From: Candidatus Krumholzibacteriota bacterium
GTDB taxonomy: Bacteria; Krumholzibacteriota; Krumholzibacteriia; LZORAL124-64-63
Length of the DNA: 64,000 nucleotides
Assembly (NCBI GenBank): GCA_022711765.1
Contig: JAKLEB010000001.1
Span: forward strand, 1,186-65,185
Direction: 5' to 3'
The notes under the pieces: generated by a model
Database searches by the model: none
What the model was told of the DNA's origin: nothing
The model's input: the letters and a program-made list of their open reading frames with translations, nothing else
Program-made: the position numbers and the translations under genes
In this document: in pieces, positions 1 to 64,000 of the stretch
Position numbering within the stretch: the stretch's first letter is position 1
Layout: the number at the start of each line of letters is the position of its first letter

Positions 1-43
1 TGCACTCCGCCGTCCCGACCGAACACACGCGAGGAGGCAGAGC

Positions 44-331
44 ATGGCCATCTCTATCAAGCCCCTGGCCGACCGCGTCATCGTCCAGCCCATCGAGGGC
101 GAGACGATGAAGGGCGGCATCATCATTCCGGACACCGCCAAGGAAAAGCCGCAGCAGGGCAAGATCATCGCCGTGGGTCCTGGCCGCATCGACGACAACG
201 GCAAGCGCGTGACCCCCGAGGTCAAGAAGGGCGACACGGTCCTCTACGGCAAGTACGCCGGCACCGAGGTCACCGTCGCGGGCACGGACTACTTGATCCT
301 GCGCGAGGGCGATATCCTCGCCATCCTGTAG
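44..331 (+). CDS. groES: Co-chaperonin GroES (10 kDa chaperonin)
   Basis: 95-aa ORF. The sequence [15 protein letters not shown]...GKYAGTEV...[14 protein letters not shown] is an unmistakable GroES fold. A GAGGAGG ribosome-binding site lies 7 nt upstream. groEL follows 58 nt downstream. Confidence 0.95.
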
Positions 332-386
332 TCCCATTCGAGAATCCGCGGCCGGCGCGTCCGGACGCAGCCATAAAGGAGATTGA

Positions 387-2030
<1,644 letters not shown>

Positions 2031-2140
2031 GTCCAGCGCGACTGGCCGCCGAAGGCACGAGACGGCCCCCCTCGGCTCGCGAGGGGGGCCGTCGCCGTTC
2101 CGCCTTCCTTCGCGCCGGGACGTGCGCTAGATTCGCCACC

Positions 2141-3304
2141 ATGCGCATCCTGCACGTCGGCAAGTACTACGCGCCGGTCAAGGGCGGCATGGAGACGGCT
2201 CTCAGGCATATCGCCGAGGGGCTGCTCGACCTCGGCGTCGAGGTCCGCGTGATCGTCGCTGGCCAGGCCGGTCGCTCGACCCGCGAGGACCTGGGCGCGG
2301 CGCCGGGCGCCCTCGTCCGCGCCGGCGTCTGGGGAACCTGGCACAGCCAGCCGCTCGTCGCGCGCCTGCCGTCCCTGCTCGCCGCGGAGCTCCGGACCTT
2401 TCGGCCCGACATCGTCCACCTGCACCTGCCGAACCCCCTGGCGTGCTGGGCGTGGCGGCGCGCCGCGCCCGTCGCCGCACACCTCGGTACCCGCCTCGCA
2501 GTCTGGCATCACTCGGACATCGTCCGCCAGCGGCTGGGAGGCCGGCTCGTGGCGCCGCTGGTAGGTCGCTGCCTCGGCGACGCGGCCGGCATCTGCGTGT
2601 CGAGCGAGTCTCTCCGCGAATCCGCGCGGTCGCTCGCGCGGTGGCGCGACCGCGTCCGCGTGATCCCGTTCGGGATCGACCCGGCGCCGTTCCTGGCGGC
2701 GACTCCGGCCGGCGATGGACCGTTCCTGTTCGTCGGACGGCTGGTCCGCTACAAGGGGCTCGACGTCCTGCTCGAGGCGATGGCCGGCCTGCCGGGCGCT
2801 CGCCTGGACATCGCCGGCACCGGACCGCGCCGCGCCGAGCTCGCGGCGCGGATCGAGGGCGCGGATCTCCGCGGGCGCGTCCGCCTGCTCGGCGAGATCC
2901 CCGACAGCGAGCTGCCGGCCATGCTCGCGGGCGGCCGTGCGCTGGTCCTGCCGAGCCGGGACCGCAGCGAGACCTTCGGACTGATCCTGCTCGAGGCCAT
3001 GGCGGCCGGACTGCCGCTGGTCACGAGCGATCTCGCGACCGGCGTGAGCGAGGTGAACCAGCCCGGCGAGACCGGTTGGGTCGCGGCGCCGGGCGACCCC
3101 GTTGACCTCCGGCGGGCGCTGGCGGCCGTTCTCGCCGAGCCGGGCGAAGCGCGCCGGCGAGGATGCGCCGGGCGGGCGCTCGTCCTCGCTCGGTTCACCC
3201 GGGACCGGATGGCGCGGGACCTGGTCGGATGGTACGGCGAGCTCAGGGCGGGCCGAATGCGCGGAACCGTTACGGTGAATCCTGGTTCCAGTGATCAAGC
3301 GTGA
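2141..3304 (+). CDS. Glycosyltransferase family 1 (GT4-type, retaining)
   Basis: The ATG at 2141 lies inside the longer artefactual 383..3304 frame. N-terminus MRILHVGKYYAPVKGGMET. The C-terminal half carries an EXFG-type segment (SETFGLILLEAMAAGLPLV), typical of GT1/GT4 enzymes. Confidence 0.8.
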   Translation: MRILHVGKYYAPVKGGMETALRHIAEGLLDLGVEVRVIVAGQAGRSTREDLGAAPGALVRAGVWGTWHSQPLVARLPSLLAAELRTFRPDIVHLHLPNPLACWAWRRAAPVAAHLGTRLAVWHHSDIVRQRLGGRLVAPLVGRCLGDAAGICVSSESLRESARSLARWRDRVRVIPFGIDPAPFLAATPAGDGPFLFVGRLVRYKGLDVLLEAMAGLPGARLDIAGTGPRRAELAARIEGADLRGRVRLLGEIPDSELPAMLAGGRALVLPSRDRSETFGLILLEAMAAGLPLVTSDLATGVSEVNQPGETGWVAAPGDPVDLRRALAAVLAEPGEARRRGCAGRALVLARFTRDRMARDLVGWYGELRAGRMRGTVTVNPGSSDQA

Positions 3305-3327
3305 CCAAGGTGCGATCGGTCGGGCAA

Positions 3328-3356
3328 TTGACAGTCGCCCGCAGGTAGTCTATCGT
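3328..3356 (+). promoter_or_regulatory. Sigma70-like promoter TTGACA-N17-TATCGT upstream of the TPR gene
   Basis: TTGACA at 3328-3333, then a 17-nt spacer, then TATCGT at 3351-3356, in the 95-nt intergenic region before the CDS at 3400. The same -10 hexamer recurs at 39409. Confidence 0.35.
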
Positions 3357-3399
3357 TGCAGCACCCGGTCGCGCCGGGTTTTACGTTGATGTCCGCAAT

Positions 3400-4599
3400 G
3401 TGGAAAACCGGAGGTCACTAGTGCGTATCTCCATGTTTTGCCGGACGTTAGCGGCTGCGGCGGCCGTGGTCGCGGCGCTGCCGGGGTCCGCCGCCCTCGC
3501 GACCGCGGCATGCTCCGAGGGTCAGATGGCGGAGGCCCAGCTCCAGTTCCAGGGGGCGCAGCAGCTGCTCGAAACCGGGCAATGGGACCAGGCGATCGCG
3601 AACCTCAAGTCGATCGTCGAATTCTGCCCCGAGTACTACCCGGCGCTGCGCGGACTCGGCAAGGCTTACCAGGAGACCGGTCAGCTCGACCTCGCGGCCG
3701 ACGTCTACCAGAAGGTCATCGACGTCCTCGCGGAAGAGACCGAGGCTGCCGACTACGGGAACCTCGGCCTCGTCTTCACGAAGCAGAAGAAGTACCGCGA
3801 AGCCCGCGCCGAGTATCTGAAGGCCAAGACCCGAGATCCGGAGAATTGCAGCGTCCTCGTGAACCTCGGGATCCTCCACAACGCCGCCGGCTTCCCGATC
3901 CAGGCGGTCGAGACCCTCGAGGACGCCCAGATGTTCTGCCCGGACCTGGTCGACAAGATCACGCCGCGACTCGCCGAGGCGTGCTCGGCGGCTGCCGCGC
4001 AACAGAAGCAGATCGGCAACGCCGACAAGGCCGCGATGTACCAGGCCAAGGCGCGCGAGTACGGCGGCACCGTCGGCGGGACGACGGCGTACCAGCAGAT
4101 CCAGGCCAAGATGAAGACTGGGGACTATGCCAGCGCCGTCGATCTCTGCGACGAACTCCTCGCGTCGGATCCTGGTCACGCCAACGCCTGGCTGACCAAG
4201 GCGCGCGCGACGGATTCCTTGAATCGCAAGGACGAGAGCATCGCCGCCTACCGGCAATACCTGACGCTGAAGCCCGACAACATGGACGAGACCGCTGCCA
4301 TGATCATCGTCATGGCGGAAGCGGGCCAGTGCGCGGCCGCCCTCGCGGCGAGCCGCGAGGCGCTCGAGAAGTTCGCCGGCAACGGCGCCAAGGCTCTCGG
4401 CAAGATCCACTTCGCCTACGGCAAGGCGCATTTCTGCGCCAAGGACTACTCGTCTGCGAGGAACGAGTTCGGGACGGCGGCTCAGAGTGGCGATCCGAAG
4501 TGGGCGGAAGCGGCCCGCGAGGGGATCGGCGCATGCGAATCGTACCTCGACTACGAGAGCGCTCAGCGCCGGAAATCGGCCCAGCAGGGCGGTCGTTGA
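3400..4599 (+). CDS. Secreted TPR-repeat protein
   Basis: 399 aa. N-terminal signal peptide (FCRTLAAAAAVVAALPGSAALA). Repeated TPR-like helices (AIANLKSIVEFCPEYYPALRGLGKAYQETGQLDLAADVYQKVI...). The start is ambiguous: GTG 3400, GTG 3421 or ATG 3433. Confidence 0.7.
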   Translation: MENRRSLVRISMFCRTLAAAAAVVAALPGSAALATAACSEGQMAEAQLQFQGAQQLLETGQWDQAIANLKSIVEFCPEYYPALRGLGKAYQETGQLDLAADVYQKVIDVLAEETEAADYGNLGLVFTKQKKYREARAEYLKAKTRDPENCSVLVNLGILHNAAGFPIQAVETLEDAQMFCPDLVDKITPRLAEACSAAAAQQKQIGNADKAAMYQAKAREYGGTVGGTTAYQQIQAKMKTGDYASAVDLCDELLASDPGHANAWLTKARATDSLNRKDESIAAYRQYLTLKPDNMDETAAMIIVMAEAGQCAAALAASREALEKFAGNGAKALGKIHFAYGKAHFCAKDYSSARNEFGTAAQSGDPKWAEAAREGIGACESYLDYESAQRRKSAQQGGR

Positions 4600-4687
4600 T
4601 TCTTGCCGCGTTCATCCGGCCCCGCGGACTCCGGTCCGCGGGGCCGGTTGCGCCGGGCGGCGCCGGCCGGCCGGGAGGGTCGGTACC

Positions 4688-5842
4688 ATGGGACGACTGG
4701 ACAAGCTGCCGCCGTACCTGTTCGCCGAGATCGACGCCGCGCGGGACCGCGCGGCAGCCCAGGGCGTGGACGTGGTCGATCTCGGCGTCGGCGATCCGGA
4801 TCAACCCACGCCCAAGGCGCTCGTGGACCTCGCGGCCGCGGCCGTGCGCTTGCCAGAACATCACCGTTATCCTCCCGGCCGCGGCGACGCGCGCCTGCGT
4901 CGCGCCATCGCCGGCTTCCTGAGGCGCCGCCACGGCGTGGACGCGGATCCGGAATCGGAGATCCTGGTCCTGGTGGGGAGCAAGGAGGGCATCGCCCACC
5001 TGCCGTTGGCCCTCGTCGCCGAGGGCGACAACGTCCTGGTGCCGGACGTCGGCTACCCGGTCTACACCGAGGCGTCGATCCTGGCCGGCGCCGAGCCGCG
5101 GCTCTTCCCGCTCTCGGTCGATCGAGCGTTCCTGCCGGATCCCCGCGTGCTCGGGCGGCTGGCGGATGCTCGCACGCGGCTGCTCTGGCTCAACTACCCC
5201 AACAACCCGACCGGCGCCGAGGCCGGCGCGGGTCTCTACGCGCCGCTGGCCGAGCTTGCCGAAGCCCGCGGCTTCGTCCTCGCGAACGACGCCGCGTACC
5301 TCGAGGTCAGCCTCGACGGCCATCGTCCAGTCAGCCTCCTGGAGGCCGTGGACCATCGCCGCCAGCGGGTCATCGAGTTCCATAGCTTCTCGAAGATGTT
5401 CAACATGACCGGCTGGCGGCTCGGTTTCGCGGTGGGGAACAGCGGCGTGGTGGGCCAGCTGGCGCGCGTCAAGCAGAGCATCGACTCGGGAGCGTTCGCA
5501 GCGCTGCAGGAGGTCGCGGCCGCGGCCCTCGCGATCGGCGCCGCCGACCGGCTCCTGGTCGACGTCATGAAACCCTATGCCCAGCGGCGGCGCGCGATCG
5601 CCGCGGCGCTCGCGAAGGCCGGACTCGCCGTCTTTCCGACCCAGGCGACGTTCTACGTCTGGGCGCGGGTTCCGGCTGGCGAGACGAGCCTCGGTTTCTG
5701 CGGGCGCGTCCTGCGCGATCTGGGCGTCGTGCTCACGCCGGGTGTCGGGTTCGGGCCAGGCGGCGAGGGGTGGTTCCGGATCAGCCTGACGGCGCCCGAC
5801 GATCGCATCGCGGTCGCGGCTCGGCGCCTGGAGGATCTCTGA
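4688..5842 (+). CDS. PLP-dependent class-I aminotransferase (possibly LL-diaminopimelate/alanine aminotransferase-like)
   Basis: 385 aa from the ATG at 4688; the upstream part of the track ORF 4487..5842 is Arg-rich junk. Class-I motifs are present: KLPPYLFAEID, DLGVGDPDQPTP, NYPNNPTG and SFSKMFNMTGWRLGF (PLP lysine context). Confidence 0.8.
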   Translation: MGRLDKLPPYLFAEIDAARDRAAAQGVDVVDLGVGDPDQPTPKALVDLAAAAVRLPEHHRYPPGRGDARLRRAIAGFLRRRHGVDADPESEILVLVGSKEGIAHLPLALVAEGDNVLVPDVGYPVYTEASILAGAEPRLFPLSVDRAFLPDPRVLGRLADARTRLLWLNYPNNPTGAEAGAGLYAPLAELAEARGFVLANDAAYLEVSLDGHRPVSLLEAVDHRRQRVIEFHSFSKMFNMTGWRLGFAVGNSGVVGQLARVKQSIDSGAFAALQEVAAAALAIGAADRLLVDVMKPYAQRRRAIAAALAKAGLAVFPTQATFYVWARVPAGETSLGFCGRVLRDLGVVLTPGVGFGPGGEGWFRISLTAPDDRIAVAARRLEDL

Positions 5843-6225
5843 TGGACCGCATCGCTATGGCGGGCATCGACGTCTACGCGCACCACGGCGTGCATCCGGC
5901 CGAACGCGAGCTGGGCCAGCGATTCGTCATCGACGTCGTGCTCGAAGGCGACTGGAGCCAGGCGGCGCGCAGCGACCAGCTCGGCCACGCCCTCGACTAC
6001 GTGGCGGTCCACGGCCGGATCCGCGAGGTCACGGCGTCGACCAGCTTCCACCTGCTCGAATCGCTGGCCGAGGCGATCTGCGCCGATCTATTGCGCGCGT
6101 TCCCGGTCGAACGCGTCCAGGTGACCGTCCACAAGCCGAATCCGCCCATCCCGAATTTCCTCGGCCGCGTCTCGGTCTCGCTCGAGCGCGATCGGGCCTG
6201 GTCGGCCGCGCGCGAGCAGGGCTGA
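5842..6225 (+). CDS. folB: Dihydroneopterin aldolase
   Basis: 127 aa, MDRIAMAGIDVYAHHGVHPAERELGQRFVIDVVLE.... The ATG overlaps the upstream TGA as TGATG. folK follows immediately downstream. Confidence 0.85.
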   Translation: MDRIAMAGIDVYAHHGVHPAERELGQRFVIDVVLEGDWSQAARSDQLGHALDYVAVHGRIREVTASTSFHLLESLAEAICADLLRAFPVERVQVTVHKPNPPIPNFLGRVSVSLERDRAWSAAREQG

Positions 6226-6227
6226 CC

Positions 6228-6833
6228 GTGAACGATGCCCGAGGACACCTCACGCCGCCGCTGGTCCCGGAAGCGATCGTGCTCGGCCTCGGCGGCAACC
6301 TCGGCGACCGCCTGGACAATCTGCGCCAGGGGTTGTTCGCGCTGCTCTCGCACCCGGAGATCCGGGTCACCGGCTTCAGCCGCGTGTGGGAAACCGAGTA
6401 CGTCGGACCGGGTCGACAGGCACCGTACCTGAACCTGGTCGCGACGGCGACGACGAGCCTGGCCCCCCTCGCCCTGCTCGCAGTCTGCCAGGGCATCGAG
6501 GGGCGGCTCGGCCGCATGCCGGGCGGGCACCTCCTGCCGCGGACGCTGGACATCGACATCCTGCTGTACGGCGACCGCCGAGCCAGCGACGATGCCCTCG
6601 TGCTGCCGCATCCCCGGCTCGCGGAGCGCGGGTTCGTGCTCGGGCCGCTCGCCGAGCTCGCGCCGGACCTCCGGTTGCCGGATTCCGGGGAGACGGCGGC
6701 GGCGGCGTGGGCTAGAATCCAGGGCGCCGGCGGTCACTGGCTGCGCCCGCTGAGCGAGCCCCTGTTCGCGGCGGACGCGGTGGCCGCGGGCGAGGAGGAA
6801 TGGCGTGCTGCCCTGGCGGTATATTGTCGTTGA
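6228..6833 (+). CDS. folK: 2-amino-4-hydroxy-6-hydroxymethyldihydropteridine pyrophosphokinase (HPPK)
   Basis: 201 aa, with the IVLGLGGNLGDRLDNLRQG N-terminus and the ...DIDILLYGD... motif characteristic of HPPK. GTG start. Confidence 0.85.
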   Translation: MNDARGHLTPPLVPEAIVLGLGGNLGDRLDNLRQGLFALLSHPEIRVTGFSRVWETEYVGPGRQAPYLNLVATATTSLAPLALLAVCQGIEGRLGRMPGGHLLPRTLDIDILLYGDRRASDDALVLPHPRLAERGFVLGPLAELAPDLRLPDSGETAAAAWARIQGAGGHWLRPLSEPLFAADAVAAGEEEWRAALAVYCR

Positions 6834-7449
6834 AGGCGTCATCGGCGTCGGCAAGACGAGCCTGGTCAAGCTGCTCGCGACGCGGACGCGCGCGCGGGTG
6901 AACCTCGAGGTCGTCGAGGAGAATCCGTTCCTCGCCCGCTTCTATCAGGACCGCGCTGCGCTCGCCTTCCAGACCCAGATATTCTTCCTGCTGAGCCGGT
7001 TCCGCCAGCAGCAGGCGCTGGCGCAGCCGGAGCTCTTCAACGATCTCCTGTTCTCGGACTACCTCTTCGCCAAGGACCGCATCTTCGCCAACCTGAATCT
7101 GGCGGACGACGAGCTCGCGCTCTACGACCAGCTGGCGGGGATCCTCGAGGACCGCGTCCTCAAGCCGGACCTGGTGATCTACCTGCAGGCGAGCTCCAAC
7201 CTCCTGCTGGAGCGGATCCGCCAGCGTGGACGTCCCTACGAGCGCGGCATGGATCGCGAGTACATCGAGAGCCTGAACAAGGCGTACAACTTCTTCTTCC
7301 ACCATTACCAGGCGACGCCGCTGCTGGTGGTGGGGGCGGACCATCTCGACTACGTCGGCGTGCCGGCGGACCTCGACCTGCTGATCGACCAGTTGCGCGA
7401 GCCGTTCCACGGCACGCGCTATTTCGCCCCCCGCTCGGGCGGCGTCTGA
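6805..7449 (+). CDS. Deoxynucleoside kinase (dNK family)
   Basis: 214 aa. P-loop YIVVEGVIGVGKTS. The ERIRQRGRPYE motif resembles the dNK/dCK/dGK arginine-rich lid segment. It overlaps the 3' end of folK by 29 nt. Confidence 0.8.
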   Translation: MLPWRYIVVEGVIGVGKTSLVKLLATRTRARVNLEVVEENPFLARFYQDRAALAFQTQIFFLLSRFRQQQALAQPELFNDLLFSDYLFAKDRIFANLNLADDELALYDQLAGILEDRVLKPDLVIYLQASSNLLLERIRQRGRPYERGMDREYIESLNKAYNFFFHHYQATPLLVVGADHLDYVGVPADLDLLIDQLREPFHGTRYFAPRSGGV

Positions 7450-7460
7450 GAGGACTGCTC

Positions 7461-8336
7461 ATGGACCCGTTGCCCAGCCTCGACGTCTTCGGCCGCTCGC
7501 GACGCGAAGGTCGGCGCCTGGTTCTCGTCACCGCCTATGACGCGACGGGCGCCCGGCTCGCGGCGGCCGGCGGCGTCGACGCGCTGCTCGTCGGGGATTC
7601 GCTGGGGCAGGTCGTGCTCGGCCACGGCAGCACCCTGCCGGTGACCATGGCGGACATGCTGCACCACGCGAGGGCGGTCGCTCGCGCGCGCACTGGGTTG
7701 CCGGTGATCGTCGACCTGCCGTACGGCGCGTTCCACCTCGCTCCGCGGGAGACCGCGCGCAACGGCATCCGGCTGGTCCAGGCGGCCCGGGCGCAGGCGG
7801 TCAAGCTCGAGGGCGGGCGCCGCCGCGCGGACCACATCGCGGCCCTGCTGGATGCCGAGATCCCGGTCATGGGGCACCTCGGCCTGACGCCCCAGAGCAT
7901 CCAGCGCTTCGGCGGCTACAAGGTGCAGGGTCGCGACGAGCCGGCGGCGGAACGGCTCCTCGAGGACGCCCAGTTCCTGGCCGAGGCCGGCTGCTTCGCG
8001 CTGGTGCTCGAGTGCATTCCCGCGGGGCTCGCCGCGCAGGTGACCGCGACCGTGCCGATCCCCACGATCGGGATCGGCGCCGGGCCCGATTGTGATGGTC
8101 AAGTCCTCGTCGCGCACGACCTGCTGGGCCTCTCGGGCGATTTCCGGCCGCGATTCGTGAAACGGTACGCGGAGCTGGGCCAGGCCGCGTCCGCGGCCAT
8201 CGCGTCGTTCGCCGCAGAGGTGCGGGCCGGCACGTTCCCGACGCCCGACCACGCCTACGGCGCCGGCCGGAGAGCCGAGGCGGCGGCCGGCCCGGACGCC
8301 GTTTCGCGGGCCGACGCGGCGCCGGGGGATGACTGA
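7461..8336 (+). CDS. panB: 3-methyl-2-oxobutanoate hydroxymethyltransferase (ketopantoate hydroxymethyltransferase)
   Basis: 291 aa, with LVLVTAYDATGARLAAAGGVDALLVGDSLGQVVLGH and VKLEGG motifs. Confidence 0.9.
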   Translation: MDPLPSLDVFGRSRREGRRLVLVTAYDATGARLAAAGGVDALLVGDSLGQVVLGHGSTLPVTMADMLHHARAVARARTGLPVIVDLPYGAFHLAPRETARNGIRLVQAARAQAVKLEGGRRRADHIAALLDAEIPVMGHLGLTPQSIQRFGGYKVQGRDEPAAERLLEDAQFLAEAGCFALVLECIPAGLAAQVTATVPIPTIGIGAGPDCDGQVLVAHDLLGLSGDFRPRFVKRYAELGQAASAAIASFAAEVRAGTFPTPDHAYGAGRRAEAAAGPDAVSRADAAPGDD

Positions 8337-9225
8337 CGTGGACCTCCTGCGGACGCGCGCCGACCTGACCCGCCTCGAGCCGCTGCGCGCGGCGGCCGCT
8401 CCGCTCGTGCTGGTGCCCACGATGGGGGCGCTGCACGCTGGACACCTCGCCCTCGTCCGTCGCGCGCGCGAGCTGGGCGACCCCGTGGTCTCGATCTTCG
8501 TCAACCCGACCCAGTTCGCGGCGGGCGAGGATTTCGCCGCCTACCCGCGCGATCTCGAGCGCGATCTCGCGCTCCTGGAGCCGCTGGGTGTCGCGGCGGT
8601 CTTCGCGCCGGCGGTCGACGAGATGTACGCGCGGGACGGCGGCGTCATGGTCCAGCCGGGCCCGGCGGCGCAGGGTCTCTGCGGTGGGCGGCGGCCCGGA
8701 CACTTCGCCGGCGTGCTGACGATCGTCCTGAAACTCCTGCACCTGATCCGGCCCGAGATCGCGATCTTCGGCCGCAAGGACGCGCAGCAGTGCCTGGTCA
8801 TCGCCGAGATGGTGAGGGACCTCGACGTGCCGGTCCGGCTGCTCGACCTGCCCACGGTGCGCGAGCCGGACGGCCTGGCGATGTCGTCGCGGAATGCGTA
8901 TCTCTCGCCGGCGGGCCGGCGCCGGGCGCGCTGCCTCAGCGACGCCCTGGCCGCGGCCAGGACGGCGCTCGAGGCGGGCGAGCGGGCCCCGGCGCGCCTG
9001 GCGGCCGCCATGGCCGCGGCCCTGGCCGCCGCCGACAGCGTCGAGTACGCCGAGGTGCGGCGGGTGCCGGACCTGGCGGTCCCGGCGCGCGCGGAAGGTC
9101 GACTGCTCCTGGCCGTGGCGGCGCGGATCGAGCCGGCCCGGCTGATCGACAACCTCGTGGTGCAGGTCGACGCGGGTGGGGTCCGGGAAACCTCGCTGCT
9201 CGACGATCGGGAGGCGACCGCATGA
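8329..9225 (+). CDS. panC: Pantoate--beta-alanine ligase
   Basis: 298 aa, with PTMGALHAGHLALV (HIGH-like motif), the GHFAGVLTIVLKL segment and SSRNAYLS. It overlaps panB by 8 nt. Confidence 0.9.
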   Translation: MTDVDLLRTRADLTRLEPLRAAAAPLVLVPTMGALHAGHLALVRRARELGDPVVSIFVNPTQFAAGEDFAAYPRDLERDLALLEPLGVAAVFAPAVDEMYARDGGVMVQPGPAAQGLCGGRRPGHFAGVLTIVLKLLHLIRPEIAIFGRKDAQQCLVIAEMVRDLDVPVRLLDLPTVREPDGLAMSSRNAYLSPAGRRRARCLSDALAAARTALEAGERAPARLAAAMAAALAAADSVEYAEVRRVPDLAVPARAEGRLLLAVAARIEPARLIDNLVVQVDAGGVRETSLLDDREATA

Positions 9226-9971
9226 CCGGGCGAACCCTGGTGGACGCCGTGGTACTGGCGGCGGGCAAGGGCACGCGGATGAAGAGCGACCTGCCGAAGG
9301 TCCTGCACGAGCTCGCCGGCCGGCCCCTGCTCGCGCACGTCCTCGCGACGGCGCGCGCGGCGGGCGTCGAACGGACGGTCGTGGTGGTCGGGCACCAGGC
9401 GGATCGCGTACGCGAGCTCTGCGCGGCACCGGACCTCGTGTTCGTGGTCCAGGAGCCGCAGCTCGGCACCGGCCACGCGGTCCAGGTCGCGGCGCCGGCG
9501 CTGCGCGACGGCGGCTGGACCGTGATCCTCGCGGGCGACGTGCCGCTGCTCACGGTCGCGACCCTGCGGCGTCTGATCGACGGGACCCGCGCGAGCGGCG
9601 CCGCGGCGACGGTGCTGACCTGCGTGGTGGCCGACGCCGGCGCGTACGGCCGCATCGTGAAGGACGCGCGCGGCAACCTGGTGAGGATCGTCGAGGCGCG
9701 GGACGCCACGCCGCGGGAGCTGGCGATCGGCGAATTCAACAGCGGCGTCTACTGCTTCCGGACCGACTGCCTGCGCGAGGCCCTCGCCGAGCTCACCACG
9801 GACAACGATCAGGGCGAGTACTATCTGACGGATACGCTCGGCTGGTTGGTGGCGCGCGGGGACGCGGTGAGCACCGTCACGACGAGCGACAGCGCGGAGG
9901 TGGTCGGCATCAACACCGTGGCCGAACTGGCCGCCGCCGAGCGGTTGTTCGCGGCGCGACAACGCGGGTGA
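9222..9971 (+). CDS. GlmU-like sugar-1-phosphate uridyltransferase, N-terminal nucleotidyltransferase domain only
   Basis: 249 aa from the ATG at 9222, which overlaps the panC stop as ATGA. LAAGKGTRMKSDLPKVLH is almost identical to the E. coli GlmU signature. QLGTGHA and NDQGEYYLTD motifs are present. The left-handed-helix acetyltransferase domain is absent. Confidence 0.8.
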   Translation: MTGRTLVDAVVLAAGKGTRMKSDLPKVLHELAGRPLLAHVLATARAAGVERTVVVVGHQADRVRELCAAPDLVFVVQEPQLGTGHAVQVAAPALRDGGWTVILAGDVPLLTVATLRRLIDGTRASGAAATVLTCVVADAGAYGRIVKDARGNLVRIVEARDATPRELAIGEFNSGVYCFRTDCLREALAELTTDNDQGEYYLTDTLGWLVARGDAVSTVTTSDSAEVVGINTVAELAAAERLFAARQRG

Positions 9972-9979
9972 CGGGATCC

Positions 9980-10483
9980 ATGGACCGCCTCTACACGCCC
10001 TGGAGGTACGACTACGTGACCGGTGCGTCGCCCGAGACGGGATGCGTCTTCTGCCGAGTCGGCGAATCGGCCGACGATGCCGCCAACCACGTCCTCTATC
10101 GAGGCGGCCATTGGTTCGTCATGGTCAACCGCTATCCCTACAACAACGGGCACCTCCTGCTGGTGCTCGGCCGGCACGTGCCGCTTCTGAGCGACTGTTC
10201 CGCCGGCGAGCTGGCCGAGATGGGTCGCCTGCTCGCGGCGATGGAGCGCGCCCTCGGCGAGTGCATGCATCCCCACGGCTTCAATTGCGGGTACAACGGT
10301 GGCGCGAGCGCGGGCGCGGGGATCCCGGCGCACCTGCACCTGCACCTGCTGCCGCGCTGGGCGGGCGACACCAATTTCATGACGACCGTGGGCGAGACCC
10401 GGGTCATGCCCCAGACCCTTGCGGAGGTGCAGGACCAGGTGGGCCCGGTGCTGCGCCGCATCCTCGCGAGCGGGGAGAAATAA
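9980..10483 (+). CDS. HIT-family (histidine triad) nucleotide hydrolase/transferase
   Basis: 167 aa from the ATG at 9980. Histidine-triad motif HLHLHLLPRW. It lies 8 nt downstream of the GlmU-like gene. Confidence 0.75.
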   Translation: MDRLYTPWRYDYVTGASPETGCVFCRVGESADDAANHVLYRGGHWFVMVNRYPYNNGHLLLVLGRHVPLLSDCSAGELAEMGRLLAAMERALGECMHPHGFNCGYNGGASAGAGIPAHLHLHLLPRWAGDTNFMTTVGETRVMPQTLAEVQDQVGPVLRRILASGEK

Positions 10484-10651
10484 CGCTGGCGAAAGTTTGG
10501 CGAATACGGTAGCCTGGGGCAGATTCCAGACCCGATGGTCGGAATTCCTGTTGGATGGCGCTGCCAGGCCGCTCTATATTCGCCGCGATTGCTCGAGGGT
10601 CTGGCACGGGTCGGCCTCGTGGGACCGACCCCCGGCGGGAAGACGGGACCG

Positions 10652-10918
10652 ATGCGGCAGAGCTTGGGGAGAGTGGCACTTGTCCTTTTACTGGGGGTGC
10701 TGATCGGAGCTGTCTTCAGCGAGGTGATCGGGCTGTTCTTGCGTGAAGGAAGCGTCGCGGAACAGGTCTTCGTCCGCTACCAGGACTTCGGACTCGACGT
10801 TGTCACCCTCGACCTCGTCGTGATCCACTTCACGTTCGGCCTGAAATTCCACGTCAACCTCATGAGCGTCGTGGGCGTGTTCATCGCTGCGCAGCTGCTC
10901 CGCTGGTACCGGTACTGA
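10652..10918 (+). CDS. Small membrane protein (DUF4321-like)
   Basis: 88 aa from an internal ATG (MRQSLGRVALVLLLGVLIGAVF...), with two hydrophobic helices, upstream of tatA. Start choice and family are uncertain. Confidence 0.4.
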   Translation: MRQSLGRVALVLLLGVLIGAVFSEVIGLFLREGSVAEQVFVRYQDFGLDVVTLDLVVIHFTFGLKFHVNLMSVVGVFIAAQLLRWYRY

Positions 10919-10938
10919 TTCCCCGAGCAGGAGGCATC

Positions 10939-11181
10939 ATGGATCCGTTCCTCGGTTTTCTCGGCCCCATCGGCTGGCAGGAGCTCCTGATCATCCTGGC
11001 CTTGGTCCTGATCATCTTCGGCCCGCGTAAGCTGCCGGAGATTGCCGAGGCGTTCGGCAAGTCCATCAACAAGTTCAAGGCAGCGACCAGGGATGCCTCC
11101 GATGAGGTGAAGAAGGAGCTGAAGGATGCCCGCCGCGGGGTCGAGCAGGACGACGATCCCAAGCGGCCACGAGACTCCTAG
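10939..11181 (+). CDS. tatA: Twin-arginine translocase subunit TatA/E
   Basis: 80 aa: LGPIGWQELLIILALVLIIFGPRKLPEIAEAFGKSINKFK. This is the canonical TatA transmembrane helix, hinge and amphipathic helix. Confidence 0.9.
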   Translation: MDPFLGFLGPIGWQELLIILALVLIIFGPRKLPEIAEAFGKSINKFKAATRDASDEVKKELKDARRGVEQDDDPKRPRDS

Positions 11182-11196
11182 CCCGCTCGCACCTCG

Positions 11197-13515
11197 GTGG
11201 CGCCCCGGTCGACGCCGGAGGCCGCCGTGAACCTAGCCCAGCTGCTGAGCCGACTGCGCGCCGACCCGGCGTTCTTGCGCAACGTCACGCGCTGGGAAGT
11301 CATCCCGCCGGCGCCGGCACGCCATGGCGACTGGCCGGCGGCGCTCGATCCACGGCTGGTCGCGGCGATGCGGGCCCGCGGCTGCGAGCGGCTGTACAGC
11401 CACCAGGCTGCCGCCGTCGACCAGATCCTCGCCGGTCGGTCGGTCGTGGTGGAGACGCCCACGGCGTCCGGCAAGACGCTCTGCTACAACCTCCCCGTCT
11501 TCGACGCCCTGCTGAAGAATCCCGAGACGCGGGCGCTCTATCTCTTCCCGACCAAGGCCCTCAGCCAGGACCAGATGCACGAGGCGCTCGAGGTCGTGCG
11601 CGCGCTCGGGGTCGACCTCAAGGTCCACACGTTCGACGGCGACACGCCGGAGAACGCGCGGCGGGCGATTCGCGCGAGCGGGCACATCGTGGTGACGAAT
11701 CCGGACATGCTGCACCAGGGCATCCTGCCGCACCATACGCTCTGGGTGAAGCTCTTCGAGAACCTGCGCTACGTGGTCGTCGACGAGGTTCACCAGTACC
11801 GCGGCGTCTTCGGCAGCCACGTGGCGAACGTGCTGCGCCGCCTCAAGCGTATCGCGGCGTTCTACGGGGCCCGCCCGCAGTTCATCTGCTGCTCGGCGAC
11901 GATCGCCAACCCGCGGGAACTGGCCGGTCAACTCACCGGCGAACCGCTTGTCGAGATCGCCGACAACGGCGCGCCGCGGGGAGAGAAGCACTTCATCTTC
12001 TACAACCCGCCCGTCGTCAACGCGGAGCTCGGCATCCGTCGCTCCTCGGTCAAGGAGACGCGCGCCATCGCCGAGCGATTCCTGGCGGCGGGAGCGCAGA
12101 CCATCGTCTTTGCGCGCAGCCGCATCCGCGTCGAGCTGCTGTTGACCTACCTCGAACAGGCCGGCCGCAAGGTGGGGATCCGGCAGGGCGAGGTGCGGGG
12201 CTACCGGGGCGGCTACCTGCCGACCGAGCGCCGCGCCATCGAGCAGGGGCTGCGCGACGGGTCGGTCCGGGCCGTGGTCTCGACGAACGCGCTCGAGCTC
12301 GGCATCGACATCGGGCGTCTGGACGCGTGCATCATGTGCGGGTACGCCGGCACGGTGGCGTCGACGTGGCAGCAGGCCGGCAGGGCGGGACGCCGCCACG
12401 GGCTGTCGGCGGTGGTCCTGGTCGGCACCAGCTCGCCGGCCGACCAGTACATCCTCGGCAATCCGGATTACTTCCTCGGCCGTTCCCCGGAGCACGGCAC
12501 GATCGATCCCGAAAACCTGATCATCCTGATGAGCCACCTCAAGTGCGCAGCGTTCGAGCTGCCGTTCCGCGCGGAGGAGGAGTTCGGCGAGCGGCGAGTG
12601 GCCGAGATCCTCGACTACCTCGTGGACGAGCGCGTGCTGCACCGCGCCGAGGGGCGTTACCACTGGATGGCGGACACCTATCCCGCCGAGGACGTGAGCC
12701 TGCGGGCGGCCGCGCCGGACAATGTCGTCATCGTCGACCACTCGGTGCCGGCCGGCCGGGTCATCGGCGAGATGGATCTCTTCAGCGCCCAGGAGATGCT
12801 GCACGACGAGGCGATCTACATCCACGGCGCCCAGCAGTACCACGTCGACAAGCTCGACTGGGACCGGCGCAAGGCCTACGTGCAGCCGGTCCGGGTCGAT
12901 TACTACACGGATGCGCAGCGCAAGGTCGAGCTCAAGACGCTCGAGGCCGAGGAGCACCGGCCGGACACGGTCCTCGGCGAGCTGGGCACGGGCGAGATCG
13001 GCCTCGTCGACAAGGTCACGGTCTACAAGAAGATCAAGCTGGGATCCCACGAGAACGTGGGGGCTGGCCGGGTCAACCTGCCGGAGATGGAGATGCACAC
13101 GACGAGCTTCTGGTGGCAGCTCCCCGCCACGGTGGCCGCGGAGATGGCCGCGGACGGGGTCGACCTCGGCGACGCCCTGAAGGGGCTGGCGCACCTGCTG
13201 GGGACGGTGGCGCCGGTCTTCGTGATGGCCGACGTCCGCGACCTCCATGCGCAAGCCATGCTGCGTGCGCCGTTCACCGACGCCCCGACGCTGTACCTCT
13301 ACGACTCGGTCCCGGGCGGCGTCGGATTCGCGCGGCGCATCTTCCAGCAGTGGGAGGAGATCCGGCTCGCGGCGCTCGCGCACGTGCGACGCTGTCCGTG
13401 CCATCGCGGCTGCCCGTCGTGCGTGGGAGCGGTCGTCGAATCCGGTGATCGCGCCAAGGCCGGCGCGGCCTGGCTGCTGGCGCGCGCCGCCGGTCTGCGC
13501 GCGGCGGTCGACTGA
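11197..13515 (+). CDS. DEAD/DEAH-box helicase with C-terminal DUF1998 zinc-binding domain (MrfA/YprA-like)
   Basis: 772 aa. Walker A TPTASGKT, DExH box VVDEVHQY and a helicase C domain are present. The C-terminal Cys4 cluster CPCHRGCPSC is typical of DUF1998. Confidence 0.8.
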   Translation: MAPRSTPEAAVNLAQLLSRLRADPAFLRNVTRWEVIPPAPARHGDWPAALDPRLVAAMRARGCERLYSHQAAAVDQILAGRSVVVETPTASGKTLCYNLPVFDALLKNPETRALYLFPTKALSQDQMHEALEVVRALGVDLKVHTFDGDTPENARRAIRASGHIVVTNPDMLHQGILPHHTLWVKLFENLRYVVVDEVHQYRGVFGSHVANVLRRLKRIAAFYGARPQFICCSATIANPRELAGQLTGEPLVEIADNGAPRGEKHFIFYNPPVVNAELGIRRSSVKETRAIAERFLAAGAQTIVFARSRIRVELLLTYLEQAGRKVGIRQGEVRGYRGGYLPTERRAIEQGLRDGSVRAVVSTNALELGIDIGRLDACIMCGYAGTVASTWQQAGRAGRRHGLSAVVLVGTSSPADQYILGNPDYFLGRSPEHGTIDPENLIILMSHLKCAAFELPFRAEEEFGERRVAEILDYLVDERVLHRAEGRYHWMADTYPAEDVSLRAAAPDNVVIVDHSVPAGRVIGEMDLFSAQEMLHDEAIYIHGAQQYHVDKLDWDRRKAYVQPVRVDYYTDAQRKVELKTLEAEEHRPDTVLGELGTGEIGLVDKVTVYKKIKLGSHENVGAGRVNLPEMEMHTTSFWWQLPATVAAEMAADGVDLGDALKGLAHLLGTVAPVFVMADVRDLHAQAMLRAPFTDAPTLYLYDSVPGGVGFARRIFQQWEEIRLAALAHVRRCPCHRGCPSCVGAVVESGDRAKAGAAWLLARAAGLRAAVD

Positions 13516-13529
13516 ACGGGAGGGCTCAC

Positions 13530-14732
13530 GTGGATCTCCGCAAACGGCTCGCCCGCCTGGACCAGCTGACCCGTGCGCCTGCGCCGGAGCCGCAGCGACC
13601 CGGCCCGGCGGCCGTTCGCGGCGGCGCCGCGCCCGACCGCGACCTGACGGCGGTCTTGCGCGACGACCTCGGCCTCGAGACCCGCGAGACCGGCGCGGGC
13701 CTGCTCTGGCTGCGCGAGGACGTCCGGCCGTCCCTGCGGGTGCCGGCGGTCCCGTTGCCGAGCCTGGCCGGGATCCTGTCCGCCGGCGCGCGCGGGGCGC
13801 GCGACCTCGCCTGGGAGGATCTGCTCTTCCTCGACACCGAGACCACCGGGCTCGCGGGCGGGACCGGGACCTTGCCGTTCCTGATCGGCCTGGGCTGGTG
13901 GCGGGACGGCTGCTTCACGACGCAGCAGCTCTTCCTGACCGGACCCGGCCGCGAGGGCCCGCTGCTGGCGGCGCTGGCGGAGCAGGCGGACCGCTTCGGG
14001 GCCGTCGTCACCTACAACGGCGCCGCCTTCGACCTGCCGTTGCTGCGGACCCGCGCCAGGCTCGCCCGTCGGGACGATCCTTGCGCGGGTCTCCCTTCGT
14101 GGGACCTGCTGCCTGCCGCGCGGCGACTGTGGGGACGCGGACTGCCGGACTGTCGCCAGCAGACCGTCGAGCGCTCGATCTGCGGCCGGATGCGCGGCGG
14201 GGACGACATCGAGGGAGCCCTGATCCCACCGGTCTACCTCGCGTACGTGCGCGACGGCACGGCGGGGTTGCTGCCCTCGGTGCTGCGTCACAACCGCCGC
14301 GACGTCGACGGCATGGCCCTCATGCTCGCGGCGATGGCCGGCGAGGTTGCCGCCATCGCCCGCGGACCGGCCGGCGCGGGCGACGCCTGGGCCACGGCGT
14401 GGAGTCGCGCGCTGGTCTGCGAACGGCGCCGCGAGCGGGCGCTCGCGGCGTCCTGGGCGCGCTGCCTCGGCGACGCCGCCGCGGCCGACCTGCCCCTCGC
14501 CGGTCTGCTCGACGCCGTGCGGCTGCTCAAGCGGGTCGCCGACTGGCGGGCGGTGGAGAGCCTGGTCCAGCGGGGGCTCGCCCGGTGGCCGCAGGACGTG
14601 CGCCTCAACTACGAAGCAGCGGTCCTGTACGAGCATCGCCTCGGCGATCCGCAGCGTGCTCTGCTCCACGCGACGGTGCTGCAGGATCGTGGGCGCCAGG
14701 CCAGGCTCCGCGCCCGCCTGGGCGCGACGTGA
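13530..14732 (+). CDS. DnaQ-like 3'-5' exonuclease (MrfB/YprB-like) with C-terminal TPR-like region
   Basis: 400 aa. The RNase-H-like exonuclease motif LFLDTETTGL is present. It lies 15 nt downstream of the helicase on the same strand. Confidence 0.7.
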   Translation: MDLRKRLARLDQLTRAPAPEPQRPGPAAVRGGAAPDRDLTAVLRDDLGLETRETGAGLLWLREDVRPSLRVPAVPLPSLAGILSAGARGARDLAWEDLLFLDTETTGLAGGTGTLPFLIGLGWWRDGCFTTQQLFLTGPGREGPLLAALAEQADRFGAVVTYNGAAFDLPLLRTRARLARRDDPCAGLPSWDLLPAARRLWGRGLPDCRQQTVERSICGRMRGGDDIEGALIPPVYLAYVRDGTAGLLPSVLRHNRRDVDGMALMLAAMAGEVAAIARGPAGAGDAWATAWSRALVCERRRERALAASWARCLGDAAAADLPLAGLLDAVRLLKRVADWRAVESLVQRGLARWPQDVRLNYEAAVLYEHRLGDPQRALLHATVLQDRGRQARLRARLGAT

Positions 14733-14802
14733 GCCGGCGGTTGTCGCGGGACGCGCCGTGGGCTACCATCGATCCGAGACCCCCGAGGTTCCGGGAGGGA
14801 CC

Positions 14803-15231
14803 ATGGCCGACCTCGACCGTCGCGATGCTCAACTCATCCTGGCCGCCATCCGGGTGCTCGCGCACCGCCTCGAGCGGTCGCCGCGGCCCGACGAGGTGGC
14901 AGAACTGCTGGCGTTGCCGGAGGCCACGATCCGCATCCGAGCGGCGTCGCTCCAGGACCTGGGCGCCGTGAAGCTGGTCGAGAGCGCGTTCGAGACCCAC
15001 CTGGAGGTCGGCGACCATCTCCGGGTGGAAGACCTGCCGGAGATCCGGGAGGAGGCGCTGGCGGGAGACCTCGCGGATTTCGACCGGCGCAAGCAGGCCG
15101 AGGCCGAGAAGATGGCGCGCCTCTTCGAGGACGGGACCTTCGAGGAGAAGCGGCGCGAGAAGCTCACGCAGATGGACCGGGATCTGCGCGCGTTTCCCAA
15201 GAAGCCGCGCAACCCGTTCGGCGACGACTGA
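14803..15231 (+). CDS. Hypothetical coiled-coil protein
   Basis: 142 aa from an ATG preceded by GGGAGGGA, highly charged and helical (DFDRRKQAEAEKMARLFEDGTFEEKRREK). No family recognised. Confidence 0.45.
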   Translation: MADLDRRDAQLILAAIRVLAHRLERSPRPDEVAELLALPEATIRIRAASLQDLGAVKLVESAFETHLEVGDHLRVEDLPEIREEALAGDLADFDRRKQAEAEKMARLFEDGTFEEKRREKLTQMDRDLRAFPKKPRNPFGDD

Positions 15232-15261
15232 GCGGCGGCGCGGGATCCCCGCCGGCGCCGC

Positions 15262-17076
15262 TCAGGCTCCCGCGAGCACGTCGTCCCTCCAGTCCTCGAT
15301 TTCCGCCTCGGCGATCCGCGCCTGGAACCATGCCTCGAGCGCCTGGCTCTGCTTGCGTTGCAGCAACGCCTGCCGGTACTGCGGGCGGTTCGCGGCGTAG
15401 TCCGCCTCGTCGAACTCCGCTTGCCACAGGATCCGGAGCGCGAACACGCCGCGGCTGGTCGCGACCTCGGGGACGAGTTCCCCCACCTTCGCCTCGAGAG
15501 CGACGAGGTTGAACGCCGTGGCGTAGCCGGCCTCGGGGACGTTGCTCGTCGCCATGAGGGTGTCGGAGACCGCGTGCAGCAAGCCCAGGTCGGCGGCGAC
15601 CGCCGCCATCTCCTCGCCCGCGCGCACCCTGGCCACGGCCGGCGCGAGCCGGGCGCTCGCCTCCTCCTTCTGGCGCTCGCGCTTGAGCGCGAGGACGACC
15701 TGGCTGCGGACCGCCTCGAGCGGCTGCGGACCGGCCGGCTCGACGCCTTCGGCCAGGACCACGTAGACCTGTTCGTCCGTGTAGTAGAGAGGACTGATGT
15801 CGCCGGCCGCTGCCCGGAACACGAAGCGGCTTCCCGCGCCCGATTGCTGCAGTCCGGTGAGGTCGCGGCCCTCGCCGACCGACTGGGGGCTGAGCAGGGT
15901 GCAGCTCGTGTCCGCTTCCGCGAGGGTCACGAAGTTCTCGGCGGTCGCCCGTTCGCGAAAGGCGGCTGCGCGCTCGTAGACATCCTCCCGCGAGGCCTCG
16001 CCGGGCGAGACCCGCAACAGGATGTGTCGCGCACGGACCCTGGCGACGGCGCCGTCGGCGAACTCCTGCTCGAGGACCTCGATCAGGTGGAAGCCGAACG
16101 GCGTCTGCACGGGCTCGCTGAGTTGTCCGACGGGCAGGCTGAACGCGGCCTCGGAAAACGGCGCGACCATCCGATTGCGGTCGATGAACCCCAGATCGCC
16201 GCCGTTGCTGGCCGATCCGTCCTCGCTGTAGATCGCGGCTGCTTCCACGAAGGTCTTGGCGCCCGAGGCGATCTCGTCGCGGATCTCGAGCACGAGCGCG
16301 CGGACCTCGGCGAAGTCGGCCGCCGAGGGTTCGATGTCCCAGACCGCGACCTTGGCCCGGCCGCGGGCCGTCTGCCGGTACTCGCCGGCGTGCGCCGCGT
16401 AGTAAGCTTGCACCGCCGCGTCGTCGGGCTCGTAGCTGGCCGCGAGTTCGGGCAGCGCGAGGCCCATGTATTCGACCACTCCGCGACCGGTCTGCTGCCG
16501 GTAGAGCTCGCGGATCTCCATCTCGTTCACGGTGACGCCCGCGGTGACCAGCTGGGCCAGCTTCTGCCGCGGCACGCTCTGCCGGACCCAGGCCTCGACC
16601 TGGGGCCAGTTGATCCCGACATCCTGGCGCCCCAGCGCCGCGTAGTAGGCTTCGAGATCGGGCTGGCCGGTCGAGTCGGCGAAGGCGGCGAGCACCTCGG
16701 GCGGCGGGGTCTCGCGGAAGATCCGCAGGATCTCCTCGTCGCTCACCCGGAGCCCGAGTCTGCGGACCTCGGCGAGCATGATCTGCTCGCGGACGAGCTG
16801 ATCCCACGCCTGGTCGCGCACCATGGCGGTCTGGTTGGCCGTCAGGACCCGATCCGGATTGTTCCGCCGCATCCCGGCCTGGAGTTCCTGGACGGTTCGC
16901 TCGTAGGCGAGGGTCGAGATCTTCTCGCCGTCGACCGAGCCGATGGTATCGCCGCGCTGCGGGCCGGACCGGCTGCCGGCGACGTCCATGCCCCAGGCTA
17001 CGAAGATGAAGGCGATGAACGTCGCGGCGATGATCCAGTAGAAGAATTTCGCGTTGGAGCGGAGGAATTTGAACAT
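15262..17076 (-). CDS. ppiD: Periplasmic chaperone / peptidyl-prolyl cis-trans isomerase PpiD
   Basis: 604 aa on the minus strand. N-terminal membrane anchor FFYWIIAATFIAFIFVAWG. A SurA-N-like domain is followed by a PPIC-type rotamase segment (GDLGFIDRNRMVAPFSEAAFSLPVGQLSEPVQTPFGFHLIEV). Confidence 0.85.
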   Translation of the reverse strand: MFKFLRSNAKFFYWIIAATFIAFIFVAWGMDVAGSRSGPQRGDTIGSVDGEKISTLAYERTVQELQAGMRRNNPDRVLTANQTAMVRDQAWDQLVREQIMLAEVRRLGLRVSDEEILRIFRETPPPEVLAAFADSTGQPDLEAYYAALGRQDVGINWPQVEAWVRQSVPRQKLAQLVTAGVTVNEMEIRELYRQQTGRGVVEYMGLALPELAASYEPDDAAVQAYYAAHAGEYRQTARGRAKVAVWDIEPSAADFAEVRALVLEIRDEIASGAKTFVEAAAIYSEDGSASNGGDLGFIDRNRMVAPFSEAAFSLPVGQLSEPVQTPFGFHLIEVLEQEFADGAVARVRARHILLRVSPGEASREDVYERAAAFRERATAENFVTLAEADTSCTLLSPQSVGEGRDLTGLQQSGAGSRFVFRAAAGDISPLYYTDEQVYVVLAEGVEPAGPQPLEAVRSQVVLALKRERQKEEASARLAPAVARVRAGEEMAAVAADLGLLHAVSDTLMATSNVPEAGYATAFNLVALEAKVGELVPEVATSRGVFALRILWQAEFDEADYAANRPQYRQALLQRKQSQALEAWFQARIAEAEIEDWRDDVLAGA

Positions 17077-17331
17077 CGTCGGAAACTCCCGAGACTGCGC
17101 CGCGTCAGGCGGCAGTCAGGCGGCAGATCGTCCGGCTTTGGCCGGCGCAAAACGACCCGAACGGCGGCCTGAGCCGATCCGGCCGGGAAATCCGGGACGC
17201 GCAGCGGTGCCCTCAAGATAACATCGCGTGGCCGGATTTCTCAAGTCCCGGCTTGCGCCGGCTGCGGCGGCGGGCGAATCCGTGTAGATTGCGGGGCGTT
17301 CTGACCGTTCCCTCGCCCCCCATCCCAAAGG

Positions 17332-18741
17332 ATGCCGTCCATGAGCCGACCGAAATCCATCGACCATACCCGCACCTACGCCGACGGCGTGATTGCCGCC
17401 GAGCCCGAGCGTCAGGCCCTGTTTCGCCGCATGGAGAACGATGGCGTCAAGTTCCTGCGGCTGATCTTCACGGACATCCTCGGCGCCAGCAAGAACGTGG
17501 AGGTGCCCGCCAGCCAGTTCGAGAAGGCCCTGCGCGGCGAGATCATGTTCGATGGATCGTCGATCGAGGGCTTCAGCCGCATCGAGGAATCCGACATGCT
17601 CCTGGTGCCGGACCTCGAGACCTACGCCGTGTTCCCGTTCCAGTATGATGGGGCCGTCCGCGTCGGCCGGATCATCTGCGATTGCTACACCGCCAGCCAC
17701 GAGCCGTTCGCCGGGTGCCCGCGGCTGGCGCTCAAGCGCACCCTGCGGGCGTACGACGCCCTGGGCCTGCAGCCGGTCTGCGGCCCCGAGCTCGAGTTCT
17801 TCCTGTTCCAGCTCCGCGAGAACGGCGATCCGAGCGTCGTGACCCACGACCGGGGCGGCTACTTCGACCTGGCGCCGGTCGATCGCGGTGAGGCGGCGCG
17901 CCGGCAGATGGTCCTGCACCTCGAGGGGATGGGATTCGAGATCGAGGCGGCTCACCACGAGGTCGCGCCGGGCCAGCACGAGATCGACTTCAAGTACGCC
18001 GAGGCGCTCGCGACCGCCGACCGGGTGATCACCTTCAAGCAGCTCGTCAAGAAGGTCGCGGTCGATCACGGGCTGCACGCGACCTTCATGCCGAAGCCGC
18101 TGGCCGGGGTCAACGGCTCGGGCATGCACGTGCACCAGTCGCTGTTTCGCCGGGACGGCGACCAGCTGGTCAACGTGTTCCACGATCCGAAGGCCGAGAA
18201 CGAGCTGAGCGACCTGATGCGCTGGTACATCGGCGGCATCCTCAAGCATGCCCCGGCGTTCGTGGCCATCACGAATCCGCTGGTCAACAGCTACAAGCGG
18301 CTCGTTCCGGGCTACGAGGCGCCCGTGAACATCGCCTGGTCGGACCACAACCGGTCTCCGCTGGTCCGCGTGCCGGCAAGACGCGGGTCCGGCACCCGCT
18401 GCGAGGTCCGCGTGCCCGATCCCAGCTGCAACCCGTATCTGGCGTTCCTGGTGATGCTGCAGTCGGGTCTCGACGGGATCCGCAACAAGCTCGATCCCGG
18501 ACCGGCCGTGAATCTGAACATCTTCCACCTGAACGAGCTCGAGAAGCAGGAGCGGGGCATCAAGCAGCTGCCCGGCGATCTGTGGGCTTCGCTGCAGGAG
18601 CTGCGCAGCGACGAGATCTTGCGGGAGGCCCTGGGCGAGCACATCTTCGACAACTACCTGCGGGCCAAGGAAACCACCTGGCGCGAGTACGCTGCGCAGG
18701 TCCACCCGTGGGAGTTGGAGCGTTACCTGGCGACGTACTAG
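17332..18741 (+). CDS. glnA: Glutamine synthetase type I
   Basis: 469 aa, with FLRLIFTDILGASKNVEVP, the GS signature region and the C-terminal ...ELEKQERGIKQLPGDLWASL. Confidence 0.9.
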   Translation: MPSMSRPKSIDHTRTYADGVIAAEPERQALFRRMENDGVKFLRLIFTDILGASKNVEVPASQFEKALRGEIMFDGSSIEGFSRIEESDMLLVPDLETYAVFPFQYDGAVRVGRIICDCYTASHEPFAGCPRLALKRTLRAYDALGLQPVCGPELEFFLFQLRENGDPSVVTHDRGGYFDLAPVDRGEAARRQMVLHLEGMGFEIEAAHHEVAPGQHEIDFKYAEALATADRVITFKQLVKKVAVDHGLHATFMPKPLAGVNGSGMHVHQSLFRRDGDQLVNVFHDPKAENELSDLMRWYIGGILKHAPAFVAITNPLVNSYKRLVPGYEAPVNIAWSDHNRSPLVRVPARRGSGTRCEVRVPDPSCNPYLAFLVMLQSGLDGIRNKLDPGPAVNLNIFHLNELEKQERGIKQLPGDLWASLQELRSDEILREALGEHIFDNYLRAKETTWREYAAQVHPWELERYLATY

Positions 18742-18773
18742 CGACCCGCAAGCGGCGAGAGCCGGATGGGGAC

Positions 18774-19193
18774 ATGTTGACCGCGGGCGTCCTGGCGATC
18801 CTCAGCGGGCTCACCGCGCAGGCGTTGAAGGTCCTGCTCGAGCTGCTCGTGCATCGGTCCTGGCAGCCCCGGCTGTTCGTGCGCAACGGGGGCATGCCGT
18901 CGTCGCATACCGCGTCGGTCGTGACGCTCGCCATCCTGGTCGGCCAGGAAGCGGGAGTGCGATCGCCGGTGTTCAGCCTCGTGGTGGTCTTCGGGCTCTA
19001 CGTGATCTTCGAGGCGACGGGGCTGCGGCAGGAGGTTGGCGAACAGGCTCGCCTCCTGAACGACCTCGTCGAGACCATGCGCCGGACCCATCACCTGGCT
19101 GCGCAGGACCTCCGGGAATTCGTGGGGCACACCTGGGCCGAGGTGGCGGTGGGCGCGGTCTGCGGGACCCTGTTCGCGGTGCCGTTCCTCTGA
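18774..19193 (+). CDS. DUF212 / divergent PAP2 (acid phosphatase/vanadium haloperoxidase-related) membrane protein
   Basis: 139 aa from the ATG at 18774, with GMPSSHTASVVTLAILVG and multiple transmembrane helices (YuiD-like). Confidence 0.7.
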   Translation: MLTAGVLAILSGLTAQALKVLLELLVHRSWQPRLFVRNGGMPSSHTASVVTLAILVGQEAGVRSPVFSLVVVFGLYVIFEATGLRQEVGEQARLLNDLVETMRRTHHLAAQDLREFVGHTWAEVAVGAVCGTLFAVPFL

Positions 19194-19379
19194 AATGTAC
19201 CGGATCGTAATACTCCAGTAAAGATCCCATTATCTCTTGACAGACCGTTCTTAATCCGTCGAATCTCGCCCCGATACGCGCGGGATCCTGTCCCCCGCAA
19301 GCCACGGACTGCCGGGATCCAGGGATGGACAAGGGCATCCGGGTCGACACCGCTGCCGGCTTCATGACGAAAGGATTTC

Positions 19380-20456
19380 GTGATGAGAGTCATCGCCCTG
19401 GTCAACCAGAAGGGCGGCTGCGGCAAAACCACCACCGCCGTCAACCTAGCGGCCGCGCTCACGAGGATCGGCCAACGAGTCCTGCTCGTCGACAACGATC
19501 CTCAAGGCCACGCCAGCCTCGCGCTCGGCCTCACCGAACGCGATTTCACCCTGTCGACCTTCGACCTCTACCTCACCACCGACATCCTCGTCGAAGACGC
19601 GCGCGTCGAGATCGGGCCCCGATTGCATCTGGTTCCCGCGGGCGTCGAGCTCACCGCGGTCGAGCCGAAGCTCGCGGGCGTCGACGGACACGAGAAGCGG
19701 TTGCGCGACAATTTCCTGCGATCCGAGCTGCCCTACGACGTCATCCTGATCGACTGCCCGCCCGCCGTCGGACTTCTGACCCTCAATGCGCTGCTCGCGA
19801 GCGGCGAAGCGCTGGTGCCGCTCGACGCGAGCGCCTTCAGCCGCCAGGCGGTCGCCAAGCTGTACGAGACCCTGGCCGTCGTCCGCGATCGGCGTGGCCA
19901 CGAGGTCGTGCCGCGCCTGCTCCTGGCCAATTACGACCTGCGGTCCCGGTTCGCCCGCGACCTGCGGCAGGAGCTGGGGGCGGCGTACGACGGGGCCTTG
20001 CTCGAGACGATCGTCCACCCGACCATCCGCCTGCGCGAGGCGGCGGCGGCCGGGCGATCGATCCTCGACCACGACCCGGGTTCGCGCGCGGCGAGAGATT
20101 ACCAGGACCTGGCCCGCGAGATCGCCGGGCAGGCGGTGGACCTGTCCGTGTCGGCCCTCGACCACTGGACGGCGCTGCTGCACGGGCCGGAGGCGACGCC
20201 CGAGGGCGTGCATTTCGTCGTCGATCTCCCGCGGGCCCGAGACGTGCGGCTCACCGGTTCCTTCTGCGGCTGGTCTCGCGAAGGGCTGCCGCTCAGGCGC
20301 CGCCAGGACGGGCGGTGGGAATGCGTGGTCGAGATCGGCCCGGGCGCGCACGAGTACCGCTACATCGTGGACGGGACCTGGTTGCCCGACCCGCACAACG
20401 CCAACAACGTGACCAACGAGTTCGGCGGCGCCAACAGTCTGGTCACGGTGGCCTGA
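19380..20456 (+). CDS. ParA/MinD-family ATPase fused to a C-terminal AMPK-beta glycogen-binding (CBM48) domain
   Basis: 358 aa. Deviant Walker A NQKGGCGKTTTAVNLAAAL; ParA fold to about residue 260. The C-terminal 80 aa (VRLTGSFCGWSREGLPLRR...GAHEYRYIVDGTWLPDPHNANNVTNEFGGANSLVTV) match the AMPK1_CBM / CBM48 pattern closely. An AAAGGA ribosome-binding site precedes the start. Confidence 0.8.
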   Translation: MMRVIALVNQKGGCGKTTTAVNLAAALTRIGQRVLLVDNDPQGHASLALGLTERDFTLSTFDLYLTTDILVEDARVEIGPRLHLVPAGVELTAVEPKLAGVDGHEKRLRDNFLRSELPYDVILIDCPPAVGLLTLNALLASGEALVPLDASAFSRQAVAKLYETLAVVRDRRGHEVVPRLLLANYDLRSRFARDLRQELGAAYDGALLETIVHPTIRLREAAAAGRSILDHDPGSRAARDYQDLAREIAGQAVDLSVSALDHWTALLHGPEATPEGVHFVVDLPRARDVRLTGSFCGWSREGLPLRRRQDGRWECVVEIGPGAHEYRYIVDGTWLPDPHNANNVTNEFGGANSLVTVA

Positions 20457-20457
20457 C

Positions 20458-21012
20458 GTGGTCCAGGCCGGCGACTCCGCGTCCAGGCATCGCTTCGACG
20501 CGGTGGCCGAGGCGTTCCTCCCCGCGGCGCGCACGGGTCACGAGCCAGCGCGCGATCGGGCCGGCTGCCTGTACGCCGCGGCTCCTGGCGCGGTGGATAC
20601 GGCCGCGATCCTGGCCAGCTTCGGATCCGCTGCCGGGACTGCTCCGCGCTTCGATCTGGGCGGTGAGGTCTGGACGCGGCTCGCCCGCTGGGAACGCACG
20701 GGCTGGCGGGCGCCGTTTCCGGCCGACCAGGCGATCCTGCTCTGGTGCCCCCGAGCCGCCGAGGGGACGTCGCTCACCGCGTCCATGGTCCTCGGACGGC
20801 TGGGGGCGTTGATTCGTCCCCGGCGGCTCACCATCCTCTGGCACTGGGGCGAGTCGCGCCCGCCCGGGCGATTGCCCGACGCGGTCCAGCGAGCTCGCGC
20901 CGAGTCGCTGGCCGGAGCTGCGGTCCCCGGGGCCGCCGTGACCCTGCATTGCGTCGGCTGGATCTCGACCGTCGCTTCCGATCTCGGCGACCTGGCGCAG
21001 CGGTACCGGTGA
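20458..21012 (+). CDS. Hypothetical protein immediately downstream of the ParA-CBM48 gene
   Basis: 184-aa GTG-start ORF beginning 2 nt after the parA-like stop. No recognisable domains. It could be a partner protein or a GC-bias ORF. Confidence 0.3.
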   Translation: MVQAGDSASRHRFDAVAEAFLPAARTGHEPARDRAGCLYAAAPGAVDTAAILASFGSAAGTAPRFDLGGEVWTRLARWERTGWRAPFPADQAILLWCPRAAEGTSLTASMVLGRLGALIRPRRLTILWHWGESRPPGRLPDAVQRARAESLAGAAVPGAAVTLHCVGWISTVASDLGDLAQRYR

Positions 21013-21081
21013 GGCGGCGCGCGGCGGCCGAGCGCCACCCTCGGCTTGCCAGGCGCCGGCCCCCGGCGTAAGGTCCGCGGC

Positions 21082-21603
21082 ATGAAGGCGCCCCGTCACG
21101 CTCGCCGAGTCGCGATCGGCGCCGGTCTCGCCGTCCTGCTGGGCGGCCTCCCGGCCGCGGGCGGACCGGTCCTGCTGGTCATCGAGGCCGCGCGGGACAC
21201 GACCGCCGGCTTCGTGGCGTTGCCGCTGCCGGAGCTGGGACGGCGCGCCCTGGCCTGGCCGGACGGGGTCGTCACGTTGCCGGACACGACGGAATGGCTG
21301 GAAGAAGGTCCGCGAGGACTCGCCTTCCGGCTCGAGTCGCCGTCGCTCGTGGGCGTGGCGGCCGGGGGGCGATTCGCCTGCGAGCCGGGGAGCTACCGGC
21401 TCGACGCGCCGCTCGTCCTCGCCGACGGGGCGGTCGTCGCCTGCCTCTCCGCGGGCAGCCTCGACGTCACGGGGGAGCGGATCACCTACCGGCAGCCGCC
21501 GGCGCGGCGCGACCAGCGGGGGAACTACCTGATCCTGGCCGGACTGCTGATCGCGACGGCGGTCATGCTGCGCGGCGTCCGGCGACGGCACAAGTCGGCA
21601 TGA
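21082..21603 (+). CDS. Hypothetical secreted/membrane-anchored protein
   Basis: 173 aa from the ATG at 21082. Signal peptide (AIGAGLAVLLGGLPAAG) and a C-terminal transmembrane helix (YLILAGLLIATAVML). Its stop overlaps the start of the next gene. Confidence 0.45.
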   Translation: MKAPRHARRVAIGAGLAVLLGGLPAAGGPVLLVIEAARDTTAGFVALPLPELGRRALAWPDGVVTLPDTTEWLEEGPRGLAFRLESPSLVGVAAGGRFACEPGSYRLDAPLVLADGAVVACLSAGSLDVTGERITYRQPPARRDQRGNYLILAGLLIATAVMLRGVRRRHKSA

Positions 21604-22979
21604 GACGGCTCGCCGCCGCGGACGGCTGCTACGGCGCCGCTCTGGTCACGATGCCGTTGATCGGCGTCGACCTGATCCGCCTCGCCGCCGGCCGTGATCT
21701 GGGACTGGGCCTGCAGCCGGCCTACCTGCTGCTCGCGGTCGCCTGGCTCCTGCGGCTGGTCTCGTCCCTCACGGCGGCGGGAGCGCGGGACCGCCGCCGT
21801 CACCGGGCGGCCGGGATCCGGCCGTGGTCGGGCTGGGCGCTCGCGGCCGTGGGCGCGGTCGCGCTGTCCAGTCTGGGTCTCGCGCTGGCGCCGGCGCCGC
21901 TGCTTCGCCACGAGGCGTGGCCGCGCTTCGCCAAGCAGGTCGCGCAGCTCGCGGTGATGGGCGCCTTCCTGGCCTATCCGGCGCTCTGGACCCGCGGCGG
22001 GCAGCGCTGGCGGTGGACCATGCGGCTGGTCGCCTGGACCACGGGACTCCAGCTGGTCTACGCGCTGGCCCAGGGGCTCGCGACGCGCGGCGACCTCGCC
22101 GCGCTGGCCGCCGTCGAGCGGATCGTCACGAGCAATCGCGCGATCCTCTCCGGATCGGACCGGCTGTACCTCGGCGGGTTCACGGACCTGCCGCGGCTGC
22201 GGGGGACCATGTGCGAGCCGCTGTACCTCGGCAGCTACCTCATCGGCGTGTTGCCCTGGCTGCTCTGGAGCGGCAGGCGCTGGCTGGCCGGCGCGACGGT
22301 CGCGGCGCTCCTGGCGACCTGGTCCCGGGGAGCGTGGGTCGCCGGCCTCGCCAGCCTCGGGCTGTTGATGGTCTGGCGTTGGCGCGCCGGGCTGCCTCGT
22401 CCGTCCCGCGGGACGCTCGGAGCCGCCGCCGCCGTGCTGGCGGCGGTCGCGGCCGGGCTGCTCGTCGTGTCGGGCCCGGATTCGCTCACCTGGCCGGTCC
22501 GCCGGCTCCTGCAGACGTTCGATCGGAGCGACTGGTCGAACCTGACCCGTTTTTACAGCGGACAGGCGGCGTGGCGGGCGTTCCTCGCGTCGCCGCTGGT
22601 CGGCGTCGGCTGGGGGCAGTTCCCCTACCACTTCTATGCGCTCGTGGATCTGCCGGGGCTCGAGAGCCAGTTCGCCTGGCCGGTCGTCAACAGCGCGCCG
22701 CTGCTGGTGCTGTGCGAGACGGGATTGATCGGGGCCGGCGTCTGGCTCGGCGCACTCGGGACGGCCTTCGCGCGCACGTGGCGGCGGCTGGCGGCGGACG
22801 CCCCGGCCGCGGCGCGCGCCAGGCTCGCCGCGGCGGCGGCGGCCAGTTGCGCCGTGGGCCTGCACCTGTGCATCTTTTCCCAGTACAACCTGCCGCACCT
22901 CTGGATCCTGCCGGGGCTCTGGCTCGCCGCGCTGGCGGAGGTCCGCATCGGTTCCGGCACGGAGAGACGACGGACGTGA
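21600..22979 (+). CDS. O-antigen ligase / Wzy_C-family polysaccharide polymerase-like membrane protein
   Basis: 459 aa from the ATG at 21600. About 10 predicted transmembrane helices. A Wzy_C-like core (WSRGAWVAGLASLGLL...GVGWGQFPYHF) is present. Confidence 0.65.
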   Translation: MRRLAAADGCYGAALVTMPLIGVDLIRLAAGRDLGLGLQPAYLLLAVAWLLRLVSSLTAAGARDRRRHRAAGIRPWSGWALAAVGAVALSSLGLALAPAPLLRHEAWPRFAKQVAQLAVMGAFLAYPALWTRGGQRWRWTMRLVAWTTGLQLVYALAQGLATRGDLAALAAVERIVTSNRAILSGSDRLYLGGFTDLPRLRGTMCEPLYLGSYLIGVLPWLLWSGRRWLAGATVAALLATWSRGAWVAGLASLGLLMVWRWRAGLPRPSRGTLGAAAAVLAAVAAGLLVVSGPDSLTWPVRRLLQTFDRSDWSNLTRFYSGQAAWRAFLASPLVGVGWGQFPYHFYALVDLPGLESQFAWPVVNSAPLLVLCETGLIGAGVWLGALGTAFARTWRRLAADAPAAARARLAAAAAASCAVGLHLCIFSQYNLPHLWILPGLWLAALAEVRIGSGTERRRT

Positions 22980-24112
22980 CGCGGCCACTGATCGTCCTCG
23001 ACGCCTTGTTGCTGCGCCCGCAACCCACGGGCGTCGGGCAGGCGATCATCGAATTGACGCGAGCGCTCGCCGCGACGGACCGGTGGTTCGATGTCGCGGT
23101 CCTCTGCACGAGCCCGGAACTCCTGCCGGAACTGGCGGACCGAGCCGGGTGGCGGATCGTCCCGTGTCCCGGCGCGGCCGGCGGCACCCTGCGCAAGGCC
23201 CTCTGGACGCAGCTGGTCATGCCGCGAGTGCTGCGCCGGCTGGGAGCGGATCTGCTGCATTGCCTGCAATTCGTCGCGCCGCTGCGGCTCCCGTGTCCGT
23301 CGGTCGTCACCGTGCACGATCTCGGCTATCTGCGGTTCCCGCACACGATCGAGCAGCCACGCCGCCTGTATTACGACCGGCTCGTCCCGGCGTCGTTGCG
23401 GCGGGCGCGCGCCGTGGTCTGCAACTCGCGGGCGACCGCCGACGACGTGGTGGCCTGGTTCCCGGAGGTCGCGAACCGGGTGTGGGTGACCCCCTTCGGC
23501 GCACCGCAGTGGGTCCGGGGCCGGCCGGTCGCGTCGCCGGATCGCGGAGGCGCCGCGCCGTTCCTCTTCGTGGGCACGCTGGAGCCGCGGAAGAACGTCG
23601 AGGGGTTGCTGCGCGCCTACGAGCGATTCGTCGCGGAACGGGAGGCTGCGGGCCTCGACTGCCCGCAGCTAGTGCTGGCCGGCGGCCGCGGCTGGCGGGA
23701 TACTGCGATCCGCAGCCGCCTGGCGGCGCTGGCAGCATCCGGCAGGGTGATCGTCGAGGACTACTGTAATCCAGACGAATTATGGCAACATTACAGCTTG
23801 GCGCGGGCCTTGCTCTTGCCCAGCTTGCACGAAGGCTTCGGATTCCCGATTCTGGAAGCCATGGCCGCAGGATTGCCGGTGTTGACCAGTGATCGCGGCG
23901 CGATGGCGGAAGTCGGGGGCGACGCGACTCTTCGAGTGGATCCGGAGGATCAACGGGCGCTGGTGGCGGGAATGCACCGGTTGACCGACGATGTGCGTCT
24001 CCGCCGGGACCTCGTCCGACGCGGACACGCCAACCTCGCCCGGTGGACCTGGGAGGAGACCGCCCGCACCACTGGCGAGGTCTACGAGCGCGTCCTCGGC
24101 GGGCATCGCTGA
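22976..24112 (+). CDS. Glycosyltransferase family 1
   Basis: 378 aa from a GTG overlapping the upstream stop. The GT1 C-terminal domain contains SLHEGFGFPILEAMAAGLPVLTSDRG (EX7E-like). Confidence 0.75.
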   Translation: MTRPLIVLDALLLRPQPTGVGQAIIELTRALAATDRWFDVAVLCTSPELLPELADRAGWRIVPCPGAAGGTLRKALWTQLVMPRVLRRLGADLLHCLQFVAPLRLPCPSVVTVHDLGYLRFPHTIEQPRRLYYDRLVPASLRRARAVVCNSRATADDVVAWFPEVANRVWVTPFGAPQWVRGRPVASPDRGGAAPFLFVGTLEPRKNVEGLLRAYERFVAEREAAGLDCPQLVLAGGRGWRDTAIRSRLAALAASGRVIVEDYCNPDELWQHYSLARALLLPSLHEGFGFPILEAMAAGLPVLTSDRGAMAEVGGDATLRVDPEDQRALVAGMHRLTDDVRLRRDLVRRGHANLARWTWEETARTTGEVYERVLGGHR

Positions 24113-24223
24113 GCCGGCGCGCGGCAACGAGTTCGGTGTTGCCCTCGCCGGGACGTTGCGATACTTTCGGGCAGCTCAGGAGAGCCACGCTTCGAGGGAA
24201 CGGAGCAAGCCAACGGAGGGGTC

Positions 24224-25522
24224 GTGGAGCGAGGGATCGTACCTCTGGTCAGTTTCGGCGTCGCATTCGTCATGTCGTGGTTGGTCCAGCCGCATTTTCG
24301 CAACCTGGGTTTTCTCACCGAAATCGTGGACCATCCCGGCGGCCGGCGGCCGCATCGCGAGCCGGTGCCGCGAACTGGCGGCATGGCGATCTTCATCTCC
24401 TTCTTCTGCGCGCTCTACTTCCTCGAGAATTTCGTGCTGCGCATGGCTCTGCCCTGGCCCTGGCTCATGATCCTGATCGGCGCCGGCCTGGTGATCCTGG
24501 CCCTGGGCGTCGGCGACGATCGGTTCGGCATCCACGCGGAGAAGAAGCTCTACGGCCAGCTGATCATCATCCTCGGCCTCATGCTGCTCGGGCAGCGGTT
24601 CGAATCCGTGACGCTTCCCGGCCTCGGCCGCGTCGAGCTCGGCGGCTGGTCCTGGCCGTTCACCCTTTTCTGGTACCTGGGCTTCATCAACTCGATGAAC
24701 CTCATCGACGGCCTTGATGGCCTCGCGAGCGGGATCAGCGTCCTCGCGTCCCTGTTCCTGGCGGTCCTGGCGCTCGCCGCCGGAGAAGCGACGTCGGCGC
24801 TCCTGGCGACGACCCTGGCCGGGTCGACGATGGCCTTCCTCTACTGGAACGTCAGCAGTCGCAAGATCTTCCTGGGCGATTCGGGGAGCATGTGGATGGG
24901 CCTCGTCCTGGCGACCCTCATGCTCAACCTGAGCCGCAACGCCGCCGTCCCGCTGCCCGTGCTCCTGGCGCCCATGACCGTGCCGATCTGGGACACGGCG
25001 ACCACGATCGTCCGCCGCTATCGTCAGCGGACCTCGATCTTCCAGGCGGACGACAACCACTTGCACCACCGTCTCGTCCGGCTCGGCTTCAGTCCCGCGC
25101 GGGCCGTCGCCGCGCTGCTCCTGGTGACGGGCGGCTCGGGCCTCTTCGCGCTCAGTGACTTCCTGGACTCCGCCTGGCTCGGCCTGCCGGCCATGGCGGC
25201 GTGGATGGGCGCCGCCCAGCTGGGGGCCCTCCAGCACCTGAGGAACCGGCACACGGGTTGGGACCTTTTCTCGGAAGTCTCGTACGCGCTGGGGTTCGAC
25301 GACGGGCTCGTCGACCGGACGGGTCTGGTGGATCGTCGCGTGGCCGAGGTCATCGATCTGCAGGCGGCCCGCGGACCCCTCCGGCCGGTCCAGAAAGTCG
25401 CGGGCGGCGAGCTGGCGATCATCCCGGACGATGACGAGGGCGTCGCGAAGTCCAGGCCGGCCCGGATGTCGGAAGGGGCGGACGCGAATGTCGTTTTCCC
25501 CACTTCCCGCGACCTTCATTGA
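24224..25522 (+). CDS. Polyprenyl-phosphate N-acetylhexosamine-1-phosphate transferase (WecA/MraY family, GT4 fold family) with C-terminal extension
   Basis: 432 aa, with multiple transmembrane helices, a DD-x-x-G motif (GVGDDRFG) and NLIDGLDGLASG. About 100 aa of non-membrane C-terminal extension lie beyond the usual length. Confidence 0.8.
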   Translation: MERGIVPLVSFGVAFVMSWLVQPHFRNLGFLTEIVDHPGGRRPHREPVPRTGGMAIFISFFCALYFLENFVLRMALPWPWLMILIGAGLVILALGVGDDRFGIHAEKKLYGQLIIILGLMLLGQRFESVTLPGLGRVELGGWSWPFTLFWYLGFINSMNLIDGLDGLASGISVLASLFLAVLALAAGEATSALLATTLAGSTMAFLYWNVSSRKIFLGDSGSMWMGLVLATLMLNLSRNAAVPLPVLLAPMTVPIWDTATTIVRRYRQRTSIFQADDNHLHHRLVRLGFSPARAVAALLLVTGGSGLFALSDFLDSAWLGLPAMAAWMGAAQLGALQHLRNRHTGWDLFSEVSYALGFDDGLVDRTGLVDRRVAEVIDLQAARGPLRPVQKVAGGELAIIPDDDEGVAKSRPARMSEGADANVVFPTSRDLH

Positions 25523-26150
25523 CGACCTGCGGCGATCGTCGGCCGCCGGCGTGCTCGAGCTCGGCAGCGGCGACGGCTCCTTCACTGCGGTGATCCGCGA
25601 GCTCGGACGGGAGCCGCTCACCGTGGACCGCAGCTGCTGGCCGGCGGGTTCGCGACCGCGGATCCGCGGTGATGCGCTCGCACCGCCGTTGCGGCGGCGC
25701 TTCGACGTCGTGGTCGCCGCGAACCTCCTGCGCCAGCTGTGGCGTGACCTTCCGGCGGCCGGGCCGGGCGTCTGGCGGGACCTCGTCGATCGCGACGGCA
25801 GCCTCTGGATCTTCGAGGACGAGCCGCTCGCGTCGCCGCGGGCGGCCCGGAACTATCGCGACCTGCAGGCAATGCTGGCCCAGGCCGGCGCGACTGGCAG
25901 GCGCGAGCTGGTGCCGCTGGCCGAGTTCCGGCGCCGTCGCCGGGTGTGGGCGTGGAACGGCGAATGGACGTGCGGACAGGCCGTGAACGAATGGGAGGTC
26001 GCGGCCGCCGGCGTGATCGCCTGGCTCGCGTCCGGGGATCCGGAGCCGGCCACCGAGATGGCTTGTTTGATGCAACGGATCCAGCGCGACGGTCTCAGTT
26101 ACGGATGCTACTGGTGGGCGCGCTGGCGCCCGGAGGCAGCGGGATGTTGA
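25488..26150 (+). CDS. Putative class-I SAM-dependent methyltransferase
   Basis: 220 aa from an internal ATG, with a glycine-rich VLELGSGDGSF motif. Overlaps the previous gene by 35 nt. Weak assignment. Confidence 0.4.
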   Translation: MSFSPLPATFIDDLRRSSAAGVLELGSGDGSFTAVIRELGREPLTVDRSCWPAGSRPRIRGDALAPPLRRRFDVVVAANLLRQLWRDLPAAGPGVWRDLVDRDGSLWIFEDEPLASPRAARNYRDLQAMLAQAGATGRRELVPLAEFRRRRRVWAWNGEWTCGQAVNEWEVAAAGVIAWLASGDPEPATEMACLMQRIQRDGLSYGCYWWARWRPEAAGC

Positions 26151-27478
26151 GGCGACTCGCCGTCACGGTCGCGATCGGGGGCGCCGCGCTCGTCGTCGCA
26201 GCGGGCGTGCTGTGGGGTCGCAGTCCGGCGGCAGTCGAGTGGCGCAGAGCCCGCACGATCTGCATCGAGAGCGACGACTGGGGCCTCTGCGGATTCCTGC
26301 CCGACACGTCCGCGCTCGCCGGGCTGGACCGCAAGGTCCTGGCTCCCGGCCAGTTCCCCGAGGTCTACTGGCACTCGACGCTCGAGGATAGCGCCATGGT
26401 CGCCGAGCTGGCGGCGGTCTTCGCCGCTCACCGCGGCCGCGACGGACTGCCGGCGGTGCTTCAGCCGAACTACATCCTCGCGTCGTTCTCGCTGGAGCCG
26501 GACCCGCTCGACTCGACGGATCGCTGGATCGTGCGGGACATGCCGGCGACTCCACCGGGGTACGACCGGCCAGGGCTGTGGCACGCGGTGCGCGACGCGC
26601 AACAGGCCGGCGTCTGGCACCCGGAGCTCCACGGGCGCTGGCATTACGATCCGGAACTCCGCCGGCGGCGCGCGAGCGAGGAGCCGGCGGTTCGCGCGGC
26701 AGCGGCCCTGCAGATCCTGCCGTTCCCCGAGAGCGAACGCGCCTGGGAGCTCGGTGCGTGGCGGGACCTCGCCGTGATCGCTGACGAGCTGGACCGCAAT
26801 CTCGTCGTGTTCCGGCAGCTCTTCGGCTACTCGCCGCGTTCGGTGATCGCGCCCGACTACGTCTGGAATGACCGGCACGAGCAGCTCTGGTGCGAGCGGG
26901 ATCTGCGCGTGATCCAGGGCCAGCGGCAGCAGAGGCAGAGTCGCTGGCGGGGCCTCTCGGGTCGCCTGCTCAAGGTCTGGCATCGCGCATGGACGCGGTG
27001 GTATCGGCAGGACCGGGTCTACCTCGACCGCAACTGCCTGTTCGAGCCGGTCCAGCAGCATGCGCCCAGGGCGATCACCGAGGCGGCTGTGCGGGATGTC
27101 GACGCCGCCTGGCGGCGGCGCGAAGCCGCGATAGTCGAAGCCCACCGGATCAATTTCGCCCACCTGGATCCCGCCGTGCACGAGCTGGGCCGTGCCGAGC
27201 TCGCCCACCTGCTCGGCGAGTTCGCGACCCGTGGGCCGCTCTTCGTGGTCGACAGTGAGCTGGCGGATCTGCAGCGGCGAGGCACGTCCTGGGTGGTCCG
27301 CGGCGACCGGATCGTGGTCCGGAACCTGACCCGCGCGCGCCGCCTGGTCGTCGTCCCGCCGGAGGCGGCGGCCGCCGGTCAAGAGCGCGAGCCGTCGGCC
27401 GGGGCCGAGCCTCTCGTCCTGGTTCTCGAACCTGGCGAGACCAGGACCTTGCCCGCCGATGGCTCGATGAGCAACTAA
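26144..27478 (+). CDS. Hypothetical exported protein in glycan cluster
   Basis: 444 aa from the ATG at 26144, which overlaps the upstream stop. N-terminal transmembrane/signal segment (LAVTVAIGGAALVVAAGVLWG). No confident family. Confidence 0.5.
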   Translation: MLRRLAVTVAIGGAALVVAAGVLWGRSPAAVEWRRARTICIESDDWGLCGFLPDTSALAGLDRKVLAPGQFPEVYWHSTLEDSAMVAELAAVFAAHRGRDGLPAVLQPNYILASFSLEPDPLDSTDRWIVRDMPATPPGYDRPGLWHAVRDAQQAGVWHPELHGRWHYDPELRRRRASEEPAVRAAAALQILPFPESERAWELGAWRDLAVIADELDRNLVVFRQLFGYSPRSVIAPDYVWNDRHEQLWCERDLRVIQGQRQQRQSRWRGLSGRLLKVWHRAWTRWYRQDRVYLDRNCLFEPVQQHAPRAITEAAVRDVDAAWRRREAAIVEAHRINFAHLDPAVHELGRAELAHLLGEFATRGPLFVVDSELADLQRRGTSWVVRGDRIVVRNLTRARRLVVVPPEAAAAGQEREPSAGAEPLVLVLEPGETRTLPADGSMSN

Positions 27479-27491
27479 AAAACTCCTCAAT

Positions 27492-27520
27492 TAGACTCAT
27501 TTCTTTATCTATGGTAAGAT
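27492..27520 (+). promoter_or_regulatory. AT-rich sigma70-like promoter TAGACT-N17-TAAGAT for giant gene copy 1
   Basis: AT-rich island (AAAAAACTCCTCAATTAGACTCATTTCTTTATCTATGGTAAGATCA) in otherwise 70% GC DNA. The -35 hexamer is at 27492-27497 and the -10 at 27515-27520, with a 17-nt spacer. Confidence 0.5.
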
Positions 27521-27609
27521 CATCTCCTTGGTTTGCCCAGGAACGGTCGTCACCGGGCGATCGCGTCTACGGCTCGATCCGCATGCACGCGCGACCCAGG
27601 AGGATAGGC

Positions 27610-30600
27610 ATGAGCCGCCGCATGGTCGTAACCCCGCTCATCGTCATCGCCGTCTCGCTCAGTTCCCTGGTCCTGGCCGCGCAGGGTCCTGTGCTCTACG
27701 AAGGAACGTTGGAACCGGATCAGTTCGCCTGGACCGAGCTGGCCGATGGGTCGTACCGGCTCGACCTCGGCGGTGGTCGCTCGCTCGGGGTCACGGACCT
27801 GGCGGACCTGCCGGCGATCGACCTCCTGTTGCTCGTGCCCGCCGACCTGGCGATCGCCGGCGTCGAGGTCGAACCGCTCGCGATCCGCTCGATCGTTGCG
27901 CCCGGCCGCCTGGCGCTGGCGGGCGCCCTGGCGTCGAGCGCCGGCGACCTCCTGCCGCAGCGTGACCTGGAGCCGGCCGGTGGCATGTTCCCGCCGAGCT
28001 GGGGCGCCTTCGGCGGCGTTCACAGCTGGCGGGGCTACCGGTTGCTCGCCGTGACCGTGCACCCGGCGCGCCTGCGCGACGGCGATCCCGGGTCGCCCGC
28101 GCGCCTGGACGTGCTGGAGCGGTTCGCGATCCGCGCGGTCTCGACCGGCGCGCCCGCCGCGAGCCCGCCCCTCGCTCGCGAGCGTCTCGTCGCCGGGGAG
28201 CGCAGCCGCCTGGAACGGCTGTTGCGCCCGCTCGTGGCGAATCCGGAGGCGGTGACGAGCTATCAGCGCGAGGACGGGGCTGCGCTCGACAAGTCGGGCG
28301 CTCCCTTCCTGCCCACGCCCAACCCCAGCCTCGAAGGAAGCGGGATCCGGTACCTGATCGTGACGTCGGCGGCGCTGGCGCCCGAGTTCCAGCGCCTGGC
28401 GGACCACCGCACGCGCCAGGGATTGCCGGCGCTCGTGGTGACGCGCGAGTGGATCTCCGCGAATTTCCGTCGCGGCGTCGATTTCCAGGAGACCCTGAGG
28501 ATGTTCCTGCAGGACGCGTACGCCAAGTGGGGCGTGGAGTACCTGCTGCTCGGCGGGGACACGGAGATCGTGCCGACCCGCACGATCCGGAGCAACTTCT
28601 ATCCGTACGGCGGGCACACGGACATCCCGACCGACACGTACTACGCCGCGCTCGATGGGAACTGGGGCGCCGACGGCGACGGCTGGCTCGGCGAGCCGTA
28701 CGTCACGGAGGGCAACCCCGGCGACAACGCCGATCTCGCGCCGGAACTCGCCGTGGCGCGGGCGCCGGTGCGCAGCCTCCTCGGCGCCCAGCAGTTCGTG
28801 GACAAGGTGCTGGGCTACGAGGCGACGCCGGCCGGCGCGCTCTGGGCGAACCGGATCCTCTTCGCCGCGGAGGTGCTCTTCCCGTCGCCCTGGCATCCGG
28901 GCGAACCCATCACGCTCGATGGCGCCCAGTACGCGCAGACCTTGATCGACACCATCATCGAGTCGTGCTCGACCATGTCCTATGTGCGCATGTACGAGAC
29001 CGCGCAGCTCTATCCGCGCGACGCTCCGCTGACCCGCGCGGCCCTGATCGACTCGCTCAACACCGGCCACTACGGCCACGTGGACCAGTTCGGCCACGGG
29101 CACTACTTCAACATGTCGGTCGGCGACGCGAACTTCACGGTGTCCGACGCGGACGCTCTCCACAATCCGCATCACTTCCTGCTCTTCGCCGTGAACTGCG
29201 CGTCGGGCGCGTTCGATTTCTCGTGCTTGATGGAGCGGTTCGTCGAGAATCCCGACGGCGGCGCGATCGTCTCGGTCAGCGCCGCGCGTGAAGCATTCCC
29301 CTCCAATTCCTTCGGCTACCAGTCGACGTTCTACGGCGCCATGGTCTGCGACGGCGTGCTCCGCGTCCCCGACGCGTTCAACGTGGCGCGCCTGCAGTTC
29401 ATCGGCAACACGTCGCGCAACACGGTCGACCGCTGGACGCAGCTCAATGCGGCGATCATCGGCGATCCCGCGACCGGCATCTGGTGCGGTCCGCCGCTGG
29501 CGCCCTCGATCACGGCGCCCGCCAATCTCGCCGTTGGCGAGCAGACGGTGCAGGTCCAGGTCGTGGCGGGCGGTCGGCCGGCGGTCGGCGCCGACGTCTG
29601 TCTGGTCAAGGACGGCGAGACGTACGCGTGGGCCGTCACCGATCCGGCGGGTCAGGCGTCGCTGACGATCGTCCCGCAGACGGCGGGCACGGTCACCTTG
29701 ACGGTTTCGGGCGCCAACCTCGTGCGGACGACCCGCACGATCCCGGTCGCCGGCAGCGCGACGTACGTGGCCATGACCGGATTCGGGATCGGCGACCAGT
29801 CGCCCAACGGCAACGGCAACGGCGTCGCCGAGGCCGGCGAGACGATTTCGCTGGCGCTGCAGTTGCAGGATCTCGGCGGCGGCGGCGCGACCGGGCTGAA
29901 TGTCACGTTGACCAGCGACGATCCGCAGCTCGTGGTGCTCGACGGCACGGCGAGCGCGGGCAACATCGCGCCGGGCGGATCGACCACCAACCTGGACCCG
30001 CTCGTGGTCAAGCCGCAGACCATCATGCGTGACGGTTTGCGCATCGCGATGCGGATCGTCGTGACGGCGAACGGCGGCGGCAGCTGGGTCAGCAACGGCC
30101 TGCTCGAGGTGCGGGTGCCCGAGCCGGAGGTCGCGCGCCTCGTCGTCGACGACTCCGTCTACGGCGACGGCGACGGCGTGGCGGAGAGCAACGAACGCCT
30201 GGTCCTGCGTCCGTACGTGAAGAACTACGGCAGCGGACGACTCGACCAGCTCGTCGCGCAGGTGACGAACGCGGCGGCGGGGGTCACGGTGCACAGCGCC
30301 TTCGCGTTCTACGCCAACGTCGACCTGCTGGAGGAGGAGACCTACCAGTCGGGCGAGCTCTCGGTGACCCTGGCCAACATCGGGCAGCTCCAGCCGTGCC
30401 GCGTCGATTTCCAGGACAACTACGGGCGCACCTTCACCCAGCCGCTCGAATTCAACGAGCCGGCGGCTCCCGGCCTGCCGGCCGCCGACGCGACGATCGC
30501 GTCGGACGCGATCGCGCTGCGCTGGGACCCGGTCGGCGGGGCGGCGACCCTGGGCTACCACGTCTATCGCGCGGCGGCCGAGGCGGGGCCGTTCAGCCGG

Positions 30601-32406
30601 GCCAACCCCGACCTGCTGCAGGGGATCGCGTACTTCGAGGACCGCGGACTCATGCAGCTGACGCCGTACTGGTACAAGGTCACCGCCGTGGACACGTTCC
30701 TGCAGGAGAGCGATTTCTCGCCGGTCGTGACCCAGGGGACCATGCCGCCCGAGCTCACCAATTTCCCGCTGGAGTTCCAGTTGCAGACGAGCGGCCACAT
30801 CGCCGTGGGGGACATCGACGGGGACGGGCGGTTGGAGATCGTCCTCGCGTCGGACGAGGTCTACGCGTGGAACGAGGACGGCAGCGAGCTCGTCGACGGG
30901 GACAACGACGCCCAGACCACCGGTCCTTTGACGGGAGTCGACGGTCAGTTCGAGCCGTCCGGCGTGGTCCTGGCGGACCTCGACGGTGAGCCGGGGCTGG
31001 AGATCATCGCGAGCGAGCGCCTGAACGCGCGCCAGATCCACGTCTTCAGGGCGGACGGCAGCGAGCTTCCGGGCTGGCCGCGGACCATGCAGAACTCCTG
31101 GAACTGGGCGACGCCGGCGGTCGGCGACGTCGACGGCGACGGCGACAACGAGGTCGTGGTCAACGATACGGCCGGGCGCACGTTCGTCTGGCACCATACC
31201 GGAGTCGAGCTGCGCGACGGGGACAGCAACCCCGCCACCAACGGCGTGTTCGTCGATCGCGACGAGAGCTGGGGCTACTCGTCGCCCGCGCTCTTCGACC
31301 TGGACGGGGACGGCGCCTGCGAGATCATCTTCGGCACGCGCTACTTCACGCCGGGCAACGCGCTGCTCGCGTATCGTTACAACGGCAGTCAGGCGCAGAA
31401 CTTCCCGTTCACGACGGGCAGCGCGCAGATCATCTGCGCGCCGGCGATCGCCGATCTCGATCGGGACGGCGACAAGGAGATCGTCTTCTTCACGACCGCT
31501 CACTACCTCTACGCGATCCACCACAACGCGGCGGCGTACCCGGGCTTCCCGGTCTTCTTCAACACGAACTGGGACGACTCTCCGGGCCCCAGCCCGGCGG
31601 TCGGCAATTTCGACGGCGACAACGACCTGGAGATCCTCTGGCCGGTCAACGGCGGTTCGTTCCGCCTGGACCTGATCGCGGTCGACACGGGCCGCTTCGA
31701 CGGCACGACCGGCGACATCATGGCGGGCTGGCCGGTGCAGCTGCCGGCGAACTCGGAGGGCAGTCCGGTCGTGGGCGACATCAACGGCGACGGCCTCTCG
31801 GATGTCGTGCAGCCCGTCGGCAGCGACGAGACCGAAACGCCGGACCTCATCTTCGCCGTCGACCACGCGGGAGAGGGGATCCCGGGCTTCCCGATCCGGC
31901 TCGACGGGATCCCGCGCTCGACGCCGGTGATCTGCGACCTGGATCTCGACGGCGACGTGGAGGTCGTGTACGGGTCGTGGGACCGGTTGCTCCACGCCTG
32001 GGACCTGCCGGCGCCCTTCGACGCCGCGAACGTGCCGTGGCCGACCTTCCACGGCAATCCGCAGCGGACCGGCGTCGCCGTGCAGGTGAGCATCACCGGC
32101 GTCGACGATCCGGTGGTGCCGAGCATCTTCACCGTCATGCCGCCGCACCCCAATCCGTTCAATCCGGTCACCACTCTGCGCCTCTACGTGGCGCCGGGAC
32201 CGGACCGCCGGCTCGACGTGGCGGTGTACGACCTGCGGGGCCGCCGGATCCGGCAGCTGCACGCGGGCGACGCCGCGGCGGGGTGGCACGACCTGACCTG
32301 GGACGGGCGCGACGACACGGGTCGCGGCCAGGCCAGCGGCGTGTACTTCGTCCGCGCGCAGCAGGCGGCAGAGTCGCGGACCTTCAAGCTGACGCTCGTG
32401 AAATAG
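27610..32406 (+). CDS. Giant secreted protein, copy 1: gingipain-like C25 cysteine peptidase + CARDB/Ig-like + FN3 + 7x FG-GAP beta-propeller + T9SS C-terminal sorting domain
   Basis: 1598 aa from the ATG at 27610, after an AGGAGG ribosome-binding site. Signal peptide MSRRMVVTPLIVIAVSLSSLVLAAQG. The C25-like catalytic region shows His (QFGHGHYFNMSVGD) and Cys (LLFAVNCASGAFD) in a gingipain-like arrangement. NGNGNGVAEAGETISL CARDB-like repeats are present. An FN3 domain is present (LRWDPVGG...YHVYRAA...YWYKVTAVD). There are seven FG-GAP-type calcium-binding repeats (GDIDGDGRLEIV, GDVDGDGDNEVVV, FDLDGDGACEIIFG, ADLDRDGDKEIVF, GNFDGDNDLEILW, GDINGDGLSDVV, CDLDLDGDVEVVYG). The C-terminus (PNPFNPVTTLRLYV...VAVYDLRGRRIRQL...WDGRDDTGRGQASGVYFVRAQ...RTFKLTLVK) matches the T9SS type-A sorting domain. 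Confidence 0.8.
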   Translation: MSRRMVVTPLIVIAVSLSSLVLAAQGPVLYEGTLEPDQFAWTELADGSYRLDLGGGRSLGVTDLADLPAIDLLLLVPADLAIAGVEVEPLAIRSIVAPGRLALAGALASSAGDLLPQRDLEPAGGMFPPSWGAFGGVHSWRGYRLLAVTVHPARLRDGDPGSPARLDVLERFAIRAVSTGAPAASPPLARERLVAGERSRLERLLRPLVANPEAVTSYQREDGAALDKSGAPFLPTPNPSLEGSGIRYLIVTSAALAPEFQRLADHRTRQGLPALVVTREWISANFRRGVDFQETLRMFLQDAYAKWGVEYLLLGGDTEIVPTRTIRSNFYPYGGHTDIPTDTYYAALDGNWGADGDGWLGEPYVTEGNPGDNADLAPELAVARAPVRSLLGAQQFVDKVLGYEATPAGALWANRILFAAEVLFPSPWHPGEPITLDGAQYAQTLIDTIIESCSTMSYVRMYETAQLYPRDAPLTRAALIDSLNTGHYGHVDQFGHGHYFNMSVGDANFTVSDADALHNPHHFLLFAVNCASGAFDFSCLMERFVENPDGGAIVSVSAAREAFPSNSFGYQSTFYGAMVCDGVLRVPDAFNVARLQFIGNTSRNTVDRWTQLNAAIIGDPATGIWCGPPLAPSITAPANLAVGEQTVQVQVVAGGRPAVGADVCLVKDGETYAWAVTDPAGQASLTIVPQTAGTVTLTVSGANLVRTTRTIPVAGSATYVAMTGFGIGDQSPNGNGNGVAEAGETISLALQLQDLGGGGATGLNVTLTSDDPQLVVLDGTASAGNIAPGGSTTNLDPLVVKPQTIMRDGLRIAMRIVVTANGGGSWVSNGLLEVRVPEPEVARLVVDDSVYGDGDGVAESNERLVLRPYVKNYGSGRLDQLVAQVTNAAAGVTVHSAFAFYANVDLLEEETYQSGELSVTLANIGQLQPCRVDFQDNYGRTFTQPLEFNEPAAPGLPAADATIASDAIALRWDPVGGAATLGYHVYRAAAEAGPFSRANPDLLQGIAYFEDRGLMQLTPYWYKVTAVDTFLQESDFSPVVTQGTMPPELTNFPLEFQLQTSGHIAVGDIDGDGRLEIVLASDEVYAWNEDGSELVDGDNDAQTTGPLTGVDGQFEPSGVVLADLDGEPGLEIIASERLNARQIHVFRADGSELPGWPRTMQNSWNWATPAVGDVDGDGDNEVVVNDTAGRTFVWHHTGVELRDGDSNPATNGVFVDRDESWGYSSPALFDLDGDGACEIIFGTRYFTPGNALLAYRYNGSQAQNFPFTTGSAQIICAPAIADLDRDGDKEIVFFTTAHYLYAIHHNAAAYPGFPVFFNTNWDDSPGPSPAVGNFDGDNDLEILWPVNGGSFRLDLIAVDTGRFDGTTGDIMAGWPVQLPANSEGSPVVGDINGDGLSDVVQPVGSDETETPDLIFAVDHAGEGIPGFPIRLDGIPRSTPVICDLDLDGDVEVVYGSWDRLLHAWDLPAPFDAANVPWPTFHGNPQRTGVAVQVSITGVDDPVVPSIFTVMPPHPNPFNPVTTLRLYVAPGPDRRLDVAVYDLRGRRIRQLHAGDAAAGWHDLTWDGRDDTGRGQASGVYFVRAQQAAESRTFKLTLVK

Positions 32407-32424
32407 GCGTCGGCTCGGAGCACA

Positions 32425-32460
32425 GCGCCGGGACCCGCCAGCGGCGGGCCCGGCGCTTCT
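32425..32460 (+). terminator. GC-rich stem-loop (putative intrinsic terminator) after copy 1
   Basis: GCGCCGGGaCCCGCC-agc-GGCGGGCCCGGCGC forms a 14-bp stem with one bulge. It is followed by TTCT, a weak U-tract. It is duplicated at 37600..37635. Confidence 0.4.
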
Positions 32461-32666
32461 GCGCGCGCCGACCCGTCCGGTCCGCTCGATCGCGAATCTG
32501 GGAGACCGGCCGGCGCTCGTGCTGGCGCCTACATGTGCTGACCGGTCTTGTCGGATCTCGCGGCGCGGGAGTTCTCGGGCGCCGGACGCTGCGACGCATA
32601 ATTCCGGAGAATACCGGGCTGATCGACCCTGTCGACGACTCCATTGGCAACTTCGATTCTCCTGAT

Positions 32667-32695
32667 TTGACTCGTTTCTTTATTTGTGGTAAGAT
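32667..32695 (+). promoter_or_regulatory. AT-rich sigma70-like promoter TTGACT-N17-TAAGAT for giant gene copy 2
   Basis: -35 TTGACT at 32667-32672, 17-nt spacer, -10 TAAGAT at 32690-32695. It is homologous to the copy-1 promoter but with a better -35 hexamer. Confidence 0.5.
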
Positions 32696-32784
32696 CATCT
32701 CCTTGGTTTGCCCAGGAACGGTCGTCACCGGGCGATCGCGTCTACGGCTCGATCCGCATGCACGCGCGACCCAGGAGGATAGGC

Positions 32785-35700
32785 ATGAGCCGCCGCATGG
32801 TCGTAACCCCGCTCATCGTCATCGCCGTCTCGCTCAGTTCCCTGGTCCTGGCCGCGCAGGGTCCTGTGCTCTACGAAGGAACGTTGGAACCGGATCAGTT
32901 CGCCTGGACCGAGCTGGCCGATGGGTCGTACCGGCTCGACCTCGGCGGTGGTCGCTCGCTCGGGGTCACGGACCTGGCGGACCTGCCGGCGATCGACCTC
33001 CTGTTGCTCGTGCCCGCCGACCTGGCGATCGCCGGCGTCGAGGTCGAACCGCTCGCGATCCGCTCGATCGTTGCGCCCGGCCGCCTGGCGCTGGCGGGCG
33101 CCCTGGCGTCGAGCGCCGGCGACCTCCTGCCGCAGCGTGACCTGGAGCCGGCCGGTGGCATGTTCCCGCCGAGCTGGGGCGCCTTCGGCGGCGTTCACAG
33201 CTGGCGGGGCTACCGGTTGCTCGCCGTGACCGTGCACCCGGCGCGCCTGCGCGACGGCGATCCCGGGTCGCCCGCGCGCCTGGACGTGCTGGAGCGGTTC
33301 GCGATCCGCGCGGTCTCGACCGGCGCGCCCGCCGCGAGCCCGCCCCTCGCTCGCGAGCGTCTCGTCGCCGGGGAGCGCAGCCGCCTGGAACGGCTGTTGC
33401 GCCCGCTCGTGGCGAATCCGGAGGCGGTGACGAGCTATCAGCGCGAGGACGGGGCTGCGCTCGACAAGTCGGGCGCTCCCTTCCTGCCCACGCCCAACCC
33501 CAGCCTCGAAGGAAGCGGGATCCGGTACCTGATCGTGACGTCGGCGGCGCTGGCGCCCGAGTTCCAGCGCCTGGCGGACCACCGCACGCGCCAGGGATTG
33601 CCGGCGCTCGTGGTGACGCGCGAGTGGATCTCCGCGAATTTCCGTCGCGGCGTCGATTTCCAGGAGACCCTGAGGATGTTCCTGCAGGACGCGTACGCCA
33701 AGTGGGGCGTGGAGTACCTGCTGCTCGGCGGGGACACGGAGATCGTGCCGACCCGCACGATCCGGAGCAACTTCTATCCGTACGGCGGGCACACGGACAT
33801 CCCGACCGACACGTACTACGCCGCGCTCGATGGGAACTGGGGCGCCGACGGCGACGGCTGGCTCGGCGAGCCGTACGTCACGGAGGGCAACCCCGGCGAC
33901 AACGCCGATCTCGCGCCGGAACTCGCCGTGGCGCGGGCGCCGGTGCGCAGCCTCCTCGGCGCCCAGCAGTTCGTGGACAAGGTGCTGGGCTACGAGGCGA
34001 CGCCGGCCGGCGCGCTCTGGGCGAACCGGATCCTCTTCGCCGCGGAGGTGCTCTTCCCGTCGCCCTGGCATCCGGGCGAACCCATCACGCTCGATGGCGC
34101 CCAGTACGCGCAGACCTTGATCGACACCATCATCGAGTCGTGCTCGACCATGTCCTATGTGCGCATGTACGAGACCGCGCAGCTCTATCCGCGCGACGCT
34201 CCGCTGACCCGCGCGGCCCTGATCGACTCGCTCAACACCGGCCACTACGGCCACGTGGACCAGTTCGGCCACGGGCACTACTTCAACATGTCGGTCGGCG
34301 ACGCGAACTTCACGGTGTCCGACGCGGACGCTCTCCACAATCCGCATCACTTCCTGCTCTTCGCCGTGAACTGCGCGTCGGGCGCGTTCGATTTCTCGTG
34401 CTTGATGGAGCGGTTCGTCGAGAATCCCGACGGCGGCGCGATCGTCTCGGTCAGCGCCGCGCGTGAAGCATTCCCCTCCAATTCCTTCGGCTACCAGTCG
34501 ACGTTCTACGGCGCCATGGTCTGCGACGGCGTGCTCCGCGTCCCCGACGCGTTCAACGTGGCGCGCCTGCAGTTCATCGGCAACACGTCGCGCAACACGG
34601 TCGACCGCTGGACGCAGCTCAATGCGGCGATCATCGGCGATCCCGCGACCGGCATCTGGTGCGGTCCGCCGCTGGCGCCCTCGATCACGGCGCCCGCCAA
34701 TCTCGCCGTTGGCGAGCAGACGGTGCAGGTCCAGGTCGTGGCGGGCGGTCGGCCGGCGGTCGGCGCCGACGTCTGTCTGGTCAAGGACGGCGAGACGTAC
34801 GCGTGGGCCGTCACCGATCCGGCGGGTCAGGCGTCGCTGACGATCGTCCCGCAGACGGCGGGCACGGTCACCTTGACGGTTTCGGGCGCCAACCTCGTGC
34901 GGACGACCCGCACGATCCCGGTCGCCGGCAGCGCGACGTACGTGGCCATGACCGGATTCGGGATCGGCGACCAGTCGCCCAACGGCAACGGCAACGGCGT
35001 CGCCGAGGCCGGCGAGACGATTTCGCTGGCGCTGCAGTTGCAGGATCTCGGCGGCGGCGGCGCGACCGGGCTGAATGTCACGTTGACCAGCGACGATCCG
35101 CAGCTCGTGGTGCTCGACGGCACGGCGAGCGCGGGCAACATCGCGCCGGGCGGATCGACCACCAACCTGGACCCGCTCGTGGTCAAGCCGCAGACCATCA
35201 TGCGTGACGGTTTGCGCATCGCGATGCGGATCGTCGTGACGGCGAACGGCGGCGGCAGCTGGGTCAGCAACGGCCTGCTCGAGGTGCGGGTGCCCGAGCC
35301 GGAGGTCGCGCGCCTCGTCGTCGACGACTCCGTCTACGGCGACGGCGACGGCGTGGCGGAGAGCAACGAACGCCTGGTCCTGCGTCCGTACGTGAAGAAC
35401 TACGGCAGCGGACGACTCGACCAGCTCGTCGCGCAGGTGACGAACGCGGCGGCGGGGGTCACGGTGCACAGCGCCTTCGCGTTCTACGCCAACGTCGACC
35501 TGCTGGAGGAGGAGACCTACCAGTCGGGCGAGCTCTCGGTGACCCTGGCCAACATCGGGCAGCTCCAGCCGTGCCGCGTCGATTTCCAGGACAACTACGG
35601 GCGCACCTTCACCCAGCCGCTCGAATTCAACGAGCCGGCGGCTCCCGGCCTGCCGGCCGCCGACGCGACGATCGCGTCGGACGCGATCGCGCTGCGCTGG

Positions 35701-37581
35701 GACCCGGTCGGCGGGGCGGCGACCCTGGGCTACCACGTCTATCGCGCGGCGGCCGAGGCGGGGCCGTTCAGCCGGGCCAACCCCGACCTGCTGCAGGGGA
35801 TCGCGTACTTCGAGGACCGCGGACTCATGCAGCTGACGCCGTACTGGTACAAGGTCACCGCCGTGGACACGTTCCTGCAGGAGAGCGATTTCTCGCCGGT
35901 CGTGACCCAGGGGACCATGCCGCCCGAGCTCACCAATTTCCCGCTGGAGTTCCAGTTGCAGACGAGCGGCCACATCGCCGTGGGGGACATCGACGGGGAC
36001 GGGCGGTTGGAGATCGTCCTCGCGTCGGACGAGGTCTACGCGTGGAACGAGGACGGCAGCGAGCTCGTCGACGGGGACAACGACGCCCAGACCACCGGTC
36101 CTTTGACGGGAGTCGACGGTCAGTTCGAGCCGTCCGGCGTGGTCCTGGCGGACCTCGACGGTGAGCCGGGGCTGGAGATCATCGCGAGCGAGCGCCTGAA
36201 CGCGCGCCAGATCCACGTCTTCAGGGCGGACGGCAGCGAGCTTCCGGGCTGGCCGCGGACCATGCAGAACTCCTGGAACTGGGCGACGCCGGCGGTCGGC
36301 GACGTCGACGGCGACGGCGACAACGAGGTCGTGGTCAACGATACGGCCGGGCGCACGTTCGTCTGGCACCATACCGGAGTCGAGCTGCGCGACGGGGACA
36401 GCAACCCCGCCACCAACGGCGTGTTCGTCGATCGCGACGAGAGCTGGGGCTACTCGTCGCCCGCGCTCTTCGACCTGGACGGGGACGGCGCCTGCGAGAT
36501 CATCTTCGGCACGCGCTACTTCACGCCGGGCAACGCGCTGCTCGCGTATCGTTACAACGGCAGTCAGGCGCAGAACTTCCCGTTCACGACGGGCAGCGCG
36601 CAGATCATCTGCGCGCCGGCGATCGCCGATCTCGATCGGGACGGCGACAAGGAGATCGTCTTCTTCACGACCGCTCACTACCTCTACGCGATCCACCACA
36701 ACGCGGCGGCGTACCCGGGCTTCCCGGTCTTCTTCAACACGAACTGGGACGACTCTCCGGGCCCCAGCCCGGCGGTCGGCAATTTCGACGGCGACAACGA
36801 CCTGGAGATCCTCTGGCCGGTCAACGGCGGTTCGTTCCGCCTGGACCTGATCGCGGTCGACACGGGCCGCTTCGACGGCACGACCGGCGACATCATGGCG
36901 GGCTGGCCGGTGCAGCTGCCGGCGAACTCGGAGGGCAGTCCGGTCGTGGGCGACATCAACGGCGACGGCCTCTCGGATGTCGTGCAGCCCGTCGGCAGCG
37001 ACGAGACCGAAACGCCGGACCTCATCTTCGCCGTCGACCACGCGGGAGAGGGGATCCCGGGCTTCCCGATCCGGCTCGACGGGATCCCGCGCTCGACGCC
37101 GGTGATCTGCGACCTGGATCTCGACGGCGACGTGGAGGTCGTGTACGGGTCGTGGGACCGGTTGCTCCACGCCTGGGACCTGCCGGCGCCCTTCGACGCC
37201 GCGAACGTGCCGTGGCCGACCTTCCACGGCAATCCGCAGCGGACCGGCGTCGCCGTGCAGGTGAGCATCACCGGCGTCGACGATCCGGTGGTGCCGAGCA
37301 TCTTCACCGTCATGCCGCCGCACCCCAATCCGTTCAATCCGGTCACCACTCTGCGCCTCTACGTGGCGCCGGGACCGGACCGCCGGCTCGACGTGGCGGT
37401 GTACGACCTGCGGGGCCGCCGGATCCGGCAGCTGCACGCGGGCGACGCCGCGGCGGGGTGGCACGACCTGACCTGGGACGGGCGCGACGACACGGGTCGC
37501 GGCCAGGCCAGCGGCGTGTACTTCGTCCGTGCGCAGCAGGCGGCAGAGTCGCGGACGTTCAAGCTGACGCTCGTGAAATAG
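32785..37581 (+). CDS. Giant secreted protein, copy 2 (identical protein): C25 peptidase + CARDB + FN3 + FG-GAP propeller + T9SS CTD
   Basis: 1598 aa. The protein is identical to copy 1. At the DNA level there are only two synonymous differences near the 3' end (CGC to CGT, ACC to ACG). Confidence 0.8.
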   Translation: MSRRMVVTPLIVIAVSLSSLVLAAQGPVLYEGTLEPDQFAWTELADGSYRLDLGGGRSLGVTDLADLPAIDLLLLVPADLAIAGVEVEPLAIRSIVAPGRLALAGALASSAGDLLPQRDLEPAGGMFPPSWGAFGGVHSWRGYRLLAVTVHPARLRDGDPGSPARLDVLERFAIRAVSTGAPAASPPLARERLVAGERSRLERLLRPLVANPEAVTSYQREDGAALDKSGAPFLPTPNPSLEGSGIRYLIVTSAALAPEFQRLADHRTRQGLPALVVTREWISANFRRGVDFQETLRMFLQDAYAKWGVEYLLLGGDTEIVPTRTIRSNFYPYGGHTDIPTDTYYAALDGNWGADGDGWLGEPYVTEGNPGDNADLAPELAVARAPVRSLLGAQQFVDKVLGYEATPAGALWANRILFAAEVLFPSPWHPGEPITLDGAQYAQTLIDTIIESCSTMSYVRMYETAQLYPRDAPLTRAALIDSLNTGHYGHVDQFGHGHYFNMSVGDANFTVSDADALHNPHHFLLFAVNCASGAFDFSCLMERFVENPDGGAIVSVSAAREAFPSNSFGYQSTFYGAMVCDGVLRVPDAFNVARLQFIGNTSRNTVDRWTQLNAAIIGDPATGIWCGPPLAPSITAPANLAVGEQTVQVQVVAGGRPAVGADVCLVKDGETYAWAVTDPAGQASLTIVPQTAGTVTLTVSGANLVRTTRTIPVAGSATYVAMTGFGIGDQSPNGNGNGVAEAGETISLALQLQDLGGGGATGLNVTLTSDDPQLVVLDGTASAGNIAPGGSTTNLDPLVVKPQTIMRDGLRIAMRIVVTANGGGSWVSNGLLEVRVPEPEVARLVVDDSVYGDGDGVAESNERLVLRPYVKNYGSGRLDQLVAQVTNAAAGVTVHSAFAFYANVDLLEEETYQSGELSVTLANIGQLQPCRVDFQDNYGRTFTQPLEFNEPAAPGLPAADATIASDAIALRWDPVGGAATLGYHVYRAAAEAGPFSRANPDLLQGIAYFEDRGLMQLTPYWYKVTAVDTFLQESDFSPVVTQGTMPPELTNFPLEFQLQTSGHIAVGDIDGDGRLEIVLASDEVYAWNEDGSELVDGDNDAQTTGPLTGVDGQFEPSGVVLADLDGEPGLEIIASERLNARQIHVFRADGSELPGWPRTMQNSWNWATPAVGDVDGDGDNEVVVNDTAGRTFVWHHTGVELRDGDSNPATNGVFVDRDESWGYSSPALFDLDGDGACEIIFGTRYFTPGNALLAYRYNGSQAQNFPFTTGSAQIICAPAIADLDRDGDKEIVFFTTAHYLYAIHHNAAAYPGFPVFFNTNWDDSPGPSPAVGNFDGDNDLEILWPVNGGSFRLDLIAVDTGRFDGTTGDIMAGWPVQLPANSEGSPVVGDINGDGLSDVVQPVGSDETETPDLIFAVDHAGEGIPGFPIRLDGIPRSTPVICDLDLDGDVEVVYGSWDRLLHAWDLPAPFDAANVPWPTFHGNPQRTGVAVQVSITGVDDPVVPSIFTVMPPHPNPFNPVTTLRLYVAPGPDRRLDVAVYDLRGRRIRQLHAGDAAAGWHDLTWDGRDDTGRGQASGVYFVRAQQAAESRTFKLTLVK

Positions 37582-37599
37582 GCGTCGGCTCGGAGCACA

Positions 37600-37635
37600 G
37601 CGCCGGGACCCGCCAGCGGCGGGCCCGGCGCTTCT
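37600..37635 (+). terminator. GC-rich stem-loop (putative intrinsic terminator) after copy 2
   Basis: Identical hairpin to 32425..32460. Confidence 0.4.
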
Positions 37636-37730
37636 GCGCGCGCTCCCCGCGAACGCGACCGATCGCCTCATCACTTGACCGGGATCGCCGCGGCCACCTA
37701 GCATCACGGCAAGCCGAGCGAGGAGTTCGC

Positions 37731-39371
37731 ATGAGATCGATCGCGCCGGGCGACCGCTCAGGGTGGCTGGTCGCCGTCGTTTTGGGAATGGTGGCGGGCT
37801 GCCAGGGGGATGCGCCGCAGCCTGCGCCTCCGGCGGACGCGACCGCCGCGCCGTCGCGCGGCGGAACGGTCGTCGTGGCGCTGCCCGACGAGCCGGATGT
37901 CCTCAATTCCCTGATCCGCACGTCCGCAGTCGCCGGTTCGGTGCTCTCGCTGCTGCAGGCGGGGCTCGCGGAGATGGGTGAGGATCTGCAGTGGTACCCG
38001 ATGATCGCCGAGCGCTGGGAGGTCGCGCCGGACAGCCTCGCGATCACCTACCACCTGCGCCCGTGGACCTGGGAGGACGGGACGCCGCTGACCGCCGACG
38101 ACGTGCGGGCGAGCTACGAGCTCCTGACCGATCCGCGCATCGCCAGCCCGCGCGCCGATCAGCTGCGACCCGTTGTCAGGGTGACGACGCCGGACCTCGC
38201 GACGGTCCGGTATGAATTCGCGGCGCCCCAGGCGCAGGCAGTCCAGACGACCGTCCACTCGCTGTTGCCGGCTCACCGCGTGCGCTCGCTGGATCCGAGC
38301 GCCGTCGCGACCTGGCCGTTGAATCGATCGCCGCTCGCGTCCGGCCCATTCCGGCTCGAATCGTGGGAACCGGGACGCCAGCTCGTGCTGGCGCCGAATC
38401 CACACTATCCTCTGGCGGCTCCCTGGCTCGATCGCGTCATCCTGCGCATCGTGCCCGACGAGACGGCGCGCGTCATGGCGCTGGAGACCGGCGAGATCGA
38501 TCTCGTCTTCGACGTGCCGGCGACGGCCGCGGCGCGCCTGGCGACGGATCCGCAGCTGCGGGTCGTGGAAGTCCCGGGTCGCGTCTTCGCCTTCCTGATG
38601 TGGAACGTGCGCCGACCGGTCCTGCGGGATCCGGCGGTCCGTCGCGCACTGTCCCTGGCCCTGGATCGCGAGCGGTTCGTGGCCGCCCTGACGGGCGGTT
38701 TCGGCGCGCCGGCCGCGTCCTACTTGCCGCCGGCGCTCTGGAACCACCACCGCGGGCTGGTGCCCGATCCCTGCCGGCCCGATTCGGCCGCCGCCCTGCT
38801 CGCCGCGGCGGGGTGGGTGGACCACGACGGCGACGGCGTGCGGGAACGATCGGGCGTGCCGTTGCGCCTGGAGGTGATCTTCCGGGGCGGCGACACCGCG
38901 CGGGAAAACGGCGTTGCGCTCGTGCGCCGGTATCTGACCGCGGTCGGCGTCGATGTCTCGTTGCGTGCGCTGGAGCTGGCGACGGCGCTCGAGTTCCTGC
39001 GCGCGGGTCGTTTCGACGCGTATTTCGGAGAATACCAGGCCAACCTCTACGCGGACCCCTCGCCGCTCGTGCGGTCCGGCGCGAGCGATCGCTTCAATTT
39101 CGGCGGCTACGCGAACGCGCGCGTCGATTCCCTGCTCGACCGCGCGCTCGCGGAGCCGGACCGGACGCGAAGTCTGCCCATCTGGTACGCGGTGCAGGAA
39201 GCGCTGGTCGCCGACCCGCCGGCCGCGGTGCTGTATTATCCGCGCCAGCTGGTCGCCTACAATCGACGTGTGCGCGACGTGCGCCCACACCTGCTCTCGC
39301 CGCTCAACAATCTCGCGGAGTGGTGGATCGCACCCGCGGACCGCCGCTGGGCGGATTCCAGTTCGCGGTAA
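37731..39371 (+). CDS. ABC-transporter solute-binding protein family 5 (oligopeptide/nickel-type), lipoprotein, orphan
   Basis: 546 aa from the ATG at 37731, after a GAGGAG ribosome-binding site. Lipoprotein signal with lipobox (VAVVLGMVAGC). SBP_bac_5-like throughout. No permease or ATPase genes are adjacent. Confidence 0.75.
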   Translation: MRSIAPGDRSGWLVAVVLGMVAGCQGDAPQPAPPADATAAPSRGGTVVVALPDEPDVLNSLIRTSAVAGSVLSLLQAGLAEMGEDLQWYPMIAERWEVAPDSLAITYHLRPWTWEDGTPLTADDVRASYELLTDPRIASPRADQLRPVVRVTTPDLATVRYEFAAPQAQAVQTTVHSLLPAHRVRSLDPSAVATWPLNRSPLASGPFRLESWEPGRQLVLAPNPHYPLAAPWLDRVILRIVPDETARVMALETGEIDLVFDVPATAAARLATDPQLRVVEVPGRVFAFLMWNVRRPVLRDPAVRRALSLALDRERFVAALTGGFGAPAASYLPPALWNHHRGLVPDPCRPDSAAALLAAAGWVDHDGDGVRERSGVPLRLEVIFRGGDTARENGVALVRRYLTAVGVDVSLRALELATALEFLRAGRFDAYFGEYQANLYADPSPLVRSGASDRFNFGGYANARVDSLLDRALAEPDRTRSLPIWYAVQEALVADPPAAVLYYPRQLVAYNRRVRDVRPHLLSPLNNLAEWWIAPADRRWADSSSR

Positions 39372-39379
39372 TATTACTG
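39366..39379. promoter_or_regulatory. Palindromic operator-like site CGGTAATATTACTG (core GTAATATTAC), upstream copy
   Basis: The 10-bp core is a perfect palindrome and AT-rich in GC-rich DNA. An identical 14-mer recurs at 39423..39436. The two bracket a TTGACA-N17-TATCGT promoter. Confidence 0.5.
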
Positions 39380-39385
39380 CCGTTG

Positions 39386-39414
39386 TTGACACTTCCGGAC
39401 GATCGGATTATCGT
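39386..39414 (+). promoter_or_regulatory. Sigma70-like promoter TTGACA-N17-TATCGT for the H1-like gene
   Basis: TTGACA at 39386-39391 and TATCGT at 39409-39414. An AAGGAG ribosome-binding site lies at 39461 and the ATG at 39472. Confidence 0.45.
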
Positions 39415-39422
39415 GCGCGGGA

Positions 39423-39436
39423 CGGTAATATTACTG
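39423..39436. promoter_or_regulatory. Palindromic operator-like site CGGTAATATTACTG, downstream copy
   Basis: Second identical 14-mer. It is positioned just downstream of the -10 element. Confidence 0.5.
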
Positions 39437-39471
39437 GTCACCGCGCGAGCCGTGCGAGAAAAGGAGTCTCC

Positions 39472-40053
39472 ATGCCGACGAATCTGACCCGATTGCTCTC
39501 CAGACTGAGCCGCGCCGACCTACACAGGCTGCTCGTGGCCAAGGAGGAGATCGAGCACCTGGAGGAGCGGCGCACCGAGCTCGCGAGCGAACTGGCCGAG
39601 GTCGACCAGAAGCTGGACCGCCTCATCGGACGGGTGGCAGGCACCCGCCGCGGCCCGGGCCGGCCCGCCGGCCGGAGGTCCGGCAGGAAGGTCGGCCGGA
39701 GAACCGTCAAGAAGGCCGCGAAGAAGACCGCCAGACGAGCTGCCAGGACGACCGCCGGGAAGGCGGCGAAGACGGCGGCCAGGAAGACCGCGACGAAGAC
39801 CGCGCGGAAGGGCGGCGAGCGCCCCGCGCCGCGCGGCCGGCGGACCGGCGGGCAGCGGGCCACTCTCGAGAACGTGGTGATCGGCGTCCTCGCGAACAAA
39901 GGGGAGCCGATGAGCTTCAAGGCGATCCTCGAGACGATCACGGCCGGCAAGCTGTTCCGCAGCCGCAGCCGCGACTTCTCGAACGTCCTGAGACGGACCC
40001 TGTCCACGAGTCGTCGCGTGAAGCGGGTCTCGCGCGGGGTGTACGGGACCTGA
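39472..40053 (+). CDS. Histone H1-like / lysine-alanine-rich nucleoid-associated protein with C-terminal winged-helix (HARE-HTH / linker-histone-like) domain
   Basis: 193 aa. N-terminal coiled coil (EEIEHLEERRTELASELAEVDQKLDRL). A central low-complexity basic tract (KKAAKKTARRAARTTAGKAAKTAARKTATKTARK) follows. The C-terminal 60-aa globular domain (GEPMSFKAILETITAGKLFRS...VKRVSRGVYGT) is winged-helix-like. Confidence 0.6.
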   Translation: MPTNLTRLLSRLSRADLHRLLVAKEEIEHLEERRTELASELAEVDQKLDRLIGRVAGTRRGPGRPAGRRSGRKVGRRTVKKAAKKTARRAARTTAGKAAKTAARKTATKTARKGGERPAPRGRRTGGQRATLENVVIGVLANKGEPMSFKAILETITAGKLFRSRSRDFSNVLRRTLSTSRRVKRVSRGVYGT

Positions 40054-40060
40054 GCCGCCC

Positions 40061-40405
40061 TCAACCCGGCGGCCAGCCGAGCGCGCGGCCGCCGAGCACG
40101 TGCAGATGGAGGTGCGGCACGGTCTGGCAAGCGTCGCGGCCGCAGTTGATGACGAACCGGTAACCCGTTTCGGCGAGACCGAGCTTGGCCGCCACCTGGG
40201 CCGCCGTCACCTGCAGCCGGCCGACGAGATCGGCGTCGGCGCCGGTGAGGTCGGTGAGCGCGGCGACGTGCCGGCGCGGGATCACCAGGAAATGGACCGG
40301 CGCCTGCGGATTCAAGTCGCGGAACGCGACGAAGTCGGTGTCGGCGTGGACCTCCCGGCAGGGGATGTCCCCGGCGGCGATGCGGCAGAAGATGCAGTCG
40401 GCCAT
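40061..40405 (-). CDS. HIT-family protein (Hint-like)
   Basis: 114 aa on the minus strand from MADCIFCRIAAGDIP. The histidine triad HLHLHVLGG is present. GGAGG ribosome-binding site. The track ORF is longer through an upstream GTG. Confidence 0.75.
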   Translation of the reverse strand: MADCIFCRIAAGDIPCREVHADTDFVAFRDLNPQAPVHFLVIPRRHVAALTDLTGADADLVGRLQVTAAQVAAKLGLAETGYRFVINCGRDACQTVPHLHLHVLGGRALGWPPG

Positions 40406-40494
40406 CGCGGCTCCTTCGGGCGCCGCACGCTCGCGGCGCCGATTGAGGTCACGGCAAGCTAGCACGACCCGGCGCGCCGCGGCAAGGAGCGGGC

Positions 40495-41433
40495 GTGGAC
40501 ATCCTCGTGGTCGGTTACAACGCCTTCGACATCACGGTGCCGACGGCCGGATTGCCCGCGCTCGACAGCAAGCACGAGGTGACCGAGATCTACCACGGCG
40601 GCGGCGGCCCGGGCGCCACCGCCGCCGTCTGCCTCGCACGGTTGGGCGCGCGAGTGCGGCTCGTGACGGTGTTCGGCGACGACGAGGGCGCCGCGGTGCA
40701 GCGCCGCGAGTTGCTCGAAGCGGGCGTCGACCTCTCGCTGTCGGTCGCCGCCGGCGGGCACCGCTCGCCGCGCGCGGTGATCCTGGTCGATCCCGCGGCG
40801 GCGACACGGACGGTTTTCTGGTCCCGCGGCACCTTGCCCGCGCTCGCGCCGGACGCGATGGACCCCGCCTGGCTCGACTCCTGCGACCTCCTGTATTGCG
40901 ACGGTCACGAGCCGCCGGCGGCGGAGCGCCTCGCGGCGGCCGCCCGGGCCCGCGGTCTGCCCGTCGTGCTCGACGCCGGATCGGTCCGGGCGGGGGCGTC
41001 CGAGCTGGTCGCCCGTTGCACCGACGTGATCGCTTCGCCCGGGTTCGCCGCGAGCCTGACCGGCGAGAGCGGGCCCGTCGCCGGGTTGCGGGCGCTGCGG
41101 GCCCGGGGGCCGGGTCGCGTCGCGATCACCTACGGCGAGGCCGGCGTCCTCGCGCTCGACGAGACCGGCGGCGGCGTCTTCCACGTCCCAGCCTGCGCGG
41201 TCGAGGTCCGCGACACGACCGGCGCCGGCGACGCCTTTCACGCCGGCTACGCGTTCGCCCGGGCGCGCGGCGACAGCTGGCCCGCCGGTCTCGCGCTGGG
41301 CGCCGCCGTAGCGGCGCTCAAATGCCGCGACTGGGGCGGCCGGCGGGGGTTGCCCACCCTGGACGAGGCGATGCGCCTGCGGGCGAACGGCCCCTGGCGG
41401 CAAGCGGTGCCGCCAGGCTGGTCCGGGGCCTGA
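40495..41433 (+). CDS. PfkB-family carbohydrate kinase (ribokinase-like)
   Basis: 312 aa. N-terminal ILVVGYNAFDI. C-terminal motif DTTGAGDAFHAGYAFA (PfkB signature 2). Confidence 0.8.
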   Translation: MDILVVGYNAFDITVPTAGLPALDSKHEVTEIYHGGGGPGATAAVCLARLGARVRLVTVFGDDEGAAVQRRELLEAGVDLSLSVAAGGHRSPRAVILVDPAAATRTVFWSRGTLPALAPDAMDPAWLDSCDLLYCDGHEPPAAERLAAAARARGLPVVLDAGSVRAGASELVARCTDVIASPGFAASLTGESGPVAGLRALRARGPGRVAITYGEAGVLALDETGGGVFHVPACAVEVRDTTGAGDAFHAGYAFARARGDSWPAGLALGAAVAALKCRDWGGRRGLPTLDEAMRLRANGPWRQAVPPGWSGA

Positions 41434-41512
41434 TTTCCGGCTGGACATTCGCCGATTTTTCGCCTAACGTGGGCGAACACCCAGCGAAGCCGGTTCCGGC
41501 CGGGAGGTCGCC

Positions 41513-42118
41513 ATGTCGCTGACGCGTCGCCAAGCGGAGATCCTGGACTTCATCCGCGCCTTCTCGGCCGAGAACCACTATGCGCCGACTCTCCAGGAGA
41601 TCGGCGACCGGTTCGGACTGTCCTCGGTCGCCACGGTGCACAAGCACGTCAGCCAGCTGGTGGGCAAGGGATACCTCAAACGGGAGCGCCGCAACGCCAG
41701 CCGGGACCTCGCCGTCGTGACCGGCGGTCGGGACGCGGCGGCGGTCCTGATCCCGCTGCTCGGCACGGTGGCGGCCGGTATGCCGATCGAGGCCCTGCCG
41801 GAGGCGGAAGAGATCGCCCTGCCCGAGCAGTGGCTGGGGCGCCGGCGAACGTTCGCTCTCCGCGTGCGCGGCGACTCGATGATCGAGGAGCAGATCCGCG
41901 ACGGGGACGTCGTCGTCGTCGAGGAACGCGAGACCGCGCGCAACGGCGAGACCGTGATCGCCCTCGTCGACGGCGAGAACGCCACGGTCAAGCAATACCA
42001 CCGGCAAGGCGCGTTGATCCGCCTCGTGCCCGCGAATCCCCGGCTCTCGCCCCTGGAGTACGACGAGGCGAGGGTCCGGATCCAGGGCGTCGTCATCGGC
42101 GTCCTGCGCCGCTTCTGA
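41513..42118 (+). CDS. lexA: LexA repressor
   Basis: 201 aa. The N-terminal winged helix-turn-helix is LTRRQAEILDFIRAF...PTLQEIGDRFGLSSVATVHKHVSQLVGKGYL. The cleavage site AAG lies in VAAGMP. The catalytic Ser is in RGDSMIE and the catalytic Lys in TVKQY. Confidence 0.9.
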   Translation: MSLTRRQAEILDFIRAFSAENHYAPTLQEIGDRFGLSSVATVHKHVSQLVGKGYLKRERRNASRDLAVVTGGRDAAAVLIPLLGTVAAGMPIEALPEAEEIALPEQWLGRRRTFALRVRGDSMIEEQIRDGDVVVVEERETARNGETVIALVDGENATVKQYHRQGALIRLVPANPRLSPLEYDEARVRIQGVVIGVLRRF

Positions 42119-42223
42119 CGCCACCCTGGACCGTCCCCGCTGCCGGTCGCGCCGGAGGATCCGTGTCCGGCGGCCGCGGCCATCGGCGGCGCGCGGCTTA
42201 CCCGCCGGCGGGGATGCCCCATG

Positions 42224-42249
42224 TTGACGGTCGCCTGATCGACCGTTAA
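42224..42249. promoter_or_regulatory. Inverted repeat TTGACGGTCG-N6-CGACCGTTAA upstream of hsp20-lon (candidate heat-shock operator)
   Basis: 10-bp arms with 9 of 10 positions complementary, 56 nt upstream of the hsp20 ATG. It overlaps a TTGACG -35-like hexamer. It does not match CIRCE or HAIR consensus sequences. Confidence 0.4.
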
Positions 42250-42305
42250 GGTTGCCGAGGCGCCCGTTTTCGGCGCGCGACGGCAAGACCCGGCGGAGGC
42301 GGACG

Positions 42306-42740
42306 ATGGCGCGACCCGGCCGCAAGAGCGAACTCGAAGAGATCTTCGAGATCCTGGTGACCTCGTACAGCCAGAAGGGGGGCGCCGTACCGGCCGAGGG
42401 CGACCTCTGCTGGCGCCCCGCGACCGACGTCTACGAGACCGAGGCCAGCCTCGTGATCCAGATGGACCTCGCTGGCATGGATCCTGCCCAGATCGAGGTG
42501 ATCTGCGACGGCCAGTGCCTGGTGGTCCGCGGCATCCGGCCGGAGTCCTCGCAACCCGGGCGCAAGCACTTTCACACGATGGAGATCAACGTCGGCCCCT
42601 TCGTGAGGCGGGTCCCGCTTTTGGTCGACATCGATCCGACGAGCGCCACCGCCCGGTACCGGGGCGGTTTTCTCTACGTCACGTTCCGCAAGGGTGAACC
42701 GCAGCCGGTGCAACGGCGCCAGATCGAGGTGGATCGGTGA
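42306..42740 (+). CDS. Small heat-shock protein, Hsp20/alpha-crystallin family
   Basis: 144 aa from the ATG at 42306. The alpha-crystallin domain runs from WRPATDVYETEASLVIQMDLAGMDPAQIEV to FLYVTFRK. The N-terminus of the track ORF is Arg-rich junk. Confidence 0.8.
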   Translation: MARPGRKSELEEIFEILVTSYSQKGGAVPAEGDLCWRPATDVYETEASLVIQMDLAGMDPAQIEVICDGQCLVVRGIRPESSQPGRKHFHTMEINVGPFVRRVPLLVDIDPTSATARYRGGFLYVTFRKGEPQPVQRRQIEVDR

Positions 42741-45154
42741 TGCGGCGGAGGAGCCAGCCCAGGTCCGAAGGCGTGATCGGCAGTCCGCAGGAGCAATCGA
42801 CCCAGGGCGTGGTCTTGCCGGCGACGTTGCCGATCCTGCCGATCAGCGAGGCCGTCATCTTCCCGTTCATGATGGTGCCGCTCGTTCTGAGCGATGCCAA
42901 CCTGATCAAGCTGGCGGACGAGTGTCTGGCGGGCGACAAGATCCTCGGCGCCTTCGCCCAGCGCCCCGACCCGCCCGAGGGAGAGCCGGACCATGCCGAC
43001 GCGGCGCCGACCAGCGACGCCGAGCAGATCTACCAGGTCGGCACCGCCGTGCGGATCCAGAAGATGCTGCGCTTCCCGGACGGCAGCATGCGGCTGCTCG
43101 GCCAGGGGATCGCCCGCTGCCGGATCGAGGCCATCCTTCAGGAGGAGCCCTACCTGCGTGCGGCGATTTCCGCCGTGCACGAGGAGACGGCCGACGACTC
43201 GCAGACCCTCGCCTACATGCGCGGCGTCGCGAACAATTTCCTGAAGATCATCGACGCGAGCGAGCACCTGTCCGACGAGCTGAAGGTCGTCGTGATGAAC
43301 ATCGACGATCCCGGCCGGCTCGCGGACCTCATCGCGACGAATCTCGACATCGACGTCGCGGAGAAGCAGGCCGTGCTCGAGGAGGCCTCGCCGCGCAAGC
43401 GGCTGCAGCTGCTCTCGAAGGTCGTCATTCGCGAGCTCGACGTGCTGGAACTCGGTCAGCAGTTGCAGACGAAGGTGCGCAAGTCCATCGACAAGGACCA
43501 GCGCGAATATTACCTGCGCCAGCAGTTGAAGGCGATCCGCCGCGAGCTGGGAGACGAGGACGAAGGCTCCGTCGAGCTGGAGGAAATCCGGGAACGCCTG
43601 AACCAGATCGCGTTGCCGGAGAAGGTGGGGGCGGCGGCCGAGCGCGAGTACGACCGGCTCTCGCGGATGTCGCCGGGCGCGAGCGAGTACACGGTCAGCA
43701 AGACCTATCTCGAGTGGATCCTCGATCTGCCGTGGCTCGTCTCGAGCGAGGACAAGCTGGACCTCGGCCGCGCCGAGGAGATCCTCGAGCGGGACCATTA
43801 CGGTCTCGAGGACGTCAAGGAACGGATCCTCGAGTTCCTCTCGGTGCGCAAGCTCAAAGGCGACCACCGCGGGCCGATCCTCTGCCTCCAGGGGCCGCCC
43901 GGGGTCGGCAAGACGTCGCTGGGCCGCAGCATCGCGGAGGCGGTCGGTCGCAAGTTCTTCCGCTTCTCGCTCGGCGGCATGCGCGACGAGGCGGAGATCC
44001 GCGGGCACCGGCGCACCTACGTCGGCGCGATGCCGGGCCGCATCATCGCCGGCATCCGGGATTGCGGGACCAATAATCCGCTCATCATGCTCGACGAGAT
44101 CGACAAGCTGGGCCAGGACTTCCGCGGCGATCCGGCGAGCGCGCTGCTCGAGGTCCTCGATCCGGAACAGAACCACGGATTCACCGATCACTACCTGGCG
44201 CTGGCGTTCGACCTCTCGAAGGTGATGTTCATCACGACCGCGAACATGCTCGACACGATTCCGCGTCCGCTGCTCGACCGCATGGAAACGATCCAGCTGC
44301 CGGGCTACACCAACCTCGAGAAGCTGCAGATCGCGAAGCGCTACCTCGTGCCGCGGCAGATCGCCGAGAACGGCCTCAATCGCCGGAAGATCCGGTTCAC
44401 CGATTCCGGAATCCTGCACATCATCGAGGACCACACGCGCGAAGCCGGCGTCCGGGAGCTCGAGCGCAAGATCGGCGGCGTCTGCCGCAAGGCCGCGCGC
44501 AAGGTGGCGCGCGGTGGGCGCCGGCCGCACGCGATCACTGCCAAGAACCTCGCCGACTACCTGGGCCCGCCGACGTACACCGGGGACAGCCTGCGCCGCC
44601 GCGCGCTGGTCGGCGTGGTCACCGGCCTGGCCTGGACTCCGGTCGGCGGCAAGATCCTGAGCATCGAGGGGCTCAGCCTGCCCGGCGGCGGCGGCAACCT
44701 GAAACTCACCGGCCAGCTCGGCAGCGTGATGCAGGAATCGGCATCGGCCGCCTTCAGCTACCTGCGCAGCCGGTTCGGCGGCGACGAGAAGCACGCGGAC
44801 TTCTTCTCGCGCGACGTTCACATCCACGTGCCGGCCGGGGCAATCCCGAAGGACGGTCCGTCCGCCGGCATCGCGATGGCGACGGTCCTGCTGTCGCTGC
44901 TGCTCGCCAAGCCGGTGGACCGCCGCACCGCGATGACGGGCGAGATCACCTTGACCGGCGAGGTGCTGCCGATCGGCGGGCTCCTGGAGAAAGTCCTGGC
45001 GGCCCATCGCGTCGGGATCCGGCGAGTCATCATCCCGGACGCCAATATCACCGATCTGGATCACATCCCGGAGGAAGTCCGCGCTGCGGTGGAATTCTTG
45101 CCGGTGGCGCACGTGGACCAGGTGTGGCAAGCTGTGTTCCCGGGAGCGTTGTAG
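42740..45154 (+). CDS. lon: ATP-dependent Lon protease
   Basis: About 804 aa. The ATG at 42740 overlaps the hsp20 stop as TGATG; an alternative GTG lies at 42737. LON N-domain. AAA+ Walker A GPPGVGKTS. The C-terminal protease domain carries the catalytic Ser in PKDGPSAGIAMATVL. Confidence 0.95.
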   Translation: MRRRSQPRSEGVIGSPQEQSTQGVVLPATLPILPISEAVIFPFMMVPLVLSDANLIKLADECLAGDKILGAFAQRPDPPEGEPDHADAAPTSDAEQIYQVGTAVRIQKMLRFPDGSMRLLGQGIARCRIEAILQEEPYLRAAISAVHEETADDSQTLAYMRGVANNFLKIIDASEHLSDELKVVVMNIDDPGRLADLIATNLDIDVAEKQAVLEEASPRKRLQLLSKVVIRELDVLELGQQLQTKVRKSIDKDQREYYLRQQLKAIRRELGDEDEGSVELEEIRERLNQIALPEKVGAAAEREYDRLSRMSPGASEYTVSKTYLEWILDLPWLVSSEDKLDLGRAEEILERDHYGLEDVKERILEFLSVRKLKGDHRGPILCLQGPPGVGKTSLGRSIAEAVGRKFFRFSLGGMRDEAEIRGHRRTYVGAMPGRIIAGIRDCGTNNPLIMLDEIDKLGQDFRGDPASALLEVLDPEQNHGFTDHYLALAFDLSKVMFITTANMLDTIPRPLLDRMETIQLPGYTNLEKLQIAKRYLVPRQIAENGLNRRKIRFTDSGILHIIEDHTREAGVRELERKIGGVCRKAARKVARGGRRPHAITAKNLADYLGPPTYTGDSLRRRALVGVVTGLAWTPVGGKILSIEGLSLPGGGGNLKLTGQLGSVMQESASAAFSYLRSRFGGDEKHADFFSRDVHIHVPAGAIPKDGPSAGIAMATVLLSLLLAKPVDRRTAMTGEITLTGEVLPIGGLLEKVLAAHRVGIRRVIIPDANITDLDHIPEEVRAAVEFLPVAHVDQVWQAVFPGAL

Positions 45155-45186
45155 CGCGGAGTCGCCGGTCCGCGGAAGGGAAGTCC

Positions 45187-46311
45187 GTGCTCGAGAAACT
45201 GAAGCAGTCGCTCCGCGGGCGCAAGGAGACCGCCGCCTTCCGGGTGCCGGGACAGATCAGCGACAGCTCGCGCATTCTCGCGCTCGCGTCCCTGGACCTC
45301 AGCGACCTGCTGTTCCACGTGCCCCTGCTGTCCGCGATCCGCCGGACCTGGCCGGGCGCCAGCCTCGATTTCCTGGTGCCCGACGCGTTCGCGCCGCTCG
45401 TGATCCCGAGCGGCCTCGCCCGCCAGGTCATGGTCTACTCCGAGAAGCAGCTCGTCGGCTGGAAGCCGGCCTTGCGCAACCTGCAGCGGTCGCTGGCCGG
45501 CGGCCGCTACGACGCCAGCTTCGTGCTCTCGCTGGAGCCGGCGCCGGTGCTCGAGGATCTCGGGCTCACGAGCGGCGCCGTCCTGCGCTGCGGTCCCTCC
45601 CATCCCGGCGCCTGGCCCGCCGTCAATCTCGAGCTGCGCCGCGGCGACGAGGCGACCGGCTACGGTGGCGACAGCCTCGCGCGGCTGGCGCCGTTCCTCG
45701 GACTCGACCCCGGGATCATCCGCACCGCCTGGCCGTTGCCGACCGACAAGCTGCGCCAGGTCGCGCAGCTCGTCCATTTCAACAAGCCGCGCCCGGAGGA
45801 GGTGCTGGTCGGCATCGATCCCGGCCCGGACAAGGCGGGCCGGGCGCTCTCCGTGGCCAATCTGGTGTTCCTCGTCCAGCAGCTCAAGACCCAGCTGACC
45901 TGCCGCATCCTGCCCCTCGCGGGGCCCGGCGGCGAGGACCGCCTGCGCGAGTTCGAGACCGCGCTCGGGGCGCCGGTCCCGCCCGCCTTCAACCGCGACA
46001 CCCTCCTCGAGACCATCCTGTTGCTGTGCCAGTGCGATCTCTTCGTGGCGGGCAACACGGATCTCTTCCACGTCGCGGTTGCCGAGGGCGTGCCGACGGT
46101 CGGCCTGTTCGGCTCGGCCGTGGATCCGCGCTGGCAGCCGCGGAACCGGCGGCGCTGCGCGGTGCTCAACGCCAGCCGCGGCGAGAAGGTGGACATGGCG
46201 ACGCTCATGGACGCCGTCAACGCGGTGCGGGCGCCGGAGCCCGGGCGCGACACCGCGCCCGCGCCTGGCGACGGCGCGGTGCCCGGCCCAATCCCCGCTC
46301 CGGGCGCATGA
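45187..46311 (+). CDS. Glycosyltransferase family 9 (ADP-heptose:LPS heptosyltransferase-like), paralogue 1
   Basis: 374 aa from the GTG at 45187. GT9 C-terminal region (DLFVAGNTDLFHVAVAEGVPTVGLFG). Confidence 0.65.
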   Translation: MLEKLKQSLRGRKETAAFRVPGQISDSSRILALASLDLSDLLFHVPLLSAIRRTWPGASLDFLVPDAFAPLVIPSGLARQVMVYSEKQLVGWKPALRNLQRSLAGGRYDASFVLSLEPAPVLEDLGLTSGAVLRCGPSHPGAWPAVNLELRRGDEATGYGGDSLARLAPFLGLDPGIIRTAWPLPTDKLRQVAQLVHFNKPRPEEVLVGIDPGPDKAGRALSVANLVFLVQQLKTQLTCRILPLAGPGGEDRLREFETALGAPVPPAFNRDTLLETILLLCQCDLFVAGNTDLFHVAVAEGVPTVGLFGSAVDPRWQPRNRRRCAVLNASRGEKVDMATLMDAVNAVRAPEPGRDTAPAPGDGAVPGPIPAPGA

Positions 46312-47414
46312 TCACCGACGGCCGTCAGGGGCTGCGCGTGCTCGTGGTCCTGCCGAACTGGTTGGGCGACGTCGTCATGGCGACGCCGCTGCTCGACGTG
46401 TTGCACGAGACTCGTGACGATCGGGGCCGGCCGCTCGCCATCGTCGCGAGCGTCCGTCGCCGCTGGGCGCCGCTGCTGGCGCGCGATCCCCGGCTCGCCA
46501 AGGTGGTCCTCTACGAGCGCACCGGCTGTCACGCCGGCGTGCGCGGGATTCCGCGTCTGGCGGCGACCTGGCGCGCCGCCGGCGCCGCCGCCGTCGTCGT
46601 GTGTCCGCCATCGTTGCGGTCGGCGCTGGTGGCCAGGCTCGCGCGGATCCCGCGGCGGATCGGCTACGCCGGCGAGGGGCGCAGCGCGCTCTTGACCCTG
46701 CCGCTCGCGCCGGTCCGTCCGCGCGGCAGCGTCCACCACGTGGACGAGCTGCGCCGCCTGGGTCTCGTGTTGCTGGAGTCGCTCGGGCTGCCGCAAGCGG
46801 AGGCCGGCGCGGCGATGCCCCGGCTGCCGGGGCTGGACGACCTGTACCCGGCGTCGATCGGCTCCGGCCCGCCGCTGTGGATCTTCGCGCCAGGCGCCAC
46901 GTACGGCCCGGCCAAGACGTGGACCGTCGAGCGCGCCGCCGAGTTCACTGCACTCGCGGTGCGCGAGGAAGGCGTCCGGCTCGCGGTGGTCGGCGACACG
47001 GCGACCGCGGGCTTCCTGGCCGCCCTGCGCCGGCGCGTGCCGGACCTGCCGTGGCGGCGGGAACTGGCCGGGCCGGCCGGCGTGATCGACCTGGTCGGCG
47101 GCACGACGGTGCTGGATCTGGCGGCGCTGATCAAGCGGAGCCGCGGGTTCGTCGGCAACGACAGCGGCGTGATGCACCTCGCCGCCGCGCTCGGGGTGCC
47201 GACGGTCGGGCTGTTCGGCTCGAGCAGCACGGCCTGGACCGGACCGCGCGGGGCGTGCACGCGAGCGCTGGTCGCGAGCGGCTTCCCGTGCCAGCCCTGC
47301 TACCGCCGGACCTGCAACCAGCCCGTCTTCTGCCTCGACACGCTGTCGGGCCAGCAGGTGCTGGCCGCGCTGAAGGATCTCAGGGATGCGACGTCGCCCG
47401 GAGCCCGCCCATGA
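46308..47414 (+). CDS. Glycosyltransferase family 9 heptosyltransferase (WaaF/RfaF-like), paralogue 2
   Basis: 368 aa. ATGA overlap with the upstream stop. N-terminus LRVLVVLPNWLGDVVMATPLL is classic GT9. A GNDSGVMHLAAALGVPTVGLFG motif is also present. Confidence 0.8.
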   Translation: MITDGRQGLRVLVVLPNWLGDVVMATPLLDVLHETRDDRGRPLAIVASVRRRWAPLLARDPRLAKVVLYERTGCHAGVRGIPRLAATWRAAGAAAVVVCPPSLRSALVARLARIPRRIGYAGEGRSALLTLPLAPVRPRGSVHHVDELRRLGLVLLESLGLPQAEAGAAMPRLPGLDDLYPASIGSGPPLWIFAPGATYGPAKTWTVERAAEFTALAVREEGVRLAVVGDTATAGFLAALRRRVPDLPWRRELAGPAGVIDLVGGTTVLDLAALIKRSRGFVGNDSGVMHLAAALGVPTVGLFGSSSTAWTGPRGACTRALVASGFPCQPCYRRTCNQPVFCLDTLSGQQVLAALKDLRDATSPGARP

Positions 47415-48001
47415 GCCGCTGGTCGTTCGCGAACGCGCGTCCGCCCGCCTCGCGCGGCGTCCCGGCCCTGTTCGTCGACCGCGACGGCGTGATCGTCGTC
47501 GAGCGGGATTACCTCGGCGATCCGGCGCAGCTGCTCCTGGTGCCCGGCGCCACGTCCGCGCTGCGCGCCGCCCGCGCAGCGGGCTTCCTCCTGGTCGGCG
47601 TCTCGAACCAGTCGGGACTCGGACGGGGGCGTATCACGCACGCCCAGTTCGCCGCCGTGATGCGGCGGTTCGAGGACGTGCTCGCCGCCGAGGACTGCCT
47701 GCTCGACGGGTTCTTCTACTGCCCTCACGCTCCCGGTGACGGTTGCCGGTGCCGCAAGCCCGCGCCGGGCCTGCTCGAGGAGGCGGCCGAGGTCTTCGCC
47801 TGGGACCCGACTCGCTCGTGGATCGTCGGCGACAAGGTCTCCGACGTCGACCTGGCCCTGGCGGCCGGCCTGCGGCCGGCACTCGTGCGGACGGGCTACG
47901 GTCGCGTCGAGGAGACGCGGCTCGGCGAGCGGCGTCCGGTCCTGGTGGCCGACGACCTCGCGGCGGTCGTTGCGGCCATCCTCGCCGAGGCCGCGCCGTG
48001 A
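47411..48001 (+). CDS. gmhB: D-glycero-D-manno-heptose 1,7-bisphosphate phosphatase (HAD family)
   Basis: 196 aa. HAD motif I FVDRDGVI. The zinc-binding CPHAPGDGCRCRKP motif is typical of GmhB. ATGA overlap with the upstream gene. Confidence 0.85.
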   Translation: MSRWSFANARPPASRGVPALFVDRDGVIVVERDYLGDPAQLLLVPGATSALRAARAAGFLLVGVSNQSGLGRGRITHAQFAAVMRRFEDVLAAEDCLLDGFFYCPHAPGDGCRCRKPAPGLLEEAAEVFAWDPTRSWIVGDKVSDVDLALAAGLRPALVRTGYGRVEETRLGERRPVLVADDLAAVVAAILAEAAP

Positions 48002-49161
48002 GCTGGACGCTGGACGGCCGTCCGGTGCGGCGCGTCCTCGTGACGCGGCTGCGCTATCTCGGCGACATCGCCATGGCGACGGTCGTGCCGGCGGCGCTCC
48101 GTCGCGGCGATCCCGGGCTCGAGCTGGGATTCCTCTGCGAGGCCGCCTACGCACCGCTTCTGACCGGCCAGCCGGACCTCACGCGGGTGCACGCCCTCGG
48201 CGCCCGCCGGCGGGGCCCTGACGCGGCGGCGCGCCGGGCCGGGCACGATGGCGGCGAGACCGGACGCGCCGGCGGGACCCTGGCCATGGTCCGCGAGCTG
48301 CGAGACGCGCGCTACGACCTCGCGGTCGACCTGTTCTTCAACCCGCGCAGCGCCTGGCTGCTGCGCCTGGCCGGGATCCCGGCGCGGATCGGCGGCGCGA
48401 CGAGCGCCAGCCGGCGCTGGCTCTACACGCATCGCGCGACAGCGCCGCCGATCGCCGAGCGCCCTCGGTTCCATGCCGCGGCCGGCGGCGGCCTGGGGGA
48501 GCACTTGGGCCGACTCGGGCCCCTGCGCCACGGGGACGGGCGCCCGTTCCTCGACTGGTTCGAGGATATGGTCCCGCCCGGGACGGCAGCCCCCCGCGTG
48601 GCGCGGCCGCCGCTCGGACCGCGGCTGCGGGCGATGCTGGCCGGGCTCGGCGCCAGGCCCGGCGGCTACCTGCTGCTGGCCCCGGCCGCGACGTGGCCCG
48701 CCAAGGAATGGCCGGCCGAGCACTGGCGTACGCTCGCCGCGCTGCTCGCGGACGCCGGGCGAATCGTCGTCGTGCTGAGCCCTCCCGGCGGACCCGGGCG
48801 CTGGGCGCCTCTCGCCGCGGCGATCCCGGGCGGATGCGGCGGCCTCCTGGCGCCGTTGCCCCTGGCCGACGCGCTCGCCGTGGTCGGCGCCGCTCGCGCC
48901 CTCGTGAGCGTGGACGGCGGAGTCATGCACGCGGCGGTGGCCATGGGCATCCCGACCGTCGCGCTCTTCGGGCCGACGGACCCCGCGATCTGGTTCCCGT
49001 ACGGGGAGCTGGGCCCGTACCGGGTCCTCGCGATCCGGCCGCACTGCCATCCCTGCGATCGGCATTCCTGCGATCGGTTCGTGTGCCTGCCTGACCTCGC
49101 GCCGGCGCGGGTCTTCGACGCCGTCGCGGCGATCGTGGCCGACGTCCGCGGAGGCGCATGA
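47998..49161 (+). CDS. Glycosyltransferase family 9 heptosyltransferase, paralogue 3
   Basis: 387 aa from a GTG overlapping the gmhB stop. VLVTRLRYLGDIAMATV... and VDGGVMHAAVAMGIPTVALFGPTDP motifs. Confidence 0.75.
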   Translation: MSWTLDGRPVRRVLVTRLRYLGDIAMATVVPAALRRGDPGLELGFLCEAAYAPLLTGQPDLTRVHALGARRRGPDAAARRAGHDGGETGRAGGTLAMVRELRDARYDLAVDLFFNPRSAWLLRLAGIPARIGGATSASRRWLYTHRATAPPIAERPRFHAAAGGGLGEHLGRLGPLRHGDGRPFLDWFEDMVPPGTAAPRVARPPLGPRLRAMLAGLGARPGGYLLLAPAATWPAKEWPAEHWRTLAALLADAGRIVVVLSPPGGPGRWAPLAAAIPGGCGGLLAPLPLADALAVVGAARALVSVDGGVMHAAVAMGIPTVALFGPTDPAIWFPYGELGPYRVLAIRPHCHPCDRHSCDRFVCLPDLAPARVFDAVAAIVADVRGGA

Positions 49162-50234
49162 TGGAACGCGCGCGGCCGATCCGGCGCATCCTGGTCATCC
49201 GGCGCAAGGCCCTCGGCGATGTCCTGGTGACCCTGCCCGCGGTGCAGCACCTCGCCGCCGCGTTTCCGGACGCGCGGCTCGATCTCGTGGTCGATCGCCC
49301 GTACGCGCCGCTGCTGCAGAATCTGGCCCATGGTCTGGAGGTCGTCGCGTGGCCGCCCACGACGGGGGCGGGGCCGTGGCTCGGACGCCTGCGAGCCGCT
49401 GGCTACGATCTCGTGCTCGATTACCTCGGCAGTCCGCGCACGGCGCTGTGGACCGCGCTCTGCGGGGCCCCGCTGCGGATCGGCTACGATCTGCCCCTCC
49501 GCCGCTGGGCGTACAACCTGCGCGTGGCCCGCAATCGCGCCGGCGCGCGGGGTGTCGTCCAGTTCGCCGGCGAGGCGTTCCTGGACCCGCTGCGCGCCCT
49601 GGGCCTCGCGCCGCCGCCCTGGCGGCCCGGCGCGGCGGCCGGTTCGGCGCCGGCGGCCGAGGCAGGCCTCGGCCCTGCGTATCGCGACTGGGCGGCGGCG
49701 TGGCGGCGGGAGATCCGGCCGCGGGCGGCGCTCATGTTCAGCGCGACCTGGCCGGCGAAGGCGTGGCCCGCTCGCGAGGGAGCGGCGCTCTACCGCCGGC
49801 TGGAAGCGGCTGGTCTCGCTCCGATCCTGGTCACCGGCCCGGGCGACCAGGCGCTCGCCGCCGCCCTGCGCGAGGCGGCGCCGGACGCGCGGTTCGCGCC
49901 GCCGACCACCCTGCCGGAGCTGGCCGACCTCGTGGCCGGTTGCGCGGTTTTCGTCGGCACCGACAACGGCGCCCGCCACCTCGCGGCGCTGCTGGGCCTG
50001 CCGACCGTGACGGTCTTCGGGCCCACGGATCCCCGCGGGTGGAACCCGGACGACCCGCGCCATGTTGCCGTGACCCAGCCGGTCCCCTGCGCGCCGTGCG
50101 ACCTGACCCGCTGCCCGGTGCCGGGGCACCCCTGCCTCGACAGCCTCGCGGCCGATCGCGTCGCCGCAGCGGTGCTGCGCGTGGTGGGCAGGGTGAGCGA
50201 GTCGAGTCCCGTCGCCGTGAAGGAGAGACCATGA
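49158..50234 (+). CDS. Glycosyltransferase family 9 heptosyltransferase, paralogue 4
   Basis: 358 aa. ILVIRRKALGDVLVTLPAV... and GTDNGARHLAALLGLPTVTVFGPTDP motifs. ATGA overlap with the upstream gene. Confidence 0.8.
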   Translation: MMERARPIRRILVIRRKALGDVLVTLPAVQHLAAAFPDARLDLVVDRPYAPLLQNLAHGLEVVAWPPTTGAGPWLGRLRAAGYDLVLDYLGSPRTALWTALCGAPLRIGYDLPLRRWAYNLRVARNRAGARGVVQFAGEAFLDPLRALGLAPPPWRPGAAAGSAPAAEAGLGPAYRDWAAAWRREIRPRAALMFSATWPAKAWPAREGAALYRRLEAAGLAPILVTGPGDQALAAALREAAPDARFAPPTTLPELADLVAGCAVFVGTDNGARHLAALLGLPTVTVFGPTDPRGWNPDDPRHVAVTQPVPCAPCDLTRCPVPGHPCLDSLAADRVAAAVLRVVGRVSESSPVAVKERP

Positions 50235-51067
50235 ACCACGCGGTCCGCCTGCTGCTCGCGGCGCTCGTGGCGGCGCTCGCGGGGTCGTCGCTGGCGGCGG
50301 GCGCCGCCGGCCAGGCCCTACCGGACTCGACGTCGCGCAGCGACGTCGAGTCCGATTCCACGACGGTGCGCGCACTGGCGGCGCCGCCGTTCGCGATCGG
50401 CGAGCGGCTCGTCTTCTCCCTGGATTACGGTCCGGTGAACGCGGGCGAGGGCGTGCTCGAGGTGGTCGGCCTGGTCGACGTGCAGGGCCGGCCGTGCTAC
50501 CGGATCGAGAGCACGGCGACCAGCAACCGGTTCTTCTCCGGCTTCTACAAGGTGCGCGACAAGGTGATCAGCTACGTCGACCGCGAGGGTCTGTTCAGCC
50601 GGTACTTCATGAAGCGCCTGCGCGAGGGGACGTACCGCAAGACGGAGGAGATCGAGTTCGACCACGCGGCCGGCCTGGCGCGCTACGACAACGGCAAGGT
50701 GTACGACATCACGCCGGGCGTCCACGACGTCCTGTCGGCCTTCTACTTCGTGCGAACGCTGGACCTCGAGGTGGGGCGGGACGTATTCTTGTCCGCGCAC
50801 AGCTCGCGGAAGACCTACGACATGCGGGTCATCGTCCATCGCCAGGAGGCGGTGGAAACGGATTTCGGGACGTTCGACTGCTTCGTGATCCAGCCGATCA
50901 TGATGGACGAGGGTCTCTTCAAGCACGAAGGCGATCTGATGATCTACCTGACCGCGGACGACCGCCGGATCCCGGTGTTGATGACCACCAAGCTGCCGGT
51001 CGGCAACATCGCGGCCCACCTGCGCGAGCACGAGCCGGGTCGGCCCGCCGGCGGCGAGGGGGATTGA
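50231..51067 (+). CDS. DUF3108-domain exported protein
   Basis: 278 aa. AGGAGAG ribosome-binding site. Signal peptide. The DUF3108-like core (GERLVFSLDYGPVNAGEGVLEV...YRIESTATSNRFFSGFYKVRDKV...) is a family often found in envelope/LPS loci. Confidence 0.6.
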   Translation: MNHAVRLLLAALVAALAGSSLAAGAAGQALPDSTSRSDVESDSTTVRALAAPPFAIGERLVFSLDYGPVNAGEGVLEVVGLVDVQGRPCYRIESTATSNRFFSGFYKVRDKVISYVDREGLFSRYFMKRLREGTYRKTEEIEFDHAAGLARYDNGKVYDITPGVHDVLSAFYFVRTLDLEVGRDVFLSAHSSRKTYDMRVIVHRQEAVETDFGTFDCFVIQPIMMDEGLFKHEGDLMIYLTADDRRIPVLMTTKLPVGNIAAHLREHEPGRPAGGEGD

Positions 51068-51071
51068 CGGC

Positions 51072-52652
51072 GTGGGCGCTCGCGATCGCACGTTCGACGT
51101 TCCGGCGCTTTCCCGCGCCTGGCTGGAGCCCGCCGATCCCGTGGCCGCCACGCCGGGCGTCCGGTACCTGATGCTCGTCGGATCGCTGGCCCTCGTCCTG
51201 CGGCTCTGGCGCCTCGACGCGATGTCCCTGTGGGTCGACGAGGTGTTCACCTGGGAGCTGGTCGCGCCGGGGCGCGGCTTTCGATTCGTCCCGCACATCC
51301 TCGCCGCCTACCAGGGGCCGCTCTATCACGCCGCGGTCTGGCCGCTCGTCCGCCTGCAGGACTCGGCCTTCCTGCTGCGGCTGCCCGCCGCGGTCGCCGG
51401 CGTGCTCGCCGTGCCCTGCCTCGGCGTGTTCACAGCCCGGCTCTGGGGGAGGCAGGCCGGGCGGCTGGCGGCGCTGCTCCTGGCGGTCAGCCCGTTCGCG
51501 ATCTGGTACTCGCAGGAGGCGCGCGGCTACAGCTTCCTGATCCTGTTCGCGGTCGCGGCCGGCATCGTCCTGGTCGATGCGCTCCGCTTGGGGATCACGC
51601 GCGGCCGCGCGGTCGCGCTCGCGCTGCTCGGGTTCGGCGGGCTGGGCAGCAACTTCGCATTCGTCTTCCTGCTGGCCGCCTTCGCGCTCACGGTGGCCGC
51701 GATCGCCAGACCGCAGCGGCCGGGGCAGTGGCTCTGGTGGGCGATCGCCTGCGGCGGCGGCTTCGTGCTCGCGGCGCCCTGGCTGCTGGAAGCGGCCGGG
51801 ATCTGGGAGGTGGGGCGCGTGATCCCGGGCACGGCGACCGGCGAAGCGCTGCGAGGGTCGACGACGTTCGATCCGTGGGCGCTGCCGTTCACGGGGTTCG
51901 CGCTGTTCTACGGATTCAGCCTGGGGCCCTCGCTCGCCGACCTGCACGGCGCCGATCCGCTCGCGGCGGTCCGCGCCAACCTGCCGGTCATCGGCGCCGG
52001 CGTGGTCGCGGCCGCCGCGGCGCTCCTGCCGGCCCTGGCGCGGCTCGACCGGCGGCGGTGGGTGGTCGCGCTGTGGGTGGTGGTCCCGCTGCTGGGCGTC
52101 GTGCTGCTCGCGGTGCGGAACGTGAAACCGTACAACGTCCGCTATGCGGCGACCGTGTTCCCCTGGCTGCTCGCCCTGACGGCGGCCGGGATCGGCCGGT
52201 ACGGGCGCCGCGGCCGGGCGATCGTGAGCGTTGCCCTGCTCGCGCTCTGCGGCGCCTCGCTCGCCGGCTATTATGGCCAGGACCGTTACGCCAAGGAGGA
52301 CGTCCGGGGCGCCGTGGCGGCCCTGGATCCGAGGGAGGCGCCCGGCCGGCCGATCCTCGCGCCGACCGTCGGACCGGTGGTCCGCCACTACTGGCGCGGT
52401 CGGGGCCCTGTCCTCGGCTGCTGGGACGAGCCGCAGGTTCGGGACGCGGCGATGGCCGATCGACTCGTCGCCCGGCAGCTCGGCGACCATGACTCGGCCT
52501 GGATCGTCACCGCCCGGCCGTGGTTCCAGGACCCGCAACGGCTGTTGCCCGACGCGCTCGCTCGCGCCGGCACCCTGGAGCGGATCCACGACGGTCCGGG
52601 CGTCGCGGTGGACCTCTGGCGCCGGCGCGGCGATCCGGGGGGCGCGCCGTGA
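51072..52652 (+). CDS. GT39/GT83-like glycosyltransferase (ArnT / PMT family, polyprenyl-phosphate sugar dependent)
   Basis: 526 aa with about 11 transmembrane helices. The N-terminal loop carries the DE motif (SLWVDEVFTWE). The SPFAIWYSQEARGYSF region is ArnT-like. The start is uncertain. Confidence 0.65.
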   Translation: MGARDRTFDVPALSRAWLEPADPVAATPGVRYLMLVGSLALVLRLWRLDAMSLWVDEVFTWELVAPGRGFRFVPHILAAYQGPLYHAAVWPLVRLQDSAFLLRLPAAVAGVLAVPCLGVFTARLWGRQAGRLAALLLAVSPFAIWYSQEARGYSFLILFAVAAGIVLVDALRLGITRGRAVALALLGFGGLGSNFAFVFLLAAFALTVAAIARPQRPGQWLWWAIACGGGFVLAAPWLLEAAGIWEVGRVIPGTATGEALRGSTTFDPWALPFTGFALFYGFSLGPSLADLHGADPLAAVRANLPVIGAGVVAAAAALLPALARLDRRRWVVALWVVVPLLGVVLLAVRNVKPYNVRYAATVFPWLLALTAAGIGRYGRRGRAIVSVALLALCGASLAGYYGQDRYAKEDVRGAVAALDPREAPGRPILAPTVGPVVRHYWRGRGPVLGCWDEPQVRDAAMADRLVARQLGDHDSAWIVTARPWFQDPQRLLPDALARAGTLERIHDGPGVAVDLWRRRGDPGGAP

Positions 52653-53338
52653 GCCGCGGGAACATCTACGACGGCCGCGGCGGCTACGAGGCCTATATCG
52701 CGGAGGTCAGCGCGGGGTACGATCGCCCGGAAGGATGGTGGTACCGGTTCGCCAAGCGGACCGTCGACCTGATCGCCGCCCTCTTCGGCCTGCTCCTGTT
52801 GATCCCGCTCCTGCCGTTCATCATCGCGATGATCAAGCTCGAGACGAGCGGCCCGGTGCTGTTCAACCAGGTGCGCGTGGGCAAGCGAGGCCGCCTCTTC
52901 TGCTGCCACAAGTTCCGTTCGATGAGCGTGGACGCGGAGGCGCGGAAGGACGAGCTCGCGCACCTCAACGAGGCGACCGGGGCGGCGTTCAAGATCAAGA
53001 ACGACCCGCGCGTGACGCGGGTCGGCCGGTTCCTGCGCCGCAGCAGCCTCGACGAGTTTCCGCAGCTGTGGAACGTCCTTCGCGGCGAGATGTCGATCGT
53101 CGGACCCCGGCCGCAGATCCCCGACGAGGTCGCGGAGTACACTCCGCAGCAGGCGCTCCGCCTGCTCGCCACGCCCGGTCTGACCTGCCTCTGGCAGGTG
53201 TCCGGCCGTAGCCACCTCGATTTCGCCGAGTGGATGGCGCTCGACCAGGAGTACGTCCGCAAGCGCGGGTTGCGCTACGAGCTGGGCATCCTGCTGCGGA
53301 CCCTGCCCGCGGTGATCGAGCGCAAGGGGGCGTACTGA
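52649..53338 (+). CDS. Monotopic phosphoglycosyl transferase (bacterial sugar transferase, PglC/WbaP C-terminal type)
   Basis: 229 aa from a GTG overlapping the upstream stop. One re-entrant helix (LIAALFGLLLLIPLLPFIIAMI). Catalytic motifs KFRSM, DELPQ-like (DEFPQLWNVLRGEMSIVGPRP) and PGLTCLWQVSGR. Confidence 0.85.
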   Translation: MSRGNIYDGRGGYEAYIAEVSAGYDRPEGWWYRFAKRTVDLIAALFGLLLLIPLLPFIIAMIKLETSGPVLFNQVRVGKRGRLFCCHKFRSMSVDAEARKDELAHLNEATGAAFKIKNDPRVTRVGRFLRRSSLDEFPQLWNVLRGEMSIVGPRPQIPDEVAEYTPQQALRLLATPGLTCLWQVSGRSHLDFAEWMALDQEYVRKRGLRYELGILLRTLPAVIERKGAY

Positions 53339-53715
53339 TGGGCGTCGCCGGCCTCGGCACGGACATCATCCGGGTCGACCGCATCGCGGCGATCGTCGAG
53401 CGGCATGGCGACCGGTTCCTGCGCAGGGTCTACCGGCCGGACGAGCTGGCGGTGCTCACGCGGGTCGGCGCGGCCGCCTACGCGGCGCTCGCCGCTCGCT
53501 GGGCGGCCAAGGAGGCCTTCCTCAAGGCTCTGGGACCACGCTCGGCGAACGTCCCGTATCGGGACGTGGAGGTGGTCCGGGGCGCGGCGGGAGAGCCGTG
53601 GCTCCGCCTGCACGGCGCCGCGGCGCGCGCCCTCGCGGATCTCGGCGCCACGAGGGCGCTGGTGTCGCTGAGCCACGAGGGGGACCACGCCGTCGCCACC
53701 GTGATCCTCGTCTGA
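53338..53715 (+). CDS. acpS: Holo-[acyl-carrier-protein] synthase
   Basis: 125 aa, MGVAGLGTDIIRVDRI...WAAKEAFLKALG. The ATG overlaps the upstream TGA. Confidence 0.85.
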   Translation: MGVAGLGTDIIRVDRIAAIVERHGDRFLRRVYRPDELAVLTRVGAAAYAALAARWAAKEAFLKALGPRSANVPYRDVEVVRGAAGEPWLRLHGAAARALADLGATRALVSLSHEGDHAVATVILV

Positions 53716-53837
53716 GACCGGCGGGATGCCCGCCGCCGCGCCGCCGGGCAAACCTGTTGTCTTCACCCCGCCAAGATCCTATGCTACCGTCCCGTTGTCC
53801 GCTGGCGCGGTGTCGCGCCGGCGAGGAGCCTGGAACC

Positions 53838-54752
53838 GTGACCCAGCTGGAATTCCTGCTCATCGATGTCTTCACGGACCGCCCCTTCGGAGGCAGCCGG
53901 CTGACGGTCTTTCCCGATGCCGGCAGTCTCCCGTCCGTCGTCATGCAGCAGCTCGCGCAGGAGCTCGGCCAGGGCGAGACGGCGTTCGTGCTGGGGTCTG
54001 TCCCGGCGAACGCCCTGCGAGCGCCCCTGCGGGTCTTCACGCCGCAGGTGGAGATCCCCTTCGGCGGCCACTCGCTGCTCGGCGCGGCGTTCGCGATGGA
54101 CGTCCTGGGGCGGCGATCGGCCGCCGATCCGTCCGTGCCGCGCGTGTGGGAGCTCGAGGCGGGCCATTACGAGGTGACGACCCGCGGCACCGGCCAGGGC
54201 ATGATCTACAGCCTGCGCGTGGATCCGCCCGCGTTTCTCGGCGAGTACTACCACCGGGGCAAGGTCGCGCGTGCGCTCGGACTCGAGGAGAGCGAGCTCG
54301 CCATCACGGGCCTGCCCTGCGAGATCATCTCGACGGGCCTGCCCATCCACATCGTGCCGGTCGGCTCGCTGAGCGCGGTGAAGCGGGCGCGGCTGCGGCA
54401 GCGGGAGGCGGAGGCGATCGCGCGCGACCTCGGCTTCGGCGATCTGTTCCTCTTCACCTTCGAGACCGAAAGCCCCGAGGCCACCGTGCACTGCCGGATG
54501 TTCGCGCCCAACTTCGGCATCCCCGAAGACCCCGCCAGCGGCACGGCCTTCGGGTCGCTGGCCGCCTACCTCGTGAAGCACCGGCTGGCGCGCGCGAGCG
54601 AGACCCTGGCGTTCGTCGGCGAGCAAGGCCTGGAGATGGGACGCTCCAGCCGCCTGTTCGTCGAGGCTTCGATCCGCGGCGGCCGGGCTGTCGACATCCG
54701 CGTGGGCGGCCAGTGCGTCCTCGTGGGCAGCGGCCACTTGCAGCTGCCCTGA
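53838..54752 (+). CDS. PhzF-family (diaminopimelate-epimerase-fold) isomerase-like protein
   Basis: 304 aa from the GTG at 53838. N-terminus LEFLLIDVFTDRPFGGSRLTVF, GETAFVL, and the second-half motif MFAPNFGIPEDPASGTAFGSLAAYL. Confidence 0.75.
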   Translation: MTQLEFLLIDVFTDRPFGGSRLTVFPDAGSLPSVVMQQLAQELGQGETAFVLGSVPANALRAPLRVFTPQVEIPFGGHSLLGAAFAMDVLGRRSAADPSVPRVWELEAGHYEVTTRGTGQGMIYSLRVDPPAFLGEYYHRGKVARALGLEESELAITGLPCEIISTGLPIHIVPVGSLSAVKRARLRQREAEAIARDLGFGDLFLFTFETESPEATVHCRMFAPNFGIPEDPASGTAFGSLAAYLVKHRLARASETLAFVGEQGLEMGRSSRLFVEASIRGGRAVDIRVGGQCVLVGSGHLQLP

Positions 54753-54814
54753 GACTTGGTGGCCCCTGAGACTTGGCGGCCGCCGAGACGTGGCGGCCCC
54801 TGAGACCTGGCGAC
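54747..54814. repeat. Imperfect 17-bp tandem repeat x4 (consensus CCCTGAGACTTGGCGGC)
   Basis: The four units are CCCTGAGACTTGGTGGC, CCCTGAGACTTGGCGGC, CGCCGAGACGTGGCGGC and CCCTGAGACCTGGCGAC. The array begins inside the PhzF stop codon and ends 43 nt before the acyl-CoA dehydrogenase ATG. Confidence 0.8.
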
Positions 54815-54857
54815 CGGCGGCGGCGGTTTCGCCGCGGCGACGACACGGAGGATCCCC

Positions 54858-56513
54858 ATGACCAGACCAGCCGGACTGGCGCCCGAGATGACGGACATGA
54901 TGGTGCAGACGCTCAGACAGGTCGTGCAGCGCGAGCTGCCCGACGCGAGGGTCCTCGAGCTCGACGAGAAGGACCTCTTCCCGCACGACCTCATCGAGAA
55001 GCTCCTGTCGCCGGAGGTCGGCCTGCACCTGATCTTCCTGCCCGAATCCGCGGGCGGCCTCGGAGGCGGCGCGCGCGATATCTGCCGGGTCAGCGAGGAG
55101 ATGGCGGCCGTGGACCTCGGGGTCGCCACGGCCTTCCTCGCGATCTGCCTGGGCACGGACCCGATCCTGGTCGGCGGCACCGAGGCCCAGAAGAACCTGT
55201 GGCTGCCCAGGATCGCGCAGGGCCTGATCGTGGCGTACGGCGTGACCGAGCCCGAGGCCGGCAGCAACGTCGCGGCGCTGAAGACGATCGCCGAGCCGGT
55301 CGCGGACGCGGCCGGCCGCGTCACCGCCTATCGGCTCAACGGCGCCAAGCAGTGGATCACGAACGGCGGCGTGGCGCAGCTGTACACGATCCTCGCCAAG
55401 GCGCCGGGCGGTCCGACCTTCTTCATCGTCGAGCGCGGCACGCCGGGCCTCTCGGCGGGAAAGAAGGAGGAGAAGCACGGGATCCGGGCCTCCAACACCG
55501 CCTCGGTCATCCTCGAGGACGTCGTGGTCCCGGCCGAGAACCTGGTCGGCGGCGTGGAGGGCGAGGGTCTCAAGCAGGCCAACGCCGTCTTCGGCTACAC
55601 GCGCCTGATGGTGGGAGCGTTCGGTCTCGGCTGCGGTCAGGGCGCCCTCGATCGCGCGCTGCGCTACGGGAAGGAGCGCATCCAGTTCGGGGCGCCGCTC
55701 GTGGAGAAGGAGGGCTACCTGCTCAAGCTCATCGTCCCGCCCTGGATCGACCTGTGCGCCGGTCGCGCCTACGTCGAGGACATCGCCCTGCGGATCGACG
55801 GCGGCGAGGACGGATTGCAGGTCGAGGGGTCGATCGCCAAGCTCTGGTGCACCGAGGCGGGCAACCGCGCGGCCGATGCCGCGATCCAGGCGCTGGGCGG
55901 CTACGGGTACAGCCGGGAATACATGGTCGAGAAGATGCGGCGCGACGTGCGCATCACCTCGATCTACGAGGGGACGAGCGAGATCCAGCAGAACATCATC
56001 GGCGTGTTCCGCTGGAAGGAGACCGTGCGCGGCAAGGGCGAGATCTACGCCGCCATGGCGGCGGCCTGCGACGACGCCCATGCGGCGCGTCCCGACTGCG
56101 GCGGCGACCTCGCCGCGGCGGCCCTGCGCGGCCTCGGCGACGTGATCCTCGACGCGCACGAGACGAAGGCGATCCGCCACCAGATCGTCCAGTTCTCGCT
56201 CGCCGACGTGGCCTGCCGCTGCGAGGTCGCGTCCGCGCTCGCGCGCAAGGCGGTACGCCTCGCGGCGGCGGGCGACGCCGAGGCGACCCTGTTCGCTGCC
56301 GCGAGCCGGGTCTTCGCCCGCCAGGCGGTCCAGGCGGTCGCGGCCGCCGCGGTCGCGGTCGCGACCGGGTTCTCGACGGGCGACGACCTGGCGAACGTCC
56401 GGCGTGGCCGCGATCTCGCGGCCCGGATCGAGGGCCGGATCGGGCCCGGAGCGCTTGCCGGGCTCTGGACGGACCTGACCGTCGTGGGTGACCTGCTGAA
56501 GCAGCGCGGCTGA
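54858..56513 (+). CDS. Acyl-CoA dehydrogenase with about 150-aa C-terminal extension
   Basis: 551 aa. GGAGG ribosome-binding site. Acyl-CoA dehydrogenase N/M/C domains (YGVTEPEAGSNVAALKTIAE, QWITNGGVA, and the catalytic-base region IYEGTSEIQQNII) are followed by an Ala-rich helical extension. Confidence 0.85.
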   Translation: MTRPAGLAPEMTDMMVQTLRQVVQRELPDARVLELDEKDLFPHDLIEKLLSPEVGLHLIFLPESAGGLGGGARDICRVSEEMAAVDLGVATAFLAICLGTDPILVGGTEAQKNLWLPRIAQGLIVAYGVTEPEAGSNVAALKTIAEPVADAAGRVTAYRLNGAKQWITNGGVAQLYTILAKAPGGPTFFIVERGTPGLSAGKKEEKHGIRASNTASVILEDVVVPAENLVGGVEGEGLKQANAVFGYTRLMVGAFGLGCGQGALDRALRYGKERIQFGAPLVEKEGYLLKLIVPPWIDLCAGRAYVEDIALRIDGGEDGLQVEGSIAKLWCTEAGNRAADAAIQALGGYGYSREYMVEKMRRDVRITSIYEGTSEIQQNIIGVFRWKETVRGKGEIYAAMAAACDDAHAARPDCGGDLAAAALRGLGDVILDAHETKAIRHQIVQFSLADVACRCEVASALARKAVRLAAAGDAEATLFAAASRVFARQAVQAVAAAAVAVATGFSTGDDLANVRRGRDLAARIEGRIGPGALAGLWTDLTVVGDLLKQRG

Positions 56514-56515
56514 CC

Positions 56516-58645
56516 ATGGACCGGGATGCCGTCAACCTGCCGGCGGGCCTGTCCCCGGAGGACGACCGCGACCTCGCGCGGCTGGCTCGCGGCATCGCGG
56601 AGCGCGGGCTCACGGCGCCCGCGATCGTCGCTCTGAGCTGCCTGAAGCCGGCCGCCTTCCTGGGCGGCCAGGCCCTGCGGTTCATCGCGCCGCTCTTGAC
56701 GACGGCGGCCGGAGGCCGGGACTGGGATCGCTTCGCCCAGCTCCTCGAGGTCCGCGGCTCGGTCGAGCGCCTGCTCGCCCATCTCGAGGCCCTGCCGCTG
56801 GCGCTCGCGGAGCGCGAGCCCCGCCCGATCCCGGCGGGTTCCGCCTACGTGATCGTCGATTGCGGCTCGACCACGACGAAAGCGGTGCTGCTCGCCCACC
56901 GTGAGGGACGCTACCGGCTCGCCGGTCGGGCGGAGGCGCCGACCACGGTCGAGGCGCCGGTCGAGGACGTGATGGTCGGCGTACGCGCCGCCCTGCGCCT
57001 GCTGCAGGACCAGACGGGCCACGTGATCCTCGCGGACGACGGGACCGGCCTCGCTGCGGCCCGCGGTCCGGCTGCCGGCGTCGGCGCGTTCCTGGCGACC
57101 AGCAGCGCCGGCGGCGGGCTGCAGATGCTGGTCGTCGGGCTCGTGCGGGCCATGACCGCCGCGAGCGCCGAGCGCGCGGCCCTCGGCGCCGGCGCCATCG
57201 TGATCGACGTCGTCGCCTGGAACGACGATGAGGACGCCTCCTCGCGGCTCCGGCGGCTCCGGCGTTGCCGGCCCGACATGGTCCTGCTCGCCGGCGGCGC
57301 CGACGACGGAGCGGTCACCCAGGTGGTGGCGCTCGCCGAACTCCTCGTGGCCGCCGATCTGCGCCCGCGCTGGGGCGACGGACCGCTGCCCGTCGTGTTC
57401 GCCGGCAACCGGCACGCCGCCCCGGCCGTGATCGCGACCTTCGGCGAGCGGGCTGAGGTCGCGGTCGCGGCGAACCTGCGGCCGGATCTGGAGACGGAGC
57501 GGCTGCAGCCGGTGCGCCGCGTCCTGCACGACGTGTTCCTGCGCCACGTCATGGCGCGGGCTCCCGGGTACCCGGATCTGCAACGGCTATGCACGGCGCC
57601 GGTCGTGCCGACGCCGGCCGCGTTCGGCGAGGCGCTCGACCTGTTGGCCGACAGCCAGGGCGGCCAGGCCGTCGCCGTCGACCTGGGCGGCGCCACCTGC
57701 GACGTCTTCAGCGTGCGCGACGGACAGGTCTTCCGCAGCGTGTCGGCCAATCTCGGCCTCAGCTTCAGCCTGGGCGCGGTCTGCCAGCGCGCGGGCTGGG
57801 GAAACGTGGCCCGCTGGCTGCCGTTTGCCGTCGACGAGGGGGATCTGCGCGACCGCGTCCGCAACAAGATGATCCGGCCGACCACGCTGCCCCAGACTCC
57901 CGAGGACCTCCTGCTCGAGCAAGCCGCGGCGCGCGAGGCGCTGCGGCTCGCGCTCCTCGACCATGACCGGGCGTTGCAGCCGCTCCGCGGCGGACGCGAC
58001 GGACCGACCGGGGTGGACGCGCTGCTCGAGCCCGAGTCGCCGCCGACCGGGGTGAGCTGGCCGGCGGTGCGGCTCCTGCTGGGCTCCGGCGGGCCGCTCG
58101 CTCACGCGCCGGCGCGGCGGCAAGCGGCGGCGATCCTGATCGACGCCTGTCGTCCCGAGGGAGTCACCGAGCTGGCGGTCGACTCGGTCTTCGTGCTGCC
58201 GCACCTCGGCGTCCTGCGCCAGGTGGATGCCGACGCGGCGGCCGTGGTGCTCGCCGCCGACGCCATCGTCGGGCTGGGCACCTGCATCGCGCCGGTCGGC
58301 GACCGGCCGGCGCCGGCGAACGCGCTGCTCGCGGACGTCTCGATCGCGGACGCGCAGGGCGGCGGCGATCCGGTCACGCTGATCCTGCACGGAGGCGAGC
58401 TGATTCGCGTCGCGCTCGACGCGGGCGAGGAACGGCAGGTCGAGGTCGCTCCGCGAGCGGGCTGGGATTTCGGCGCCGGGCCGGGCCGCGCGGTCCAGGC
58501 GCTCGTGCGTGGCGGCGAGGCCGGGCTCGTGCTCGACGGCCGCGGCCGAGAGCTGCCGTGGCCGGCCGCGGAACTCGACCGCCGGACGCTGGCGCGGTCC
58601 TGGCTGGCGGCGCTGTCCGCGCTGCCGGAAGGGATGTCCGCATGA
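56516..58645 (+). CDS. Actin-fold (ASKHA) ATPase, GlmL/MutL- or BadF/BcrAD-activase-like, with N- and C-terminal extensions
   Basis: 709 aa. The ATG lies 3 nt after the acyl-CoA dehydrogenase stop. Two ASKHA phosphate-binding loops are present (YVIVDCGSTTTKAVLL and VAVDLGGATCDVFSV), plus LLAGGADDG. The fold is a glutamate-mutase-L-like duplicated actin fold. Confidence 0.6.
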   Translation: MDRDAVNLPAGLSPEDDRDLARLARGIAERGLTAPAIVALSCLKPAAFLGGQALRFIAPLLTTAAGGRDWDRFAQLLEVRGSVERLLAHLEALPLALAEREPRPIPAGSAYVIVDCGSTTTKAVLLAHREGRYRLAGRAEAPTTVEAPVEDVMVGVRAALRLLQDQTGHVILADDGTGLAAARGPAAGVGAFLATSSAGGGLQMLVVGLVRAMTAASAERAALGAGAIVIDVVAWNDDEDASSRLRRLRRCRPDMVLLAGGADDGAVTQVVALAELLVAADLRPRWGDGPLPVVFAGNRHAAPAVIATFGERAEVAVAANLRPDLETERLQPVRRVLHDVFLRHVMARAPGYPDLQRLCTAPVVPTPAAFGEALDLLADSQGGQAVAVDLGGATCDVFSVRDGQVFRSVSANLGLSFSLGAVCQRAGWGNVARWLPFAVDEGDLRDRVRNKMIRPTTLPQTPEDLLLEQAAAREALRLALLDHDRALQPLRGGRDGPTGVDALLEPESPPTGVSWPAVRLLLGSGGPLAHAPARRQAAAILIDACRPEGVTELAVDSVFVLPHLGVLRQVDADAAAVVLAADAIVGLGTCIAPVGDRPAPANALLADVSIADAQGGGDPVTLILHGGELIRVALDAGEERQVEVAPRAGWDFGAGPGRAVQALVRGGEAGLVLDGRGRELPWPAAELDRRTLARSWLAALSALPEGMSA

Positions 58646-59784
58646 GCGTCGGCCGCACCGGTCCCTTCCTCGAGCCGTGCGCCGTGCTGAGCCGGCGGCG
58701 CTGTTTGCCGATGCCTGGCGAGGTCCTGCTCGAGATCGGCGACCGCGTGCTGGGCGACACCGTGGTCGCGCGCGCGCCCGGACGCGGCGAGCTCCACGCG
58801 GTGAATGCGGTCAGAGCCCTGGACATCCTGCCCGCGGAGCTCCCGGCCGCGCTCGTGGTGAAGGTCGGCGACCGCGTCGAGGCGGGCGCGCCGCTGGCGC
58901 GGACTCGCGGCCTGTGGGGTCTCTTCCGGGCGGTCTGCCGCGCGCCGGTCGCGGGCACGGTGGCGGCGGTGTCCGCCCACACGGGGCGCGTCCTGCTCGA
59001 GGAACCGGCCATGGCGCACGAGGTGCGCGCGTTCCTGCCGGGCGTCGTCACGGCCGTCGAGCCGGGACGCGGGGTGACGGTGGCGGGCTGGGCGGCGCGG
59101 GCCGCCGGAGTGTTCGGAGTGGGCGACGAGCGCAGCGGGCCGCTCCTGCCCGTCGTGGGCCGGCCGGACGCCACGCTCGACGCCGCGCAGATCGGCAGCG
59201 ACGTGGCCGGCTGCGTCCTGCTGGGAGGCGCCGTGGTCACGGCGGACGCCCTGACGCGCGCGGCGGCCCTCGGTGCGCACGGCGTGATCACCGGCGGCAT
59301 CCGCGACGTCGATCTCGCCTCATGGCTGGGGTGCGAGACCGTGCTCGCCGACACGACCGGCCTGTCCCCGCCGCTCACCCTGGTCGTCATCGGCGGCTTC
59401 GGCCGCGTGCCCATGGACGCCGAGACCTTCGCCCTGTTGCACCGGTTCGCCGGGCGCCGCGCGTGCGTGGTGGGGCGCACGCGGGTCCGCGCCAGCGCGG
59501 AACGGCCCGAGGTGATCGTCCCGCTCTCGCCCGAGCCGGAGACGACGCCGAGCCCGCCGGCGCCGGCGTCGACCCTGCGGGTCGGCAGCCGGGTGCTCGT
59601 GGTGAGTCGGCCCTGGTTCGGCCTGCACGGGCGGGTGGGCCGGTTGCCGGCCGAGCCGTGCCGGATCGAGACCGGCGCGCGCTGCCTCGTGGCGGAGGTC
59701 GACCTCGCGAACGGACGCACGGTCCGCGTGCCGCGCGCGAACCTGGAGATCCTGGCGGATCCCGAGCGGGAGGTCGGCCCGTGA
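58642..59784 (+). CDS. Hypothetical soluble protein (possible barrel-sandwich-hybrid and KOW-like segments)
   Basis: 381 aa from an ATG overlapping the upstream stop (ATGA). VVKVGDRVEAGAPLA is hybrid-motif-like. The C-terminal LRVGSRVLVVSRPWFGLHGRVGRL is KOW-like. No confident family. Confidence 0.45.
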   Translation: MSVGRTGPFLEPCAVLSRRRCLPMPGEVLLEIGDRVLGDTVVARAPGRGELHAVNAVRALDILPAELPAALVVKVGDRVEAGAPLARTRGLWGLFRAVCRAPVAGTVAAVSAHTGRVLLEEPAMAHEVRAFLPGVVTAVEPGRGVTVAGWAARAAGVFGVGDERSGPLLPVVGRPDATLDAAQIGSDVAGCVLLGGAVVTADALTRAAALGAHGVITGGIRDVDLASWLGCETVLADTTGLSPPLTLVVIGGFGRVPMDAETFALLHRFAGRRACVVGRTRVRASAERPEVIVPLSPEPETTPSPPAPASTLRVGSRVLVVSRPWFGLHGRVGRLPAEPCRIETGARCLVAEVDLANGRTVRVPRANLEILADPEREVGP

Positions 59785-60590
59785 CCGGCTGGTGGGACCC
59801 CGCGGTCTGGAACCTCGGCGTGATCATCGCCGCGATGGCCGCGGCGATCCTGTGGGGCATCCACCGCGCGCGGCGCGGCAGCCTGCTGCGCGTGCGCAGG
59901 ATCGCGGGCGTGGAGGCCATGGCGGATGCGGTCGGCCGGGCCACCGAACTCGGGCGGCCGGTCCTCTACGTGGCCGGCGTCACGGATCTCGACGACGTCC
60001 AGACGATCGCGAGCCTCGGCATCCTCGGCGCGGTGGGCCGCCAGACCGCGCGCCACGGCTGCCGGCTCGTGATGCCGACCGACCGCAGCCTGGTCCTCGC
60101 GGCCGCGCGCGAGGTGCTTCGCGAGAGCTACACGGCCGCCGGGCGACCCGACGGCTACACGCCGGACATGGTGACCTACATCTCGGACGACCAGTTCGGC
60201 TTCGCCGCGCGCGTCGACGGCATCATCGCCCGCGACCGGCCAGCGGCGTGTTTCCTGCAGGGCGCCTTCTACGCCGAGTCGCTCCTGGTGGCGGAGGCGG
60301 GCGCCCAGGCCGGGGCGGTGCAGGTCGCCGGCACCGCGATGAGTCACCAGCTGCCGTTCCTCGTGGCGGCCTGCGACCACGTGCTGATCGGCGAGGAGTT
60401 CTTCGCGGCGGAGGCCTACCTCTCGGGCGACCGCGACAAGCTGGGCAGCCTGCGCGGCCAGGACGTGGTGAAGGACCTCGCGCTCGGCCTGGTTCTGATC
60501 GGCGCGGCGCTCGTGACCCTCGCCGCGGCGACCGGCGCCGGCTGGCTCGCGGTCGCGCGCGACGGCATGTTGAGGCTGCTGCAACCGTGA
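59781..60590 (+). CDS. Hypothetical membrane protein
   Basis: 269 aa from a GTG overlapping the upstream stop. N-terminal transmembrane helix (VWNLGVIIAAMAAAILWGI) and C-terminal transmembrane helix (LALGLVLIGAALVTLAAATGAGWLAV). Confidence 0.45.
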   Translation: MTGWWDPAVWNLGVIIAAMAAAILWGIHRARRGSLLRVRRIAGVEAMADAVGRATELGRPVLYVAGVTDLDDVQTIASLGILGAVGRQTARHGCRLVMPTDRSLVLAAAREVLRESYTAAGRPDGYTPDMVTYISDDQFGFAARVDGIIARDRPAACFLQGAFYAESLLVAEAGAQAGAVQVAGTAMSHQLPFLVAACDHVLIGEEFFAAEAYLSGDRDKLGSLRGQDVVKDLALGLVLIGAALVTLAAATGAGWLAVARDGMLRLLQP

Positions 60591-60612
60591 CGCTGCGGAG
60601 GTCGAGGACGCG

Positions 60613-61323
60613 ATGAAACGGCTCGTGCCGCGGGTGATCACCTCGTTCGTCGGGATCCTCCTGATCCTGACTGCGTTCGGCGCGCGCCCCGGCCCCGACG
60701 GCGGCGGCGTGTGGCCAGTGCGCGCGTTCGATTACGTCGACCGCAACTTCTCGGTCTGGTTCAACATCCTGGCGGTCTTCGCCTTCATCCTCGGCGGGGC
60801 GAGCCTGCTGAAGAGCCACGTCGCCAAGGTGGCGCACCGGCGGCCGGACTGGCCTTACTCGGCCGTGACCCTGGTCTCGTTCGTCGGCGTGCTCGCGATC
60901 GGGATGCTCAAGCTCGGCGGGCCGCCCGGCCTGCAGGGCGAGGTGACCGATCCCGGCGCCTGGTTCCAGATCGTCTTCGACGCGATCTACGATCCCCTGC
61001 TCGCGACGCTCTACGCGCTGCTGGCCTTCTTCATCACCTCGGCGGCCTACCGCGCGTTCCGGCTGCGTTCGCCGCAGGCGGCGATCCTGCTCGCGTCCGC
61101 GTTCATCGTCCTGCTCGGCCGCACGCCGCTGGGGACCTGGCTCAGCGACCCGGTGCCGCCGAGCCTCGGCTTCCTCCGATTGGACGCACTCAGCGTGTGG
61201 ATCATGAGCGTCCCGAACCTGGCCGGCCAGCGCGCCGTGCTGATCGGGATCGCGGTCGGGGTGACCGCCCTGACGCTGCGGATCCTCGCGGGCCGCGGCG
61301 AGGTCGACGGAGGTGGCGCATGA
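60613..61323 (+). CDS. Hypothetical polytopic membrane protein
   Basis: 236 aa. GGAGG ribosome-binding site. Five or more predicted transmembrane helices. Confidence 0.5.
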   Translation: MKRLVPRVITSFVGILLILTAFGARPGPDGGGVWPVRAFDYVDRNFSVWFNILAVFAFILGGASLLKSHVAKVAHRRPDWPYSAVTLVSFVGVLAIGMLKLGGPPGLQGEVTDPGAWFQIVFDAIYDPLLATLYALLAFFITSAAYRAFRLRSPQAAILLASAFIVLLGRTPLGTWLSDPVPPSLGFLRLDALSVWIMSVPNLAGQRAVLIGIAVGVTALTLRILAGRGEVDGGGA

Positions 61324-62210
61324 ACGGCGCGGCGCGCGGCGACGTCCTGCAGCGGCTGGGCCGCCTGGACCGCCGGTGGCTCTACCTCGCGCTGTTCGCC
61401 TGCCTGGCGGCGACTCTCTGGCGGCAGCCGCTGTTCCGCGACGGCCTCTCGACCTTCTCGCGTCCCGTCTTCGAGCGGATCGAGGCGTTGCCTCCGGGGG
61501 CGCCGGTCCTGGTGTCGCTGGACTACAGCCCGGCTTCGGCTCCGGAGGTCGAGCCCATGGCGCTCGCGCTGACGCGACACCTCCTGCTGCGCGGCGCGCG
61601 GCCGGTCTTCGTCACGCTCTATCCCGAGGGCAACAACATGCTGCAGCGCCTGCGGGACCAGGCGATCGACGCCGACTTCCCCGAGAGCCGCGAGGGCCGC
61701 GACTGGGTGGCCCTGGGCTACAAGGCGGGCCGGCAGATGGTGATCAACGCCCTGCGGCAGGACCTCGCGACGATGTACTCGGCGGACCTGCGGGGCGCGC
61801 CGATCGATTCCCTGCCGGCGCTCGCGGGTGTCCGGCGGCTCGACGACTTCGCGATCATCCTCGCCCTGTCGAGCGGCACGCCGGGCCTCAAGGAGTGGAT
61901 CCTCTACGGCGGCGATCCGACCGGGACGCCCGTGGCGGGAGGCTGCACCGGCATCGGCGCGCCGGAGTTCCTGGCGTACTTCCCGGGTCAGCTCGTCGGC
62001 CTCCTGGGCGGGCTCAAGGGAGCGAGCGAATACGAAGCCGCGCTCGCCGACCGCTATCCCGAGCGCGCGTTCCCCCGGCGCGCGCAGCTCGCCATGGGTC
62101 CGCAGACCGTGGCGCACGCTCTGATCCTGCTCTTCCTGGTCCTGGGCAACCTGTCCTACCTGCGGCCCCGCCGGCGTTCGCCGGGCCGGCGCGAAGGGAG
62201 GACCGCGTGA
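61320..62210 (+). CDS. Hypothetical bitopic membrane protein with large periplasmic domain
   Basis: 296 aa from an ATG overlapping the upstream stop. Transmembrane helices at both termini (WLYLALFACLAATLW ... VAHALILLFLVLGNLSYL). Confidence 0.45.
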   Translation: MNGAARGDVLQRLGRLDRRWLYLALFACLAATLWRQPLFRDGLSTFSRPVFERIEALPPGAPVLVSLDYSPASAPEVEPMALALTRHLLLRGARPVFVTLYPEGNNMLQRLRDQAIDADFPESREGRDWVALGYKAGRQMVINALRQDLATMYSADLRGAPIDSLPALAGVRRLDDFAIILALSSGTPGLKEWILYGGDPTGTPVAGGCTGIGAPEFLAYFPGQLVGLLGGLKGASEYEAALADRYPERAFPRRAQLAMGPQTVAHALILLFLVLGNLSYLRPRRRSPGRREGRTA

Positions 62211-62881
62211 GCAGCAGCCTCGAGGTCTGGATCGCCGCGGCGCTCTCCCTGATGGTGCTGAGCTTCCTGTGGCGCGACAATCCGGCCTACAAGTTCGCCG
62301 AGCACCTCTTCGTCGGCGTCTCGGCCGGTTACTGGATGGTCATGGGCTTCTGGTCCACGCTCTGGCCCAACGCCGTGGTCAAGCTCGTCCCGAGCGCGGC
62401 CAGGCTCACCGAACCCGCCGGCCCCGTGCCGGCGCGCGAGCCCCTGGTGCTGGTGCCGCTCGTGCTCGGCATCCTGATGCTCCTGCGGCTGTGGCCCCGC
62501 CTGTCGTGGCTGGCTCGCTGGCCGACGGCCTTCGCCGTCGGCACCACTCTCGGCTACAATCTCGTGCGGTACGTGCGCTCGGACTTCCTCGCGCAGATCC
62601 ACGCGACGGTGGCGCCAGGACTGCTCGTGACGAGCGGCGGCGCCGTGAACTGGGTGGCGACCTGCAATCAGTGGCTGATCGTGGCAGGCACCGCGAGCGG
62701 CGTCGTGTACTTCACGTACACGCGGGGCGGAGCCGGCCTGCGCGGCGGCGTTGCGCGCGGCGGCCTGGTCGTGCTGATGGTGGCGTTCGGCGCCAGCTTC
62801 GCGTACGCGGTCATGGCCCGCGTCGCGGTGCTCGTCGGCAGGCTGCAGTTCCTTTTGGGCGACTGGCTCGGACTCGTCTGA
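62207..62881 (+). CDS. Hypothetical polytopic membrane protein
   Basis: 224 aa from a GTG overlapping the upstream stop. Six or more transmembrane helices (VWIAAALSLMVLSFLW, LFVGVSAGYWMVMGFW...). Confidence 0.45.
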   Translation: MSSSLEVWIAAALSLMVLSFLWRDNPAYKFAEHLFVGVSAGYWMVMGFWSTLWPNAVVKLVPSAARLTEPAGPVPAREPLVLVPLVLGILMLLRLWPRLSWLARWPTAFAVGTTLGYNLVRYVRSDFLAQIHATVAPGLLVTSGGAVNWVATCNQWLIVAGTASGVVYFTYTRGGAGLRGGVARGGLVVLMVAFGASFAYAVMARVAVLVGRLQFLLGDWLGLV

Positions 62882-62975
62882 GCCGCAAGTTGCGTCTCGC
62901 GTCTTGCTTCGAGTGGTCCGTGACGCTACACTAGTCGCCCGCTCGCAGAGCGATGGCGACCACACCGGAGCCGAC

Positions 62976-63878
62976 ATGAGCACTCAAGGACCCGATCCAG
63001 CCGCCCAGATCGCCCACTTCGAGAACCGACTCCAGGCCGACCCGCGGTCGCGCGCGTTCCTGCCGCTCGCGGACCTCTACCGGCGGACCGGCCAGCTGGA
63101 CCGCGCGCGCCAGGTCCTGGAGCGCGGCCTCGAGATCCACCCGCATCTCGTGATCGCGCGGGCTGCCTTCGGCCAGGTCCTCGCCGAACTCGGGGAACCG
63201 GCGGCGGCCACGGACGCGCTGCTCGCGGTCGTCGCCCAGGATCCTGACAATGTGCTCGCGATTCGCCTGCTCGCGCAGTGCGCCGCGGCGCGTGACGACT
63301 GGCCGGCGGCCTGCGAGTGCGGCGAGCGGCTGCTCCGGCTCGAGCCGGACGACCCGGGCGCTCGCGAGACCGTGCGCGAGGCCAGGCGGCGCCTGGGGAC
63401 CGCGGCGCCCGCGCCCGACGCGCCGCGGCCGCCATCGACGCCGTCGGCGCCGTCGCCGGCCCGCGCGGCGCCCTCCCCGGCCCCTGACCCCGCCGGCGGG
63501 GTCAGGCCGGAATCCGGCCGGCTGCGGGTCGGCGACGGTTTCGAGACGCCGACCCTCGCCGATCTCTACCTCCGGCAGGGTCATCCGGAGAAGGCTCGCG
63601 CCATCCTCGAACGCATCCTGGCGGCCGAGCCGGATCGCGCGGACGCGCTCGAGGTCATGGCCCGGCTGGAGGCGCGGAGGCCTCCGCTCTCGATCCGTCC
63701 CGGGGCCCAACCACCGGGCGGCGACGGGAGCGAGAAGCCGGTCCAGGCGCCGCCCCGGACGGAGCCCCCGCCGCCTCCCGCGGAGCCGACCCCGGCGCCT
63801 GGCGGTCGCGGGCAGGATCTCGATCGATTCCGGGCCTGGCTGGATACCGCGGCCGAGCCGCGCGACACCGCGGGCTGA
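62976..63878 (+). CDS. TPR-repeat protein with Pro/Ala-rich linker
   Basis: 300 aa from the ATG at 62976. TPR helices (LADLYRRTGQLDRARQVLERGLEIHP...; LADLYLRQGHPEKARAILERILAAEP) flank a PAPDAPRPPSTPSAPSPARAAPSPAPDP low-complexity linker. Confidence 0.6.
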   Translation: MSTQGPDPAAQIAHFENRLQADPRSRAFLPLADLYRRTGQLDRARQVLERGLEIHPHLVIARAAFGQVLAELGEPAAATDALLAVVAQDPDNVLAIRLLAQCAAARDDWPAACECGERLLRLEPDDPGARETVREARRRLGTAAPAPDAPRPPSTPSAPSPARAAPSPAPDPAGGVRPESGRLRVGDGFETPTLADLYLRQGHPEKARAILERILAAEPDRADALEVMARLEARRPPLSIRPGAQPPGGDGSEKPVQAPPRTEPPPPPAEPTPAPGGRGQDLDRFRAWLDTAAEPRDTAG

Positions 63879-64000
63879 GCCCCCGCATCCGGTTGCCGCC
63901 GACATCGGCGCGGATTATCCTTGTGCGTCCCCGTGCGCGTGGGCGCCAGCGTTCGTGACCAGAGCAAAGCGAGGCGAGCGTGGCTGACACCAGTGACTTC

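What the first reader, a model, noticed from the sequence alone, without database searches (positions are those of the whole stretch)
39361..39480. Two identical AT-rich palindromic operators (CGGTAATATTACTG) bracketing a consensus -35 promoter upstream of a histone-H1-like gene
The 10-bp core GTAATATTAC is a perfect palindrome. The identical 14-mer occurs at 39366 and 39423, 57 bp apart. One copy abuts the TTGACA -35 element and the other sits just downstream of the TATCGT -10 element, the classic geometry of a dimeric repressor that loops or occludes a promoter. The regulated gene encodes a Lys/Ala-rich H1-like protein with a winged-helix C-terminus. This may be autoregulation by the nucleoid-associated protein itself, or control by an unidentified repressor. 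The site is extremely AT-rich for this genome, so it should be rare and its genome-wide occurrences would define a regulon.
Basis: seen in the sequence. Interest (0 to 1): 0.6.

Follow-up and report, generated by a model that had tools for sequence, protein, structure and literature searches.

The report
Conserved AT-rich operator of histone-like gene
Two identical AT-rich 14-mers really do bracket the promoter of a histone-H1-like DNA-binding gene in an uncultured Krumholzibacteria genome; the same short motif sits in this gene's promoter in about 30 other species, so it is very probably a repressor binding site, most likely for the gene's own product.

Summary
CGGTAATATTACTG occurs exactly at 39366-39379 and 39423-39436, with 0 expected by chance. 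Their TAATATTA cores are the two longest A/T runs in this 71 % GC window. They flank a TTGACA-17-TATCGT promoter 57 nt upstream of a 193-aa gene.

Fifty-two non-redundant orthologous loci show the element is real and conserved. GTAATATT is the most enriched 8-mer upstream of the gene (25/52, against 9/1954 background chunks). Exact GGTAATATT is about 170-fold denser there than in 305 kb of flanking DNA.

Three refinements:
- The conserved unit is an asymmetric 9-10-mer, GGTAATATT(A), not a symmetric palindrome.
- Only the proximal, start-site-overlapping copy is widely conserved. The full distal copy is specific to this species.
- The 57-bp spacing is out of helical phase.

The gene product is predicted as a coiled coil, a disordered Lys/Ala/Arg linker, and a winged helix of the HARE-HTH, forkhead and linker-histone type. 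That layout resembles Rok and H-NS-type nucleoid proteins.

Best reading (inferred, not shown): negative autoregulation by a two-headed dimer. LexA, an RNA structure and chance are rejected. A separate repressor cannot be excluded, because a genome-wide scan was not possible. Overall this is a new variant of a known kind, of moderate interest.

The parts
39366..39379 (+). Distal site CGGTAATATTACTG (conserved core GGTAATATTA at 39367-39376). It lies at about -56 to -43 of the inferred start and ends 6 nt upstream of the -35. It contains the stop codon (39369-39371) of the upstream SBP_bac_5 gene.
   Evidence: Exact match. The full copy occurs here only in this species and its near-identical strains (L001-L007). 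Orthologues have a half-site ATCTTACC or GGTAATATT at -9 to -28 from the -35.
39386..39391 (+). -35 hexamer TTGACA
   Evidence: Promoter scan. TTGAC is present at the equivalent place in 48 of 52 non-redundant orthologous upstream regions.
39409..39414 (+). -10 hexamer TATCGT, 17-nt spacer. The transcription start is inferred at about 39421-39422; it has not been mapped.
   Evidence: Orthologues have TAnnnT (often TAGGGT or TACGGT) 17-18 nt after TTGACA.
39423..39436 (+). Proximal site CGGTAATATTACTG (core GGTAATATTA at 39424-39433), overlapping the inferred start at about +2 to +15. This is the evolutionarily conserved copy.
   Evidence: GGTAATATT-type sites start +32 to +40 from the -35 start in 17 species loci. 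The position weight matrix over 29 sites gives 1.3-2.0 bits at positions 1-9.
39461..39466 (+). Ribosome-binding site AAGGAG, 5 nt before the ATG
   Evidence: Read from the sequence. GGAGG or AGGAG is present at the same place in the orthologues.
39472..40053 (+). Regulated gene, 193 aa. Residues 14-56 form a long helix with conserved heptad leucines (predicted coiled coil; nt 39511-39639). Residues 59-127 are a disordered Arg/Ala/Gly/Lys/Thr-rich linker with GRP and RGR motifs (nt 39646-39852). Residues 130-193 form the winged helix (nt 39859-40050), with invariant NVLRRTLSTS...RG.Y.
37731..39371 (+). Upstream neighbour, an SBP_bac_5 solute-binding protein gene. This is context only; its 3' end overlaps the distal site.
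   Evidence: It is syntenic in the close clade only; other clades have a different upstream gene but still carry the motif.

Best explanation
The two 14-mers are protein-binding sites (operators) that control the promoter of a nucleoid-associated-protein-like gene. The most likely binder is that gene's own product, giving negative autoregulation.

Proposed mechanism:
1. The protein dimerises or oligomerises through its N-terminal coiled coil.
2. Each chain carries a winged-helix head on a roughly 70-residue flexible, basic tether.
3. One head, together with the adjacent Arg-rich tail, recognises one asymmetric GGTAATATT(A) site. This site is TpA-rich, flexible and extremely unusual in a 71 % GC genome.
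4. Occupancy of the proximal site (+2 to +15) blocks open-complex formation or promoter escape.
5. The second head captures the distal site (-56 to -43). This clamps or bridges the promoter and makes repression cooperative. Because the tether is flexible, the sites need not be in helical phase.
6. When protein levels fall, the sites empty and the strong TTGACA promoter fires.

Shown: the sites, their rarity, their conservation and promoter-overlapping positions, and the predicted protein architecture.

Inferred: the transcription start, the identity of the binder, repression rather than activation, and the bridging geometry.
For: 1. The element is the strongest conserved signal upstream of this gene. 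GTAATATT occurs in 25/52 upstream regions against 9/1954 background chunks, and TAATATTA in 15/52 against 1/1954. Exact GGTAATATT is 171-fold denser in the 150 nt upstream than in 305 kb of surrounding DNA. Matches to the 12-mer with at most 1 mismatch occur only in this promoter.

2. The element travels with the gene. It is present whether the upstream neighbour is SBP_bac_5 or an unrelated gene. No transcription factor other than LexA is linked to the locus, and LexA is excluded as the binder.

3. It always lies on the core promoter: after the -10, directly upstream of the -35, or split around the -35.

4. The product is a predicted DNA binder of suitable architecture.
- It has a coiled coil with invariant heptad leucines L21, L30 and L37, and nearly invariant L41 and L51.
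- It has a basic disordered linker. GRP or RGR motifs occur in 45 of 118 homologues, and one member matches the Pfam AT_hook model.
- It has a high-confidence winged helix.

5. The recognition-helix region NVLRRTLSTS is invariant, and the GGTAATATT core is likewise conserved across species at 35-60 % protein identity. That pattern fits a co-inherited DNA-binding domain and site.

6. An asymmetric 9-10-bp site is what a monomeric winged-helix head plus a minor-groove tail covers. In the Rok-DNA complex, the winged helix binds 5 bp and an Arg-rich N-terminal tail binds the adjacent 5 bp (PMC6212790).

7. Precedent. H-NS-like proteins nucleate at high-affinity sites, assisted by a basic linker. 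H-NS and StpA are negatively autoregulated (PMC6936261). MucR binds multiple sites in its own promoter (title cited in PMC11841835).
Against: - No experiment or binding prediction links this protein to this DNA.
- HARE-HTH domains are not known as sequence-specific operator binders.
- A small clade (L017, L019, L021) has a different palindrome (TTTTCAATATTGAAAA) on the promoter, although its recognition helix is identical.
- The conserved flanking GG would suggest major-groove base reading, for which there is no model here.
- About 15 of 52 loci show no clear site.
- The whole genome could not be scanned, so a regulon, and hence a separate regulator, is not excluded.
- A paralogue in one MAG (L045) lacks the site.
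Confidence: 0.45

Rival explanations
1. The sites are operators for a different, unlinked sequence-specific repressor, dedicated or global, encoded elsewhere in the genome. The histone-like gene is simply one of its targets.
For: - The flanking G-G, and partly the A-C, are conserved, which is typical of base-specific major-groove reading by a classical regulator.
- The motif variant in the L017, L019 and L021 clade changes although the gene's own recognition helix does not.
- Only about 3 % of any one genome could be inspected, so other targets may exist.
Against: - No candidate regulator other than LexA is linked to the locus in any clade, and LexA is excluded.
- No other promoter in the 64-kb window or in 305 kb of orthologous neighbourhoods carries the site.
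- The site is asymmetric, unlike most operators of dimeric regulators.
- It follows this gene through changes of genomic context.
Confidence: 0.3
2. The elements are promoter-strength elements rather than operators. The upstream copy would act as an UP-like element contacted by the RNA polymerase alpha C-terminal domain. The downstream copy would be an easily melted, AT-rich start region that makes this a very strong constitutive promoter in a GC-rich genome.
For: - The distal copy and the upstream copies in other clades lie at about -43 to -56, where UP elements lie (location of UP elements from own knowledge).
- The proximal copy lies on the start site and always has the same orientation in the main clade.
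- The gene is likely to be highly expressed.
Against: - The same 14-mer appears in two functionally different positions.
- The position shifts by 5-7 bp within the closest subclade and moves to the other side of the promoter in other clades.
- The sequence is TpA-rich, not A-tract-like as in known UP elements (own knowledge).
- Other promoters in the window, for lexA and hsp20, lack it.
Confidence: 0.12
3. The sites are SOS boxes bound by LexA, whose gene lies 1.5 kb downstream.
For: lexA (41513-42118) is close by and linked to the gene in at least 35 species loci. LexA boxes are often AT-rich palindromes (own knowledge).
Against: None of about 38 lexA promoters examined contains GGTAATATT. 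They share a different conserved motif, TTTCGC(C) direct repeats at an 11-bp period inside a TGGACA-N17-TAnnnT promoter. LexA is normally autoregulated, so its box should be there.
Confidence: 0.01
4. The sites are a chance or duplication artefact, or a structure in the mRNA leader or a terminator remnant of the upstream gene.
For: The palindrome could in principle pair in RNA, and the distal copy overlaps the 3' end of the upstream gene.
Against: - Zero are expected by chance.
- The element is conserved in dozens of species.
- The leader RNA folds no better than shuffles, z = 0.13.
- Upstream copies in other clades are not transcribed with the gene.
- No terminator-like site lies at the repeat.
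Confidence: 0.02

Closest known systems
H-NS-type nucleoid proteins with high-affinity nucleation sites and negative autoregulation (H-NS/StpA, Lsr2, MvaT, MucR)
   Same: All have an N-terminal oligomerisation domain, a flexible basic linker and a C-terminal DNA-binding domain. They prefer AT-rich, TpA-containing DNA, nucleate at short high-affinity sites, and repress their own promoters (PMC6936261). Here the two most AT-rich spots of the window flank the gene's own promoter.
   Different: The DNA-binding domain here is a winged helix, not the H-NS, Lsr2 or MvaT fold. The site is a sharply defined 9-10-mer with conserved flanking G-G, not a loose AT-rich preference. Silencing of foreign DNA, filament formation and bridging are untested.
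Rok of Bacillus subtilis
   Same: Both are about 190 aa with an N-terminal oligomerisation region and a C-terminal winged helix that is monomeric on DNA. In Rok, an Arg-rich tail (RRRRGTAR) just before the winged helix lies in the minor groove next to the 5 bp bound by the winged helix (PMC6212790). Here RGRRTGG precedes the winged helix. Invariant N171 (start of helix 3) and R188 (wing) sit where Rok's contact residues N154 and R174 sit; this is a topological inference. Pfam WH_Rok matches 18 of 42 family members over the full profile.
Eukaryotic linker histones H1/H5, and bacterial 'H1-like' proteins (Chlamydia Hc1/Hc2, Burkholderia H1-like)
   Different: The domain order is reversed, with the basic region before the winged helix. 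An N-terminal coiled coil is added. There is no sequence match to the Pfam linker-histone family. By sequence the winged helix is HARE-HTH. The fold similarity is generic to winged helices; forkhead and RNA polymerase delta score equally well.
HARE-HTH domain proteins (RNA polymerase delta subunit, ASXL, restriction-enzyme N-termini)
   Different: Known HARE-HTH proteins are not operator-binding repressors. They have been proposed as readers of modified DNA (Aravind & Iyer 2012, as cited in bioRxiv 10.1101/2023.06.07.544091). The coiled-coil, basic-linker architecture here is different.
Two-operator repression loops of classical dimeric or tetrameric repressors (lac, gal, deo type)
   Same: Two identical sites bracket a promoter, one of them over the start site.
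   Different: The sites are asymmetric in conservation. They are spaced 57 bp, or 5.4 turns, which is out of phase. The distal one is not conserved as a full site in relatives.

Membership tests
Pfam HARE-HTH (PF05066) | Score at or above the curated gathering cut-off (25.9 bits) | tested here: inconclusive
   The window protein scores 20.0 bits (E 9e-4), below the cut-off. Orthologues P0003 (28.9), P0047 (28.2), P0031 (29.9) and P0024 (26.1) pass it. 31 of 42 family members match at E<=0.01.
Pfam HARE-HTH (PF05066) | Winged-helix fold resembling the RNA polymerase delta N-terminal domain | tested here: met
Rok family (Pfam WH_Rok PF23159) | Score at or above the curated cut-off (27.6 bits) | tested here: not met
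   The best family member scores 25.9 bits and the window protein 14.7 bits. 18 of 42 members match at E<=0.01 over the whole 58-position profile. The PDB profile search does not retrieve Rok.
Rok family (Pfam WH_Rok PF23159) | N-T-R minor-groove contact residues (N154, T156, R174) and an Arg-rich tail before the winged helix | tested here: inconclusive
   Invariant N171 at the start of helix 3 and R188 in the wing occupy the equivalent topological positions. T has no equivalent (L173). An RGRRTGG tail is present in the window protein but is variable in the family. No residue-level structural alignment with Rok was obtained.
H-NS-like nucleoid-associated proteins / xenogeneic silencers (functional class) | N-terminal oligomerisation domain, flexible linker and C-terminal DNA-binding domain | tested here: met
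   Prediction only. There is a helix at 14-56 with a conserved heptad pattern and weak hits to GCN4 and Coil-Ser, a disordered basic region at 59-127, and a winged helix at 130-193.
H-NS-like nucleoid-associated proteins / xenogeneic silencers (functional class) | Preferential binding of AT-rich DNA, DNA bridging or filaments, silencing of foreign DNA, negative autoregulation | not testable with these tools
   This needs EMSA, footprinting, ChIP or bridging assays. The only indirect support is that the most AT-rich sites of the window sit on the gene's own promoter.
Linker histone H1/H5 | Globular domain of the GH1/GH5 winged-helix type | tested here: inconclusive
Linker histone H1/H5 | Tripartite order: short N-tail, globular domain, then a long Lys/Ala/Pro-rich C-terminal tail | tested here: not met
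   The basic region lies N-terminal to the winged helix, and a coiled coil precedes it.
LexA (SOS) box | The same motif present in the lexA gene's own promoter | tested here: not met
   lexA promoters of the window and about 37 other loci lack GGTAATATT. They share TTTCGC(C) direct repeats instead.
Classical palindromic operator of a dimeric HTH repressor | Both half-sites equally conserved across orthologous sites | tested here: not met
   Positions 1-9 carry 1.3-2.0 bits, position 10 carries 0.8, and positions 11-12 carry 0.5-0.6 (29 sites).
Repression loop between two phased operators | Operator centres separated by an integral number of helical turns, with both operators conserved | tested here: not met
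   57 bp at 10.5 bp per turn is 5.4 turns. The full distal copy is found only in this species.
UP element | A/T-rich element at about -40 to -60, A-tract-like, found only upstream of the -35 | tested here: inconclusive
   The distal copy lies at about -56 to -43. However, the identical sequence also lies at +2 to +15, and it is TpA-rich rather than A-tract-like.

The most novel reading that the evidence does not exclude
This is a previously undescribed class of bacterial chromatin protein, restricted to Krumholzibacteria and relatives. It would be a coiled-coil dimer carrying two linker-histone/forkhead-like winged-helix heads on H1-tail-like Lys/Ala/Arg tethers.

Unlike H-NS, Lsr2, MvaT or Rok, it would recognise a sharply defined 9-10-mer, GGTAATATT(A). 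It would use copies of this site on its own promoter as a dosage sensor.

If so, it would be a fifth structural solution to the 'H-NS-like' problem, in a high-GC lineage. It would also be a bacterial protein that combines both hallmarks of eukaryotic linker histones.

A more remote variant: the HARE-HTH head reads a base modification within AATATT, so that expression of the chromatin protein is coupled to DNA methylation state.
Probability: 0.3. Interest if true: 0.7.

Novelty: new variant of a known kind. Interest (0 to 1): 0.5.

Why it matters
Krumholzibacteria have no cultured, genetically tractable member, and nothing is known about their chromatin proteins or transcriptional control. This locus gives three things:
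- a cis-element defined by conservation alone (GGTAATATT on a TTGACA-N17-TAnnnT promoter);
- a candidate abundant DNA-organising protein whose domain combination is not described for the four known H-NS-like families;
- a simple, directly testable protein-site pair, needing only one purified 193-aa protein and one 100-bp fragment.

If the autoregulation model holds, the 9-mer is a ready-made probe for the protein's genome-wide nucleation sites. The family would extend the list of convergent H-NS analogues to the FCB-related phyla. If it fails, the site marks an unknown regulator of a chromatin gene.

Tried and rejected
1. LexA box. Rejected: lexA promoters carry a different conserved motif and never GGTAATATT.
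2. RNA leader structure. Rejected: minimum free energy -14.5 kcal/mol against a shuffle mean of -14.9, z = 0.13.
3. A second site at 23763-23797 (CTGTAAT-N19-ATTACAG). It lies in frame inside a glycosyltransferase coding sequence, so it is a coincidence.
4. AATATTACC at 43506-43514. It lies inside lon (codons GAA TAT TAC CTG), and the same coding sequence recurs in other species' loci. It is a coding coincidence.
5. Metagenome-wide scan for paired cores (GTAATATTAC-N25-55-GTAATATTAC). 
6. A 12- or 14-mer scan of public collections to define a regulon. Not attempted: thousands of chance hits are expected in AT-rich genomes, and the scan cannot be restricted to one taxon.
7. A linked regulator gene. 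Neighbour clustering over 52 loci found only SBP_bac_5 or another secreted protein upstream, and HIT, PfkB, LexA, Hsp20 and Lon downstream.
8. Sequence homology to Rok via PDB profile searches. No hit.
9. NCBIfam. There is no curated family, only low-complexity hits such as H1-like proteins and Hc2.
10. Literature. No paper on Krumholzibacteria nucleoid proteins was found in the searchable library.
Full report
**1. The observation**

The sequence CGGTAATATTACTG is present exactly at 39366-39379 and 39423-39436. With up to two mismatches allowed, nothing else in the window matches, and none of 100 dinucleotide-preserving shuffles gave any match.

The palindromic 10-bp core GTAATATTAC has no other copy with 0 or 1 mismatch. 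The window is 71 % G+C throughout. The two TAATATTA cores are the longest A/T runs in all 64 kb. GGTAAT occurs on the + strand only here.

A single sigma-70-like promoter is predicted in 38800-40600, against 0.1 expected. It is TTGACA (39386-39391), a 17-nt spacer, then TATCGT (39409-39414). The distal copy ends 6 nt upstream of the -35. The proximal copy begins 8 nt downstream of the -10, at about +2 to +15 of an inferred, unmapped start near 39421.

A ribosome-binding site AAGGAG (39461-39466) precedes the ATG at 39472. The stop codon of the upstream SBP_bac_5 gene (TAA, 39369-39371) lies inside the distal copy.

**2. Source and gene**

The 193-aa product is identical to an NCBI protein of a Candidatus Krumholzibacteria MAG. 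It sits on contigs of about 2.1 Mb from several digester metagenomes. It has 184 homologues in the protein collection.

The alignment shows three parts:
- a conserved N-terminus with invariant or nearly invariant leucines at heptad spacing (L21, L30, L37, L41, L51);
- a length-variable Lys/Ala/Arg-rich middle;
- a very conserved C-terminus (SRSKNFDNVLRRTLSTS..VKRV.RGVYG).

AlphaFold2 on this alignment gives the following:
- one long helix, residues 14-56, pLDDT above 90;
- a disordered stretch, residues 59-127, pLDDT below 50;
- a winged helix, residues 130-193, pLDDT about 95.

The winged helix was compared with known families and folds.
- Pfam HARE-HTH: 20.0 bits for the window protein, below the 25.9 cut-off. 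Several orthologues pass it, and 31 of 42 members match.
- Pfam WH_Rok: 18 of 42 members match over the full model, all below its cut-off.
- Foldseek: forkhead domains, delta, Z-alpha and, lower down, the Rok DNA-binding domain.

The linker is 65 % K/R/A at the median. It carries GRP or RGR motifs in 45 of 118 homologues, and the window protein has GPGRPAGRR and PRGRRTGG. The architecture (oligomerisation helix, basic tether, winged helix) is that of Rok and H-NS-type nucleoid proteins (PMC6212790, PMC6936261).

**3. Conservation of the DNA element**

Three orthologous loci fetched by exact-protein look-up already showed GGTAATATTAC just after the -10. A scan of one genome per species gave 59 further loci. 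Most are labelled Krumholzibacteria, and many are labelled 'uncultured Fibrobacteraceae'. After assigning start codons with a family HMM, I compared 52 non-redundant 150-nt upstream regions.

An unbiased 8-mer count compared these regions with all other 150-nt chunks of the same loci:

| 8-mer | Upstream regions | Background chunks |
|---|---|---|
| GTAATATT | 25/52 | 9/1954 |
| GGTAATAT | 23/52 | 12/1954 |
| TAATATTA | 15/52 | 1/1954 |

These 8-mers rank above those containing the -35 hexamer.

Other measures agree:
- Exact GGTAATATT is present upstream in 19 of 52 loci. It occurs 24 times in 7.8 kb there, against 5 times in 305 kb elsewhere, a 171-fold higher density.
- Matches to the 12-mer with at most one mismatch are found only in this promoter.
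- The promoter itself is conserved. TTGAC is present in 48 of 52 regions, followed after 17-18 nt by TAnnnT, often TAGGGT.

**4. Refinements from the comparison**

*The element is asymmetric.* A weight matrix of the best site per locus (29 sites) has 1.3-2.0 bits at positions 1-9 (GGTAATATT), 0.8 at position 10 and about 0.5 at positions 11-12. The left arm points the same way relative to the gene.

*The position varies but always lies on the core promoter*:
- In most of the nearer clade, the site starts 3-4 nt after the -10, at about -3 to +6.
- In the window's subclade, it starts 8-11 nt after the -10.
- In other clades, GGTAATATT lies directly upstream of the -35, for example in L022, L025, L039 and L042.
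- In another group (L020, L023, L024, L038, L043), inverted half-sites flank the -35: GGTAAYAT, then N5-6, TTGACA, N3, TTATTACT.
- A small clade (L017, L019, L021) instead has TTTTCAATATTGAAAA overlapping the -35 and recurring after the -10.

*Only this species has a full distal copy.* Close relatives have ATCTTACC, an inverted half-site, 6-8 nt upstream of the -35. L009 has GGTAATATTg fused to the -35.

*The spacing is out of phase.* 57 bp is 5.4 helical turns.

**5. What binds?**

LexA is excluded. lexA lies 1.5 kb downstream and is linked in at least 35 loci. Its promoters never contain the motif. They share their own conserved element: TTTCGC(C) direct repeats with an 11-bp period inside TGGACA-N17-TAnnnT. 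In the window these lie at 41442-41470.

Other alternatives are also weak:
- An RNA-level role is excluded by the fold control, z = 0.13, and by the untranscribed upstream copies in other clades.
- No regulator gene other than lexA, which is excluded above, is linked to the locus in any clade.
- The element follows the gene when the upstream neighbour changes.
- The DNA-binding helix of the gene product is invariant, and so is the GGTAATATT core.

An asymmetric 9-10-bp site suits a monomeric winged-helix head plus an adjacent basic tail. Rok works this way: its winged helix binds 5 bp and an Arg-rich tail binds the neighbouring 5 bp, both in the minor groove, with a preference for flexible TpA steps (PMC6212790). 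TAATATTA contains three TpA steps and no A-tract.

A coiled-coil dimer with two heads on roughly 70-residue tethers could occupy two sites 57 bp apart regardless of phase. It could also tolerate the changing site arrangements seen between clades. H-NS-like proteins nucleate at high-affinity sites with the help of a basic linker, and H-NS and StpA repress their own genes (PMC6936261).

I therefore favour negative autoregulation, with confidence about 0.45. This is inference; no binding was or could be tested here.

The main rival is an unlinked sequence-specific repressor (about 0.3). Three things favour it: the conserved flanking G-G, the variant palindrome in a clade with an unchanged recognition helix, and my inability to scan whole genomes. 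A promoter-strength role (UP-like element plus AT-rich start region) is a weaker rival (about 0.12).

**6. Limits**

Single-site scans of public collections would be swamped by chance matches.

The regulon question is therefore open. Within 64 kb plus 305 kb, no other promoter has the site. The only other exact 9-mer in the window lies in the lon coding sequence.

**7. Comparison with known systems, and verdict**

In function, this looks like a nucleoid-associated protein with autoregulatory high-affinity sites.

For membership:
- The winged helix belongs to, or lies next to, HARE-HTH.
- It is not a Rok family member by the curated threshold.
- It is not a linker histone, because the domain order is reversed and there is no sequence match.
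- The site is not a classical symmetric operator.

I rate this a new variant of a known kind, with interest 0.5. The higher-interest reading is a new class of bacterial chromatin protein with linker-histone-like features and a defined nucleation motif. It is not excluded, at probability about 0.3.

Noticed in passing
window 41442-41477 (lexA promoter); also lexA upstream regions in about 37 loci, e.g. L012 ~5040-5140 and L042 ~4970-5076: lexA promoters across the class share TGGACA-N17-TAnnnT. The spacer holds two TTCGCC/TTTCGC direct repeats at an 11-bp period, and a third repeat lies upstream of the -35 in many species. In the window an inverted GGCGAA follows at 41472-41477. This is a candidate direct-repeat LexA operator for Krumholzibacteria, reminiscent of the alphaproteobacterial GTTC-N7-GTTC type.
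   Followed up: partly
loci L014-L072: ~1.5-2 kb downstream of the histone-like gene: The gene order histone-like gene, HIT(-), PfkB kinase, LexA, Hsp20, Lon is conserved over much of the class. The upstream neighbour differs between clades: SBP_bac_5 or another secreted protein.
   Followed up: partly
L009/L034 3001-3849 (P0012, 282 aa); L048 3001-3864; L055 3001-3918: Some family members are longer (282-305 aa) and contain the NVLRRTLSTS winged-helix signature twice. They have two tandem winged helices separated by a second Lys/Ala-rich stretch.
   Followed up: no
window 27259-32406 and 32671-37581: Two adjacent giant paralogous genes of about 1,600-1,700 aa lie just upstream of the locus. 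They carry Peptidase_C25, FG-GAP and a C-terminal FlgD_ig (T9SS-type sorting) domain. The arrangement is conserved in close relatives.
   Followed up: no
window 43504-43514 (inside lon); L025 ~1583; L070 ~4968: GCGAATATTACC recurs in the lon coding sequence of several species (codons GAA TAT TAC CTG). It is the only other exact GGTAATATT 9-mer (minus strand) in the window. This is most likely a coding coincidence, but it would be a potential intragenic binding site for an AT-seeking protein.
   Followed up: partly
window 23763-23797: The split inverted repeat CTGTAAT-N19-ATTACAG resembles the half-sites of the motif. It lies in frame within a GT1-type glycosyltransferase gene (…EDYCNPDELWQHYS…).
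   Followed up: yes
L123 ~1-160; L132/L149/L163 ~2400-2560; L124/L158/L161: Unrelated low-GC metagenome contigs carry dense arrays of GTAATATTAC. Examples are 20-bp tandem units GTAATATTACAAAGTGGTTT and clusters with GGTAAC/GTTACC. Some sit next to microsatellites and lack real ORFs, so they are probably eukaryotic or mobile-element repeats. They are not related to this system.
   Followed up: partly
record titles of L014, L018, L019, L026, L027 and others: Many MAGs carrying this Krumholzibacteria-type locus, with the same synteny and promoter motif, are labelled 'uncultured Fibrobacteraceae'. A few are labelled Gemmatimonadales, Actinomycetota or Binatia. These labels are probably taxonomic mislabelling or binning contamination.
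   Followed up: no
L045 (2075-2575) and L048 (3001-3864), same MAG ERP019367_co1_103: One genome encodes two paralogues of the family. One has the GGTAATATTACT site on a TTGACA promoter. The other has neither a recognisable -35 nor the site.
   Followed up: no

What the first reader, a model, noticed from the sequence alone, without database searches (positions are those of the whole stretch)
39472..40053. Bacterial histone-H1-like protein: coiled coil + KAAKKTARR basic repeats + winged-helix globular domain
Low-complexity Lys/Ala/Arg/Thr-rich repeats reminiscent of eukaryotic linker-histone tails are known from Hc1, AlgP and BpH1. Here they are combined with an N-terminal coiled coil and a compact C-terminal domain (GEPMSFKAILETI...VKRVSRGVYGT) resembling HARE-HTH or linker-histone winged helices. 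The protein is likely a nucleoid-structuring factor. Its promoter carries the paired palindromes described in the previous finding.
Basis: partly seen in the sequence, partly recalled or inferred. Interest (0 to 1): 0.5.

Follow-up and report, generated by a model that had tools for sequence, protein, structure and literature searches.

The report
Coiled-coil, basic-tail, winged-helix DNA-binding protein
This is a real, conserved gene of the uncultured phylum Krumholzibacteriota that joins a coiled coil, a histone-H1-like basic tail and a HARE-HTH winged helix; it is most likely a self-regulating chromosome-organising protein, but no member of the family has been tested.

Summary
ORF 39472-40053 (+) encodes a 193-aa, pI 12 protein. 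It has a heptad-periodic N-terminal helix (aa 1-59), a disordered Lys/Arg/Ala/Thr/Gly linker (aa 60-127, net +25, built on 12/24-nt DNA repeats) and a confidently modelled C-terminal winged helix (aa 128-193).

The gene sits in a conserved neighbourhood (SBP_bac_5 - gene - HIT - PfkB - LexA) in 52 of 59 species-level loci, mostly labelled Krumholzibacteriota. Shorter coiled-coil + HARE-HTH relatives occur elsewhere, for example in Planctomycetota.

A near-consensus promoter is bracketed by two exact GTAATATTAC palindromes. That motif recurs at fixed promoter positions in orthologues and is almost confined to this promoter.

Best reading: an H-NS/Rok-style oligomerising nucleoid protein that represses its own promoter. 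The function is inferred, not shown. I rate it a new variant of a known kind, of moderate interest.

The parts
39366..39379 (.). Upstream copy of the palindrome CGGTAATATTACTG (perfect 10-bp core GTAATATTAC at 39368-39377). It ends 8 bp before the -35 hexamer, at roughly -45 to -55.
   Evidence: Exact direct repeat D2 and inverted repeat I2. The 13-mer search found 6 matches at up to 3 mismatches against 0.46 expected by chance; four of them are the two palindromic sites read on both strands. Orthologues carry a copy 41-48 nt upstream of the end of the -10 hexamer.
39386..39414 (+). Sigma-70-type promoter: TTGACA (39386-39391), 17-nt spacer, TATCGT (39409-39414).
   Evidence: This is the only promoter-like site in 39250-40200, matching 10 of 12 positions; shuffles give a mean of 0.1. 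TTGAC-N15-19-TAnnnT is present in 44 of 52 orthologous upstream regions, 16-18 nt in every locus found.
39423..39436 (.). Downstream copy of CGGTAATATTACTG (core 39425-39434). It starts 10 nt after the -10 hexamer, over or just after the expected transcription start. It is embedded in a looser 38-bp palindrome, 39411-39448.
   Evidence: In orthologues the core starts 4 nt (13 loci) to 11 nt after the -10 hexamer.
39461..39466 (+). Shine-Dalgarno sequence AAGGAG, 5 nt before the ATG.
   Evidence: Read from the sequence. An SD-like motif is present in 47 of 52 orthologous loci.
39472..39648 (+). Codons 1-59: N-terminal heptad-repeat helix, the putative dimerisation or oligomerisation coiled coil.
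   Evidence: AF2 helices 3-11 and 14-59. Conserved hydrophobic positions have 3.5-residue periodicity. PDB profile hits are all coiled coils. L30, L37 and L51 are invariant.
39649..39852 (+). Codons 60-127: disordered linker rich in Lys, Arg, Ala, Thr and Gly (net +25), built on 12/24-nt repeats at 39703-39810.
   Evidence: pLDDT below 50, composition, tandem repeats. Linker length in the family runs from 15 to 134 aa, median 68, with K+R at 46%.
39853..40053 (+). Codons 128-193 plus stop: C-terminal HARE-HTH winged helix with invariant F169, N171, V172, R174, R175, T176, S178, T179, S180 (helix 3) and R188, G189, Y191 (wing).

Best explanation
The gene encodes a small, extremely basic DNA-architectural (nucleoid-associated) protein. 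It is built on the modular plan of H-NS, Lsr2, MvaT and Rok: an N-terminal coiled coil that makes dimers or higher oligomers, a flexible basic linker, and a C-terminal DNA-binding domain.

Proposed mechanism (all inferred):
- The DNA-binding domain is a HARE-HTH winged helix. Its invariant helix-3 and wing residues (N171, R174, R175, T176; R188-G-x-Y191) contact DNA.
- The H1-tail-like Lys/Arg/Ala linker adds non-specific, charge-neutralising contacts with the DNA backbone.
- Oligomerisation lets the protein bridge or coat DNA.
- In these roughly 65-71% GC genomes its preferred sites are likely AT-rich stretches with TpA steps. The best candidate is the palindrome GTAATATTAC, which sits upstream of the -35 hexamer and over the transcription start of its own strong promoter. 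Binding there would repress its own transcription, by occlusion or by bridging the two sites 57 bp apart.

Shown here: the gene, the three-part anatomy, the fold, HARE-HTH membership at family level, conservation and synteny, and the promoter with its gene-specific conserved palindromes.

Inferred: DNA binding, oligomeric state, AT preference, that the palindromes are bound by this protein, and a genome-wide structuring role.
For: Anatomy:
- Coiled coil, disordered +25 linker and high-confidence winged helix. Whole-protein pI is 12.
- HARE-HTH matches in 21 of 30 members, best E 1e-11. Rok winged-helix model matches in 15 of 30, best 4.9e-5, all sub-threshold.

Conservation:
- The two end domains are conserved while linker length varies from 15 to 134 aa. 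This is typical of a tether.
- It is a vertically inherited core gene. HIT, PfkB, LexA and SBP_bac_5 neighbours are conserved in 52, 44, 34 and 45 of 59 loci.
- Expression signals are near consensus: TTGACA-17-TAnnnT in 44 of 52 loci and an SD in 47 of 52.

Palindrome:
- 18 of 23 matches to GTAATATTAC (up to 1 mismatch) in 516 kb of related loci fall in the 160 nt upstream of this gene.
- They fall at two fixed promoter positions.
- AATATT is enriched 53-fold and TAATATT 137-fold there.
- In the 64-kb window the exact motif occurs only at this promoter.

Literature: Rok is also a coiled-coil + linker + winged-helix protein. It binds AT-rich TpA-step DNA in the minor groove through an Asn at the start of helix 3 and an Arg in the wing (PMC6212790). 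hhalign places this family's R-G-x-Y on Rok's R174-G-Q-Y.
Against: - There is no experimental or expression data for any member.
- The window protein's own HARE-HTH score is below Pfam's cut-off.
- The best-studied bacterial HARE-HTH, RNA polymerase delta, binds RNA polymerase rather than DNA.
- The near-total invariance of helix 3 together with a conserved specific palindrome fits a sequence-specific regulator as well as a global nucleoid protein.
- About 24 of 52 orthologous promoters lack a match to the full palindrome within 2 mismatches.
- Distant coiled-coil + HARE-HTH relatives show no such element.
- The palindromes could belong to another regulator.
Confidence: 0.55

Rival explanations
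1. It is a dedicated, sequence-specific, autoregulated transcription factor. A coiled-coil dimer of winged helices recognises GTAATATTAC-type operators at its own promoter and a small regulon. The basic linker only adds affinity, and the protein does not shape the nucleoid globally.
For: Helix 3 (NVLRRTLSTS) is invariant across all 120 listed homologues. The 10-bp palindrome is equally well conserved at operator-like positions, over the transcription start and upstream of the -35 hexamer. The motif is rare elsewhere: 5 of 23 matches in 516 kb.
Against: A pI of 12 and a +25 (family median +30) disordered tail of variable length are unusual for specific regulators and typical of chromatin proteins. 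Half-sites centred 5 bp apart cannot hold two winged helices on one DNA face in the usual way. No candidate target operon is linked to the gene, and its neighbours are unrelated housekeeping genes.
Confidence: 0.2
2. It is an RNA-polymerase-associated factor analogous to the delta subunit (RpoE) of Firmicutes. The HARE-HTH docks on RNA polymerase. The tail, basic here rather than acidic as in delta, modulates promoter DNA or RNA contacts.
Against: The hhalign match covers only 29 residues. The tail has the opposite charge and lies on the other side of the domain. Delta has no coiled coil. The winged-helix domain itself carries net +10, as expected for a nucleic-acid binder.
Confidence: 0.08
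3. It is a tether or chaperone for another polyanion (RNA or ribosomes, or polyphosphate granules), in the manner of AlgP or PhaF. In those proteins Lys/Ala repeats attach a helical domain to polyP or PHA granules and to DNA.
Against: There is no linkage to ppk, pha or ribosomal genes. The conserved globular domain belongs to a DNA-associated winged-helix family. The promoter palindromes point to DNA-level feedback.
Confidence: 0.07
4. It reads modified DNA. HARE-HTH domains have been proposed, and for ASXL1 reported, to recognise modified bases such as 6mA. The AATATT-centred palindrome could then be a methylation-sensitive switch controlling the gene.
For: HARE-HTH was proposed as a reader of DNA modification. 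The isolated ASXL1 HARE-HTH pulled down 6mA-containing DNA (PMC6591016; discussed critically in PMC11037411). The operator core AATATT is a 6-bp palindrome of the kind that methyltransferases target.
Against: No methyltransferase or restriction gene lies nearby in any of the loci examined. AATATT is not depleted in the flanking DNA relative to base composition: 0.09 per kb observed against about 0.03 per kb by my own estimate.
Confidence: 0.05

Closest known systems
Rok of Bacillus subtilis (xenogeneic silencer and nucleoid-associated protein; PDB 5ZUX, 5ZUZ)
   Same: Almost the same size (191 against 193 aa; Rok's length is from my own knowledge) and the same order of parts: N-terminal coiled-coil oligomerisation region, linker with a basic stretch, C-terminal winged helix. 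Pfam's WH_Rok model gives weak hits to 15 of 30 family members. The wing motif R-G-x-Y aligns with Rok's R174-G-Q-Y. Rok prefers AT-rich DNA with TpA steps (PMC6212790). The conserved element here, GTAATATTAC, has three TpA steps.
H-NS, MvaT and Lsr2 (DNA-bridging nucleoid proteins)
   Same: The same functional plan: oligomerisation domain, flexible linker, C-terminal DNA-binding domain. Autoregulation and AT-rich targets are known for those families (established knowledge; reviews listed).
   Different: The DNA-binding domains are unrelated (AT-hook-like or AT-pincer folds against a winged helix), and there is no sequence similarity. The analogy is architectural only.
Eukaryotic linker histones H1/H5 (Pfam Linker_histone, H15)
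   Different: No sequence-level relationship was found. No member matched Pfam Linker_histone at the thresholds used: E<=10 for the window protein, E<=0.01 for 30 homologues, E<=1 for 8 distant relatives. hhalign to GH5 gives probability 0.2%. In the window protein the tail precedes the domain. H1 has no N-terminal coiled coil. There are no nucleosomes to bind.
HARE-HTH domain family (PF05066): RNA polymerase delta subunit, ASXL, HB1, restriction-enzyme N-termini
   Same: This is the sequence family of the C-terminal domain. Delta is the top Foldseek hit.
   Different: To my knowledge, none of the characterised members combines the domain with a coiled coil and a basic tail. Delta has an acidic tail and binds RNA polymerase. 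The window protein itself scores below Pfam's cut-off.
Bacterial 'histone H1-like' Lys/Ala-repeat proteins: Chlamydia Hc1/Hc2, Pseudomonas AlgP, Bordetella BpH1, PhaF
   Same: The low-complexity Lys/Ala/Thr/Arg repeats. Pfam HC2 hits in 5 of 30 members, best E 2.2e-10.
   Different: The resemblance is compositional. Those proteins have no HARE-HTH winged helix (own knowledge), and the conserved parts of this family are its two flanking domains, not the repeats.

Membership tests
HARE-HTH (Pfam PF05066) | A significant match to the family HMM over the whole domain of about 70 residues. | tested here: met
   The window protein scores E 9e-4 and 20 bits (cut-off 25.9), over residues 133-190 and model positions 4-65 of 71. 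Of its homologues, 21 of 30 match at E<=0.01, best 1e-11. Many database relatives carry a precomputed PF05066 hit. The feature is met for the family; the window protein is sub-threshold on its own.
HARE-HTH (Pfam PF05066) | A winged helix-turn-helix fold resembling solved HARE-HTH domains (RNA polymerase delta N-terminal domain). | tested here: met
Linker histone H1/H5 (Pfam PF00538, H15 domain) | Sequence-level match to the H15 globular-domain family. | tested here: not met
   No member matched Linker_histone at the thresholds used: E<=10 for the window protein, E<=0.01 for 30 homologues, E<=1 for 8 distant relatives. hhalign of the family profile against chicken GH5 gives probability 0.2%.
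Linker histone H1/H5 | Winged-helix fold of GH1/GH5 type. | tested here: met
Linker histone H1/H5 | Tripartite order: short N-terminal tail, globular domain, long Lys-rich C-terminal tail. | tested here: not met
   Here the order is coiled coil, basic region, winged helix. Some distant relatives (P0209, P0226, P0189) do have a Lys-rich tail after the winged helix.
Rok (Pfam WH_Rok PF23159) | Significant match to the Rok winged-helix model or to the Rok C-terminal sequence. | tested here: not met
Rok / H-NS-like bridging proteins (functional class) | N-terminal oligomerisation domain, flexible linker and C-terminal DNA-binding domain. | tested here: met
   This is predicted architecture only; oligomerisation was not tested.
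Rok / H-NS-like bridging proteins (functional class) | DNA bridging or stiffening, preference for AT-rich DNA, and silencing of AT-rich genes. | not testable with these tools
   The only indirect hint is the conserved AT-rich palindromes at the gene's own promoter.
Chlamydial Hc2 / AlgP-type Lys-Ala repeat proteins | Homology beyond composition in the repeat region. | tested here: inconclusive
   HC2 HMM hits occur in 5 of 30 members and are confined to the low-complexity linker. The linker is unalignable and variable in length within the family.

The most novel reading that the evidence does not exclude
This is a fifth, independently evolved class of H-NS-like chromatin protein and xenogeneic silencer, after H-NS, MvaT, Lsr2 and Rok, serving the high-GC phylum Krumholzibacteriota. 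It is also the closest bacterial counterpart yet of a linker histone: a forkhead/H1-type winged helix fused to an H1-tail-like Lys/Ala-rich disordered region. It would nucleate at AT-rich TpA palindromes, its own promoter included, and bridge or condense DNA through its coiled coil. A stronger, much less likely version is that such bacterial HARE-HTH plus basic-tail proteins are evolutionarily related to the ancestor of eukaryotic H1.
Probability: 0.25. Interest if true: 0.7.

Novelty: new variant of a known kind. Interest (0 to 1): 0.5.

Why it matters
Every well-studied bacterial DNA-bridging or silencing protein (H-NS, MvaT, Lsr2, Rok) comes from a cultivated lineage. How the many uncultured phyla organise and silence DNA is largely unknown.

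This family offers a concrete, testable candidate for one whole phylum, and shorter coiled-coil + HARE-HTH relatives exist elsewhere, for example in Planctomycetota. It would also give the HARE-HTH domain a chromatin-architectural role, beyond its known occurrence in RNA polymerase delta, ASXL and restriction enzymes.

It also bears on the origin of linker histones. One hypothesis (Kasinsky et al. 2001, as summarised in PMC8015243) holds that the Lys-rich tail of H1 resembles bacterial proteins, while the winged helix was gained or lost independently among eukaryotic lineages. Here both kinds of module occur in one bacterial protein, most likely by convergence.

The conserved promoter palindrome gives an immediate handle for binding experiments.

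Tried and rejected
1. Sequence search of PDB with the full-length and C-terminal profiles. It returned only generic coiled coils and non-significant RNA polymerase delta hits, with no solved homologue.

2. The idea that the palindromes are LexA boxes, because lexA lies two genes downstream in conserved synteny. The upstream region of lexA in the window has no such motif, so I rejected it.

3. A scan of metagenome contigs for the exact 14-mer CGGTAATATTACTG, to find further sites in this genome. They look like chance matches, so the scan was uninformative.

4. A test for co-variation between protein and operator in distant relatives. The upstream regions of four coiled-coil + HARE-HTH genes from other lineages show no AT-rich palindrome. 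The operator is therefore specific to the Krumholzibacteriota clade, and no co-variation argument could be made.

5. The AFDB50 fold library was unavailable.

6. The NCBIfam hit to a siphovirus major capsid protein (E 4.9e-5, 22.7 bits against a 75-bit cut-off, covering the coil and linker). I dismissed it as a coiled-coil or low-complexity artefact, given the conserved chromosomal synteny.

7. Aravind & Iyer 2012, the paper defining HARE-HTH, could not be read. Whether it already lists this architecture is unchecked. A search for 'HARE-HTH' together with 'nucleoid' found no paper.

8. Resemblance of the palindrome to Fur-family 7-1-7 boxes such as the Zur box TCGTAATNATTACGA (own knowledge). 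The spacing here is 7-0-7, one base shorter. I judged this unlikely but could not exclude it.

Full report
**The feature.** The window is 71% GC, so long ORFs occur in every frame. The ORF in question is nevertheless a real gene. Its ATG at 39472 lies 5 nt after AAGGAG (39461-39466), and its stop is at 40051-40053. The mechanical extension of the frame back to 38953 is not conserved: homologues begin at the same MPxxL... start. An identical protein is on record as a hypothetical protein of a 'Candidatus Krumholzibacteria bacterium' MAG, on contigs of 2.06-2.16 Mb.

**Anatomy.** AlphaFold2, run with a 30-sequence alignment, gives three parts.
- *Coiled coil.* Helices span residues 3-11 and 14-59, with block pLDDT of about 70-96. 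Hydrophobic positions conserved in the family (9, 12, 17, 20/21, 27, 30, 37, 41, 44, 48, 51) are spaced 3-4 apart, with the Fourier maximum at 3.5 residues, which is a heptad repeat. A profile search of PDB returns only coiled coils for this part.
- *Basic linker.* Residues 60-127 are disordered, with pLDDT below 50. They hold 38% Lys+Arg, 21% Ala, 13% Thr and 16% Gly, with net charge +25. The whole protein has pI 12. The linker is encoded by imperfect 12/24-nt tandem repeats at 39703-39810.
- *Winged helix.* Residues 128-193 fold as helix, helix, helix, strand, strand, with pLDDT about 95. Modelled alone with 46 sequences, the domain reaches pLDDT 90 and pTM 0.77.

**What the C-terminal domain is.**
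- Pfam places it in HARE-HTH. The window protein itself is sub-threshold (E 9e-4, 20 bits against a 25.9-bit cut-off). Of 30 homologues, 21 match at E<=0.01, best 1e-11.
- The Rok winged-helix model gives weaker hits in 15 of 30 homologues, best 4.9e-5.
- The best Foldseek hit is S. aureus delta.
- At sequence level there is no link to linker histones. No member matched Pfam Linker_histone at the thresholds used: E<=10 for the window protein, E<=0.01 for the 30 homologues, E<=1 for 8 distant relatives. hhalign against GH5 gives probability 0.2%.
- hhalign against the B. subtilis delta N-terminal domain gives probability 79% over helix 1 only.
- hhalign against Rok-C produces a full-length but non-significant alignment. 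It places the family's R-G-x-Y on Rok's R174-G-Q-Y.

It is HARE-HTH by sequence and forkhead/H1-like by fold.

**Family and distribution.**
- 184 proteins match at E<=1e-3. All 120 listed carry the invariant NVLRRTLSTS (helix 3) and RGxY (wing).
- Linker length ranges from 15 to 134 residues, median 68. A few variants have two winged helices.
- An exhaustive HMM search of 1.84 billion cluster representatives finds only 298 clusters at E<=1e-3, of which about 85 form the core family.
- More distant members take three forms. Some are 125-150-aa proteins with the same plan but a short basic linker; one is labelled Planctomycetota. Some have coil, winged helix and a C-terminal Lys-rich tail. Some are large proteins with 4-7 tandem winged helices. 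Most of those scanned have HARE-HTH as their best or near-best Pfam match.
- In GTDB species representatives the core motif is found at 59 loci. By my count of the labels, about 20 are labelled Krumholzibacteri-, 19 'uncultured Fibrobacteraceae', 15 'bacterium', and five carry other names.
- Neighbours are conserved in most of these loci: the convergent HIT gene in 52, PfkB in 44, LexA in 34 and the upstream SBP_bac_5 gene in 45.

This is a vertically inherited core gene, not mobile DNA.

**Promoter and palindromes.**
- The only sigma-70-like site in the region is TTGACA (39386-39391), a 17-nt spacer, then TATCGT (39409-39414).
- It is bracketed by two exact copies of CGGTAATATTACTG, at 39366-39379 and 39423-39436. 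Each has the perfect 10-bp palindromic core GTAATATTAC, and the two are 57 bp apart.
- Of 52 non-redundant orthologous upstream regions, 44 have TTGAC-N15-19-TAnnnT (16-18 nt in every locus found) and 47 have an SD.
- Matches to the palindrome fall at two fixed places. One starts 4-11 nt after the -10 hexamer, exactly 4 nt in 13 loci. The other lies 41-48 nt upstream of the end of the -10 hexamer, just upstream of the -35 hexamer.
- Across 516 kb of these loci, 18 of 23 matches with up to 1 mismatch lie in the 160 nt before this gene.
- AATATT is 53-fold and TAATATT 137-fold denser there than in the flanks.
- lexA's own upstream region lacks the motif. Four distant relatives lack any comparable element.

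The element is therefore a conserved, gene-specific operator-like site over the transcription start. Which protein binds it is not shown.

**Mechanism (inference).** The three-part plan is that of the bridging nucleoid proteins H-NS, MvaT, Lsr2 and especially Rok. Rok is a protein of about 191 aa (own knowledge) with a coiled coil, a linker and a winged helix. It reads AT-rich, TpA-rich DNA in the minor groove through Asn154 and Thr156 at the start of helix 3 and Arg174 in the wing (PMC6212790). In this family an invariant Asn171 lies near the start of helix 3 and an invariant Arg188 lies in the wing.

I therefore propose an oligomerising, DNA-coating or DNA-bridging protein. Its basic tail supplies non-specific affinity, and its winged helix prefers AT-rich sites. 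The two palindromes at its own promoter would then give negative autoregulation, as is common for abundant nucleoid proteins.

The main rival is a specific autoregulated transcription factor; the invariant helix 3 and the precise palindrome fit that equally well. Lesser rivals are a delta-like RNA-polymerase partner, a tether for polyphosphate or RNA, and a reader of modified DNA. The last is a role proposed for HARE-HTH domains, though it is disputed.

**Novelty and verdict.** No member is characterised. Sources name them 'hypothetical protein' or 'HTH domain-containing protein'. A search for 'HARE-HTH' together with 'nucleoid' found no paper. The defining HARE-HTH paper could not be read.

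The protein is not a member of the H1, Rok or Hc1/Hc2 families. It is a HARE-HTH protein with a predicted H-NS/Rok-like architecture and an H1-like tail. That makes it a new variant of a known kind. Interest is moderate (0.5): it is a well-defined, testable candidate chromatin protein for an uncultured phylum, and it bears on the H1-origin discussion (PMC8015243), but every functional statement here is inference.

Noticed in passing
window 27512-32354 and 32687-37529: A 4.84-kb exact tandem direct duplication, offset 5175 bp. The two 1631-aa ORFs (27511-32406 and 32686-37581) are 99.94% identical, with 3 differences at the ends. They encode a Peptidase_C25 / FG-GAP / FlgD_ig protein, as named for the copy nearest the gene in public gene calls. 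This could be a real recent duplication or an assembly artefact.
   Followed up: partly
window 41513-45154: A conserved stress-gene cluster lies just downstream: lexA (41513-42118), an HSP20 gene (about 42306-42740) and lon (about 42740-45154). lexA keeps its position two genes from the finding in 34 of 59 related loci. Its upstream region has no copy of the GTAATATTAC palindrome.
   Followed up: partly
window 39411-39448: The downstream palindrome sits inside a longer imperfect inverted repeat, TCGTGCGCGGGACGGTAATA / TATTACTGGTCACCGCGCGA (20-nt arms, 70% complementary). It could extend the operator or form a 5'-leader hairpin.
   Followed up: no
P0012, P0014, P0121; loci L013, L016, L049: Some family members (280-305 aa) carry two copies of the winged helix separated by a second basic linker. 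One MAG (CAYFKR01) has both a two-domain copy (L016) and a second single-domain paralogue in a different context (L055).
   Followed up: partly
P0184 (1034 aa), P0193 (627 aa), P0200, P0208: Distant relatives are large proteins made of 4-7 tandem HARE-HTH-like winged helices. P0193 has hydrophobic, possibly membrane-spanning N-terminal segments. Their function is unknown.
   Followed up: no
L187 1863-3420: In a Planctomycetota MAG, the short coiled-coil + HARE-HTH relative P0276 lies directly downstream of, and on the same strand as, a parB gene. This is a single-case hint of a chromosome-related role.
   Followed up: no
loci L007-L064: Many MAGs labelled 'uncultured Fibrobacteraceae', 'Gemmatimonadales', 'Gemmatimonas sp.' or 'Fibrobacter sp.' share the Krumholzibacteriota gene order around this gene. 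Their NCBI names are probably wrong or too coarse.
   Followed up: partly
window 23784-23796 and 43502-43514: These are the only other near-matches in the window to the 13-mer GGTAATATTACTG, each with 3 mismatches. They are probably chance; 43502 lies inside lon.
   Followed up: no

What the first reader, a model, noticed from the sequence alone, without database searches (positions are those of the whole stretch)
54858..62881. Translationally coupled operon: extended acyl-CoA dehydrogenase, a 709-aa GlmL/activase-type actin-fold ATPase and five uncharacterised proteins (four membrane proteins)
Seven consecutive genes are linked by 3-nt gaps or ATGA/GTGA overlaps: acyl-CoA dehydrogenase, ASKHA ATPase, a soluble protein and four membrane proteins. 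The ATPase has two actin-fold phosphate loops (VIVDCGSTTTKAVLL and VAVDLGGATCDVFSV). These resemble glutamate-mutase accessory protein GlmL and the BadF/BcrAD/HgdC activases that ATP-dependently reduce or activate CoA-ester-metabolising enzymes. However, it lies in no mutase or dehydratase context and carries 100-150-aa extensions at both ends. The 381-aa partner has hybrid-motif and KOW-like segments. The remaining four proteins are polytopic or bitopic membrane proteins with no recognisable family. The acyl-CoA dehydrogenase next to an activase-like ATPase suggests a membrane-associated acyl-CoA/redox module or an actin-like membrane-remodelling machine. Either way the gene set does not match a described system.
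Basis: partly seen in the sequence, partly recalled or inferred. Interest (0 to 1): 0.7.

Follow-up and report, generated by a model that had tools for sequence, protein, structure and literature searches.

The report
Undescribed ATPase-linked four-subunit membrane system
The operon is real, but its conserved core is not the acyl-CoA dehydrogenase: it is a GlmL-type ATPase, an adaptor protein and four membrane proteins that travel together across at least ten bacterial phyla and match no described system.

Summary
The seven translationally coupled genes exist as described (in-frame GC3 0.92-0.96; public gene calls agree). Comparison with 35 non-redundant related loci changes the interpretation.

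**Not core:** The acyl-CoA dehydrogenase is an ordinary MCAD/VLCAD-like enzyme. It is linked only in the window's own Krumholzibacteria-like clade.

**Conserved unit:**
- A roughly 100-aa helical domain. It is fused to the ATPase here and is a separate gene elsewhere.
- A Pfam MutL (GlmL-superfamily) actin-fold ATPase with a conserved C-terminal extension.
- A 380-aa protein made of a barrel-sandwich hybrid, a swivelling beta/beta/alpha domain and a KOW domain.
- A fixed-order cassette of DUF6754 plus three families with no Pfam model.

**Structure and topology:** DUF6754 has a cytoplasmic Rossmann-like domain with an invariant acidic pocket, held between two transmembrane helices. In most relatives it also carries periplasmic FN3 or beta-propeller domains. 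The third cassette protein is predicted to place an alpha/beta domain in the periplasm.

**Distribution:** Cassettes occur in tandem copies beside a single ATPase/adaptor pair, or apart from that pair.

**Negative results:** I found no solved structure, no paper and no named system that matches.

**Best reading (inferred):** an ATP-driven cytoplasmic module acts on an envelope-facing inner-membrane complex. The function is unknown.

The parts
54858..56513 (+). g1, acyl-CoA dehydrogenase with a C-terminal extension of about 170 aa. It is a clade-specific neighbour, not part of the conserved system.
   Evidence: Acyl-CoA_dh_N/M/1 match residues 12-382. The best PDB relatives are MCAD and butyryl-CoA dehydrogenase at E about 1e-64. 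Long forms such as 2z1q, 3owa and VLCAD also match. The IYEGTSEIQ catalytic-Glu motif is present. g1 is linked to g2 only in L001, L002, L005, L007 and L008.
56516..56845 (+). S-domain: the N-terminal 110 aa of g2, a helical domain of about 80-100 aa.
   Evidence: It is encoded as a separate small ORF directly upstream of the ATPase in L021, L022, L023, L025, L030, L034, L038 and L041. It is fused in the Krumholzibacteria-like clade. It is absent beside solo g2 homologues. It has no Pfam match.
56846..58255 (+). g2 core: MutL/GlmL-superfamily ASKHA ATPase (residues 111-580).
   Evidence: PF13941 E = 3e-105. All GlmL NCBIfam models score below their cut-offs. Invariant motifs are D115-x-G-S-T-x-x-K122, T195-SSAGGG and D389-x-GGAT-x-D396. 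No solved relative was found by sequence.
58256..58645 (+). g2 C-terminal extension (residues 581-709), specific to this ATPase subfamily.
   Evidence: It is conserved at about 50% identity across phyla. Invariant residues are G627, P646, D651, G653, G655, G657, G666-G667, G670, D674, R676-G677 and W696. It has no Pfam or PDB match.
58642..59784 (+). g3, a soluble three-domain partner: barrel-sandwich hybrid (residues about 5-130), swivelling beta/beta/alpha domain (about 134-295) and KOW/SH3-like domain (about 315-372).
59781..60590 (+). g4, DUF6754 subunit: TM helix (8-28), cytoplasmic six-stranded Rossmann-like domain (about 40-215), TM helix (231-251).
60613..61323 (+). g5, polytopic membrane subunit (about 6 TM, N-in). 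It has a variable periplasmic insertion site between TM3 and TM4.
   Evidence: Hydropathy is and the alignment. Insertions bring relatives to 499-649 aa. There is no Pfam or PDB relative.
61320..62210 (+). g6, bitopic-type subunit: TM (19-39), an alpha/beta-patterned domain predicted to be periplasmic, TM (260-280) carrying invariant Q262, H266 and N277.
   Evidence: Alignment is and hydropathy with flanking charges. There is no Pfam or PDB relative.
62207..62881 (+). g7, polytopic membrane subunit (about 6 TM, N-out). It has an invariant cytoplasmic loop: S19-F-L-x-x-D24-N25-x-x-Y28-K29-x-x-E32.
   Evidence: Alignment is and hydropathy. There is no Pfam or PDB relative.
62976..63878 (+). TPR protein downstream. 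It is a neighbour only in the Krumholzibacteria-like clade and is not core.
   Evidence: TPR Pfam families hit the JGI gene call. It is found after g7 in L001-L009 only.

Best explanation
The locus encodes a conserved multi-component inner-membrane system that has not been described before. Its core is a four-subunit membrane complex with about 16 TM helices in total.

**The membrane complex**
- g4 (DUF6754) holds a cytoplasmic Rossmann-like domain with an invariant acidic pocket between two TM helices.
- g5 and g7 are six-TM subunits.
- g6 places an alpha/beta domain in the periplasm between two TM helices.
- In most relatives the complex also carries periplasmic FN3 repeats or a BamB-like beta-propeller on g4, and large periplasmic inserts in g5.

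**The cytoplasmic module**
- A MutL/GlmL-superfamily actin-fold ATPase (g2).
- A small helical S-domain, fused to g2 here.
- An adaptor (g3) built of a barrel-sandwich hybrid, a swivelling domain and a KOW domain.

**Proposed mechanism**
- g2 and g3 together contain the two modules that are joined in one chain in the diol-dehydratase reactivase DdrA: an ASKHA ATPase and a swivelling domain.
- I propose that g2 and g3 bind and release, or remodel, the cytoplasmic Rossmann-like domain of g4 in an ATP-dependent cycle.
- That change would pass through the membrane subunits to the periplasmic domains, driving or resetting an envelope-directed activity such as transport or handling of a periplasmic or cell-surface substrate.

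**Shown:** gene reality, conservation, order, domain folds, topology signals, the conserved ATPase motifs, and that the ACAD is not core.

**Inferred:** physical association, who contacts whom, the direction of energy flow, and the substrate.
For: - **Fixed cassette order.** g4-g5-g6-g7 keep the same order in 29 of the 35 non-redundant g4-bearing loci. Two of the six exceptions are cut off too short after g4 to tell. The loci come from Krumholzibacteria-like, WOR-3, Coatesbacteria, Stahlbacteria, Ignavibacteriales, Sumerlaeota, Muiribacteriota, Myxococcota, Gemmatimonadota and Planctomycetota lineages.
- **Linkage of the ATPase pair.** g2 and g3 lie in the same locus in 20 of the 35. That includes 10 loci outside the window's clade, usually directly upstream.
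- **S-domain.** It is fused to g2 here and is a separate upstream gene in eight other loci, which is fusion evidence that S and g2 work together. It is absent where g2 stands alone.
- **Shared module.** One g2/g3 pair sits beside two or three tandem cassettes in L013 and L038. This fits a shared cytoplasmic module.
- **Tight coupling.** The 4-nt start/stop overlaps are typical of subunits made together.
- **Active ATPase.** The ATPase motifs are invariant across phyla.
- **Ligand-site pattern in g4.** The conserved residues cluster at the C-terminal strand ends of a confident Rossmann-like model. The acidic residues D69, D71, D135 and D136 are lost together in diverged paralogous cassettes. 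This suggests that they form one site.
- **Topology.** Signal peptide + FN3, FN3 repeats or a PQQ/BamB propeller precede TM1 of DUF6754 in relatives. This places its Rossmann-like domain in the cytoplasm and shows that the complex faces the periplasm.
- **Family size.** The family has 2441 clusters at 50% identity.
Against: - No direct evidence shows that g2/g3 bind the membrane complex.
- In WOR-3, Gemmatimonadota, Zixibacteria and other loci the cassette has no g2/g3 within 10 kb. g3 or g2-g3 also occur alone. Coupling could therefore be loose, or regulatory rather than mechanical.
- No GlmL-family protein has an experimentally defined mechanism (my knowledge; no papers were found).
- The g4 fold match is generic.
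- The periplasmic location of the g6 domain rests only on the positive-inside rule.
- No substrate clue came from neighbours, riboswitches or fused domains.
Confidence: 0.42

Rival explanations
1. Reactivase or maturation chaperone. The membrane complex would be an enzyme or transporter that works by itself. g2/g3/S would be a GlmL/DdrAB/EutA-like ATP-dependent factor that inserts, exchanges or repairs a cofactor or subunit in the g4 Rossmann-like domain, needed only occasionally.
For: - g2 is in the MutL/GlmL superfamily.
- g3 supplies the swivelling domain found in DdrA.
- One g2/g3 pair serves several cassettes, and cassettes occur far from g2/g3. This is the pattern expected for an accessory factor.
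Against: - No B12 enzyme, B12-binding DxHxxG motif, Fe-S Cys cluster or heme-type ligand set is conserved in g4-g7. Only C198 in g4 and H266 in g6 are invariant.
- No cobalamin riboswitch was found.
- GlmL equivalog models score far below their cut-offs.
- Tight translational coupling to g4 here suggests stoichiometric production.
Confidence: 0.22
2. Independent ion or solute transporter. g4-g7 would form a secondary or ion-translocating transporter. The cytoplasmic Rossmann-like domain would be regulatory, like KTN/RCK or transhydrogenase dIII. g2/g3 would be only a metabolic or regulatory neighbour.
For: - Invariant polar residues lie in or near TM helices: g6 Q262, H266 and N277; g7 E32 and R94.
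- The cassette is autonomous in many genomes.
Against: - No internal or inverted repeats typical of transporters were found in g5 or g7, and there is no homology between them.
- Large FN3 and beta-propeller ectodomains are unusual for small-solute carriers.
- g2/g3 are linked in 10 loci outside the window's clade.
Confidence: 0.15
3. Actin-like cytoskeletal or membrane-remodelling machine. g2 would polymerise on the membrane complex.
For: g2 has the actin/ASKHA fold motifs. ASKHA-fold proteins such as FtsA, PilM, MreB and GspL are known membrane-machine components (my knowledge).
Against: - There are no Pfam hits to the MreB, FtsA, ParM or actin families. g2 belongs to the hydantoinase/GlmL branch, which is enzymatic or chaperone-like and not known to polymerise.
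- Nothing here tests polymerisation.
Confidence: 0.08
4. Membrane-associated acyl-CoA/redox module. The ACAD would deliver electrons or an acyl-CoA substrate to an activase-like ATPase and membrane partners.
For: The ACAD stop codon lies 2 nt before the g2 start. This arrangement is kept in five close relatives.
Against: - The ACAD is absent next to the system in every lineage outside the Krumholzibacteria-like clade.
- g2 fails both activase tests (Pfam score and Cys pair).
- g3 lacks the NADH, FMN and Fe-S domains of RnfC, and there are no RnfA/D/E/G-like subunits.
- The ACAD is an ordinary MCAD/VLCAD-like enzyme.
Confidence: 0.04

Closest known systems
GlmL/MutL, the glutamate (methylaspartate) mutase accessory protein (Pfam PF13941; NCBIfam NF040745, NF040744, TIGR01319)
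   Same: g2 residues 111-580 match the whole MutL Pfam model (353 bits). The DxGST..K and DxGGAT.D motifs are the same.
   Different: - g2 scores 187, 173 and 111 bits against cut-offs of 475, 600 and 204 for the GlmL, Or-4 and GlmL-family models.
- There is no mutase or aminomutase nearby.
- g2 has a conserved 129-aa C-terminal extension and an S-domain.
- It is paired with g3 and a membrane cassette, which is not the case for canonical GlmL.
Diol/glycerol dehydratase reactivase DdrAB (PDB 2d0o) and EutA-type reactivases
   Different: - Here the ATPase and swivelling domain are on two polypeptides.
- g3 adds a hybrid barrel and a KOW domain.
- There is no B12 enzyme, B12 motif or cobalamin riboswitch.
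- The presumed client is an integral membrane complex.
NqrA/RnfC N-terminal domain of the Na+-NQR and Rnf complexes
   Different: - g3 has no Complex1_51K, SLBB or 4Fe-4S domains.
- g5 and g7 show no similarity to RnfA/E or NqrD/E and have no internal repeats.
- No flavin or Fe-S signatures are present.
Trans-envelope machines with an ASKHA-fold cytoplasmic part (PilM-PilN-PilO, GspL) or with mechanotransmission (FtsEX, MacB/LolCDE). This is an analogy recalled from memory, not tested here.
   Same: A cytoplasmic nucleotide-binding protein is coupled through bitopic or polytopic inner-membrane proteins to periplasmic domains.
   Different: No sequence or fold relationship was detected. The ATPase is from the hydantoinase/GlmL branch. 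The membrane subunits are new families.
DUF6754 (PF20539)
   Same: g4 is a full-length member (328 bits).
   Different: The family is uncharacterised. The window's protein is a minimal form lacking the FN3 or beta-propeller ectodomains that most members carry.

Membership tests
Pfam MutL (PF13941) superfamily | Match to the family HMM above the gathering score (27 bits) over the full model | tested here: met
   352.9 bits, model positions 1-447 of 450, residues 111-580.
GlmL, methylaspartate mutase accessory protein (NF040745 equivalog) | Score at or above the curated cut-off of 475 bits | tested here: not met
   186.8 bits. Or-4 scores 172.8 against 600, and TIGR01319 scores 111.3 against 204.
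GlmL, methylaspartate mutase accessory protein | Encoded between or next to B12-dependent mutase subunits (glmS/glmE or aminomutase genes) | tested here: not met
   No such genes lie within 10 kb on either side on the source contig or in any related locus.
BadF/BcrAD/HgdC activases | Match to PF01869 above the gathering score (31.5 bits) | tested here: not met
   13.1 bits, E = 0.07.
BadF/BcrAD/HgdC activases | Conserved Cys residues that bridge a [4Fe-4S] cluster at the dimer interface | tested here: not met
   Only C116, inside the DCGSTTTK loop, is invariant. The other Cys residues are 25-81% conserved.
DdrAB/EutA-type B12 reactivases | ASKHA ATPase combined with a swivelling domain | tested here: inconclusive
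DdrAB/EutA-type B12 reactivases | A B12-dependent client enzyme in the operon | tested here: not met
   No B12 enzyme. No cobalamin riboswitch.
Rnf/Nqr ion-translocating oxidoreductases | RnfC/NqrA N-terminal barrel-sandwich hybrid | tested here: met
Rnf/Nqr ion-translocating oxidoreductases | NADH/FMN and Fe-S domains in subunit C, plus RnfA/D/E/G (NqrB-E) membrane subunits | tested here: not met
   No Pfam or NCBIfam hits in g3-g7. TIGR01945 scores 15.5 bits against 246.
PEP-utilising enzyme mobile (phospho-His) domain | Swivelling fold with a conserved phosphorylatable His | tested here: not met
Biotinyl/lipoyl carrier domains | Conserved modified Lys in the hairpin of the hybrid barrel | tested here: not met
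   There is no invariant Lys. The equivalent region reads LARxxGFFGLF.
Actin-like filament formers (MreB, ParM, FtsA, MamK) | Family HMM match; ATP-dependent polymerisation | not testable with these tools
   No Pfam hit to those families. Polymerisation cannot be assessed in silico here.
DUF6754 (PF20539) | Match above the gathering score (27 bits) | tested here: met
   g4 scores 328 bits, model positions 5-252 of 257.
Acyl-CoA dehydrogenase | Three ACAD domains and the catalytic Glu motif | tested here: met
   PF02771, PF02770 and PF00441 all exceed their cut-offs. YEGT is present. MCAD matches at E = 1e-64.
Known anti-phage defence systems (PADLOC) | Any component matching a PADLOC model | tested here: not met
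   No hits for g2-g7.

The most novel reading that the evidence does not exclude
This is a new class of ATP-driven envelope machine. A hydantoinase/GlmL-branch actin-fold ATPase, rather than an ABC, AAA+, P-type or rotary ATPase, would work through a hybrid-swivel-KOW adaptor to energise a four-subunit inner-membrane complex built of unannotated protein families. That complex would act on a periplasmic or cell-surface substrate via FN3, beta-propeller and alpha/beta ectodomains. Paralogous cassettes would serve as interchangeable substrate modules.
Probability: 0.3. Interest if true: 0.85.

Novelty: categorically new. Interest (0 to 1): 0.66.

Why it matters
If the inference holds, three points follow.
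- A GlmL-type ATPase would have a defined partner set: an adaptor and a membrane complex. The biochemical role of this family has stayed unclear even in glutamate mutase operons.
- An actin-fold ATPase of the hydantoinase branch would be linked to an integral membrane machine, a coupling for which I know no precedent.
- Four protein families would be grouped into one testable unit: DUF6754 plus three without any Pfam model. DUF6754 alone has about 2400 clusters at 50% identity.

The system occurs in largely uncultured lineages: Krumholzibacteria-like, WOR-3, Zixibacteria, Coatesbacteria, Stahlbacteria, Ignavibacteriales, Gemmatimonadota, Sumerlaeota, Myxococcota and Planctomycetota. Their envelope biology is poorly known.

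The work also corrects annotation. Public records call g2 'glutamate mutase L' or 'methylaspartate mutase', which is misleading here.

Tried and rejected
- **Profile searches against all PDB sequences.** g3, g4, g5, g6 and g7 profiles, and g2 both as a single sequence and as a profile, gave nothing significant. The only signal was a weak KOW match at E about 0.1-0.2.
- **Pfam and NCBIfam on all seven proteins, and Pfam member by member on the g5, g6 and g7 alignments at E <= 10.** There were no consistent weak hits.
- **PADLOC.** No hits.
- **Paralogy tests by hhalign.** g4 against g6, g5 against g7, and the halves of g5 and g7 for inverted repeats all gave probabilities below 2%.
- **Neighbour clustering across loci for a further conserved partner.** None was found. 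The WOR-3 neighbours are housekeeping genes (rpsA, purH, P-II).
- **Domains in g5 inserts and in the small upstream ORFs.** No Pfam hits.
- **Riboswitch or other RNA search of the window and seven loci.** Only one tRNA was found.
- **Promoter and terminator scan.** Nothing was found.
- **Plasmid collection search with g4.** No match.
- **Literature searches.** DUF6754 and PF13941 are in no paper. The TIGR01319/'glutamate mutase L' search found one paper, on radical SAM ThiC, which is unrelated. The two searches with GlmL as a term (with actin/membrane, and with ASKHA) returned nothing on GlmL itself; the first mostly matched unrelated text.

Full report
**1. Observation**

The window has about 71% GC.

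The junctions are:
- g1/g2: a 2-nt gap.
- g2/g3 and g5/g6: ATGA overlaps.
- g3/g4 and g6/g7: GTGA overlaps.
- g4/g5: a 22-nt spacer containing GGAGG.

The window is part of JGI metagenome contig Ga0116154_10000001. The public gene calls there have identical boundaries for g2-g7. The identical g2 protein is named 'glutamate mutase L [Candidatus Krumholzibacteria bacterium]' in NCBI. No sigma-70-like promoter or intrinsic terminator was detected between 53.5 and 64 kb. No Rfam family hits the window.

**2. What each protein is**

*g1.* It is a standard acyl-CoA dehydrogenase. All three ACAD domains match, MCAD and butyryl-CoA dehydrogenase match at E about 1e-64, and the YEGT catalytic motif is present. 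Its C-terminal extension resembles those of long bacterial ACADs and VLCAD.

*g2.* Residues 111-580 match Pfam MutL at 353 bits. It falls well below the curated cut-offs of the three GlmL NCBIfam models. It scores only 13 bits against BcrAD_BadFG. Its phosphate and adenosine motifs are invariant across phyla. Only one Cys, inside the first phosphate loop, is invariant, so there is no activase-type Fe-S site. The C-terminal 129 aa are a conserved, subfamily-specific domain. No solved structure is detectable by sequence.

*g3.* The AF2 model has pLDDT 87.7 and shows three domains:

In 93 homologues there is no invariant His or Lys. This excludes a phospho-His carrier or a biotin/lipoyl carrier.

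The family is very conserved, at about 50% identity between phyla. Mapped on the model's secondary structure, the invariant residues sit at the C-terminal ends of all six strands: G66/D69/D72/T75, P99/R102/S103, Y133/D136/Q138, G161/E166, G184/T185/Q190, C198/D199 and G204/E205/E206. This is the usual place for a ligand or catalytic site. In the diverged second or third cassette copies of L011 and L013, D69, D71, D135 and D136 are replaced together. This suggests that they form a single site.

*g5, g6 and g7.* They have no Pfam, NCBIfam or PDB relatives, even when every alignment member is scanned at E <= 10. They are not paralogues of one another or of g4, and they have no internal repeats.

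**3. Topology**

Family-averaged hydropathy and flanking charges give the following:

| Protein | Topology |
|---|---|
| g4 | N-out, TM 8-28, soluble domain in the cytoplasm, TM 231-251 |
| g5 | Six TM, N-in, variable periplasmic insertion between TM3 and TM4 |
| g6 | N-in (invariant D17-R18 before TM1), alpha/beta-patterned domain outside, TM 260-280 with invariant Q262/H266/N277, basic tail inside |
| g7 | Six TM, N-out, invariant cytoplasmic loop D24-N25-x-x-Y28-K29-x-x-E32 |

The g4 orientation has independent support. Many homologues carry a cleavable-looking signal peptide plus an FN3 domain before TM1. Among the best-scoring 50%-identity representatives, most carry N-terminal extensions of 100-700 aa. 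In those sampled, the extensions contain FN3 repeats or PQQ/BamB-like beta-propellers. The window's g4 is therefore a minimal form. g5 homologues reach 499-649 aa through the periplasmic insertion. The g6 orientation rests only on the positive-inside rule.

**4. Conservation of the neighbourhood**

A scan of one genome per GTDB species with g4 peptides returned 30 loci. Look-ups of homologues added 13 more.

*The cassette.* g4-g5-g6-g7 lie in that order, with short spacers, in 29 of the 35 non-redundant g4-bearing loci; in four more the DNA ends before g7, with the order kept as far as it goes. Of the six loci where g4 is not followed by all three partners:
- L010 and L017 end too soon after g4 to tell.
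- L015 and L019 run through g6 before the sequence ends.
- L024 and L027 (Myxococcota) are orphan g4 genes.
- L026 has an in-frame stop in g4 and no cassette in the 2.5 kb that follow it.

The loci with the cassette come from Krumholzibacteria-like, WOR-3, Coatesbacteria, Stahlbacteria, Ignavibacteriales, Sumerlaeota, Muiribacteriota, Myxococcota, Gemmatimonadota and Planctomycetota lineages and several unclassified ones.

*The ATPase pair.* g2 and g3 are in the same locus in 20 of the 35. That includes 10 loci outside the window's clade: L013, L021, L022, L023, L025, L028, L030, L034, L038 and L041. Ten other loci with at least 6 kb of upstream sequence lack them.

g3 homologues exist elsewhere in WOR-3 genomes, away from the cassette. 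A g2-g3 pair occurs alone in L042, and g2 occurs alone in L039.

*The S-domain.* The N-terminal 110 aa of g2 correspond to a separate small gene directly upstream of the ATPase in eight loci from other phyla. This gene is missing next to solo g2 genes. The fusion in the window is evidence that S and g2 work together.

*Tandem cassettes.* L013 has three cassettes, L011 two and L038 two to three. At most one g2/g3 pair lies beside them.

*Non-core neighbours.* ACAD and PhzF are found only in the five closest relatives (g4 identity 73-79%). The downstream TPR gene is found only in L001-L009.

All-against-all clustering of neighbours found no further conserved partner. The WOR-3 neighbours are rpsA, purH and P-II. 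No riboswitch was found in seven diverse loci.

**5. Mechanism**

*Shown:*
- Six or seven co-inherited gene families.
- An ATPase with intact catalytic motifs.
- A cytoplasmic adaptor with a mobile-domain fold.
- A membrane complex with conserved cytoplasmic and periplasmic elements and variable ectodomains.

*Inferred:* g2, S and g3 dock on the cytoplasmic face, either on the g4 Rossmann-like acidic pocket or on the g7 loop. They would use ATP binding and hydrolysis to switch the complex.

The closest mechanistic precedent is the diol dehydratase reactivase. From established knowledge of DdrAB (PDB 2d0o), an ASKHA ATPase with an inserted swivelling domain exchanges a Rossmann-like subunit in a nucleotide-dependent way. 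Here the two modules are split between g2 and g3, and the candidate client domain is Rossmann-like.

Two readings remain open:
- The cycle energises a periplasm-directed activity. I prefer this because of the stoichiometric-looking coupling, the S fusion, and the ectodomains.
- The cycle only matures or repairs the complex. This is the main rival, favoured by the one-to-many and unlinked arrangements.

The substrate is unknown. FN3 and beta-propeller ectodomains, and the frequent but inconsistent proximity of envelope-glycan genes, hint at an envelope polymer or protein. Those genes are GT9, PMT_2 and Bac_transf upstream in the window; GT4 in L032; TMEM260-like and DegT next to g3 in L036; and UDP-GlcNAc 2-epimerase in L010. 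This is a weak lead only.

**6. Comparison with known systems and novelty**

g2 is a member of the Pfam MutL superfamily but not of the GlmL equivalog. It is not an activase. g3 shares only its first domain with RnfC/NqrA. g4 is a DUF6754 member. The rest have no family.

No hit was found in PADLOC, in the PDB by sequence, or in the plasmid collection. Full-text searches for DUF6754 and PF13941 found no paper; the search for TIGR01319 and 'glutamate mutase L' found a single, unrelated one.

I therefore rate the system as lying outside described kinds. Three caveats apply. Its function is not established. HHpred-level and AFDB-level comparisons could not be run. Subscription-only literature was not searched.

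**7. Verdict**

The ACAD-centred and activase-centred ideas are rejected. The claim of an undescribed conserved gene set is strengthened and redefined as S + ATPase + adaptor + four-gene membrane cassette.

Interest is 0.66. The system is widespread, strongly conserved, made largely of unannotated families and experimentally tractable. However, its mechanism and substrate remain inferential.

Noticed in passing
L013:6457-17147; L011:10001-16374; L038:11132-18925: The g4-g7 cassette occurs in two or three tandem copies. L013 and L038 have one g2/g3 pair beside them. L011 has none within 10 kb upstream of the first cassette or in the 4.4 kb held after the last. The more diverged copies have lost D69, D71, D135 and D136 of DUF6754 together while keeping C198/D199 and the GEE motif.
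   Followed up: partly
L039:10001-17266 (GCA_047502605.1, labelled Synechococcus sp. RC10A2): A solo g2-subfamily ATPase (591 aa, 49% identity) lies a few kb from flagellar rod genes (Flg_bb_rod). The contig is therefore probably not cyanobacterial and may be a co-culture or mis-binned organism. Near-identical proteins are abundant on contigs of about 3 Mb in JGI metagenomes.
   Followed up: no
L026:6338-7246: The DUF6754 gene of this Zixibacteria MAG contains an in-frame stop codon. It could be a pseudogene or a sequencing error. No g5-g7 were detected in the 2.5 kb downstream.
   Followed up: no
L024:9614-10801 and L027:~9866-10726: Two Myxococcota MAG loci carry an orphan DUF6754 gene (50% identity) with no recognisable g5-g7 or g2/g3 within 10 kb on either side.
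   Followed up: partly
L043:5509-12434: A MacB/FtsX-type ABC permease and ATPase pair lies directly upstream, on the same strand, of a cassette whose DUF6754 subunit carries a BamB/PQQ beta-propeller.
   Followed up: no
window 49158-53715: Upstream of PhzF and the ACAD is a run of envelope-biogenesis genes: a GT9 heptosyltransferase-like gene, DUF3108, a PMT_2 (ArnT/GT39-like) membrane glycosyltransferase, a Bac_transf sugar transferase and holo-ACP synthase. Glycan-related genes also neighbour system components in L010, L032 and L036.
   Followed up: partly
L038:6328-8209 and L041:4746-10008: In two related loci the system directly follows the glycine-cleavage genes (gcvT/H/P). An extra unannotated ORF of 140-150 aa lies before the S gene.
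   Followed up: no
window 53829-54752: A PhzF-family isomerase gene sits immediately upstream of the ACAD. It is co-conserved with the ACAD in the five closest relatives only. PhzF and the ACAD may form their own clade-specific unit joined to the system's operon.
   Followed up: partly
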